Below are positions 1 to 32,000 of a DNA stretch of 32,000 nucleotides, piece by piece. The translations under genes were made by a program, and so were the position numbers. Source of the DNA: Trichodesmium erythraeum IMS101 (GTDB lineage: Bacteria > Cyanobacteriota > Cyanobacteriia > Cyanobacteriales > Microcoleaceae); the NCBI RefSeq assembly GCF_000014265.1, contig NC_008312.1, positions 1,110,001 through 1,142,000 on the forward strand. The letters are read 5' to 3'. The first letter of the stretch is position 1, and each line of letters begins with the position of its first letter. The notes under the pieces were generated by a model. It was not told where the DNA came from. It saw only the letters and a list, made by a program, of their open reading frames with translations, and did no database searches.

Positions 1-385
1 AAAGTTGATTAAATATTTGACGAGCTTCTTGTAGTTTTTGGTTAGCTAAATCATAATTCTCGGAAGTAATAGCATTGTCAGCTTCCTTCATTAAACTTTG
101 GCCTCCCTGGAGACTGAGAAGACTATTCTGTGGATCTAAAGGACGAGCATTTTCGGGTTGGGTAGGTTGTATTGGTTGAACTGGAATAGGAGATGATTTT
201 TCTGGGTTTAGTTCAAGTTGGGTAAGTTGTATTGGTTGAACTGGAACAGGAGAAAATTTTTCTGAGTTTACACTTTCTGATGATTGAGCATTAAGTGGTT
301 TTTGTAAAAGTGTGAAAGCTGCCACAATTGGAAGAGTAAAACCCAAGGTGAAGTAAATAAAACGAATATACTTATTAAATAGCAT
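1..385 (-). CDS. hypothetical exported or membrane-anchored protein, N-terminal part only (gene runs off the left window edge)
   Basis: Own minus-strand translation from the ATG (complement of 383-385): MLFNKYIRFIYFTLGFTLPIVAAFTLLQKPLNAQSSE..., open to position 2. The hydrophobic N-terminus looks like a signal peptide or anchor. It is followed by two copies of a P/Q-rich unit (SPxPVQPIQxTQ). It is absent from the ORF track because it is truncated. Confidence 0.5.
   Translation of the reverse strand, partial: MLFNKYIRFIYFTLGFTLPIVAAFTLLQKPLNAQSSESVNSEKFSPVPVQPIQLTQLELNPEKSSPIPVQPIQPTQPENARPLDPQNSLLSLQGGQSLMKEADNAITSENYDLANQKLQEARQIFNQL
157..270. repeat. two tandem copies of a 60-bp unit inside the partial CDS (in frame, 20 aa each)
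   Basis: 161-210 and 221-270 align without gaps with 5 mismatches in 50 nt (ggtaGgttgtattggttgaactggaaTagg... versus ggtaAgttgtattggttgaactggaaCagg...). Confidence 0.85.
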
Positions 386-562
386 GATTATGTTAGTTGA
401 TTTATATAAATAAAAAACTATTTTTCACATATATTATCACTATTTTTAACGGTTACTGAAGCGCGGGTATAATTTTCGTGCTTAGGAATTAGGAAGTAGT
501 TATAATTTATGTCTAGATTATGTAACAGCTATTTGAAAAATATATATTCTATAGTCTATAAG

Positions 563-1246
563 TTATGTTGATAAAAACGATGGTAGTTGCCACAAATGGG
601 GTTGAAATTCTGTGAGGGAATTGAGAATTTGATGAGCAGAATGAAATAAGTTTTTATCCATGTCAGGATCGGGAACAACAACTACAGACATTCTAGCGGC
701 TAAAGCAGCTTCCATACCTGCTAAAGAATCTTCAAATACTAAACATTTTTCTGGAGAAACTTCTAATTTTTGAGCGGCTATTAAGAATATATCTGGGGCT
801 GGTTTTCCATGTTGGATATTGGGGTCATCTCCTACAACAATATAATCAAATAATTGGAACCATTCTTGATGATTTTTTGTTTTTAAATTAAATGGTTCAC
901 GGTAAGAACTGGTGGCTACAGCTTGAGGAATTTTATTTTGAGATAAATGTTGAGTAAGGCTAATTGCACCTGGCATTGGTTTGGCTTGAGGAAAGCGTTT
1001 ATATGTGAGAAGATTTCTTTGCTGAAGATAATTTTCAGGAGTGATAGGTAGTTCTAATAGTTCTACAATTTTTCTGGCAGAATCAATAGATTTTCTGCCG
1101 GTAATTTTACATTTAATATGTTTGTCAAAAGTTTTGCCATAACGGCTTGTTACTTCTTGGTTTACTTGAGCATGAATTGATTCTGTATCTAGAAGTAAAC
1201 CGTCTAAGTCGTAGATAATATGGGTTATTTTTGGGAAATCATTCAT
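563..1246 (-). CDS. HAD-superfamily hydrolase (beta-phosphoglucomutase / sugar-phosphatase-like subfamily IA)
   Basis: 227-aa ORF. It has HAD motif I (IYDLDGLLLDTE) near the N-terminus, motif III Lys (HGKPAPDIF) and motif IV (VFEDSLAGMEAA). Confidence 0.85.
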   Translation of the reverse strand: MNDFPKITHIIYDLDGLLLDTESIHAQVNQEVTSRYGKTFDKHIKCKITGRKSIDSARKIVELLELPITPENYLQQRNLLTYKRFPQAKPMPGAISLTQHLSQNKIPQAVATSSYREPFNLKTKNHQEWFQLFDYIVVGDDPNIQHGKPAPDIFLIAAQKLEVSPEKCLVFEDSLAGMEAALAARMSVVVVPDPDMDKNLFHSAHQILNSLTEFQPHLWQLPSFLST

Positions 1247-1300
1247 ATGAATTTTTTGTCCTAAAAATTGATGGGTTAAAACAACTCAAATTGATACTAT

Positions 1301-1378
1301 CAGGACTTACGTATCCAAACAAGAAACTGAGTTTATTGCCTTGATTATTTTTTTGCCCCAGATGGGTATAAGTCATTT
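1301..1378. repeat. small hairpin-ended dispersed repeat (MITE-like), copy A with a degenerate right arm
   Basis: Left arm is caggacttacg at 1301-1311; right arm is gtataagtcatttg at about 1366-1379. The internal 31 nt (1316-1346) match 26398-26428 with 3 mismatches. Confidence 0.5.
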
Positions 1379-2366
1379 GTCAAATCACATGAAGTCTAAA
1401 AAAATAGCTCTAACTCCTATTCTTTCTAACTCCTGCCTTCTAGTCGCCCATTTTTTTCTCTGTTCAGATAGGATTACTATATTCAGTTAATAAAACTTAG
1501 CATTTTGAGATAAAATATTGTACTTTTTTGAGACTTCACAAGAAGTTCATAGGAATTACTCAATAGTACTAATTGTAGTGGTCATGTCTAAAATAATGAC
1601 ACATTATGAACGATATAAAGTTGTTAGGGAATCAAAAGAAAAAATTCTCAAAATATTCAGGGTAAGCTTTTCAAGGTTTTAGGGTGTTGAAAAAAATAGA
1701 ATCTTTAACTAATAAGGATTTTAGTCTTTTTTTCCTGAATTCCCAAAAAGTCTGATGTATGAATTAGGTTTAGCAATTTTTTTTTCGTACAGCTTGCTTG
1801 TTTGCTTACTATCTGACTGGTACTTGATTTTTATGCAAGTCCCTAAATACCTGGGCAAAATTATTTTTTCTAAGGATGAGCAGGGAGTAAGGATCACTCT
1901 GTCAGAAAGAGTAGAGAATTTGCATTCTCAAATTTGGCGATCGCCGAGCTGTTAACAAATTAGAATTTTCAGTTTCTCTTAAAATAGCTTTAAGAATTCA
2001 GTTCTCATGGAACCTCTGGAAAAATGCTGGGAGAGGGAAGGGCGGGGCAAAGATTTAAGAACCTTTTGTGGAAATGTCTATTTATCAGTTATCAGTCGTC
2101 GTAGAAAGAATTAAAGCGATCGCCTACTATGAGCCAAACTCAACCCATAAATTTATTTGGCACTGTAACAAAATCTTTAATCCAATAAAGTAAGCATTCA
2201 TTAGCATCAAACTCACCTCTTAAATTAGTAATCGCTGCACCTCAATTTGTGTTATAATTTAAGAGAAGTTTATACCCCAAAATAAGGTATTAAGTCTCCT
2301 GCCCTTTTGAGGGGATGAAAAAAATATTCGATTCAGTATTTTAAGGATCTGACAATAGATGTCAGG

Positions 2367-2401
2367 ACTGATGACTGATAATTGATAATTAATAACTAAA
2401 A
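2367..2401. repeat. degenerate heptanucleotide tandem repeat (STRR-like)
   Basis: actgatg actgata attgata attaata actaaaa lies directly upstream of the Dabb gene start. Confidence 0.6.
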
Positions 2402-2417
2402 TGAGGGATTTATTTAG

Positions 2418-2711
2418 ATGATAGTACATATAGTTTTATTTAAATGGAACTCAGATACTTCAACAGAAACTATTGCCTCGGTTATGTCTGCTTTGAGAGG
2501 AATGAAAGGGAAGGTTCCAGAAATAATTGATTTATCTTGTGGGGATAATTTCTCAGAATTGTCTCAAGGATTTCAAAATGGTTTAGTGGTTCAAGTTAAG
2601 GATAAAGCTGCTCTTGATGCTTATGCAAAAAATTCTATTCATCAACAAATTATTCAGACTTTGATTAAGCCAATTTTGGCAGATAAAATTACTATTGATT
2701 ATGAAGTTTAA
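2418..2711 (+). CDS. Dabb family protein (stress-responsive alpha/beta barrel domain)
   Basis: 97-aa ORF. It starts MIVHIVLFKW and has the ~100-aa size and beta-alpha-beta pattern typical of Dabb domains. A GAGGG lies upstream of the ATG. Confidence 0.75.
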   Translation: MIVHIVLFKWNSDTSTETIASVMSALRGMKGKVPEIIDLSCGDNFSELSQGFQNGLVVQVKDKAALDAYAKNSIHQQIIQTLIKPILADKITIDYEV

Positions 2712-3982
2712 TCAAATTACAATTGAGAAAATTATCCCTATATTTTAATAAAAAATTATGATTTTGAAACTTGGCATTAAGCATTCAGCTATCAGTTATT
2801 AACTCATGATCCCAGGAAGTAAGAATTAGTTGCTTAGGATCATAAAAAAATATTAATGAAATTGGTTTTAGCTGACCTTAGTAAATACATTTGCCTCGAC
2901 AAAATTTAGCTTCAAATAATAGTTTAGGAGCTGTGGTAACAAATAGCCATCTGTTTAATATGCTTTAGGGGGGCTTAATTATCAGTTATCTCAAGTCTGC
3001 TTGCTTTAGAGTGTTTAAGAAACTGGGTTTATGGGAGCTAGATTTCATAGCAAATCAAGAAAAAACGTTACAATTTGACTATTTGGTTATTAGTACTCAT
3101 GTATCTGAAACTTTAGGCTTTTAATGTCATTAAAAAAAGTACACAAATTATTACTACTAGAATGTGGGGAAAGGGAATAGATTTAAATTCATAAAACTTG
3201 CTCTTTACCATTCTCAAATATTACTTGACTGAAAGTTTAACTATTCTAAAAATTACTTAGGAAACACTATATTTAAAATATAGAAAAAAGATTATTTAAA
3301 ACTTCAACCTAATCATCCCATGACTATTAGGAAAAATTACGGCATTTCACGTTCAGAAAATAGGTAATTTAACTAGTTTTGTGACTAAAACCATGGAAGC
3401 AAGGATGAACAAAGTCTGTAAATAGTGGAAAGATAGCAGGCGTTTAGACTAGTGAAACTTATCTACATTTTTTGGTAGTCCTGCATAGAGTGACATAGTA
3501 TATGACGATCCTAAAATTCTGGGAAAAAAATAATGTTACTCTTTCATAGAATAATAATGGTATGCAGGAACAAAGAAGGTTTAGGATGGGGACAAGATGC
3601 TTCCACTGCCATACTTGACGACAAAAATAATACAGCTTATTACGTGTAATTGTGATATAATGGTTTCAGTAAATTAACTCAACAAGAATGAAAACTTAAT
3701 CCCATACTTCCCCGAATTATTGAAAAAGCTAGTGCGACTGTACTTTATAAACTAGTAAATGCCCGCTTCAGATTTTACTAGCTTTACAATGCACTTTCAC
3801 TGACTTCAAACTTATTTTTTATGCTTTTCAATACACTTAGATCTGTTCTACCTTCTGTTGTCGTACTAGCTTTTGCCAGTATGATTAAAGCCTAGCAAGT
3901 TTTACTCCTGGGTTCCAGAATTGTTGTAATAGTTAAAAATTCAGTAAAACTTTTTAGATCTTGTTTTTGTCTACATTATCAA

Positions 3983-4073
3983 CAGGACTTACGGAAAGGC
4001 ATCTCTGTATAGTGTGAATATCTGAAAGAATCACCAAAAATATATCATATATAGTGGTGCTGGATAAGTCCTG
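3983..4073. repeat. small hairpin-ended dispersed repeat (MITE-like), copy B
   Basis: caggacttacg at 3983-3993 and gataagtcctg at 4063-4073 are inverted termini about 90 bp apart. Confidence 0.6.
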
Positions 4074-4251
4074 ATCAATTGAATATCAAAGGCTAATAAT
4101 ATAATTTTTGACTTTTGACTTTTAAATGTTGACTTACGCAACTATATAAAGTTCATATTAAAGTTGAGCAACCTCTGACTGAAGCTAAAATAAAATAAAT
4201 CTAAGAAATTCATATCTAAGAAGTAAAGTTCAAATATGAACAACTAGTCTA

Positions 4252-5352
4252 TTGACTGGAGCTACTCAAGATGGAGAAACTACATATATGGTAAATACCC
4301 AAGCTCGGGAAGACCTCCACATTCGTCTGGAGGAAACACAGTTATTGGATCGTGACTGTACTACCTTATCACGTCATGTACTACAGCAACTTCATTTTTC
4401 ACCGGATGCTCAAGATATAAGCTCCTTAATGAATAGAATAGGTTTGGCCGGGAAGTTAATCGCTCGTCGCCTAACTCGTGCTGGGCTATTAGAAGATACT
4501 TTAGGGTTTACTGGCACAGTTAATGTCCAGGGAGAGTCCGTCAAAAAGATGGATATCTATGCCAATGATGTATTTATCTCTGTATTTAAGCAAAGTGGCC
4601 TTGTCTGCCGCTTGGCATCTGAAGAGATGGAAAAACCTTATTATATTCCAGAAAATTGTCCAATTGGCCGCTATACTTTGCTTTATGACCCTCTGGATGG
4701 TTCTTCTAATCTAGATACAAATTTAAATGTGGGATCTATATTCTCAGTTCGCCAACAAGAAGGTAATGATGAAAATGGTTTAGCTCAAGATTTACTTCAA
4801 AATGGACATAAACAAATTGCTGCTGGTTATATTCTATATGGACCGAGCACAATGTTGGTATATTCAATAGGTCAAGGAGTACACGCATTTACTCTAGACC
4901 CGAGCCTAGGTGAGTTTATTCTTGTTAATGAGAATATTAAAATTCCAGAACATGGTCCGGTCTACAGTGTGAATGAGGGTAACTTTTGGCAGTGGGATGA
5001 TAGTATGCGGGATTATATCCGCTATGTTCATCGCCATGAGGGTTATACTGCTCGTTATGGTGGCGCATTAGTGGGAGATTTCCATAGAATTTTATATCAA
5101 GGTGGGGTATTTTTGTACCCAGGTACAGTTAAAAAGCCAGAAGGAAAATTACGTCTGTTATATGAATCAGCTCCAATGGGTTATCTAGTGGAACAAGCAG
5201 GTGGGAGAGCTAGCACAGGAACTGAAGAAATATTAGATGTAGTAGCAGATCAACTGCATCAACGGACGCCATTGATTATTGGTAGTAAGGAAGATGTGGC
5301 GCTTGTTGAGTCTTTTATTAAAGAACAAAAACGCATTTCTAATCAAGGTTAA
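4252..5352 (+). CDS. fbp: fructose-1,6-bisphosphatase class 1
   Basis: Class I FBPase signatures are present: [37 protein letters not shown] and GGVFLYPG. The track start at 4252 is a TTG; the ATG at 4288 (MVNTQARE...) is a more likely start. Confidence 0.93.
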
Positions 5353-5423
5353 TAGCTTGAATTAGGTTATAGATTGAAAGTTGTTGTCAGCATAAATTGT
5401 GATTGCACATAGACTTTACTACT

Positions 5424-5488
5424 CTTAAGAATAATAGTAAATAAATTTTGAATATCTGCTGAAGCAGATAATATTTGTTATTCTTAAG
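5424..5488 (+). other. long imperfect hairpin in the fbp-tal spacer
   Basis: cttaagaataa (5424-5434) pairs with ttattcttaag (5478-5488). An inner stem tatctgc (5453-5459) pairs with gcagata (5464-5470) around a tgaa loop. It could be an attenuator or RNA processing site. Confidence 0.4.
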
Positions 5489-5548
5489 AAGTATCTAAAA
5501 GTACAAAAAACTCCGAAAAAACATAGTACAAATTAAGTTAATATAGCT

Positions 5549-6691
5549 ATGGTAACTAATCATTTGCTGGAAATCGAAAACCTAGGACAGAGTATCTGGA
5601 TGGATAATCTGAGTCGCAATATAATTGAGTCTGGAGAACTCAAGAGCATGATTGGCAAGAAAGGAATTCGTGGCATTACTTCTAATCCTGCGATCTTTGA
5701 AAAGGCGATCGCTGGTAATGCTATCTATGATGCAGATATTGAAGCTGGCATCAAGGCTAGTAAGTCAGTGATTGAAATATACGAATCTCTTGTGTTTAAG
5801 GATATTCGTGATGCTTGTGATATATTTATGCCAGTGTATGAAGAGACTAAAGGGTTGGATGGTTATATTAGTATAGAGGTACCACCAACTATTGCTAAAG
5901 ATACAGAAAGTACTATCAGCGAAGCAATTCGTTATTACACGGCTATCGGTCGCGAAAATCTAATGATTAAAATTCCTGGTACTCCAGAAGGTTTACCAGC
6001 TGTGACGCGAGTGATTAGTGAGGGGATAAATGTAAATGTCACTTTACTGTTCTCTGTAGAAAGCTATATAAATACAGCTTGGGCTTATATTGAAGGTTTA
6101 GAAGCTAGAGCTGCTAAAGGAGAGGATATTGATAAGATAGCTTCTGTGGCAAGTTTTTTTCTAAGTCGCATTGATAGTAATATTGATGGTTTAATTGATG
6201 AAAAACTCAAGAAGGTAACAGATGAAACTGTTAAAGCAAAATTAGAAGCAGTTAAAGGAAAAGTAGCGATCGCTAATGCTAAAATCGCTTATCAAGAATA
6301 CAAAAAAATTATTCAAAGCGATCGCTGGAAAGCTTTATCAGCAAAAGGAGCAAAAGAGCAAAGACTTTTATGGGCAAGCACTAGCACCAAAAATCCAGCC
6401 TACAGTGATGTCATGTATGTTGACGAATTAATTGGACCTAACACAGTCAATACCTTGCCCCCCCCAACGATAGATGCTTGTGCTGACCATTGTGATGTTG
6501 ACAACCGAGTTGAGACCAACATTGAAGTGACAAAGGAGGTTATGGAGAATCTCAAAGATCCTGATATTAATATTAACATTGATCAAGTAATGGAGCAACT
6601 CCTAGTAGAAGGAATTGATAAATTTATCAAACCCTTTACTTCTCTAATCAATTCCTTAGAAGAAAAAGTTAAAAAATTAACGCCTGTTTGA
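5549..6691 (+). CDS. tal: transaldolase
   Basis: 380-aa ORF with QSIWMDNLSR, GITSNPAIFEKAI, the catalytic-Lys region NLMIKIPGT, and FFLSRID. Confidence 0.93.
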   Translation: MVTNHLLEIENLGQSIWMDNLSRNIIESGELKSMIGKKGIRGITSNPAIFEKAIAGNAIYDADIEAGIKASKSVIEIYESLVFKDIRDACDIFMPVYEETKGLDGYISIEVPPTIAKDTESTISEAIRYYTAIGRENLMIKIPGTPEGLPAVTRVISEGINVNVTLLFSVESYINTAWAYIEGLEARAAKGEDIDKIASVASFFLSRIDSNIDGLIDEKLKKVTDETVKAKLEAVKGKVAIANAKIAYQEYKKIIQSDRWKALSAKGAKEQRLLWASTSTKNPAYSDVMYVDELIGPNTVNTLPPPTIDACADHCDVDNRVETNIEVTKEVMENLKDPDININIDQVMEQLLVEGIDKFIKPFTSLINSLEEKVKKLTPV

Positions 6692-6707
6692 CTTTAAAAG
6701 AACTTGA

Positions 6708-6750
6708 TATCATCAGTCATCGAAAAAAAGTTATACTTTGACTGATGATA
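6708..6750 (+). other. perfect 12-bp stem hairpin 17 nt downstream of the tal stop
   Basis: tatcatcagtca (6708-6719) and tgactgatgata (6739-6750) are exact reverse complements with a 19-nt loop. No T-tract follows, so it is not a classical terminator. Confidence 0.4.
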
Positions 6751-7040
6751 AAAATAGGAATTAATGTAGTTAAAGATGCTGAATTATTGAATAATTCAAC
6801 ATAGGATAAATCATAGTAAATAAATAAATAGCTAAATTTTCAGACAGCAGATGCCAAGTTATCTGAGGTAATGTTCAATCCTCAAGTGTGCGAGAATATA
6901 GCTTTAGTGTGGTGATTATGACTGCTAGCACCCCACAGAGATAAAATTCGTTGCTATAAATCAAAAAAAAAGATACTTGGGCAAAAACAAAAGAGCTTCT
7001 ATAGTAATCAATAGTAATCAATTAGAAGGAGTCAATATAG

Positions 7041-8570
7041 ATGGTAGCAGTATTAGAAAATCCTCTGCGAGTTGGACTACAACAAGACCGGGTTCCAGAA
7101 CCACAAATTATGATTATTTTTGGTGCATCCGGTGATCTAACCCAGAGAAAACTTGTTCCAGCATTATATCAAATGAAGCTAGAACGGAGACTTCCTCCTG
7201 AACTAACAATAGTGGGAGTTGCTCGCAGAGAATGGAGCCATGATTACTTCCGCGAACAAATGAAGATAGGTGTAGAAGAATTTGGTGGTGGCTTACAATC
7301 TGAAGAACTGTGGAATGATTTTGCTAAGGGGATTTTTTACTGCCCTGGTAATATAGATCAACCAGAAGATTATCAAAGACTCAAAAAACTTTTGAGTCAA
7401 TTGGACGAAGAGAGAGGTACGCGAGGTAATCGCGTATTTTACTTGTCTGTAGCTCCCCGATACTTTGGAGAAGCAACCCAACAGTTAGGGGCAGCAGGAA
7501 TGTTAGTTGATCCTAAAAAGCAAAGATTAGTAATTGAAAAACCCTTTGGTAGAGACCTCAGTTCAGCTCAGGTACTCAATAAAATTGTGCGTCAAGTTTG
7601 CCCCGAAGAGCAAATATACCGTATTGACCATTATCTAGGGAAAGAAACTGTTCAAAACTTAATGGTATTTAGATTTGCAAATGCTATTTTTGAACCTCTG
7701 TGGAACCGTCAATTTGTTGATAATGTCCAAATCACTGTTGCAGAAACGGTAGGGTTAGAAGGACGTGCTGGATATTATGAAACATCAGGTGCATTGCGGG
7801 ACATGGTACAAAACCACCTGATGCAGCTATTCTCCCTGACAGCAATGGAACCTCCTAATTCTTTAGATGCTGACAGTATTCGCAATGAAAAAGTAAAAGT
7901 AGTTCAGGCAACCCGCCTAGCAAATTTAGAGCGTTTAGAATATTCAGCAATTCGTGGTCAGTATACACAGGGTTGGATGAAAGGTAAAAGTGTACCAGCT
8001 TATCGGGAAGAGGGAGGAGCAAATCCTAACTCTACAACACCTACGTATGCAGCACTGAAACTCAATATTGATAATTGGCGCTGGAAAGGGGTACCATTTT
8101 ATTTGCGGACTGGCAAGCGAATGCCAAAAAAAGTCTCAGAAATTGCTATTCAGTTTAAAGAAGTACCGTTTCTGATGTTTCAGTCAGCGGCAAAACAAGC
8201 GAATCCTAATGTCTTGGCTTTACGCATCCAGCCTAATGAAGGGGTATCAATGCGTTTTGAAGTCAAAACACCAGGTAGTTCCCTGCGAACTCGCTCAGTA
8301 GATATGGATTTTCGTTACGATACTGCTTTTGGTAAGCCTAGTACAGATGCTTACAGTCGTTTGTTGGTTGACTGTATGTTAGGAGACCAAACCTTATTTA
8401 CTCGTGGCGATGAAGTAGAAGCATCTTGGCGAGCATTAACACCAATACTTAGCATCTGGGATGCTCCTGCTCCACCAGAAGTCATACCTTTGTATGAAGC
8501 AGGCACCTGGGGGCCAGTTGAGGCTGAACTGTTGCTCAACCAAGATGGTCGTCGTTGGCGCCGACTTTGA
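7041..8570 (+). CDS. zwf: glucose-6-phosphate 1-dehydrogenase
   Basis: 509-aa ORF with the NADP site [17 protein letters not shown], and the active-site motif [14 protein letters not shown] lies upstream of the ATG. Confidence 0.96.
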
Positions 8571-8944
8571 ATTAATTATCATTGATCCGGTTTTTACAGT
8601 AATGTCAAATAGGTTCGCTTATCCAAGGCTAACTACTGAAGTCAAAGTTGAACATTCTGCAAAAAAGACCTTTCTACGGTGAGGCACACCGAAAGTAATG
8701 CTTGGGGAGACACACCCTCTAGTTGTGTTGGAGAAATCTTACATGATTGTGTTTGGTGAGTCATTGAACCAAGAATTCCCGTTGCGAAGAGCGTGGGGAG
8801 TGTCAAATTAGAAGTGTTATAACCGGTTCAAGTTTTTACTTAAGAATTTCAAATTTTGTAGAAATTTTTTTAGGAAAAAGAAGCCGAAACAAACACCCGG
8901 TTTAACGCAAGCACCACAAAAGAACTAAGCATTTACGAAAAAAA

Positions 8945-10267
8945 ATGAGTACAACACTTGTTGCCTTACAACAACCAAAAGATATCTCTCTGGGTGAAAT
9001 TGAAGCAGAACTGAATAAAATCTGGCTCAGTCAAGGTGGAGGCAAGGCAACTCCAATTGCTACCAGAGCAGCAACTTTTAGTATGGTCATATATGAACCC
9101 GAAGAATTCCAGCAACTTTTAGCCGGTTTAGGATTCTATAAGGGTGAAATAGATGGTGTGAACGGAATAGTAGCTCGTGAAGCTATTAAGGAAGCTCAAA
9201 AAGCCTATAATTTACCAATCACAGGTAGAGTAGACTCTGAAACTCTTGCGAAGTTACGCTCAGAGTGGGCTACAAAGTCACTAGAAAATAGACAATTCCC
9301 TAATATAGATGTCAGGGGTTCTAGTGTTAGCGAAGTGATTGCAGCTCAAAATCCTTGTCGGGTTATTACGTTGTGTCCTACTTTCGGAGAAGATACAGGA
9401 GTAACAGCTCAAGTTTCTGCTTACTGCCCAGTTCAGAAAAAGCAGTCTTCACTAATTTGTTGTGAATATATTACCCTACATGGAACTAGAGAAGCACTGG
9501 AACGGGTGAGTGATGTAGTTACATCGTTAATGATTCCTGATCTACCAAAGTTTGTTTGGTGGAAGGCAACTCCCAACCGAGAACAGGAGCTTTTCCGTCG
9601 CCTATGCAAAACTAGCAACTGTATTATTCTAGATTCTTCTTATTTTAGTGATCCAGAATCAGAATTTCTCAAAATGCTGGAGTTGATTGAAAATAAAACC
9701 TATATTGCTGACTTAAATTGGCATCGTCTTTCTGCATGGCAAGAGTTAACTGCTGCCACTTTTGACCCGCCAGAGCGTCGTGCTTCTTTAGGTGAAATTG
9801 ATACTATTACTCTTGATTATGAGAAAGGTAATGTATCTCAAGCGTTAATGTTTTTGGGCTGGTTTGCTAGTCGTCTTGATTGGCAACCTACAACTTATAC
9901 TGAAACTGGTGGTGATTATGACATCATTCATATTAAGTTTATTGGTCCTAACAATAAAGAGATTTTAGCAGAGTTGGCAGCAATTTCTACTACTGACTAT
10001 GGTGAAATACCTGGAGATTTAGTGGGCTTGCGTTTGGATTCTAGTAATCCTAGTGCAGATTGTTGTACTATTTTGTGTTCTGAAACTACTGGTTGTATGC
10101 GATTAGAGGCTGGTGGTAGTGCTCAATCTTGTCGTACAGAGCAAGTCAGTGCTTTAAGCGATCAGAAGGCGGAATATTTGATGGCTCAACAGTTACAACG
10201 TTGGGGACGAGAGGTTTTGTATGAAGATAGTTTAGCTGTAACTGTTGAAATTCTCAAATTGCGTTAA
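8945..10267 (+). CDS. opcA: glucose-6-phosphate dehydrogenase assembly/activator protein OpcA
   Basis: 440-aa ORF directly downstream of zwf, as in the described Nostoc/Anabaena fbp-tal-zwf-opcA operon. The N-terminus (LQQPKDISLGEIEAELNKIW ... ATRAATFSMVIYEPEE) fits OpcA as I remember it. Confidence 0.85.
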   Translation: MSTTLVALQQPKDISLGEIEAELNKIWLSQGGGKATPIATRAATFSMVIYEPEEFQQLLAGLGFYKGEIDGVNGIVAREAIKEAQKAYNLPITGRVDSETLAKLRSEWATKSLENRQFPNIDVRGSSVSEVIAAQNPCRVITLCPTFGEDTGVTAQVSAYCPVQKKQSSLICCEYITLHGTREALERVSDVVTSLMIPDLPKFVWWKATPNREQELFRRLCKTSNCIILDSSYFSDPESEFLKMLELIENKTYIADLNWHRLSAWQELTAATFDPPERRASLGEIDTITLDYEKGNVSQALMFLGWFASRLDWQPTTYTETGGDYDIIHIKFIGPNNKEILAELAAISTTDYGEIPGDLVGLRLDSSNPSADCCTILCSETTGCMRLEAGGSAQSCRTEQVSALSDQKAEYLMAQQLQRWGREVLYEDSLAVTVEILKLR

Positions 10268-10316
10268 TTTTGGCAAGACAAAATATCTAGTAAAATGAAT
10301 ATTTTCTAGGAAAAAA

Positions 10317-10356
10317 ATGTAGATATGTTTCATAAAACATATCTACATTTTTGTTT
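10317..10356 (+). terminator. rho-independent terminator of the fbp-tal-zwf-opcA operon
   Basis: The perfect 14-bp stem atgtagatatgttt (10317-10330) pairs with aaacatatctacat (10335-10348) around the loop cata. It is followed by ttttgttt and preceded by an A-run, so it may be bidirectional. Confidence 0.85.
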
Positions 10357-11005
10357 GATTGCTGGGTCTTTTAACTGGCTATCAGCTTTTAGTATTTATA
10401 TAGAATCTGGTTATATGGCGTTGCATTACTGCAGGATGATTTCTAATTAAGAAGAAAATTGTAATTTATGTGTTCAAAAAGAATTTATCACCGTTTAACT
10501 CCAAGCCAATGACTCTAAATACTCCTTCTTAAGCGATCGCTCCCTAATATTAGTTTTATAAATATTTGCTACCATTTATTGAGTAAGGGAGTAGGGAAGT
10601 AATATCATGCCTGGTAGCATCGTTGGTGAACAGATATGAGCTATATTGCTATGCCACGCTACTCTTCAAGCTTGTGATAAATTATTAGTAGACTACTAAG
10701 GAAAATAGGTGATATCTTGAATAAGTGAGCGCTATTTCATTATAGCAAGACTTGGATTTTGATTTTAACTTTGATTTGGACTTACTTATCTCTGAACTTG
10801 AGTTTTGGTTTCTTGTGCTTCTCACAGGTATATCGTACCCTAATTTCTCTTTTTTGTACAACAAAGCCCTTCATCAATTATCGGCCAGAGTCGTTTGGTT
10901 GTTTCTAGTTCTGGTGTATGAGCTGGTAAGAACCCCAAGCAGATATCTCCAGAATAAAAATTTAGGTAAAACCATAGAACGAAACCATGCACATCATGTC
11001 TGCAC

Positions 11006-11131
11006 ATGAATCAAATATTAGAATATATTTATCATTATCCAAAATAGACAAAGAGAATTATTGGTATTACAGACAAACAGCTAATAAAATTAATAGAAAA
11101 TGCTCAAAAAATTGAACTAGAAAGAAGACAA
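11006..11131 (+). pseudogene. relic of a transposase N-terminus (HTH region of a DDE_Tnp_4 / IS5-like transposase) with an in-frame TAG
   Basis: Own translation gives MNQILEYIYHYPK*TKRIIGITDKQLIKLIENAQKIELERRQ, with TAG at 11045-11047. It resembles N-termini of cyanobacterial Harbinger-like transposases from memory. Similarity is lost after about 40 codons. Confidence 0.35.
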
Positions 11132-11239
11132 GCGATCGCTTTCCTGTCGTTATTTTGGTCAGTCGTTATTTTGCTCAGAAACCCAATTTTCCCTATCTGC
11201 CATTTCTACAAAAATAACATTGTCAGGCTCCTGAGAAGT

Positions 11240-11458
11240 TTACCCCATCACCGACATCACATCATCATCGTTACCAGTCACTGCAACAATTAAAACCCTA
11301 TTGTCCTGATCATACTTAATGGCCTTCCGTTGTTTAGGCATTAACTTGTAGCAAATAGTTACGCTGCCGTCAGGTTTAGTAATGGCCTTGTCCCAACTAA
11401 AACTAACAACGGCATCTTTCTCGCGCGCTCGCTTTGCAAAGTCTATAAATTCTTGCAA
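11240..11458 (-). CDS. hypothetical small protein, possibly a gene fragment
   Basis: 72-aa ORF with only a TTG start. A stop lies 11 codons upstream and there is no convincing RBS. I recognise no family. Confidence 0.25.
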   Translation of the reverse strand: MQEFIDFAKRAREKDAVVSFSWDKAITKPDGSVTICYKLMPKQRKAIKYDQDNRVLIVAVTGNDDDVMSVMG

Positions 11459-11931
11459 AGAACGAGCCCATTGACCAAAAACAATGGCCTAACAATTTAA
11501 GAAAGGGGCTTTATCCTTAGTCTTGTGAATGATTTTCTATTCGTAAATATTATTTGTTGGACCAAACAATTAATGTTTGTTAACTTCAGTTATGAAAGAA
11601 AATGATTTTTCTCTACTTATATTTATAGCAATACTTTTAAGAATTAGTAAAACTCAGCTTATGTAGAAGATATTACTTCGGTTATGGTATTTGAAGGAGA
11701 TTAGATAAATAAAAATATTTACTAGCGCGCCTCTGCAAATTTTCAGACTAAATTACCAAATAACGGACTTGATTTTTATTACTGACTGCTGCTAATAGCT
11801 AGATACTAGAGTGCAGATAAACAAGCAAATGACGGACAGTGTAAATGGTAAAAATATTTTATTATGGCTTCCTAAACTGGATAGGTGTACTTCACGGGCA
11901 ACACCAAATTTATGTATATATAATCTTACAA

Positions 11932-12537
11932 TTATTTAGTAAAAATTGTTAGTAATACTGATCCTAATAAGTAATAATTAGCTTGTAAATTTAACCCCGC
12001 TTCCTTACCAAATTTTTCACGAGCTGTTGGACTGTAAAGTTTCAAACCACCAGGAGAAATACTCAAATACTGTAATTCATCTTGCCATTTAAAATAGGAA
12101 TCAACTAAATAAAAATATCCACCATGGCGTAACACTCTATTCACTTCATTAAATACCTGTTGGGGATGAGGATAATGTAAAAAACTAATAGTGTTAAAAA
12201 CAGCATCAAATACATCATTTTCAAAAGGTATTTCTTCAGCATTTCCTAATAAAAATTTTAAACGCTGTGGATAACAATTACGACTATTAGCTTGACTTAT
12301 CATTTCTGGAGATAAGTCTAAACCATTACCTTGAAGAGTAGGAAAATTAACAGCAAGACGATGGAGAAGTTTTCCTGTACCACAACCTAAATCAAGTACA
12401 TTTGCTGAATTTGATAAATCTACATATTCCAGTAACCTTTTATGTATAGCTTGATAAACTATAGAAGGGAATAACCAATCATAACTTGGTGCCCAAAGGT
12501 CAAAAAATGTTTGTTTAACAGAAGTCTTATTTGTCAT
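11932..12537 (-). CDS. class I SAM-dependent methyltransferase
   Basis: 201-aa ORF with SAM motif I (VLDLGCGTGKL), post-I (GLDLSPEM) and motif II/III (FDAVFNTISFLH, LRHGGYFYLVD). Confidence 0.85.
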   Translation of the reverse strand: MTNKTSVKQTFFDLWAPSYDWLFPSIVYQAIHKRLLEYVDLSNSANVLDLGCGTGKLLHRLAVNFPTLQGNGLDLSPEMISQANSRNCYPQRLKFLLGNAEEIPFENDVFDAVFNTISFLHYPHPQQVFNEVNRVLRHGGYFYLVDSYFKWQDELQYLSISPGGLKLYSPTAREKFGKEAGLNLQANYYLLGSVLLTIFTK

Positions 12538-13315
12538 ATAATTTCAGTTTTTAATTATCAGTTATTAGTACGTATAAAAAAGCTATAGACTTGAAATACT
12601 GGAATTTATAGAGTATTTATTAGGCTAATAATAAAACTATTTCAGGCAATATACTCGCCCTAAAAAGTTTGATCATTAATAATAGAAAATTAATAATTAT
12701 CAAGCTCCCTATAAGCAATTGCCTGAGTCTCCTAATCATGGAATAATATAACCATATTTATTTAGTCTTTAATCAATAGTGAGGTATATAGTTATACATA
12801 TCAATTGTATTCATAGAAATATTTAATTTATGCCATATCATAAATAAGTTGGTAATCTTGTCCCATCAAGGTTTTGAGTAAAATTGGTGTAGGGTGACGG
12901 GGAGTATTTTTCACATTCTGCTAATCTGATATTCAGTTTTTTCTGCCCTCCCCATGCCTAAATATTTTGACTCTCCTATCTCTTTTACCTAAGACACAAG
13001 TACTATTACCAGTAAATTAATTAATTAAAAATTGTTATTTATAATAGAAATTTATATCATAGACTTATTAGCAAATTATGGCGTGGGATAATTGATAGTA
13101 AGTTAATCAGGTTCAATCTATTATTAATTGATAAATATTGTTTTTTTACTCTTAGAAAAATTGATTTTATTATAACTATGTTTAAGCTAATTTTCCCAAA
13201 AATATGTACTGTTTAATTATTAAAAATTAGAACGAAAAAAAGAGAAAATTTTACTATTTAATAATTGGGAAAACTAGCCTATTGTGGATAGTTTATAATT
13301 AAATTTTTAAATAAG

Positions 13316-13678
13316 TTATTTCTCCTTTACTCTAGTAATTTCAATAGTAACTTTGCCACCAAAATCGGGTATAGGTGCGGCTAATTTAGTTAAACGAACC
13401 TTGACATTTTGTACTAGTCGTTGTTGTAAAATATCTGTAGCGATCGTATTCGCTACTTTTTCTAATAAAGCAGACTTAGATTGTTTTACTAGTTTTTGGA
13501 CAGTATTAACTATACTACCATAATCTACAGTATCTTCTAAGGCATCACTTTTGCTAGCAGCAGTCAAATCTAACCCCAAAGTTAAATCTACTTCAAACCA
13601 TTGACCTAATACTTTCTCTTCTGGAAAAAATCCGATGTATCCGTAGCATCGAATTCCAGTAATGGAGATTGAGTCCAT
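13316..13678 (-). CDS. folB: dihydroneopterin aldolase
   Basis: 120-aa ORF. ITGIRCYGYIGFFPEEKVLGQWFEVDLTL ... DTVDYGSIV ... LLEKVA aligns well with E. coli FolB. Confidence 0.88.
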   Translation of the reverse strand: MDSISITGIRCYGYIGFFPEEKVLGQWFEVDLTLGLDLTAASKSDALEDTVDYGSIVNTVQKLVKQSKSALLEKVANTIATDILQQRLVQNVKVRLTKLAAPIPDFGGKVTIEITRVKEK

Positions 13679-14314
13679 AATAACTAATTAAAAAATAGTT
13701 CCATCATTTTATTATATTAAATGGTTTTAATATTAAATGGTTAAACTATTCAGATAATTTATGAAAGGGTATATATTTATTCCTTCAGTTGTTAGTTTTG
13801 AGCAAATGATGAAACGAAACCTCTCCTAAGTTAATTCTTGAGATTTTACTAAGGCATGGCTAAATTCTCCTAACACCTCGAAGATGACAATTAATACAAC
13901 GGTGGCTTGAATTTATTCCTTATTAGTGCTAATCCAACATTTTCTGGTGGCAAAAAATGAGTTAAATTAATTCTAAATAAGGGAATTAACTTAATGGTAT
14001 AAAATGATTAAACCATTGGTAATTTATGATTTATGCCTTTTTCCATCTATATTTTATATTTAAACTTATTTTCTAGCCCTATTTTGCTTAAGTGCTATTA
14101 TACTACAATTTGGCTAAAAATAATTAACTATCCTTTCTGGCCGTGGATTATTAATACAAAAAAAAGGGACTTTGTATACAATATCCCTAACTACTTGTTT
14201 AAAAAAACTAATTTTGTACTTTAAGAGTATAGAAATTACTATAAAATTGAGGATTATTGATAAAATAATATCAACCAATCACGAACCAGTAAATTATAAG
14301 CGATCGCTCTAAAA

Positions 14315-14830
14315 ATGTCTAATCCTACTAACTTAAAGAACTCCCCAAAAAATCAAGGCCATGTAGCTATTGGTATGGGTAGCAATTTGGGAGAATCCCT
14401 TGATACTCTCAAGAATGCCATTCAAACTTTAGATGAAATTGCTGGTATTAAATTAATTACTTATTCTAGTTGGTATAGAACTAAACCTATAGGTCCACCA
14501 CAACCAGATTATATTAATGGTTGTGCATTATTAAAAGTAGAATTAACCCCTCATAAATTATTAGAAGTTCTGTTAGATGTTGAACAAAAATTTAAACGGG
14601 TACGTTTAGAACATTGGGGACCTAGAACTTTAGATTTAGATTTAATTTTATATGATGATTTAATATTAGATACTCCTAATCTGCAAATACCCCATCCTCG
14701 AATGAAAGAAAGAGCTTTTGTACTTGTCCCACTAGCAGAAATAGCTCCTAATTGGATCGACCCAGTTTCGGGAAAAGCGATCGCTCTTCTTCAAGAAGAG
14801 GTAGAATGTTCTGGAATATCTAAGCTGTAA
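14315..14830 (+). CDS. folK: 2-amino-4-hydroxy-6-hydroxymethyldihydropteridine diphosphokinase (HPPK)
   Basis: 171-aa ORF with IGMGSNLG, WYRTKPIGPPQPDYINGCALL, HWGPRTLDLDLILY and IPHPRMKERAFVLVPLAEIAP, matching HPPK signatures. Confidence 0.92.
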   Translation: MSNPTNLKNSPKNQGHVAIGMGSNLGESLDTLKNAIQTLDEIAGIKLITYSSWYRTKPIGPPQPDYINGCALLKVELTPHKLLEVLLDVEQKFKRVRLEHWGPRTLDLDLILYDDLILDTPNLQIPHPRMKERAFVLVPLAEIAPNWIDPVSGKAIALLQEEVECSGISKL

Positions 14831-15502
14831 AATAGAAAATATTAACTTGATTTTCTGGTCACGGAACGTAAATTCAATAATACTGGAAATTTGTAGTTGA
14901 TACTAAGGAAATCTCTTGAGGGTAATTAATTTTCTCTAGCTTCTGGCTTGTTCTCATTCCTAAGTGAGGTATTTGAAAAAAGCAATCTATAGATAGGGGA
15001 CTTGACAGTTCAATAAAAATTGACTACACTTACTTAAACTTACACAATACTCAGGGATATTGTAACAGCATGAGTAATGAGTGAAAACTATATGAATAAG
15101 TATCCTGAGCTTCCTGGTAATTTTTTTGCCTCAATAGGAAAGATAAGTTACAGACTGCACTCAGTGGTATATGGGTGAGACACTGTAGTCTAAAGCTTAT
15201 ACAATTCCCAAACCATGTAAGTTTGGGTAAGTTTAGTAGAAGGGGAAGAGATAAATTGATCATAGATAGGATTTACTTATTGCAAAGGAATTTTGGGCAT
15301 TTGAAATTGCTAATTACGGACTGCTCCACAAAAGTTGTTGTTTGCTATTGCCAAGCTGCACTAACGCAATGACAGAATTAGTTTATTTTACATAAGTCCT
15401 AATAGAATAATATTATACCTCTTCAAAAATGAGGATTTGGAAAGGGTGGGGCAAGGATTTGAGAACTTTTATTTGAGATGTCCATTAATATTGAATATAT
15501 TT

Positions 15503-16342
15503 ATGACACAAAACAAATTTTCTGAAGCCGATACAGAGGCATTTTATGATATTGAAGACAGTCTTTATCGTAGTTTTTGGGACTCAGAGGGAAGTTTATA
15601 CTGGGGCTATTTTGAAAATTTAACTGAGGCAAAACCTAAAAATTTTATCACAGCTTGTAAACGGTGGAACGAATATATGTTGTTCCAGAGTGGGATAGAA
15701 AAAGATTCGCGAGTACTAGACCTTGTTTGTGGTAATGGCAATACTGCTATATGGCTATCCCAACAGACAGGGTGCGAATTAGTAGGAGTTGACCTCAGTA
15801 GTGTCCGCATTGAGAACGCCAAAACCAAAGCACAGCAGTACCCATCACTCAGGTTGAAGTTTATCAAGGCATGAGCAACTAATCTACCTTTTGAAGATAA
15901 AAGGTTTACCCATGTTTGGAGCCAAGCCACATTATATCACGTTCATGATCGCCATCAAGCATTACGATCAGCTTACCGCGTACTTGAGGAAGGAGGCATA
16001 TTTATATTCGATGACCTGATAAGTCCGGCACAGGAAATCAACGAAATGGCCCGTAAATATGTATACGATAGATTGCTGTTTGAACCAATATTTAGTCTGG
16101 ACTCCTATAAAGAATTCCTCAGGGAGTTAGGGTTTATGGTCTTGGTAACTAAAGACTTGAAGGAACACCTAAACAAAAGCTATGAATTGCTGTCCCAGTT
16201 AGCTTTGGCTAAATACCCGGAACTAAGTGCAGCTTATGATCAGACGTGTAAAGCAATTAAAACTAATCAATTAGGATGGGGATATTACTCATGTGAAAAA
16301 GTCAGCGATCGCCTCTCCTGGATTTACAAAAATGGTAAATAA
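15503..16342 (+). pseudogene. sarcosine/dimethylglycine-type N-methyltransferase-like gene interrupted by an in-frame TGA
   Basis: ORFs 15437..15874 and 16046..16342 are in the same frame. Read-through gives ...SLRLKFIKA*ATNLPFEDKRFTHVWSQATLYHVHD..., with TGA at 15872-15874. It has SAM motif I (VLDLVCGNGNTA) and the N-terminal FYDIEDSLYRSFWDSEGSLYWGYF. The likely start is the ATG at 15503, because the track TTG lies inside a dispersed repeat. Confidence 0.8.
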
Positions 16343-16903
16343 CATAACTTAGAGGAGAAATATGATGCCTGGGCAGCTGTTTATGATACAGACTTAGACC
16401 AACCTTATCATTGTTCTCCAGTCCATTCGGCTAATGCCTTATGGAAAGTATTGCCAGATAAGGATGCCATCATCCTAGATGCAGGAGCAGGCACAGTTAT
16501 GGTGGGTGAAGCTCTAGCAGAATTAGGATACAACAATATCATCGGGGTTGACTTTTCCGAACAAATGCTAGAAGTAGGGAGGAAAAAGCAGGTTTATACC
16601 GCTCTTTACCAAGGTAATTTGGAATAACCTCTAGCTTTTGGCTCTCAAGCAAGTTATAATCTAATATTAGCAGTTGGTGTATTCACGTTTGGTCATGCTC
16701 ATCCTCGTGCTTTAAGAAATCTGTCCAGTTTGCTGAAACCCGGTGGATATTTTGTACTAACTGTGCGAGTAAATTATTATGATGATGAGAGCAATTCCTT
16801 ACACGAGGTACTTCAAGAGTTACCTTGGAATTTAGTTACTCAAGAAAGTTTTAATATTTATGAAACCGAACCAATGTATGTTATGGTTTTGCAAAAGTCC
16901 TAA
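16343..16903 (+). pseudogene. second class I SAM methyltransferase, without a start codon and with an in-frame TAA
   Basis: Own translation, in the same frame as the previous gene, gives HNLEEKYDAWAAVYDTDLD...ILDAGAGTVMVGEALAELGYNNIIGVDFSEQML...YQGNLE*PLAFGSQ...LLKPGGYFVLTVR...VLQKS*. TAA is at 16625-16627. There is no ATG, GTG or TTG in frame near the 5' end. Confidence 0.8.
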
Positions 16904-17117
16904 TGGTACTTAAACATTTTCTGGTTGAGAAGATGGGTCAAAGTCTGTCTAGACAAGGAAATGACGTCGATACCCTAAAAATGGCTAAAACCTGTGCTGG
17001 TTCATAATTTATAGCTTGTTTTACATCGAGCCCTTTTGATGTCTATAATTTGAGTCTGTTTTCTCCCTCTATTTTTTTTAATTCCCACTGGTTGTAAATG
17101 TAGACAAAAAAGAAATC

Positions 17118-17594
17118 ATGACTACAATCAAATTAATGCATGCTAAACTTCATCGCGTACGAGTAACAGACGCAAAGCCTGACTACGTTGGCAGCGTGAC
17201 TATAGACTCGGATTTACTCGAAAAAGTAGGAATTTTGCCTTTAGAAGAAGTGCAAATAGTTAATCTTAATAATGGCCAACGTTGGTTAACTTATGTTTTA
17301 CCCGGACAAGCAGGATCGGGTATGGTTTGTCCAAATGGGGGTGCGGCACTTCTATGTAAAAAAGATGATATATTAATTATCTGGGCTAATGAACAATGCG
17401 ATCGGGCTGAAGTCCTAGAAAATGGACATAAAGCAAAAATATTTGTGGCAGATGAAAATAACCACTGCCGAGAATTTCTCTATCAAATTTTAAATCCCAA
17501 TCAAGGAAGTGTTGAATTTCACTCCCTGCCAGTAATTCCAGAAGGTAAAACATCTGAATACCTCCAACAAATGATCGAAACAAATAAAATTTAA
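17118..17594 (+). CDS. panD: aspartate 1-decarboxylase proenzyme with a ~30-aa C-terminal extension
   Basis: [25 protein letters not shown] preserves the Lys9 equivalent and the Gly-Ser self-cleavage site. LTY and PNGGAA motifs are present. It is 158 aa versus 126 aa in E. coli. Confidence 0.88.
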
Positions 17595-18063
17595 TCTTTG
17601 GAAAATAACACAGTTGAAAATAATAGGTGAGTAAATATTATACCTAATTTTATTGATTAGATATCTCCAGAAAAAGTTTTGGCACCAGATTCCGATCAGC
17701 GAAAAGCTGATTATAAAAGCTGATCATAAATATCTATATTATGCCTGACCCTATAATCAGCCTATAATAACCAGATTTAGTATCAAACCCTGGGCCCGCC
17801 GTTACCAAATAGGCATTTTTGGAGAGGTCTATTTGATAGGGAAGTAGGGAGTTGGAGAAGCCATTTAAAAATAAGTTGTACAAATTTAATCGGAAATGAA
17901 TTGTCCAATCTAGCTTCCATAAAAAAACTGTTCAGGTTATTTTGACACGAGTCTGGGAAGATAAATTTTAAATTAGTATCCCTAGTGATAGGTGCTCAAA
18001 AATCTTCTCTAACTACTTACTAATGCTAGATAATACTAGATCGAGAAATTCAAGATTTCAACT

Positions 18064-19281
18064 ATGGGCAATAGTCCATTTATTACAGTAAAAGGAAAAC
18101 GTTTCTACTACATTTGGTTGCATGATAACTTTCTGAGTTCTTAATCTCGCCATCCTACTTCCGTTCAAAAAATTTATGATATTTCTGAGGTTATAATATC
18201 TCCCAAACCTCTAAAGGTCCAGTTAACAGATAATGACCTGATTATAGACTGGGATGAAGAAACTCATCATCGCAATATTTTTCCTATTTCTTGGTTGATC
18301 AGTCATGCTTATGATGAAGCAGCAGAAAAAGGGGACTTTCACAGTAAAATCGAACTGTGCAAACAAGAAGAAATTTTATGGGATACTGCACGGATAGAAG
18401 CACATTCACCAGAAAAACACGACTTTAATTCATGCCGCCCTCTCGACAGAAGTGACTTATCTCGCCAAGGTTGTGTTGAAATATATACCTTGGGTTTTGC
18501 AGTCATCAAAAATATGCCCTTATCAGAGTTAAATAATTTTCTCAGTAGTATTGGGCCAATTCCTTATACAGAGGGGGGACACTTCTATACGGTAAAATCT
18601 AAGCCAGCGGCTAATGACATAGCTGACACTGGGCACGCGCTACCTCCCTACACAGATTATGAAAGTTATATGTATGCTTCTCACCTACTGCAATTTCTTT
18701 ACTTTAAAGCAACTAATGAAGATTCAACACTTGTAGATGGCTTTCGGGTAGCCCAAGATTTTCAAAAGCACCACCCAGACTATTTCCAAATTTTGGTAGA
18801 AACTCCTGCTCAGTTCCAGCAGTTTTACACAGAGTGGAAATATTATCACCGTCTAGACTATTTCCAAATTTTGGTAGAAACTCCTGCTCAGTTCCAGCAG
18901 TTTTACACAGAGTGGAAATATTATCACCGTCGTAGTCGCCGGATCATTGAATTAGACATAAAAGGGGAGGTTTCAGGAGTTTATTTTGGTAACTCCCACG
19001 CTTGTAATTGGGATATTCCTTTTGACAAAATGGAAAAATTCTATGAGGCTTATAGTCAATTCTTCCGTTATTTGAAAAGTCCTGAATATCAGTATCATTT
19101 CCGTTCAGAAGCAGAAGACTGCCTAATGATTCAGAATTTTCAAGTGCTACATGGAAGAACAGCTTTTGATGCTAATTCTGGTTCGCGACATCTAGAGGTT
19201 TCTTATGTAGCTTGGAATTACTTTACAGGAAGAGAAATTTTTCGGCAGTTTCAACATTTGTACTTGAATGAGAATTATTAA
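18064..19281 (+). pseudogene. gamma-butyrobetaine hydroxylase / TauD-family Fe(II)/2-oxoglutarate dioxygenase, decayed
   Basis: The frame is continuous from ATG 18064: MGNSPFITVKGKRFYYIWLHDNFLSS*SRHPTSVQK..., with TAA at 18142-18144. The N-terminal GBBH-type Zn-Cys motif has lost its cysteines. The canonical HTD reads YTD (PPYTDYESY). The distal VLHGRTAF is retained. There is also a 26-aa internal duplication. Confidence 0.8.
18777..18932 (+). repeat. perfect 78-bp tandem duplication inside the dioxygenase pseudogene
   Basis: 18777-18853 is identical to 18855-18931 (agactatttccaaattttggtagaaactcctgctcagttccagcagttttacacagagtggaaatattatcaccgtc). This duplicates DYFQILVETPAQFQQFYTEWKYYHR in frame. 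Confidence 0.95.
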
Positions 19282-19342
19282 ATTAGATGATTTGAGAAGT
19301 TGGTTAATGAGGCATCAAAATGAGTATTTGGTAGATACCCAC

Positions 19343-20268
19343 TATATAGAACCTATTTGGGATCTTTTTTTGCCGTTCAGGCGATCGCCAATCTCTTAAG
19401 CATAAGTCTAACAAAACAAAGATTAATCTTGGTGGTGGCATTCTCAAGAGTTCTTTCAAAGTTTTTGACTAAACTCTTACATCTTTCCATCCAAGAATTA
19501 GTTCTTTCAATGACCCATCTAGCTTTGACGGGTACAAAACCCCTTTGTCCCTGCTTCTTCTTCGAGGGCTTTCGAGGGCTTAGGTGAGAGCTTAAACCGA
19601 ATCTTGGTCATAATCGCTGGATAAATTTTTTTCAACTCAATCGTTAATTTTTCCGGGTGATATCCGTATGTCTGAAGAATAGTGATTTTAGGAATATTGA
19701 CAGGTTTAGATTTGAAGTAATTAATATTGTCAGACAACATTTCAATTAATCCCACATCATCAGAGACTGATGCTTTAGTACAATGAGTAAAAAAAGGAAA
19801 ACCTAGGCTATCTACTGCTAGATGCCGCTTGATTCCATTAGTACTCTTGTAAAAGCAAAATCCTTTCGACTCTGTACTTGCATTACAAGTATTTTTGACT
19901 GCTTGTGAGTCAATGATGATTAAAGTTGTCCCGGAGCGCTTTTTTTTTTACCTTTTGACGCAGTTGTCCATGTAAAACATCTCTAATCTTCTCAATTACC
20001 CCTTCCAATACGCCATTGTTTGTAGTGCCAAAATACCGTCGAATAAGGAGGTAAATCCTTGGGTAAATCACACCAGTTACAACCATTCTTAAGTTGGTAG
20101 AGAACACCATCCAATATTTCTCTTTTAGTCCATTTGGGGGGAAAAGTTCTTTTCTTTTTGGGTAACAGGGGTTCAATTATAACCCACTCCTCATCTGTCA
20201 AGCTACTAGAATATGGCATTTTCTATCCATTATAGTCTTTCAGAAAGATCCCAAATGGCTTCTATATA
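19343..20268 (-). mobile_element. IS5-family insertion sequence (about 0.93 kb), degenerate
   Basis: Terminal inverted repeats tatatagaacctatttgggatcttt (19343-19367) and the complement of 20244-20268 (tatatagaagccatttgggatcttt) match at 23 of 25 positions. They enclose a DDE transposase reading frame. Confidence 0.88.
19377..20219 (-). pseudogene. IS5-family DDE transposase split over three frames
   Basis: The N-terminus is MPYSSSLTDEEWVIIEPLLPKKKR...LYQLKNGCNWCDLP. The frame changes near 20010, again at the A10 tract (T10 on the plus strand, 19940-19949), and at a 10-bp tandem duplication (19561-19570 equals 19571-19580). Removing one 10-bp copy restores ...SKKKQGQRGFVPVKARWVIERTNSWMERCKSLVKNFERT... 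Confidence 0.85.
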
Positions 20269-20398
20269 TTTAGATATGTATGGTTATAATGGCTCAAAAA
20301 ATTGGAATTCAATTCTGAAAAGATTCTAGGTAGTTTATTTTAATAAATTTAATGAATCTTAACTAATGCAAGAAGTAGACAAATAATTTTAACTGATG

Positions 20399-20479
20399 CA
20401 GGACTTACGCTAAAATGTATAAGTTATGTTTTTTGTAGGGGCTAACAACAGAAGTTAAAAAGTTTGTGTGTAAGTTCTG
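20399..20479. repeat. small hairpin-ended dispersed repeat (MITE-like), copy C, 28 bp upstream of the first SDR gene
   Basis: caggacttacgc at 20399-20410 and taagttctg at 20471-20479 form the termini, with one mismatch to the taagtcctg arm. Confidence 0.55.
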
Positions 20480-20507
20480 TGATGATTAAATTTAATTCTC
20501 AAAGACA

Positions 20508-21227
20508 ATGATTAAAAAAGCACTTGTAACGGGTTCAGCAGTTGGAATAGGTAGGGCGATCGCTCTCGACTTAGCTAGGAAAGGATTTGATGTAGCATTT
20601 CACTATAACCGAAGTGCAGAAGCAGCCAACCAAGGAAGTCAAGAAGCAGCTACCTACGGAGTCAAGTCTATTGCTCTACAAGCAGATGTTACTAAACCAG
20701 AGCAAGCTAAATCTTTAGTAGAAAATGCAGCCGAAAAACTCGGAGGGTTATCTGTTGTAGTTAATAATGTGGGAAACTTTCTGGAAAAAACAACTAGTCA
20801 AATATCCATAGAAGAATGGGATGAAATGCTTGATTCAAATTTAAATTCCACTTTCTATGTCACTCAAACAACAATTCCTTACCTCAAGGCAGCAGGTTGG
20901 GGACGTATTGTCAACTTCAGTTTCGCAAGTGCCCAACATCTAAAAGCAGATGACCAACAAACAGCCTATAGAATTGCCAAAACTGGTATAATCATCTATA
21001 GTAAGTCCCTAGCTCAAGAATTAGTTAAGGATAAAATTACAGTAAATGTAGTTGCCCCAGGAGCAGCAGAAAATACTATTGGTCTGGAGGAAACTATTCC
21101 TCTGCTCCCAACTAAGCGACCTGCAACTTTGAAAGAAGTAACTCATGCAGTTGCTTTTTTTGTCAGTCCTGAGTCAGATTACATTACTGGGCAAGTTCTG
21201 GAAGTAGCAGGGGGTTACAGGTTGTAG
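20508..21227 (+). CDS. SDR-family NAD(P)-dependent oxidoreductase, copy 1 (possibly pteridine-reductase-like)
   Basis: 239-aa ORF with TGSAVGIGRA (TGxxxGxG), NNVGN and the YRIAK (YxxxK) catalytic motif. Confidence 0.88.
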   Translation: MIKKALVTGSAVGIGRAIALDLARKGFDVAFHYNRSAEAANQGSQEAATYGVKSIALQADVTKPEQAKSLVENAAEKLGGLSVVVNNVGNFLEKTTSQISIEEWDEMLDSNLNSTFYVTQTTIPYLKAAGWGRIVNFSFASAQHLKADDQQTAYRIAKTGIIIYSKSLAQELVKDKITVNVVAPGAAENTIGLEETIPLLPTKRPATLKEVTHAVAFFVSPESDYITGQVLEVAGGYRL

Positions 21228-21310
21228 CAATACTTAGCTATTTTCCTTGACAAAGATTGGGAATTTTAGCCGACTGAAAATTGTTATTGATTAAATAAAG
21301 GAGTTCAAAA

Positions 21311-22216
21311 ATGCTTACTCTCGCAGAAATCTACGAAATTTATGACAAATATAAAGATGACTACAATACCCAAATAGAAGAGTTCAGTATTGGGAATAAA
21401 AAATTTAATTTTAATTCTCAAACATCTATTTTAGGAATCATTAATCTTTCTCAAGATTCTTGGTATAAGCAAACTATTTCTTACACTCCAGAACAAGCAA
21501 TTCGCCGTGGAAAAGTATTAACACTTCAAGGTGCGGATATTATAGATATTGGCACTGAGTCTACTGTGAAAACTGCAGCTAGGGTAGACGAGTTGAAACA
21601 AACAAGTCAACTTTTGCCTATTCTGAAAACTTTCAGTCAAGAAGGTGTGTTAACTTCAGTGGAAACTTATTATCCAGAAGTTGCCAGAGAATGCTTAAAA
21701 GCAGGTGCAAATGTCATCAACTTTCTGGGAACTGAGCATAGTGAAGAAATGTATCAAGCTGTAGCTGACTTTGATGCAGCAATTATTATTTGTTATGTAG
21801 AAGGAAAACACGCTAGAGATGTAGGGGAATTTGACTTTACTTCAGGTAGAGATATGATAGATGTACTATACAATTATTTTGAAAAAGAGATAGAAATAGC
21901 AACGAAAATAGGAGTGAAAAAGATTTTTATTGATCCAGCAGTAGGTGTAGGATACACAAATTTTTACTACCAACACAAAAATGTATCAAATAGAATGAGA
22001 TATCAAATTGAAACTCTTTTAAATGCTTTTCGGCTTAGAAAATTAGGCTTTCCTGTTTTTAATCAAATACCTACAGCTTTAGAAATTTTTGGAGAAGAGT
22101 TTAGAAGTGCTCAAGTGTTCACGGCAGTGTTTGCAGCACTAGGAAAAAATGATATGATTAGAACTCATGAAGTTGCTAAAGTTAAAGCTCTTTTAGAAAC
22201 TCTGAGTTGCTTGTGA
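21311..22216 (+). CDS. dihydropteroate synthase-like pterin-binding domain protein, copy 1 (divergent active site)
   Basis: 301-aa ORF with ILGIINLSQDSWY, GADIIDIGTEST, LTSVETYY, GANVINF, IFIDPAVG and IRTHEV. These align to the DHPS motifs ImGIlNvTpDSF, GAdiiDiGgeSTRPG, SiDT, iND, DPGiGF and RvHDV, with substitutions. Confidence 0.75.
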   Translation: MLTLAEIYEIYDKYKDDYNTQIEEFSIGNKKFNFNSQTSILGIINLSQDSWYKQTISYTPEQAIRRGKVLTLQGADIIDIGTESTVKTAARVDELKQTSQLLPILKTFSQEGVLTSVETYYPEVARECLKAGANVINFLGTEHSEEMYQAVADFDAAIIICYVEGKHARDVGEFDFTSGRDMIDVLYNYFEKEIEIATKIGVKKIFIDPAVGVGYTNFYYQHKNVSNRMRYQIETLLNAFRLRKLGFPVFNQIPTALEIFGEEFRSAQVFTAVFAALGKNDMIRTHEVAKVKALLETLSCL

Positions 22217-22246
22217 TAGTTTAGATAGAACTTAATATTCAAGACA

Positions 22247-22966
22247 ATGCTAAAAAAAGCACTTGTGACAGGTTCAGGAGTGGGAATAGGTAGGGCGATC
22301 GCTCTTGACTTAGCTGAGAAAGGATTTGATGTAGCATTTCACTATAACCGGAATGCCGAGGCAGCTAACCAAGCAAGTCAAGAAGCAGCTACCTACGGAG
22401 TCAAATCTATTGCTCTACAAGCAGATGTGACTAGGCCAGAGTCAGCTCAATGTTTAGTAGAAAATGCAGCAGAAAAACTTGGAGGTTTATCAGTAGTAGT
22501 CAATAATGTGGGCAACTTTTTAGGAAGACCTACTAGCAAAATATCCATAGCAGAGTGGCAGGAAGTTATTGACTCTAACCTCAATTCCAATTTCTATGTT
22601 ACTACAGCAGCACTCCCCCATCTGAAAGCAGCTAATGGGGCACGAATAGTTAATTTTGCTTGCGCTCATGCTCAAAATGTGGTAGCACGAAAGACAAATA
22701 CGGCTTATGTAATTGCCAAAACAGGGATTATCATCTATAGTAAGTCTCTGGCTCAAGAGCTGATTAAAGACAAAATTACTGTTAATGTAGTATCTCCTGG
22801 AATAGCTGAGAATTCTTTTGACCTAGAAGAAATGATTCCTAAGTTACCTGCTAAACGTCCAGCAACTTTGCGAGAAATTAATCATGCAGTTTGGTTTTTT
22901 ATTAATCCTAATTCTGATTATATTACAGGACAAATTATAGAAGTATCTGGTGGTTGGAATTTATAG
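22247..22966 (+). CDS. SDR-family NAD(P)-dependent oxidoreductase, copy 2
   Basis: 239-aa ORF, collinear with copy 1. By my manual alignment it has 181 of 239 identical residues (~76%): 83 of 95 in the N-terminal part and about 68% in the remainder. Confidence 0.88.
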   Translation: MLKKALVTGSGVGIGRAIALDLAEKGFDVAFHYNRNAEAANQASQEAATYGVKSIALQADVTRPESAQCLVENAAEKLGGLSVVVNNVGNFLGRPTSKISIAEWQEVIDSNLNSNFYVTTAALPHLKAANGARIVNFACAHAQNVVARKTNTAYVIAKTGIIIYSKSLAQELIKDKITVNVVSPGIAENSFDLEEMIPKLPAKRPATLREINHAVWFFINPNSDYITGQIIEVSGGWNL

Positions 22967-23345
22967 ACAGGAAATAGGGAATATCAAAGGCAAAAGATAG
23001 AAGCTAGAAGGGAAGAAAAAGCACTTATGGGAGAAGTTTTTTTTATGATTGATGATCCGGATATGATATGACATATATCTGGCAATTTTTGGGAATTTTA
23101 GATTCAAAAAAATAGCTGTAATCAAATGGATAGTAGGAAAAAATTTAACTTATTTAGGTTAGTCAGCCTCTGACTAATAAATAAGGTCTTAAGCACTTTT
23201 ATTTAAGGGAGATAAGAAAGAAAATTTCTGGTTTTTTTGCCTCCGGATGAAACTATAGGTACTGCTTCCCTACGGCACATGAAAAACGTACTTCCTCCCC
23301 CACCAAAGCTAATTAATAACTAATAACTGATAACGGATAAATGAT

Positions 23346-24239
23346 ATGCTGAATCTTGAAGATTTATATACAATCCATGAACAAAACCAAGATTCTATAA
23401 AAGCCAAAGTAGAAGAATTTTCTATTGGTAATAAGCAGTTTAACTTTAATACTGAGAAAGCTATTTTAGGAGTAATAAATCTTTCTAATGATTCTTGGTA
23501 TAGAGAAAGTGTCTGTTTGAGTGCAGAAACAGCCATTCGTAGAGGAATAGTTTTGAAGTCTCAAGGTGCAGATGTAGTAGATATTGGAGCAGAATCAACT
23601 TTAGAAAAGGCGGAAAGAGTAGAAGATATTAGGCAAAAAAGTCAAATTTTGCCAGTTCTGAAAGCCCTTCATCAAGAAGGTGTTTTAACTTCTATAGAAA
23701 CATATTATCCAGAAGTTGCCACGGAATGTTTAAAAGCAGGAGCTAATATAATTAATTTAACTGGACCCGAAAAAAGTGCAGAAATTTATCAGACTGTATC
23801 TGAATTTAATGCGGGGGTAATTATCTGTTATGTTCAGGGAAAAAATGTTAGAGAAGTAGGTGATTTTGATTTTGGAGATGACCCCACAAATTTAATGTAT
23901 GAATATTTTGCTCAAGAAATAGAAACGGCAACTAAGTATGGTGTGAGAAAAATATTTATTGACCCTGGTTTAGGATTTTATTATAAAAATCTTCAGGATA
24001 GTTCTTTACGAATTGGTTATCAGATGAAAACTTTTTTAAATACTTTTAGATTGAGGAAATTAGGTTTTCCAGTATGTCATGCACTTCCCCATGCTTTTGA
24101 ATGTTTTGGAGAAGAAGTTAGAAGTGCTGAACCTTTTTTTTGTGTCTTGGCTGCACTGGGAAAAACTGACTTATTTAGAACTCATGAAGTTCCTAAAATT
24201 AGAGCTGTTTTAGATACTTTGGGATTATTTCAAAAATAA
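23346..24239 (+). CDS. dihydropteroate synthase-like pterin-binding domain protein, copy 2
   Basis: 297-aa ORF, collinear with 21311..22216 and roughly 55-60% identical by eye. It carries the same variant motifs: ILGVINLSNDSWY, GADVVDIGAEST, SIETYY, IFIDPGLG and FRTHEV. Confidence 0.75.
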   Translation: MLNLEDLYTIHEQNQDSIKAKVEEFSIGNKQFNFNTEKAILGVINLSNDSWYRESVCLSAETAIRRGIVLKSQGADVVDIGAESTLEKAERVEDIRQKSQILPVLKALHQEGVLTSIETYYPEVATECLKAGANIINLTGPEKSAEIYQTVSEFNAGVIICYVQGKNVREVGDFDFGDDPTNLMYEYFAQEIETATKYGVRKIFIDPGLGFYYKNLQDSSLRIGYQMKTFLNTFRLRKLGFPVCHALPHAFECFGEEVRSAEPFFCVLAALGKTDLFRTHEVPKIRAVLDTLGLFQK

Positions 24240-24809
24240 GGAAGTAGGGGGAATTTCTAGTGGTGTACTAACATCCCCAAAACAAAAATGTAGGCCTTTG
24301 TAGAATAAAGTGAATCCTAACAAACCTGTTCTCCTCTTTTGGTTAGATTTCGTCCCTCAGCCTAACTAACCTCTATTGCAGCAATTTTAGTTGTGTTAGT
24401 CTAGTAGAGTGCCTTAGACGGTTTAATTTAGGCTGTCAAAGGTATTTATAAATATGTTGTAATGCACTATTTTAGTGGTATTATTCTAGTTGTTTATGCC
24501 CTGATGGAACTTATCACCAATTTCCTCAAGTTAAGAACATATAACTTGATATCTTATCTTTCAAGCTTGATAGACTACTTTTGGAAGTTAAGTTTTAAGT
24601 TGATGAAATTGGTATTATACAAAATAGTAGTAGAAAATAGGGTTAAAGTTAGTAGCAAGGAAGAAGGAATAAAAAACTTAAATTTGAGTAGAGAGTTCCC
24701 AAAAGTTGAGGTATGTAATAATAGATATGCTTCAATTTTATTTCTTCCTGATAGTCTTCTTAATTCGTTACCTTTTAGTTTTACTTATAACTGATAGCTG
24801 AGGTGTTAA

Positions 24810-25254
24810 ATGAAAAAAAAAAGATGAAAAAGATCAAACTATAAAAAATGAATCTGACTCAGAAACTTGGGTAATAGGTAAAGAGTTTAGGTTTGAAGCT
24901 TCTCATCAACTACCTAATCATGATGGGAAATGTGCAAGATTACATGGTCATTCTTGGCGTGGTGTTATTTATGTTTCTGGTAATAAGTTGATAACTTCTG
25001 GAGCTAAAAAAGGTATGATTATGGATTATGGAGATATTAAAAAATATCTCCAACCACTACTGGATAATTATTTAGACCATTACCATTTAAACGAAACTAC
25101 AGGTTTAGCTAACCCAAGCAGCGAAGCCATAGCTAAATGGATTTACGAACAATTAGAAAATAAAATTCCTGGGCTTGTAGCAGTTAGAATTGATGAAACT
25201 TGTACCAGTCAATGTATTTATTCAAAAGGTAAAATTAATTTTTTGATTTCTTAG
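24810..25254 (+). pseudogene. 6-pyruvoyl-tetrahydropterin synthase / 6-carboxytetrahydropterin synthase (PTPS/QueD family) with its start codon out of frame
   Basis: The frame from 24814 reads KKKDEKDQTIKNESDSETWVIGKEFRFEASHQLPNHDGKCARLHGHSWRGVIYV...DETCTS, which contains the Cx3HGH motif. The only upstream ATG (24810) is separated from it by an A10 tract (24813-24822) and is off by one nucleotide. The track TTG start at 24988 would delete the catalytic motif. Confidence 0.75.
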
Positions 25255-25427
25255 AATAAAGAGTCAGTAATTAGTAGCTAGGATAAAAAAAATACTATAT
25301 TTTTTTGTTTATTAAATAGTCATCATAAATTGGATTCAAACTTTTTATAAGAGTTAATTTGAACCGAACTTTTTTAAAGTTATTGCTCCTGATTTTTAAC
25401 TTGTGAATTATTTCTTTCTGTAAGCAT

Positions 25428-25448
25428 TCAGCTATCAGCTATCAGCTA
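25428..25448. repeat. heptanucleotide tandem repeat (tcagcta, 3 copies), STRR-like
   Basis: Three exact copies, read directly from the sequence. Confidence 0.85.
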
Positions 25449-25740
25449 GTGTCTAGTGACAAAAGTTAGTAATATTATTTTTAGACAGCGCTTTTCAAAT
25501 TGATGAACTACATCGCCATAACCAAAACCTTGTAGAGAAATTGCATATAGGTAGGTTGCATAAGGGCGTCCCTATAGTGGTCTACTGTGGAGAAAAACTA
25601 CCGTAATTTATACAATTAGACACTAGAAGGAAAAATTAGTCTCCAAAAAGAATTAAAAGTCTGACACGAAAAAGATAATCAGCTTTAAGTAAGTATTTTA
25701 TTACTTTCATTGGTTTCTTGTCTTAGCAAATGATCAGAGT

Positions 25741-26359
25741 TATAATGAATCTAATGCCACATACCAAGGGCGAGAAGTTAACCATCAAAGTGCTAAAGGA
25801 GCTGCCTATATCGAACGTTTTAATATTTTTTTAAAGCGCAAAGGTTTACCCTTCAGTTATGTTAGTATTTGCGAATTAGTTTATTATATAGGTGTAGTTC
25901 ATCAGCTATTTTTGTGAAATAAAAATATCCTGAATGACCTTACTTGTTGTAATGAAGCACAGTGGTCTGAAGAAGATGTGCGATGGTGTTGTCAATGCGC
26001 AAAATGTGCTTTTTCTTATGCTTTAATTGAAGCCGTAACAGATTATCATTTTGCCTCCCAGGTAGTAGGAAAAGACTTATTTAGCTTAAAAAAAAATTGA
26101 GGATATTTGGAAACGTTTATTTGACCCAAATTATGAGAAACCATTTGAGTGTGTTGGTGAAAAACGTGAGACTTTGATGGCTTTAGTTAAATGCCGAAAA
26201 CAACGTCTCAAAAATGGCGAATCTTTGGGTATTCTGGCCGAGATACCTGAAGTCGAATTTGATAAATCTCTACTAAAAATATCTACTCCTCAAAATATTC
26301 CAATTCAACATCAAGAAAAACTTAATTTGGTTTTGACTGAATCAGGTAAATATTCTTAA
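25741..26359 (+). pseudogene. C-terminal remnant of a Cys-rich protein of unrecognised family
   Basis: Own translation gives YNESNATYQGREVNHQSAKGAAYIERF...HQLFL*NKNILNDLTCCNEAQWSEEDVRWCCQCAKCAFSYALIEAV...SLKK, with TGA at 25915-25917. The frame then changes inside an A9 tract (26088-26096) and continues IEDIWKRLFDPNYEKPFECVGEKRETLMALVKCRK... to the stop at 26359. No N-terminal half is present. Confidence 0.55.
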
Positions 26360-26645
26360 TCATTTAGGGATTTTTAAACAAAAATAACTTATACACTCAA
26401 ACAAGAAACTGGGTTTATTATCTTGATTTTTCAAGTCACAAAATTTTGCATTATAACCATACTTCTAGGTAACTCCTAATCAAAAAATATTCGATTACTG
26501 TGAATTTAAAGAGTAGGAAATAGAGACAGGAAAACAAAAAAGTATATTCCCAAAATTAAATCAAGCATATTCCAGATTACAGGGTAAATATTTTTTGTTT
26601 ACTCCCTATTCTACTACCTTATTAATTAGGGCTGGCTGATTAAAT

Positions 26646-26739
26646 CAGGACTTACGGACCAAGCGCTATATCTAGTAGGGTTTAACAGCCGTTAACTTCT
26701 ACAGATCATGTATATTTTCATCTGCGTGAATAAGTCCTG
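26646..26739. repeat. small hairpin-ended dispersed repeat (MITE-like), copy D
   Basis: caggacttacgg at 26646-26657 and taagtcctg at 26731-26739 are inverted termini 94 bp apart. Confidence 0.6.
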
Positions 26740-27029
26740 TAAATATTAAAATATTAACTGATATTAGTTACTGTTTTTTAGGGTCGAAAAAAGTACCCGG
26801 CTTTCAGTGAAAAATCCTTATACATTTTAGAGTTTTGGGCTGACCATAGCAGAAAAATCAAGGGACAAATATATTCGACTACCTACTCACTATTATGTAT
26901 TGATGCTGCATAAAAATTCCATACCTACTCCCCTATTTTTCCTCCTGGGAGGGGTTAGGGGTAGGTTGGTTATAGTTAGGGGTGAATACCTTTTTTCAAT
27001 ACTCCTTAAAAATGTTTTTTCAGCAAACC

Positions 27030-28022
27030 CTATATACTTTTTTGGCAGAGATAAACTCCTTCTTCTTGATTAGCAGATTCCCAATAATTCAACATATTTA
27101 TCCCATAACTACTGAGGATTTCTTGGAGTTTTGCAGTAGTATAACGGTAGGAAAAAAATAACCCAATTTTATCTCCGCTTTTCCATTCTATCAATTGATT
27201 ATCCAATTTAAAAGTCACATCATTATTTAATTCAAAATCAGCATTAACTCTTTTTAAATCAGGTTTTTCCTCATCATCTTTAATCCTAAATTTAATGCTC
27301 CCATTTTCCCGGTTAACTCCCACATCTTCCAATACAGTAGTTAGCCAATCTTTAGTCAAGTTATTATTATATTGCGCCATTATTTTTTCAATACCTTGAA
27401 CATAGTCAGAACCAGGTGCTAAATTTGCACTTAATAGCAATAAATCTCCCTCAACCAAAAAATTGTTTAAAATTGGGAAAATTTCCTGGGGATGAAAATT
27501 AGGAATCATGCCAAAAAATGTAATAATTCTCCTTTCCTGCTCACTTCTTTTCTGAATCTGAAGCATTAAATTATCACTATGAAGTAAATCACAAACAATT
27601 GGTTGTACAGATAATTCAGGAAAAGAACTCCTAGCTTTTTGAGCAGAAATTATTGCTAGAGATAAACTAACATCTAGAGGATAATAAGTTAATTCTCGTC
27701 GTTTATTAGATAAGTAGGACAATAACAAACTATCTTTAGTTCCACCACCAGAACCTAATCCAATTAACTGTAAACTGGAAAATTTATCTAGAGTTTCTGC
27801 TGTTTTTTGGAAACATTTTTTATAAGTATCAACACAATTTCTATCATTTTGAGAAGGGGAATATTCTTGATGAATTTTTAACCATTTTTGACTTTGCTTA
27901 ACACTATCATAATGAAACTTATGATTAATTTTTTTCCCCGAGAAACTAACTAAATAATCTTGATAAACTTGGTCCGGAAATTGACTTGGATGTACAAATA
28001 CTTGTTCAAATGTTGCTGACAT
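27030..28022 (-). CDS. EgtD-like SAM-dependent methyltransferase (histidine N-alpha-methyltransferase family, divergent)
   Basis: 330-aa ORF. LIGLGSGGGTKDSLLLSYL, YYPLDVSLSLAI, FFGMIPNFHPQEIFPILNNFL and GDLLLLSANL parallel the EgtD motifs ELGSGSSxKT, YvPiDiS, FpGSsIGNF and GDxLLlGxDL. Confidence 0.6.
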   Translation of the reverse strand: MSATFEQVFVHPSQFPDQVYQDYLVSFSGKKINHKFHYDSVKQSQKWLKIHQEYSPSQNDRNCVDTYKKCFQKTAETLDKFSSLQLIGLGSGGGTKDSLLLSYLSNKRRELTYYPLDVSLSLAIISAQKARSSFPELSVQPIVCDLLHSDNLMLQIQKRSEQERRIITFFGMIPNFHPQEIFPILNNFLVEGDLLLLSANLAPGSDYVQGIEKIMAQYNNNLTKDWLTTVLEDVGVNRENGSIKFRIKDDEEKPDLKRVNADFELNNDVTFKLDNQLIEWKSGDKIGLFFSYRYTTAKLQEILSSYGINMLNYWESANQEEGVYLCQKSI

Positions 28023-28144
28023 AATAATTAAAGATTATTTGATTTAGGATAAGCAAATATTGGATATGATAATAAATTTATAAGTGGAACTCAAGGAATT
28101 CAAAATCAATATTAATGACAAATAATTCCTTGATTTTAATTGTT

Positions 28145-29647
28145 TTATCTTGAACGTTTAATTCCACCCTTGCGTTTAACTTCAAAACCATATCGATAAA
28201 TATCGGGGATATTAATTCTCCGATCTAAGCGAATTTCAACAATACCTAATTGTTCTAAGTATTGTAAAATTTCTTGGGGCTTTAATGAAGGTGGTTCTTG
28301 GTTCCATTTTGTGTTTTCTAGTAAGTTGAGAAATTTTTCTTCTTCAGTTAGAAGTGTTAAATCTTTAAGTTCTTTTCTTAAAGCTTCTAACCAGGGATAT
28401 TCTTCCTCTGTAAGTTCTTTGATTCGATCTTGAGAGGTATCCATTAAAGCTCCTTGTAAATCAGAAGGTTCTAATAAGCGATTTTCGGGCAATTCTTTTT
28501 CGTCAAATTTTTCTAATCTACGCTCTGCAGCCAAGGAGAATAACCTTAAAAAAGAACGAGGAGAAATGCTACGTTTTGCATCTTGAAGGTGATTAGAAAT
28601 CCAGTTATAAGTGTAGCCTTTGCGAGGATTTTCTCCCATAAATACCCCAACTATTTTTTCCATTAATAATTCAAAACGAGATTCATCTGATGTAGGTAAT
28701 ATACCTAGGATGTTATCTCTTTTTAAAGTTGAAGGAATTAAATCAGGAACTATTTTTAAATAATCATTCATTTCTTCTCCAGAGTTAGCTAAACGCTTTA
28801 CCAATAACTGATATAACAATGGAGTTTTCCACTCTAAAGTAATTTGATGTCCCCTGAGTTTAGAAGCATCTGGAAATCCTAAAAAATCGTGTTGAAATAA
28901 GTCTGTGCGTAGAAATATTTTGGGTCTAATTCGTTCCCAACGACGCCATCTATCTAGCCAAAATGCTAATAGTTCGGCGATGGGAGCCCGCAGTTTTAAA
29001 TAAGAAGGAACAATTCGATCTAGTTCATCATAAGTGATAAATAACCAGCGATCGTCTGCCAATAATTCTTCATCTAATTTATCTAAAGCATAGTTGATAC
29101 TTTCAAAGTTCTGGCGAGCATCTGGAAACCAGCCGGAAAGTAATGATAATTTGTTAGTTAAACAACCACGAATGTCCTCTGGTATTTCCTGAGCCCAATT
29201 GTGATTTGATAATTCTTTTTCTTGTTGAAATATTACTCCTAATACCAATCCGATCCAAAAAATACGCCAATCACTTCTATCCTTGTCTTTCATGTAGTTT
29301 TCTGTTACATCTGGTGTAGGAAATTTTTTTTCCCTAGTCTTAGTACGACCATATCCAGCAATCCAAATTGTTTTTTCTAAAGGGGGTAAGCGTTTAATTG
29401 TTAAGTTTTTTACTAAGGCTTTGCGACCATTAGGACTTCCTAGTAAACGAAAAAATTCTGTTTTACCAACACCTCTGCCACCTAATATTAAAAATGTATC
29501 AGTGTCCAATGTCTTACGGTAGCGATCTACAGGTAAAAAGTTTTTTAGAAATAAATTTTCATTATCACTTTCATGTTCAGCTATACCTTTTCCTGGTGTA
29601 ACATTAGCCATAATTTCTAATAGCTTTTTTTTATCAAAGTTAGTCAT
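28145..29647 (-). CDS. P-loop NTPase (Walker A/B ATPase) with a basic, possibly winged-helix C-terminal tail
   Basis: 500-aa ORF with Walker A LILGGRGVGKTEFF and Walker B-like WLFITYDELDRI. The C-terminus is ILQYLEQLGIVEIRLDRRINIPDIYRYGFEVKRKGG. Its start lies 8 nt after the upstream gene's stop, and the spacer contains AGGA. Confidence 0.8.
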   Translation of the reverse strand: MTNFDKKKLLEIMANVTPGKGIAEHESDNENLFLKNFLPVDRYRKTLDTDTFLILGGRGVGKTEFFRLLGSPNGRKALVKNLTIKRLPPLEKTIWIAGYGRTKTREKKFPTPDVTENYMKDKDRSDWRIFWIGLVLGVIFQQEKELSNHNWAQEIPEDIRGCLTNKLSLLSGWFPDARQNFESINYALDKLDEELLADDRWLFITYDELDRIVPSYLKLRAPIAELLAFWLDRWRRWERIRPKIFLRTDLFQHDFLGFPDASKLRGHQITLEWKTPLLYQLLVKRLANSGEEMNDYLKIVPDLIPSTLKRDNILGILPTSDESRFELLMEKIVGVFMGENPRKGYTYNWISNHLQDAKRSISPRSFLRLFSLAAERRLEKFDEKELPENRLLEPSDLQGALMDTSQDRIKELTEEEYPWLEALRKELKDLTLLTEEEKFLNLLENTKWNQEPPSLKPQEILQYLEQLGIVEIRLDRRINIPDIYRYGFEVKRKGGIKRSR

Positions 29648-29655
29648 TTTCCTAC

Positions 29656-31056
29656 CTAATTTTTCAGGTTCAATTTACGGTTAAAAAGACGGCACAGTCT
29701 TTCTGCCAGTCGTTGATAAGGTTTACCTGTTAAAATATCAATAATATTTAACAAAGAACTATCTTCTTCAACAGCAGAATATTCAAATAAATTTATTTCT
29801 CTACGCAATTCACTTTGCCAGTCTATAACTATTGGGTAAAAACGATCTTCTTGACCATTGGAGTTAGGAACATCTTCGCTAGAGCTATAGTAATGATCTT
29901 GAAAAACACTATAAGCGTCCTCTCGAAATTTTCTCAGCTCCTGCTCTCTTCCTGGTACACCTATTCCTGGAGCTAGAGCATGGATGAGTAACAGTGGCAA
30001 AGCTTCGGGAGCTAAAGGTTTTGCTAGACGACGAATAACTTGAGTTAGTCCTGCCCAACTTTGACGAGATTGAGTGCCAAAAATGACTGCTGCATGGGAG
30101 AATTCAGCGATCGCTAATCCTCCAAGATCGTGAAAACCTGTTCTGGTATCAAGTAAAATAAAATCTAGTTTCCCTGCTGCTTCATTCAGTTCTTTGAACT
30201 TATCAGACGCTGCTTCATTCAGTTCTTTGAACATATCAGACCAAGTTTTTTCCAGTGGGTTATTGACATTGAGCAAATTCTGGCAATCAAGTCTTGCCAA
30301 CTTTTCCAGATAGTTATTATCCACATTTCCTGCACTCAGTATAGGTAAAATTCTGTCTTCATCTCCTAATAAATTTTCATCCTTGAATGATTCTAAATGA
30401 TCCTTAAGTTCCCAATTCTTACCTTGGATATTTTTCTCTAACAAATAATCAATTATCCCTGGAAGACTCTTCTCTCGATCTGGGAAGAAAAAAGTGAATA
30501 TACCAGGAGATTCTAAATCTAAATCGACTACAGCTACTTGATGACCGTGACGAGCTAATGTCAGAGCTGTTGCAACTAATGTTGTTGTGCGACCAACTCC
30601 ACCTTTGAAGGAAAAAAACGAAACTATTGCTGGTTTATGACCTTGATCTACTACTTTCTGAGGCCAAGGAGGCTCAGTTTCTTTTTTATTTGTCCATGCT
30701 TGTTTAGCAACATGACGCTCTAACACATACCAACGAGGTTGACTTTCATCATCCCATTCAGCGGAAACTCTTTCCGAGCGGATCACATCTATCAAATTTT
30801 TATAACCATCTTTTTCTCCTTGTGGTAGCCAAATATCGTGGCCGTAGTAGGAAACGAGTTTATTCTCAAGGCGTTCTTCTAAGTGATTTAGAATAATATC
30901 TTCAAGATTTTTGTTTTCTAGAGGTTCCAGGAAAAGTCTAATCTTTCCCTGCACATCGCGAATTATAGTTATTGATTCTAGTTGGTCTTTTATAGAAGAT
31001 TCTTCAAAGCATTCTTGCACTTTGTCAAATGTTTCACTGAAAGTAATATTAGTCAT
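29656..31056 (-). CDS. ParA/MinD-like ATPase with a variant deviant Walker A (KGGVGR) and an unknown ~140-aa N-terminal domain
   Basis: 466-aa ORF with IVSFFSFKGGVGRTTTLVATALTLARHGHQVAVVDLDLESPG and ILLDTRTGFHD. Its ATG (31054-31056) directly abuts the TAA of the upstream gene. A GAGGAG lies 7 nt upstream. Confidence 0.8.
   Translation of the reverse strand: MTNITFSETFDKVQECFEESSIKDQLESITIIRDVQGKIRLFLEPLENKNLEDIILNHLEERLENKLVSYYGHDIWLPQGEKDGYKNLIDVIRSERVSAEWDDESQPRWYVLERHVAKQAWTNKKETEPPWPQKVVDQGHKPAIVSFFSFKGGVGRTTTLVATALTLARHGHQVAVVDLDLESPGIFTFFFPDREKSLPGIIDYLLEKNIQGKNWELKDHLESFKDENLLGDEDRILPILSAGNVDNNYLEKLARLDCQNLLNVNNPLEKTWSDMFKELNEAASDKFKELNEAAGKLDFILLDTRTGFHDLGGLAIAEFSHAAVIFGTQSRQSWAGLTQVIRRLAKPLAPEALPLLLIHALAPGIGVPGREQELRKFREDAYSVFQDHYYSSSEDVPNSNGQEDRFYPIVIDWQSELRREINLFEYSAVEEDSSLLNIIDILTGKPYQRLAERLCRLFNRKLNLKN
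30176..30241. repeat. 33-bp tandem duplication inside the ParA-like gene (in frame, 11 aa)
   Basis: 30176-30208 and 30209-30241 differ at one position (30199 t versus 30232 a). The protein reads SDMFKELNEAASDKFKELNEAAG. Confidence 0.9.
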
Positions 31057-31581
31057 TTAAAGCTCCTCACTAGATATCCTACCATCCAAAATTAGTTTGG
31101 GAATAATTTCGTTATAGATTTCTGCTGCTCGTTTAACTGCTTCTTTTGCCTTGAATTCCTTGCACCAACCAGACTGAAAATAACGTCGCTCTGGATGATA
31201 TTCAGCTAAAACTGTCCCTTTTATCCGGGAAATTGACAGTTGAGCATCAAGAATAGGATAAATTATCCGTAATCTTCCAATGCCTTTACCTTGAAGTTGT
31301 CTTAAATTGTGACCGAATTTTTGACAAGCTTTATTGTTAATATATTGCTCTACTATAACTTTAAGAGTACATTCTACCACATAGCCTGCCAAGTAAACTG
31401 CATTATCCCAACGATGTTGAGCTAGCATAATTTCTGCATCATATAAATGCCTTCCAGCAGCTTGGATAAATGACTCTTTAAAATGACTCTTAAATGACTC
31501 TTTGATAGATGAATCTTTTGAATCTTTTGAATCTTTTGACTCTTTTGACTCTTTTGACTCTTTGATAGATGAATCTTTCAT
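31057..31581 (-). CDS. HEPN-domain protein with a low-complexity K/E/D/S-rich N-terminus
   Basis: 174-aa ORF. AAGRHLYDAEIMLAQHRWDNAVYLAGYVVECTLKVIV...FGHNLRQL...YHPERRYF matches the helical HEPN pattern (A..L...g.y..a..la.qa.E..lK ... tHdL..L ... RYp). The N-terminus is MKDSSIKESKESKESKDSKDSKDSSIKES. Confidence 0.65.
   Translation of the reverse strand: MKDSSIKESKESKESKDSKDSKDSSIKESFKSHFKESFIQAAGRHLYDAEIMLAQHRWDNAVYLAGYVVECTLKVIVEQYINNKACQKFGHNLRQLQGKGIGRLRIIYPILDAQLSISRIKGTVLAEYHPERRYFQSGWCKEFKAKEAVKRAAEIYNEIIPKLILDGRISSEEL
31511..31564. repeat. six tandem 9-bp units (gaatctttt x3, gactctttt x2, gactctttg) encoding the KES/KDS repeats
   Basis: Read directly from the sequence. The array is flanked by a 23-bp direct repeat gactctttgatagatgaatcttt at 31496-31518 and 31556-31578. 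Confidence 0.9.
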
Positions 31582-31613
31582 ATTTTAATCAGCTAAGTTT
31601 CTCCCTTTAATGG

Positions 31614-31934
31614 TTAAAAAATATTCTCATCTGGAACTTCTTTATTTGTATAATAAGCTGTCGCTTTCTTGGCCGCAATTTCTACTGGGACATCTTCTGG
31701 CACCAACTGATCACGAATAGGCACTCGCTCCACTATTTTAATACCAGAGTTAATAATAGGGCTATATTTGATATCACTCATCGACACTAAACCCTCAATA
31801 TTACTCATGCCTAAGCAATGAAAAACATCAGCCATTAATTCCCGAAACCGCATATTTTGTAATCCTACTACACATTCAGTCCCAGGAAAATTATGATTTA
31901 TATGGTAGTATAATATAAATCTAACTATTAGTAT
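31614..31934 (-). pseudogene. C-terminal fragment of a GTP cyclohydrolase II (RibA-family)-like gene
   Basis: RFRELMADVFHCLGMSNIEGLVSMSDIKYSPIINSGIKIVERVPI aligns with the E. coli RibA C-terminus [46 protein letters not shown]. The open frame is bounded upstream by a stop at 31935-31937, so the catalytic N-terminal ~130 aa are missing. Confidence 0.6.
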
Positions 31935-31973
31935 TTAAATCAACATTAGTCGTAAGTCTTTAGCTATCAGATA

Positions 31974-32000
31974 CTGAAAACTGTTGACTGTTGACTGATA
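31974..32000. repeat. heptanucleotide tandem repeat (ctgttga; complement of the CAACAGT-type STRR)
   Basis: actgaaa ctgttga ctgttga ctgata lies at the window edge and may continue beyond it. Confidence 0.7.

Follow-up and report, generated by a model that had tools for sequence, protein, structure and literature searches.

The 32,000-nucleotide stretch of the Trichodesmium erythraeum IMS101 genome analysed here (the window) contains two adjacent copies of a cassette in which a short-chain reductase (SDR) gene is followed by a gene for a protein resembling dihydropteroate synthase (DHPS). This arrangement raises the question whether the cassettes serve ordinary folate synthesis or the formation of another pterin compound, and how the two copies came to lie side by side. 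The four open reading frames were confirmed at the positions originally predicted, and the cassettes are arranged head to tail:

20508 to 21227, plus strand: SDR1, TmpR-type short-chain reductase of 239 amino acids, cassette A
21311 to 22216, plus strand: DHPS-like 1 (type A), 301 amino acids
22247 to 22966, plus strand: SDR2, TmpR-type short-chain reductase of 239 amino acids, cassette B
23346 to 24239, plus strand: DHPS-like 2 (type B), 297 amino acids

According to these coordinates, the spacer between the SDR and DHPS-like genes comprises 83 bp in the first cassette and 379 bp in the second, as had been noted before. The head-to-tail order, the junction of only 30 bp between the cassettes and their uneven divergence would fit a tandem duplication that occurred locally and recently in Trichodesmium, after which one copy drifted under relaxed selection and the SDR N-terminus was preserved by constraint only. 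The two DHPS-like proteins share 57% identity, within the predicted range of 55-60%, but each has nearer orthologues in other genera. Type A orthologues with 67-79% identity occur in filamentous cyanobacteria (the 100% match is the 'dihydropteroate synthase' of T. erythraeum IMS101 itself), and type B orthologues reach 76-93% identity in many cyanobacteria and 59-67% across the Verrucomicrobiota. Since types A and B are each closer to orthologues in other cyanobacteria than to each other, no recent tandem duplication has taken place. The phylogeny likewise contradicts such an event, with bootstrap values of 200/200 for type A and 196/200 for cyanobacterial type B, and both cassettes are also found together in Lyngbya PCC 8106. 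Moreover, all four cassette genes are under purifying selection, with dN/dS values of 0.06-0.21 against the Lyngbya orthologues; comparison of the DHPS-like genes with their orthologues yielded 0.21 for type A and 0.055-0.074 for type B, which argues against relaxed selection. A recent local origin is thus extremely improbable. The term 'tandemly duplicated' is misleading in this respect, as the duplication is ancient and not local to T. erythraeum IMS101, and the suggested divergence of substrate-facing parts in place after a recent duplication has to be replaced by the separation of two old paralogue clades. The segment contains two modules of two genes each that belong to a cyanobacterial cluster of pterin genes and arose by an ancient duplication; type A is the fast-evolving product of this event.

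The reductase genes have a different history along their length. SDR1 and SDR2 are identical at 181 of 239 positions (76%) without any gap, and the reported excess of identity at the N-terminus was reproduced, with 87% in residues 1-100 and 68% in residues 101-239. Either gene conversion or constraint had been proposed for this pattern. The synonymous divergence dS amounts to 0.275 in codons 1-60 and to 1.25 in codons 101-239, whereas dN/dS is uniformly low along the gene; a 4.5-fold lower dS in the 5' part is not explained by constraint on the protein. In addition, the N-terminal and C-terminal halves yielded conflicting trees, in which the C-terminal half of SDR1 is placed with the A-cassette reductases of other cyanobacteria and that of SDR2 with the B-cassette reductases, being 79-82% identical to those of Scytonema and Brasilonema. 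The Lyngbya genes contain a 99%-identical tract of 419 nucleotides at the same position. These data favour the view that the 5' halves of the two genes were homogenised by gene conversion, and disfavour constraint as the sole cause.

With respect to their family, both reductases matched the NCBIfam profile NF012208 (dihydropteridine reductase/DHFR TmpR) over model positions 1-233 of 233, with 382.7 bits for SDR1 and 378.8 bits for SDR2 at a curated cut-off of 325 bits. SDR1 also matched the Pfam adh_short profile, and the sequences contain the classical YxxxK and glycine-rich TGxxxGxG motifs. The motif TGx3RxG, in which the second Gly is exchanged for Arg, defines the pteridine reductases FolM, PTR1 and PruA (PMC1971073, PMC13259868) and is present in neither SDR; both read TGS(A/G)VGIG, the ordinary TGx3GxG form. 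In the review summary of Tm8-3, the founding member of TmpR, this protein is a trimethoprim-resistance dihydrofolate reductase (DHFR) from a soil clone (PMC4166954); such activity is not reported for other members of the NF012208 family. The T. erythraeum reductases differ from it in being operon partners of DHPS-like genes.

The DHPS-like proteins were matched by the Pfam profile PF00809 (Pterin_bind) with 103.9 bits for type A and 105 bits for type B, and both remained below the TIGR01496 equivalog cut-off for FolP (EC 2.5.1.15), with 110.6 and 114.3 bits against 162.6. All 44 sequence matches in the PDB are DHPS, as are the best 50 fold matches of the type B AF2 model (pLDDT 88; TM 0.70-0.78), so membership among the corrinoid methyltransferases MeTr/MetH was rejected. 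In the phylogenetic analysis the family was separated from canonical DHPS with a bootstrap value of 197/200. Both proteins are therefore members of a well-separated, widespread and uncharacterised clade of the DHPS superfamily, and their anticipated position outside any characterised family holds. They share with FolP the TIM-barrel fold and the residues Asn22, Asn115, Asp185, Arg255 and His257, are likewise encoded next to folB and folK, and are named dihydropteroate synthase in databases; however, their identity to FolP is only 22-30%, an N-terminal helix of about 40 residues is added, GFGK is changed to GFYY, and the motifs FRLRxLGxPV, LPHAF and EExRxAE are specific to the clade.

The residue pattern was analysed by alignment to E. 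coli FolP, the sequence of which is 100% identical to PDB entry 1aj0. As previously read from the translations, both proteins retain N22, N115, D185, R255 and H257, while D96 is replaced by Glu, no Asp follows N115, R63-P64-G65 is missing and position 221 is not Lys. Loop 2 reads ESTVKT in type A and ESTLEK in type B. Position 221 is Ala in one alignment; a second alignment shifts the segment by one or two residues, and under either placement neither Lys nor Arg occurs at positions 219-223. The Ser-Arg-Lys-Ser motif is replaced throughout the clade by PHAF (B) or PTAL (A). The pyrophosphate-binding residues Asn22, Arg255 and His257 are invariant in 25 of 25 aligned sequences and in the site table, and the invariance of the pterin and pyrophosphate residues, together with the loss of K221, R63 and P64, extends over the whole family. 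The site comparison accordingly agrees with the claim that the pABA-side motifs have disappeared and the pterin and pyrophosphate sites have persisted. Loop 2 retains basic residues that might substitute for Arg63, which would speak against an acceptor other than pABA.

Two genes for the supply of the pterin substrate are located upstream of the cassettes:

13316 to 13678, minus strand: FolB, dihydroneopterin aldolase (TIGR00525, 102.9 against a cut-off of 72)
14315 to 14830, plus strand: HPPK (FolK), which makes 6-hydroxymethyl-dihydropterin pyrophosphate (TIGR01498, 143.7 against 54)

In other genomes FolB is likewise part of the A and B clusters, HPPK adjoins the SDR and DHPS-like genes in 13 of the surveyed loci, and DHPPP supply genes are adjacent to members of the family in many lineages. 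The pairing of SDR and DHPS-like genes expected in other genomes was recovered in this survey. Recurrent neighbours of the family are HPPK, FolB and Nudix genes as well as those for a TmpR-type reductase, for a methyltransferase resembling EgtD and for a betaine-type transporter, and in one algal lineage the family is fused to pterin-4a-carbinolamine dehydratase, a restriction that weakens this fusion as an argument for a non-pABA acceptor. In most loci of Verrucomicrobiota and Actinobacteria neither HPPK nor a reductase is nearby, which likewise speaks against this reading.

These gene associations could also be expected of an atypical but genuine folate module, in which the DHPS-like proteins would be dihydropteroate synthases using pABA or pABA-glutamate, the SDRs would provide the 'missing' dihydrofolate or dihydropteroate reductase of FolA-less cyanobacteria, and the cassettes would encode redundant or differently regulated isozymes. 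The set of Nudix, FolB, FolK, reductase and DHPS-like genes indeed resembles a folate operon, and the name of the family whose cut-off the SDRs exceed refers to DHFR activity, as summarised in the review for its founding enzyme Tm8-3. According to a published SEED table, T. erythraeum has no known DHFR, and its sole FolB (peg 641) and sole FolK (peg 642) are encoded at this locus. A DHPS-plus-reductase precedent is provided by the Helicobacter Dhfr2 fusion (PMC1971073), and a RibD_C (DHFR-like) gene occupies the reductase position upstream of one family member in a Nanopelagicales MAG. On the other hand, both DHPS-like proteins fall short of the FolP equivalog, and Lys221 and the loop-2 RPG, which are conserved in the canonical sequences compared, are lost throughout the clade. 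The SEED table moreover lists a third FolP homologue (peg 4951) elsewhere in the T. erythraeum genome and, for model cyanobacteria, single FolP genes at scattered positions; heavily sequenced model cyanobacteria are absent from the named top matches of types A and B. Finally, the most widely conserved partners, a SAM methyltransferase and a betaine transporter, are not needed for folate. An atypical folate module is the main rival explanation, though a rather unlikely one.

The methyltransferase partner of type B is encoded downstream of the cassettes:

27030 to 28022, minus strand: EgtD-like methyltransferase (Methyltransf_33; PF10017, 95.7 bits)

Every cyanobacterial B locus contains it next to or clustered with type B, and so do about 33 of the 71 loci from Verrucomicrobiota and a marine locus (L094), so that the association spans three groups; in L019 it is co-directional with the SDR gene at a distance within 6 bp. 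The profile of this methyltransferase aligned end to end with structures of EgtD, a histidine N-alpha-methyltransferase (E 3e-7), and the amine-binding Asn is retained; in our reading of the alignment, conservation does not extend to the position taken as the imidazole-binding Glu in EgtD. The TIGR03438 cut-off for EgtD of 290.9 bits was missed both by the T. erythraeum protein (80.8) and by the partner from Pedosphaera (55.9), and a separate, true egtB-egtD pair is present in locus L021. Three loci, two of them related, carry OpuAC-permease genes, namely L018, L021 and L079, and in the last of these there is an overlap with the start of the DHPS-like gene; the number of loci limits the weight of this association for a non-pABA acceptor. 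Within the 10-kb flanks of L079 no methyltransferase match was found. The transporter consists of a permease-OpuAC fusion and a separate ATPase, which is also the architecture of EgtUV.

Taken together, the residue pattern and the gene partners suggest that the product of the family is probably a pterin compound different from ordinary folate. With a probability of about one half, we consider the DHPS-like proteins to be dihydropterin-pyrophosphate alkyltransferases with a non-pABA acceptor that are paired with a dihydropterin reductase. HPPK and FolB, encoded 6 kb upstream, would supply 6-hydroxymethyl-7,8-dihydropterin pyrophosphate. The DHPS-like enzyme would ionise this substrate in the manner of DHPS, because the pyrophosphate site (Asn22, Arg255, His257) and the pterin site (Asp/Glu96, Asn115, Asp185) are kept. 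Since Lys221, Ser219-Arg220 and the loop-2 Arg-Pro-Gly have been lost, the pterin-methyl group would then pass to an acceptor that is not pABA. The acceptor would probably be an N-methylated or betaine-type amino-acid derivative, which either the EgtD-like methyltransferase encoded nearby would produce or an OpuAC-type transporter would import. The SDR would then convert the 7,8-dihydro product into a tetrahydropterin, and types A and B may make or serve different variants. The analysis demonstrates the paralogy, the selection, the gene conversion, the separation of the clade, the residue pattern and the gene associations, and from these the substrate, acceptor, sequence of steps and product are inferred.

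The concept corresponds to that of archaeal MptH, which is related to DHPS and couples DHPPP to a non-pABA acceptor in building a cofactor similar to folate, with a dihydropterin reductase of its own acting afterwards. The DHPS-like proteins do not score as members of this family, with only 23.2 and 22.7 bits against the TIGR00284 cut-off of 256.65, and the annotated loci showed neither RFAP-synthase nor further genes of the methanopterin pathway. The superfamily PF00809 also includes methyltetrahydrofolate methyltransferase domains, and the loss of the catalytic Lys221 and the links to quaternary-amine genes could accordingly indicate pterin-binding proteins without alkyl transfer, namely carriers or sensors of pterin or folate, or MeTr-like components acting on methyl-tetrahydropterin, with the methyltransferase and betaine genes belonging to C1/methyl-group metabolism. 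Mycobacterial FolP2 (Rv1207, PDB 2vp8) serves as precedent, since this paralogue of DHPS fails to complement a folP mutant (PMC1971073). Like other second FolPs it is maintained in addition to a canonical FolP, but it clusters with cell-wall genes instead of folB and folK and is placed outside the DHPS-like clade, with a match to type A (E 2.7e-12) weaker than those of many canonical DHPS. The invariance of Asn22, Arg255 and His257 is difficult to reconcile with a substrate that has no pyrophosphate, many loci have a dedicated HPPK next to the family member, corrinoid protein genes were not seen in the annotated loci of the family, and the fold matches described above are all DHPS. Binding without catalysis is thus improbable, and alkyl transfer to a non-pABA acceptor remains the preferred reading.

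The surroundings of the cassettes are decaying, in line with the original prediction that both cassettes remain intact among broken neighbours, and the following features were assigned:

18082 to 19281, plus strand: damaged TauD-family dioxygenase of the BBOX/TMLH/TmpA type, 47% identical to the TauD of the Lyngbya cluster over residues 16-372
19280 to 19345 and 20261 to 20326: CmcI-like methyltransferase remnants, matching Lyngbya CmcI residues 211-232 and 230-251
19910 to 20219, minus strand: IS4/5 transposase fragment (PF13340, DUF4096) that splits the CmcI-like remnants
20398 to 20480, no strand assigned: MITE-like inverted-repeat element, arms at 20398-20410 and about 20468-20480
24811 to 25254, plus strand: PTPS/QueD-like gene, probable pseudogene with the frame broken in an A10 run
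25708 to 26344, plus strand: MurL-like remnant, covering residues 253-465 only and in two frames (tblastn)

The TauD gene beside cassette A has an in-frame stop upstream of the reading frame at 18295 and a perfect 78-bp tandem duplication at 18777-18931; its best NCBIfam matches are all trimethylammonium hydroxylases, each below its own cut-off. As a BBOX-like gene it adds to the quaternary-amine links in favour of the non-pABA reading. The PTPS/QueD-like protein is 89% identical to the PTPS of the Lyngbya cluster over residues 13-141, and the A10 run, which is identical in two independent assemblies, puts its ATG at 24811 out of frame. An intact MurL-like gene is located downstream of type B in six loci of other genomes. 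The hairpin described upstream of SDR1 ends 28 bp before the ATG (folding z = -2.1). Its terminal motif CAGGACTTACG has five matches in the window, compared with 0.18 expected, and the copies at 1300, 3982 and 26645 are each followed by an inverted partner AAGTCCTG about 60-70 nucleotides downstream, so that the designation 'MITE-like' is a fair one.

The four coding regions of the two cassettes were located where the original prediction had placed them:

20508-21227, + strand: SDR1 of cassette A
21311-22216, + strand: DHPS-like protein 1 (type A)
22247-22966, + strand: SDR2 of cassette B
23346-24239, + strand: DHPS-like protein 2 (type B)

As had been claimed, the two SDR proteins share 76% identity in a gap-free alignment of 239 residues, and spacers of 83 and 379 bp separate the genes within the cassettes; the identity of the DHPS-like pair, previously put at about 55-60%, was measured as 57%. 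Both SDRs passed the 325-bit cut-off of the NCBIfam model NF012208 (383 and 379 bits), which is designated 'bifunctional dihydropteridine reductase/dihydrofolate reductase TmpR'. The namesake of this model is Tm8-3, an SDR from a soil metagenome that is described in a review as a trimethoprim-resistance enzyme with dihydrofolate reductase activity (PMC4166954). Both SDRs contain the ordinary TGx3GxG motif, in contrast to FolM, PTR1 and PruA, which carry TGx3RxG.

Both DHPS-like proteins matched the Pfam family Pterin_bind, and their scores with the FolP equivalog model TIGR01496 (110.6 bits for type A and 114.3 bits for type B) were below the cut-off of 162.6; an archaeal DHPS-like model yielded approximately 23 bits for each. 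The AlphaFold model of the type B protein (pLDDT 88, pTM 0.89) retrieved only DHPS structures among its top 50 fold matches in the PDB, with TM scores of 0.70-0.78 at approximately 22% identity. The predicted mixture of retained and replaced pterin-pocket residues was borne out by an alignment of both proteins to E. coli FolP, the sequence of which is identical to PDB entry 1aj0. According to the E. coli numbering, Asn22, Asn115, Asp185, Arg255 and His257 are retained in both proteins, Asp96 is replaced by Glu, and the Arg-Pro-Gly of loop 2 and a lysine at position 221 are missing. The two proteins keep the DHPS fold and the residues contacting the pyrophosphate and the pterin, and have lost the residues on the pABA side along with Lys221.

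Among 1.84 billion cluster representatives searched, only 53 clusters were matched at E < 1e-30, all comprising full-length proteins of approximately 300 aa with 33-43% identity; canonical DHPS sequences followed in the same search at approximately 1e-25 and weaker. All family members share an N-terminal extension and the motifs NLSxDSxYRES, GAEST without RPG, SVET, INxTG, DPGxGFYY, FRLRxLGxPV, LPHAF (IPTAL in type A), EExRxAE and RTHEV, and a separate search assigned the high-GC members to freshwater Actinobacteria, including Nanopelagicales. The whole family was separated from canonical DHPS in 197 of 200 bootstrap replicates of the DHPS tree, which was calculated, like all trees of this study, by neighbour-joining only. 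We found no description of this clade in the literature. Thousands of its database entries bear the name 'dihydropteroate synthase', although their scores are below the FolP equivalog cut-off and residues conserved in the canonical DHPS compared are absent from them. Owing to this misfit, metabolic reconstructions and sulfonamide-target inferences may be wrong for organisms such as Trichodesmium, Dolichospermum, Nodularia, Pedosphaera and acI-type Actinobacteria. A second non-canonical clade of the DHPS superfamily (P0194, P0208, P0209, P0222, P0226 and P0270), characterized by the motifs NLSPESxN, GAQSS, ALPRK and LRAHD, branches between canonical DHPS and the DHPS-like family.

With respect to gene neighbourhoods, type A genes are found in FolB-HPPK-SDR-A operons, and type B genes in clusters with Nudix, SDR, HPPK and FolB genes and an EgtD-like Methyltransf_33 gene (27030-28022, - strand, in the window), often supplemented by MurL-like, PTPS and thioredoxin-reductase-like genes. 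The methyltransferase gene is located convergently beside the type B gene in approximately 33 of the 71 loci from Verrucomicrobiota, and no other neighbour was specifically conserved in these 71 loci. A marine relative (L094) possesses the same convergent partner (28% identity, E 7e-37), a distant member (L093) adjoins SDR, HPPK and FolB genes, and a member from Nanopelagicales lies 18 bp downstream of a RibD_C (DHFR-like) gene. The EgtD-like methyltransferase scored 80.8 bits against an EgtD cut-off of 290.9. A PDB search with the single sequence gave no match and a profile was required; the profile aligned with EgtD structures from end to end, and the Asn of the G-x-I-x-N motif is kept. Three loci, the cyanobacterial L018 and L021 and the Verrucomicrobium locus L079, encode a transporter of the glycine-betaine type in which permease and OpuAC are fused. 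In L079 the fusion gene overlaps the start codon of the type B gene, and a methyltransferase match is absent within the 10-kb flanks; L021 contains a true egtB-egtD pair (ergothioneine) directly upstream. Moreover, the TauD-family gene adjoining cassette A in Lyngbya and Trichodesmium (18082-19281, + strand) had only trimethylammonium hydroxylases as best matches. The DHPS-like genes are adjacent to genes for the enzymes making 6-hydroxymethyl-7,8-dihydropterin pyrophosphate (DHPPP), for a dihydropterin-type reductase and for an N-methyltransferase or a betaine-type transporter.

The EgtU-like permease-OpuAC fusions and egtB-egtD genes in or beside type B clusters extend over positions 1231-3784 of L021, 13385-15736 of L018 and 8365-10008 of L079. 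A candidate for a conserved methyltransferase of the type A clusters themselves, a 379-aa methyltransferase paired with a HAD protein, was rejected, as it was seen in Nodularia only (L008 and L009); the HAD protein of the window is just 27% identical to its counterpart and MT201 gave no match. Three actinobacterial loci (L095, L097 and L098) carry the DHPS-like gene divergently from a PF00756 esterase gene (esterase D / S-formylglutathione hydrolase family), and an aminotransferase and SDR pair follows downstream in L095 and L097.

From the residue pattern and the gene neighbourhoods, we propose, with a probability of about one half, that the DHPS-like enzyme would use DHPPP and join its dihydropterin-methyl group to an acceptor other than pABA, and that the SDR would then reduce the product to the tetrahydro form. 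The acceptor would be tied to N-methylated amino-acid chemistry. In a narrower and more tentative version, the DHPS-like clade, the EgtD-like methyltransferase or betaine-type transporter and the dihydropterin reductase might together provide an undescribed 6-substituted tetrahydropterin, in which the pterin-methyl group is bonded, in place of pABA, to an N-methylated amino-acid derivative of the betaine type. With folate and methanopterin as the other two kinds of conjugated pterin, such a compound would represent a third, and would be spread over bloom-forming and marine cyanobacteria, Verrucomicrobiota, freshwater Actinobacteria and some algae. In one alga, Amorphochlora amoebiformis, the DHPS-like domain is fused to a pterin-4a-carbinolamine dehydratase domain (P0133 and P0570, in transcript- and genome-derived records), which hints at a cofactor role in redox reactions or oxygen activation. 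Non-catalytic DHPS-like proteins, or proteins acting in methyl transfer, are improbable since the pyrophosphate site is invariant.

The main rival is a folate module of an atypical kind, with the SDR in the role of the missing DHFR. Both the gene set Nudix-FolB-FolK-reductase-DHPS and the presence at this locus of the only FolB and FolK listed for the genome agree with such a module; we nevertheless regard it as rather unlikely. The SEED table of de Crecy-Lagard et al. 2007 (PMC1971073, Additional file 1) assigns FolP of T. erythraeum IMS101 to the SEED genes (pegs) 4951, 652 and 654, FolK to peg 642 only and FolB to peg 641 only, includes peg 636 in the transaldolase-like 'FolB2' list and contains no Dhfr0, Dhfr1 or Dhfr2 for this organism. 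We infer that the order of pegs 636, 641, 642, 652 and 654 corresponds to the order tal, folB, folK, type A and type B in the window. If pegs 652 and 654 are types A and B, the third FolP homologue, peg 4951, is located elsewhere in the genome. The other cyanobacteria of the table have one FolP each, away from folB and folK (PMC1971073), and none of its heavily sequenced cyanobacterial genera occurred among the named best 120 matches of type A or B. These data suggest that types A and B are accessory and that peg 4951 is the putative ordinary FolP. A canonical FolP was also sought near the DHPS-like genes; a tblastn search with E. coli FolP over the 92 loci L001 to L092 detected the DHPS-like genes only. 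An acceptor other than pABA would open the way to an unknown pterin cofactor or metabolite of bacteria that dominate ecologically. With pABA as acceptor, the locus would supply a tangible candidate for the DHFR long 'missing' from cyanobacteria that lack FolA, and a DHPS able to work without Lys221. Upstream of the cassettes, the fbp-tal-zwf-opcA operon of the oxidative pentose phosphate pathway is intact at 4252-10267, and peg 636, the 'FolB2' candidate, is apparently its tal gene.

The cassettes had been described as a tandem duplication; a recent origin of this duplication is contradicted by closer orthologues of both types in other genera and by bootstrap-supported A and B clades. DHPS-like protein 1 is 100% identical to a protein of T. 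erythraeum IMS101. Among the matches listed, type A (301 aa) has orthologues with 67-79% identity in Hormoscilla, Limnoraphis, Rivularia, Okeania, Roseofilum and Nodularia, and type B (295-297 aa) has orthologues with 76-93% identity in Okeania, Brasilonema, Scytonema, Lyngbya PCC 8106, Dolichospermum and Prochloron; many type B orthologues with 59-67% identity were listed for Verrucomicrobiota, in a survey that is thin in cyanobacteria. The bootstrap values (200 replicates) were 200 for type A, 196 for cyanobacterial type B, 187 for both together and 197 for these with the Verrucomicrobiota sequence. The identity of outgroup sequences to B was consistently 6-14 percentage points higher than that to A, indicating that the duplication is old and took place within cyanobacteria, with type A as the fast-evolving copy. 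The same division into A and B is seen in the C-terminal halves of the SDRs, so the cassette was duplicated as a unit, and both cassettes are also present within one 14-kb pterin cluster of Lyngbya PCC 8106. Against Lyngbya or Scytonema orthologues, dN/dS was 0.21 in type A, 0.055-0.074 in type B and 0.13-0.16 in the SDRs; all four Trichodesmium cassette genes are under purifying selection. A recent local duplication followed by drift is at odds with both the phylogeny and this selection and is very improbable.

The uneven divergence of the cassettes is explained by the accelerated type A lineage and by gene conversion of the 5' part of the SDR genes. Of the two options raised for the similar SDR N-termini, conversion or strong constraint, the former is favoured by a dS gradient and by conflicting trees. 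The dS between SDR1 and SDR2 rises from 0.275 (codons 1-60) through 0.68 (codons 61-100) to 1.25 (codons 101-239), with dN/dS at 0.15-0.26 along the whole gene. Trees of residues 1-100 group the A and B SDRs of Trichodesmium and Lyngbya by species cluster and not by cassette type, opposite to the C-terminal tree. Moreover, a 419-nt tract of the Lyngbya locus L010 (1949-2368 and 8843-9262), consisting of 360 nt upstream and the first 60 nt of each SDR gene, is 99% identical between the cassettes, which indicates that conversion at the same site is very recent and ongoing. The locus provides a clear natural case of old paralogues that were converted over only part of their length. An 83-aa TauD fragment is copied 5' of each Lyngbya cassette inside this tract.

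The view that the cassettes persist intact in a decaying region was upheld: all four genes are whole, as is the EgtD-like gene, while the PTPS, MurL-like, CmcI-like and TauD genes are broken. In the PTPS/QueD-like gene (24811-25254, + strand), an A10 run, which is the same in the independent assemblies L001 and L002, puts the ATG out of frame, and the CxxxHGH motif is intact; the gene could be a pseudogene or have a slippage-prone start region. Only residues 253-465 of the MurL-like protein survive (25708-26344), of the CmcI-like methyltransferase two remnants of 22 residues each are left, with an IS fragment between them, and the TauD gene contains an in-frame stop near 18140 and a perfect in-frame 78-bp tandem duplication at 18777-18931 (2.0 copies, 100% match).

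Four copies of a small inverted-repeat element of approximately 85-95 nt were detected, all intergenic:

1300-1390, + strand: inverted-repeat element
3982-4070, + strand: inverted-repeat element
20398-20480, + strand: inverted-repeat element
26645-26735, + strand: inverted-repeat element

Their terminal inverted repeats read CAGGACTTACG ... YRTAAGTCCTG. For the motif CAGGACTTACG, 0.18 matches would be expected in the window and five were counted, the fifth and weaker match being at 30042-30054 on the - strand. The MITE-like hairpin predicted 28 bp upstream of SDR1 was recovered (folding z = -2.1) and is one of these elements. The 379-bp spacer of cassette B contains no repeat found elsewhere in the window, promoter and terminator scans gave nothing above chance, and an Rfam scan of 11000-28500 detected no riboswitch or other family.

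The 500-aa protein encoded at 28145-29647 was considered as a MurL-like partner and proved to be a Sll1717-family P-loop ATPase instead. Together with genes for a ParA/MinD-like ATPase (466 aa) and a HEPN-like protein (174 aa; weak, sub-threshold match), it forms a run on the - strand at 28145-31581 that may serve in defence or partition, independently of the pterin genes.

Follow-up and report, generated by a model that had tools for sequence, protein, structure and literature searches.

Organization of the locus

The analysed window is a 32,000-nt stretch of the Trichodesmium erythraeum IMS101 genome, in which three tightly coupled ORFs of 174, 466 and 500 aa occupy positions 28145-31581 of the minus strand. 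These were gene A (Tery_0704, 31581..31057), gene B (Tery_0703, 31056..29656) and gene C (Tery_0702, 29647..28145), and an ORF check reproduced exactly the sizes and coordinates given in an earlier note made from the sequence. The stop codon TAA of A is followed without a gap by the ATG of B (TAAATG, 31059-31054, minus strand), with a GAGGAG shortly before it, an arrangement that, judged from the sequence, is consistent with translational coupling. Between B and C lies the 8-nt spacer GTAGGAAA (29648..29655, minus strand), which contains a Shine-Dalgarno-like AGGA. All of these junction features were present as the earlier note had described them, and so were the motifs KGGVGRT in B, GGRGVGKT and ITYDELD in C, and ECTLKVIV, GHNLRQL and ERRYF in A. 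A hairpin with a 10-bp stem lies 13 nt after the C stop codon (28091..28132, minus strand; -15.2 kcal/mol, z = -3.6) and may mark the end of the transcription unit, though it has no U-tract; a consensus terminator scan detected no terminator. A HIP1 octamer is located in B at 30107-30114 as claimed, but a single site in 3.4 kb is poor evidence for the long residence in cyanobacteria that had been argued from it. The window contains 14 HIP1 octamers against 0.02 expected by chance.

Fold and motifs of the three proteins

Protein A consists of a core at aa 36-170 preceded by a disordered repeat tail of 33 aa. It matched the Pfam HEPN family PF05168 with E=9e-4 and 19.8 bits, which falls short of the gathering score of 22, while its orthologues exceeded the threshold. 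In the AF2 model, pLDDT was above 90 in the core and below 50 in the N-terminal tail, and the best-ranked Foldseek PDB matches were HEPN structures (1wol, 2hsb, 1o3u, 2q00, 4nqf and 1ufb, together with AbiV 9bj6/9bj7 and sacsin), with weak E-values of 0.04-2. Taken together, these results bear out the proposed HEPN fold and place A, a small protein, in the AF0298/AbiV type. Residues R44, H45, E70, C71, K74, H91, H129, P130, R133 and Y134 were near-invariant across phyla. E70 belongs to helix 2 and H91 to the insert separating helices 2 and 3, and R132/R133-Y134 is likewise invariant. The canonical HEPN Rx4-6H motif was absent from A, where an alternative His is invariant and RRY is present instead, so the comparison with Cas13- and Csm6-type catalysis drawn earlier is not direct. 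The conserved E70, H91 and R132/R133-Y134 do fit the alternative active site that has been proposed for AF0298-like HEPN-T and AbiV (PMC3710099), and AbiV has been reported to act as an RNase that degrades rRNA (PMC13064643). A is thus a putative RNase effector, an activity that we extrapolate given the missing Rx4-6H, the sub-threshold Pfam score and the weak Foldseek E-values.

The K/E/D/S tail of A is real, but it is the lineage-specific product of tandem repeats (six of 9 bp and three of about 12 bp, 31467..31563, minus strand) and most homologues are without it. Homologues were mostly 141-143 aa long, and the length ranged from 136 to 174 aa within Trichodesmium variants; the repeats are polymorphic in length.

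Protein B matched NCBIfam NF047398 (AAA_KGGVGR) at aa 142-344 with 167.8 bits against a cutoff of 90, and also matched Pfam AAA_31, CbiA and ParA; its PDB profile matches, which covered the P-loop region only, were to ParA, MinD, Mrp and ArsA. NF047398, the alignments and the PDB profile matches thus agree with the earlier assignment, and B belongs to the ParA/MinD-like (SIMIBI) ATPases, carrying a variant of the deviant Walker A motif and an extra N-terminal domain of about 140 aa. In its KGGVGRT motif (aa 151-157; 30586..30606, minus strand), the signature Lys is retained and Arg stands in place of the canonical P-loop Lys. K151, G152, G153, G155, R156, D178, D180 and D303 were invariant in 65 of 65 sequences and D298 was retained in 62, and the pattern KGG(V/L)GR(T/S) was also found in B-C fusions and in homologues on proteobacterial plasmids. 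The replacement suggests that B may be without any ATP hydrolysis; Kaur et al. (2020) called the MinD/ParA-like domains that they identified in conflict systems predicted-inactive. B also carries an in-frame tandem duplication of 33 bp (two copies, 30176..30241, minus strand), which gives an 11-aa insert (FKELNEAA...) restricted to this copy and missing in all 24 aligned homologues.

Protein C matched NCBIfam NF047389 (ATPase_Sll1717) with 105.1 bits against a cutoff of 75, so both family names that the earlier note had suggested were right. Its AF2 model (pLDDT 82.9, pTM 0.84) gave Foldseek matches to BrxC (9zdx/9zll, 3e-5), PAB2304 (2qen), ORC2/ORC1 and CED-4. With the Walker A and Walker B motifs both intact, C is an AAA+ ATPase of the Sll1717 family, similar to ORC/Cdc6, BrxC and STAND proteins. 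In Walker A (GGRGVGKT, aa 56-63; 29459..29482, minus strand), G61 and K62 were present in 71 of 71 sequences and G56 and G59 in 70, and in the Walker B region (FITYDELD, aa 203-210, with ITYDELD at aa 204-210; 29018..29041, minus strand), D207 and D210 were invariant in all 71. The C-terminal region (aa about 430-500; 28148..28360, minus strand) comprises helices, short strands and a terminal basic tail, KRKGGIKRSR; within this region Y484, G487, F488 and R492 were found in 71/71 sequences and G494 and G495 in 70/71. ORC/Cdc6-type structures, which terminate in a winged helix, align over most of the length of C, and a winged-helix or DNA/RNA-binding role is predicted for this region. Relatives of C bear C-terminal TPR, kinase, helicase or DHHA1 modules, and the combination of an NTPase with TPR repeats is the classic STAND layout. 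On the basis of these relatives and the structural likeness to BrxC, ORC/Cdc6 and CED-4, C is a putative sensor or switch.

Conservation and spread of the module

Among species-representative genomes, 69 loci could be evaluated; 63 of them had the order A-B-C, including 52 with three full-length genes, and the gap was 20 nt or less from A to B in 51 of 55 loci and from B to C in 54 of 55. This arrangement is far beyond chance, and the order and short gaps establish the trio as one conserved three-gene module. The cassette was found in at least seven phyla and additionally on proteobacterial plasmids, with a patchy distribution over Cyanobacteria, Bacillota, Planctomycetota, Acidobacteriota, Chloroflexota, Verrucomicrobiota, Poribacteria and Proteobacteria. 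Enterobacter and Paraburkholderia plasmids encoded the same trio with 24-30% identity in C, a KGGVGRS motif and a small A-like protein (hmmsearch E=1e-8 to 1e-15). Fusion proteins of B and C of about 900 aa were found in at least 5 clusters, at one further locus (L028) and on a Nostoc plasmid. Horizontal transfer among Cyanobacteria, Firmicutes and Proteobacteria is evident. No copies were found in phage and viral collections, a result that is neutral for defence and gives no clue to a trigger.

The earlier note had regarded the trio as undescribed; all three proteins, however, matched PADLOC models of the already listed PDC-M28, with A matching PDC-M28A (1.9e-11), B matching PDC-M28B over its full length (1.8e-61) and C matching PDC-M28C (7.5e-80). 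PDC-M28 was defined by Payne et al. 2024 (bioRxiv 10.1101/2024.01.29.577857), who predicted it as a candidate from its embedding in known defence systems. A match to a named system, which the note had counted against its reading, therefore exists in the weak sense that PDC-M28 has a name, but it is a candidate only. Our literature search found nothing on these three genes, and neither an experimental test of PDC-M28 nor a proposed mechanism.

Genomic context

At one locus (L078), the trio had PglW of a BREX type 2 system on one side and PglX on the other; on a Calothrix plasmid (L020) it adjoined HmaC and HmaA, and at a third locus (L045) a Leo-like dynamin. Other flanking genes matched models for Shedu, a CBASS effector, Menshen and type IIG restriction-modification, the Nostoc plasmid copy adjoined hsdR, and plasmid copies were flanked by integrases and transposases. 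The patchy multi-phylum spread, the plasmid and integrase contexts, the BREX type 2 embedding and the adjacency to Hma make a conflict or defence role the best reading, as had been suggested from the sequence.

The surroundings of the Trichodesmium copy count against this reading, since its neighbours in the window are housekeeping genes with no defence island around the operon, as at many other loci. The earlier description of the surrounding 20 kb as decaying was overstated: many of these neighbours are intact, about 54% of the remaining window is taken up by ORFs of 80 aa or longer, and one clear gene remnant (31614-31853) lies directly upstream of A. A housekeeping function in partitioning, replication control or the positioning of a cellular structure would make B a positioning ATPase, C an ORC-like DNA-binding ATPase and A an adaptor or RNA-binding subunit with a non-catalytic HEPN fold. 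Such roles would suit the membership of B in the ParA/MinD/Mrp superfamily, the resemblance of C to ORC/Cdc6 initiators, the lack of a canonical catalytic motif in A and the placement of the operon among metabolic genes in Trichodesmium and Okeania. They are nevertheless very improbable for a cassette of sporadic rather than universal occurrence (116 hits among about 185,000 species genomes, a lower bound from a scan with one peptide pattern) that has been transferred between phyla, occurs inside a BREX operon and beside Hma, and is frequently pseudogenised without apparent harm. The TPR, kinase and helicase fusions of C relatives, as in immune STAND NTPases, also argue against a housekeeping function, and no ParB or centromere-like repeats were found nearby. 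The Lys-to-Arg change in the P-loop of B is a further point against it, being atypical for working partition ATPases.

Selection and integrity in Trichodesmium

Compared with Trichodesmium MAG_R02, B had a dN/dS of 0.97 and C one of 1.33, whereas the adjacent EgtD-like gene stood at 0.147. The values of about 1 for B and C could reflect relaxed constraint instead of diversifying selection. They might even indicate a relic that was once functional and now drifts neutrally in T. erythraeum with its frames open by chance, a view to which the repeat expansions in A, the 33-bp duplication in B, the gene remnant directly upstream and the low coding density of the genome lend some colour. Against such decay, the residues conserved across phyla were all present in this copy (65/65 positions in B and 86/86 in C), and amino-acid differences from the other Trichodesmium lineage avoided these sites altogether (0/65 in B with 7.3 expected, 0/86 in C with 5.5 expected). 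The indels were all in frame, and dozens of Trichodesmium assemblies share identical protein sequences. If substitutions fell at random and were as many as observed, the probability of an ORF staying open would be 0.10 for A, 0.02 for B and 0.06 for C, a product of about 1e-4 for all three being stop-free, and we consider a neutrally drifting relic to be very improbable. The earlier argument from intactness to selection is thus too simple, since dN/dS of B and C is about 1 although their conserved sites and reading frames are retained.

Proposed mechanism

With moderate confidence, we interpret the trio as a mobile three-gene system directed against phages or mobile elements and made up of sensor, switch and effector. 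C would answer an invader cue, probably nucleic acid or a nucleoprotein. B retains the signature Lys that forms the dimer and the Asp residues for Mg and nucleotide, with Arg at the place of the P-loop Lys; it would bind C directly and serve as a nucleotide-dependent dimerisation adaptor that hydrolyses slowly or not at all. B and C would then switch A on, presumably by control of A dimerisation, whereupon A would cleave RNA and bring the infected cell to arrest.

The direction of this regulation would be reversed, from activation to antitoxin-like inhibition, in a toxin-antitoxin or addiction module, where A would be a constitutively active toxin, B its antitoxin and C an accessory, stabilizing plasmids or genomic islands rather than sensing phages. 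Anantharaman et al. 2013 proposed ParA/Soj as the antitoxin in pairs of MAE_18760-family HEPN and ParA/Soj, a dyad in which the ATPase takes the place of the MNT antitoxin (PMC3710099); the HEPN family of A differs, however, from MAE_18760, which has Rx4-6H (PMC3710099). The translational coupling of A and B, the toxin-antitoxin pairs, integrases and transposases adjoining plasmid copies, and the action of AbiV-type HEPN as a toxin would all accord with such a module. With a classical pair, though, disruption of B beside an intact A should be lethal, and such loci exist, most clearly in Calothrix NIES-4105, where a frameshift interrupts the VDLDLE motif of B and A retains every key residue, which argues for activation of A rather than an antitoxin role of B. 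This argument rests mainly on that one isolate genome, the remaining split genes being in MAGs, where they could be assembly errors. C is moreover conserved and linked no less strictly than B and often fused to it, which a two-part model leaves unexplained. We therefore regard an addiction module as an unlikely alternative, bearing in mind that abortive-infection defence and toxin-antitoxin roles are not mutually exclusive. In sum, the trio is the Trichodesmium copy of an already listed phage-defence candidate, and plausibly an immune system.

Identification of the cassette

Genes A, B and C lie adjacent and co-oriented on the minus strand of the window in the order A>>B>>C, which is the arrangement of the phage-defense candidate PDC-M28. 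Gene A (Tery_0704, 31581..31057) encodes 174 aa, gene B (Tery_0703, 31056..29656) 466 aa and gene C (Tery_0702, 29647..28145) 500 aa, and exact look-up returned WP_011610531 (HEPN domain-containing protein), WP_011610530 (AAA family ATPase) and WP_011610529 (hypothetical protein), respectively. The TAA stop of A directly abuts the ATG of B with a GAGGAG just 5′ of the junction, and B and C are separated by an 8-nt spacer, GTAGGAAA. The three tightly coupled same-strand ORFs and their junctions were thus as the earlier note had described them, and the motifs read there, ECTLKVIV, GHNLRQL and ERRYF in A, KGGVGRT in B and GGRGVGKT and ITYDELD in C, were all found. The family names that it had suggested for B and C also proved correct: B matched NCBIfam NF047398 (KGGVGR-motif variant AAA ATPase) over aa 142–344 with 167.8 bits against a cutoff of 90, and C matched NF047389 (P-loop ATPase, Sll1717 family) over aa 21–489 with 105.1 bits against a cutoff of 75.

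The same note had proposed an undescribed conflict system. The conflict-system part of this reading is still the best available one, but the novelty was not borne out, as a scan against PADLOC-DB v2 matched all three proteins to one candidate, PDC-M28, with E-values of 1.9e-11 for A (model PDC-M28A, alignment limited to aa 36–83), 1.8e-61 for B (PDC-M28B, aa 1–418 of 466) and 7.5e-80 for C (PDC-M28C, aa 26–498 of 500). The trio is a typical PDC-M28 member, and curated NCBIfam names were already in place for B and C. PDC stands for ‘phage defence candidate’, and 145 of these were obtained from gene cassettes located within BREX, DISARM and type I R-M systems (Payne, Hughes, Fineran, Jackson 2024, bioRxiv 10.1101/2024.01.29.577857); the supplementary table of that study defines PDC-M28 by FAM ids as cassette CAS_00115, FAM_01482>>FAM_02546>>FAM_01036. 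PDC-M28 was absent from the candidates assayed there and in one later study, and literature searches on PDC-M28, Sll1717, KGGVGR as used here, the WP accessions and the Tery locus tags returned nothing relevant, as did one on ParA/Soj and HEPN in conflict systems; no published domain analysis, mechanism or phage test for PDC-M28 was found. Given these results, the trio is catalogued but functionally uncharacterized. It does not differ in kind from PDC-M28, itself a computational candidate: the three families and their order are the same, with full-length HMM matches for B and C and a partial one for A, and the Trichodesmium copy adds a repeat-encoded N-terminal tail in A and an 11-aa duplication in B.

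Genomic surroundings of the trio

The neighbors in the window are housekeeping genes (fbp-tal-zwf-opcA, folB, HPPK, panD, folate/pterin genes and an EgtD-like methyltransferase), and no defense-island context was found within it. Outside the trio, only about 54% of the window is taken up by ORFs of at least 80 aa, and neither tRNA genes nor Rfam matches were detected anywhere in positions 1–32000. The HIP1 octamer (GCGATCGC) occurs 14 times against 0.02 expected by chance, with one copy inside B (30107–30114).

Several further features were recorded. Directly upstream of A, a 79-aa ORF (31614–31853, minus strand) is a C-terminal remnant of GTP cyclohydrolase II (NF005536 positions 331–407 of 419). 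In Okeania, a full-length 415-aa ORF occupies the same position (6939–8186 of locus L011), with a C-terminus closely resembling the T. erythraeum remnant, which points to truncation of the gene in T. erythraeum. A gene pair encoding a short-chain dehydrogenase and a pterin-binding protein is tandemly duplicated at 20492–21216 and 22232–22955, the copies being 78% identical at the DNA level. A hairpin with a 10-bp stem (28091–28132, minus strand; −15.2 kcal/mol, z = −3.6 against shuffled sequences) lies 13 nt past the stop of C without a U-tract and may mark or stabilize the 3′ end of the operon; searches with promoter and terminator consensus sequences gave no informative match.

Conservation and spread of the cassette

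We scanned one genome per GTDB species with a query from a 17-sequence alignment of C, a diverse 62-sequence alignment being too divergent for this purpose. The scan found 116 loci, 80 of which were retrieved, and A, B and C were called in these by HMM searches of the ORFs. The A-B-C order on a single strand was present at 63 of the 69 loci with enough upstream sequence, and all three genes were full length in 52 of these 63. Gaps of 20 nt or less separated A from B at 51/55 loci and B from C at 54/55, with 4-nt overlaps in many.

The cyanobacterial hosts included Trichodesmium, Okeania, Hormoscilla, Microcoleus, Microcystis, Nostocales and Pseudanabaena, among others, and the cassette was also found in Lachnospiraceae, Oscillospiraceae, Heliophilum, Tumebacillus, Phycisphaerales, Acidobacteriota, Anaerolineae, Chthoniobacterales and Poribacteria. 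Relatives of C with 24–30% identity were located on plasmids of Enterobacter (IncF), Paraburkholderia, Burkholderia, Ralstonia, Streptomyces and others; the copy on Enterobacter bugandensis pSurvcare220 spans NZ_CP039454.1:137389–140719. In the plasmid copies that we inspected, a small A-like protein (hmmsearch E = 1e-8 to 1e-15) again accompanies a KGGVGRS ATPase and a homologue of C, the stops and starts overlap, and integrases, transposases and TA genes adjoin the cassette. A DNA-level search gave no E. coli carriers. A phage-borne origin was considered and rejected, as no cassette copies were matched in INPHARED phage records or IMG/VR contigs.

Some of the homologous loci were found in defense operons or beside defense genes. 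At L078 the cassette sits between PglW and PglX in a BREX type 2 operon, at L020, on a Calothrix plasmid, it directly adjoins HmaC and HmaA, and at L045 it is adjoined by a Leo-like dynamin; the founding examples of PDC-M28 are likewise embedded in BREX or adjoin Hma. Among the 126 immediate flanking proteins of 32 loci, some matched Shedu, CBASS-effector, Menshen, RmrA or type IIG R-M models, and most were products of ordinary metabolic or transport genes.

B and C are also found joined in one polypeptide of about 900 aa, both in at least five clusters at 50% identity and on a Nostoc plasmid, where the fusion adjoins hsdR. In an Oscillatoriales MAG, a canonical trio is followed 2.1 kb downstream by a second version of the system with two genes (L028:13653–16812), in which a divergent A-like gene of 152 aa (hhalign probability 73%) precedes a B-C fusion of 896 aa. 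Such fusions are a strong argument for a physical interaction between B and C. Separately, an uncultured bacterium MAG (L085:2515–4320) carries an apparently A-like 106-aa gene (hmmsearch E = 1e-6) directly upstream of C with no B between or nearby, which may be a two-component variant or a deletion.

Gene A encodes a predicted HEPN variant

Gene A scored 19.8 bits against the Pfam HEPN family PF05168, below the gathering score of 22, and its Poribacteria orthologue scored 27.3 bits, above it; precomputed PF05168 matches were present on many further orthologues. An AF2 model built from 34 homologues predicted a four-helix up-down HEPN fold with a core pLDDT above 90. The best-ranked Foldseek matches in the PDB were HEPN proteins, namely ST0689 (1wol), AF0298 (2hsb), TM0613 (1o3u), SsR10 (2q00), 4nqf, TT1696 (1ufb), AbiV (9bj6/9bj7) and sacsin. 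The first eight matches had probabilities of 0.95–1.0 and TM-scores (target) of 0.5–0.64, and E-values over all HEPN matches were weak (0.04–2). Because sequence-only PDB searches gave no HEPN match with the A family profile and P-loop matches alone with the C family profile, the fold assignments rest on the AF2 models and Foldseek.

The R-x(4-6)-H motif was absent from A and from the consensus of its family. In 62 distinct orthologues drawn from several phyla, R44, H45, E70, C71, K74, H91, H129, P130, R133 and Y134 were nearly invariant, so that H91 and H129-P-x-R-R-Y134 are conserved in place of the usual motif. The same type of variation (H91 and R132/R133 in A) is found in AF0298-like HEPN-T proteins and AbiV, in which the motif His is missing and the basic residue is retained, and in which another conserved His, contributed by the insert between helices 2 and 3, may restore the active site (Anantharaman et al. 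2013, PMC3710099). AF0298 and AbiV resemble A in fold by Foldseek, although their sequence identity to A is 11–18%, and A is best described as a HEPN-T/AbiV-like variant. AbiV has been reported to be an rRNA-degrading RNase (PMC13064643), and RNase activity of A is plausible by analogy.

AbiV is further reported as the toxin of a type III TA system that acts in abortive infection, with an RNA antitoxin and the phage protein SaV as trigger; unlike AbiV, A is partnered by two ATPases, and the Rfam search found no RNA gene in the window. Nor does the locus have the make-up of a classical type II/VII HEPN-MNT or TA pair, as there is no MNT and two ATPases take the partner positions.

The N-terminal K/E/D/S tail of A is a low-complexity stretch of 33 aa, predicted by AF2 to be disordered, and is encoded by tandem repeats (six 9-bp and three about 12-bp units) at 31467–31563. 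It is missing from most homologues, which are 141–143 aa long, and Trichodesmium genomes differ in its length, their A proteins ranging from 136 to 174 aa. The tract behaves as an in-frame coding microsatellite. We considered these 5′ repeats as an RNA antitoxin of the type III TA kind reported for AbiV and rejected this, since the units are 9–12 bp long and lie within the ORF, are missing in most A homologues and have no Rfam match.

Gene B encodes a variant ParA/MinD-like ATPase

According to NCBIfam and Pfam, aa 142–344 of B form a ParA/MinD/Mrp-like SIMIBI NTPase, and in a family-profile search of the PDB the resemblance to solved structures was confined to the P-loop region. Matches to the equivalog-level models of ParA, MinD, Mrp and ArsA stayed at 15–31 bits against cutoffs of 135–650 and covered the P-loop region alone. 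The deviant Walker A reads K-G-G-x-G-R in 65/65 orthologues, with the signature Lys kept (K151) and the P-loop Lys replaced by Arg (R156), and a canonical KGGxGK[ST] was found in none of the 65 sequences; because of this uniform replacement we regard B as a variant rather than a canonical ParA/MinD protein. Walker A′ D178 and D180 and Walker B D303 were likewise invariant (65/65), and D298 was present in 62. In ParA/MinD proteins, such a pattern fits nucleotide-dependent sandwich dimerization with slow or no hydrolysis. B has its signature Lys, its two Walker A′ Asp residues and its Walker B Asp in common with the MinD-MinC-MinE and ParABS ATPases, which suggests an ATP-sandwich dimer that recruits a partner; an ATPase switch with a recruited effector would resemble MinD-MinC. 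MinD/ParA-like domains predicted to be inactive have been described in other conflict systems of multicellular bacteria (Kaur et al. 2020, PMC7159879).

B differs from ParA/MinD proteins in the Arg of its P-loop and in an extra N-terminal domain of about 140 aa, in which R33, D34, E113, R114, K118, W121 and W131 are invariant and for which Pfam, NCBIfam and PDB sequence searches returned no relatives. An in-frame tandem duplication of 33 bp (two copies, 30176–30241) adds 11 residues (KFKELNEAA...) to the window copy alone and is missing from 24/24 aligned homologues, including another Trichodesmium lineage.

HEPN genes beside a SIMIBI ParA/Soj-like ATPase have been described before, including in cyanobacteria, as the MAE_18760-family dyads, for which a function in conflict or as a TA module was predicted (Anantharaman et al. 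2013, PMC3710099). Their HEPN proteins carry the canonical Rx4-6H and various N-terminal fusions, whereas A is a small HEPN-T/AbiV-like protein without this motif, and the trio includes a third, obligatory ORC/STAND-like ATPase. By analogy with these dyads, B could alternatively be the antitoxin of a constitutively toxic A, a reading weakened by loci where B is disrupted and A is intact. The isolate Calothrix sp. NIES-4105 (L021:9150–9170) provides the clearest example, in which comparison with L020 revealed a change from GATTTAGAT to GATGCGCGAT that shifts the frame exactly inside the Walker A′ VDLDLE motif of B, while A and C are intact and A keeps all its key residues; the remaining such loci are in MAGs and may be assembly errors. 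Such loci suggest that loss of B is tolerated and that B is dispensable for viability.

A housekeeping role of the trio in partition or replication, to which the ParA-like features of B could point, is improbable, since the cassette is mobile and sporadically distributed, sits within defense operons and tolerates pseudogenization, and since ParB, MinE and a centromere are missing. A search for a partition system at the locus was likewise negative for centromere-like or inverted repeats.

Gene C encodes a putative ORC/Cdc6-STAND-type AAA+ ATPase

The AF2 model of C (pLDDT 82.9, pTM 0.84) matched BrxC of BREX (2.9e-5), the archaeal Walker ATPase PAB2304 (3.3e-5), archaeal ORC2 (4e-4) and CED-4 (5e-3) in Foldseek, along with archaeal ORC1, and weak Pfam matches to ORC-CDC6-like, AAA_16, ATPase_2 and nSTAND3 were found in C or its relatives. 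From these model-based matches we assign C, with a predicted AAA+ core, helical lid and winged helix, to the ORC/Cdc6-STAND-type AAA+ ATPases, with an approximate clade assignment, as TM-scores against such structures were low (0.3–0.5). The predicted core is common to C, BrxC, HmaC/DUF499, Avs/NLR-like proteins and CED-4; given the TM-scores and PDC-M28C as the sole PADLOC model that matched, C is not an orthologue of BrxC or Avs. Walker A G61 and K62 and Walker B D207 and D210 were invariant in 71/71 sequences, and the helical, winged-helix-like C-terminus ends in a conserved basic tail (...YGFxVKRKGGxKR).

The C family contains 1187 clusters at 50% identity (E ≤ 1e-3). Its longer members have an NTPase followed by C-terminal TPR repeats, the classic STAND layout, and others carry a protein kinase, a kinase with an SF1 helicase or a DHHA1 domain. 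NTPase-TPR and NTPase-effector layouts are also those of STAND sensors, and the domain layouts of its relatives support a probable sensor or switch role of the C module. Compared with STAND sensors, C is short (500 aa) and lacks both a repeat sensor domain and a fused effector, and the trio encodes the putative effector A and the extra ParA-like ATPase B separately. In Okeania sp. SIO3B5 (L012:10001–11983), the C of an otherwise canonical trio is lengthened to 660 aa by C-terminal TPR repeats, echoing the NTPase-TPR relatives.

Selection within Trichodesmium

For A, B and C, respectively, dN/dS was 0.17, 0.17 and 0.15 against Hormoscilla and 0.25–0.42, 0.31–0.34 and 0.30–0.37 against Okeania, where housekeeping controls gave 0.10–0.24. 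Against Trichodesmium MAG_R02 (L007), the values rose to 0.49, 0.97 and 1.33, with 0.147 for the adjacent EgtD-like gene. Every residue conserved across phyla was kept in the window copies of A, B and C; amino-acid differences at conserved positions were 0/65 in B (7.3 expected) and 0/86 in C (5.5 expected), and all indels in the trio were in frame. Under random substitution at the observed divergence, the probability of a stop-free ORF was 0.10 for A, 0.02 for B and 0.06 for C. We read this pattern as a probably maintained core with fast-evolving peripheral positions; the fast change would fit diversifying selection of the kind seen in immune genes, and constraint on the trio may be partially relaxed. 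Many Trichodesmium alleles are available, in clusters of 44 to 171 sequences. Between the window and MAG_R02, dS was 0.06 for B and 0.02 for C, lower than for A and the EgtD-like gene (about 0.155–0.156), which could reflect recent B-C recombination or transfer between lineages together with fast protein evolution.

Model and significance

The best-supported model of the cassette is a sensor-switch-effector system, in which C would sense, B would transduce the signal from C, and A would execute the response through its HEPN domain by RNA cleavage leading to growth arrest. The full form of this model, a new immune module in which the STAND/ORC-like sensor C acts through B, as a KGGxGR ParA/MinD-type dimerization switch, to assemble and activate A as a HEPN RNase without Rx4-6H, is a tentative proposal that we consider rather improbable at present. 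If it holds, the cassette would be the first defense system with a cytoskeletal/partition-type SIMIBI ATPase as the transducer from sensor to effector.

We found no characterized counterpart for the linkage or fusion of an ORC/STAND-like ATPase with a ParA/MinD-like protein that carries the Arg substitution, for the HEPN variant without Rx4-6H or for the apparent dispensability of B. To our knowledge, no characterized anti-phage system couples a KGGxGR ParA/MinD-like switch to an ORC/STAND-like ATPase. If PDC-M28 works in defense, it would add this component type, and A would be the second HEPN nuclease, after AbiV, to work without the canonical motif. The B-C fusions, the conserved residues, the tolerated loss of B and the STAND-like relatives of C give an anonymous database entry directly testable hypotheses. 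The carriers include bloom-forming and nitrogen-fixing cyanobacteria of ecological importance (Trichodesmium, Okeania, Microcystis, Dolichospermum and Nodularia) as well as gut Lachnospiraceae and plasmids of Enterobacter, Burkholderia and Ralstonia, and with this breadth of hosts the function of the cassette bears on phage-host dynamics in several settings.
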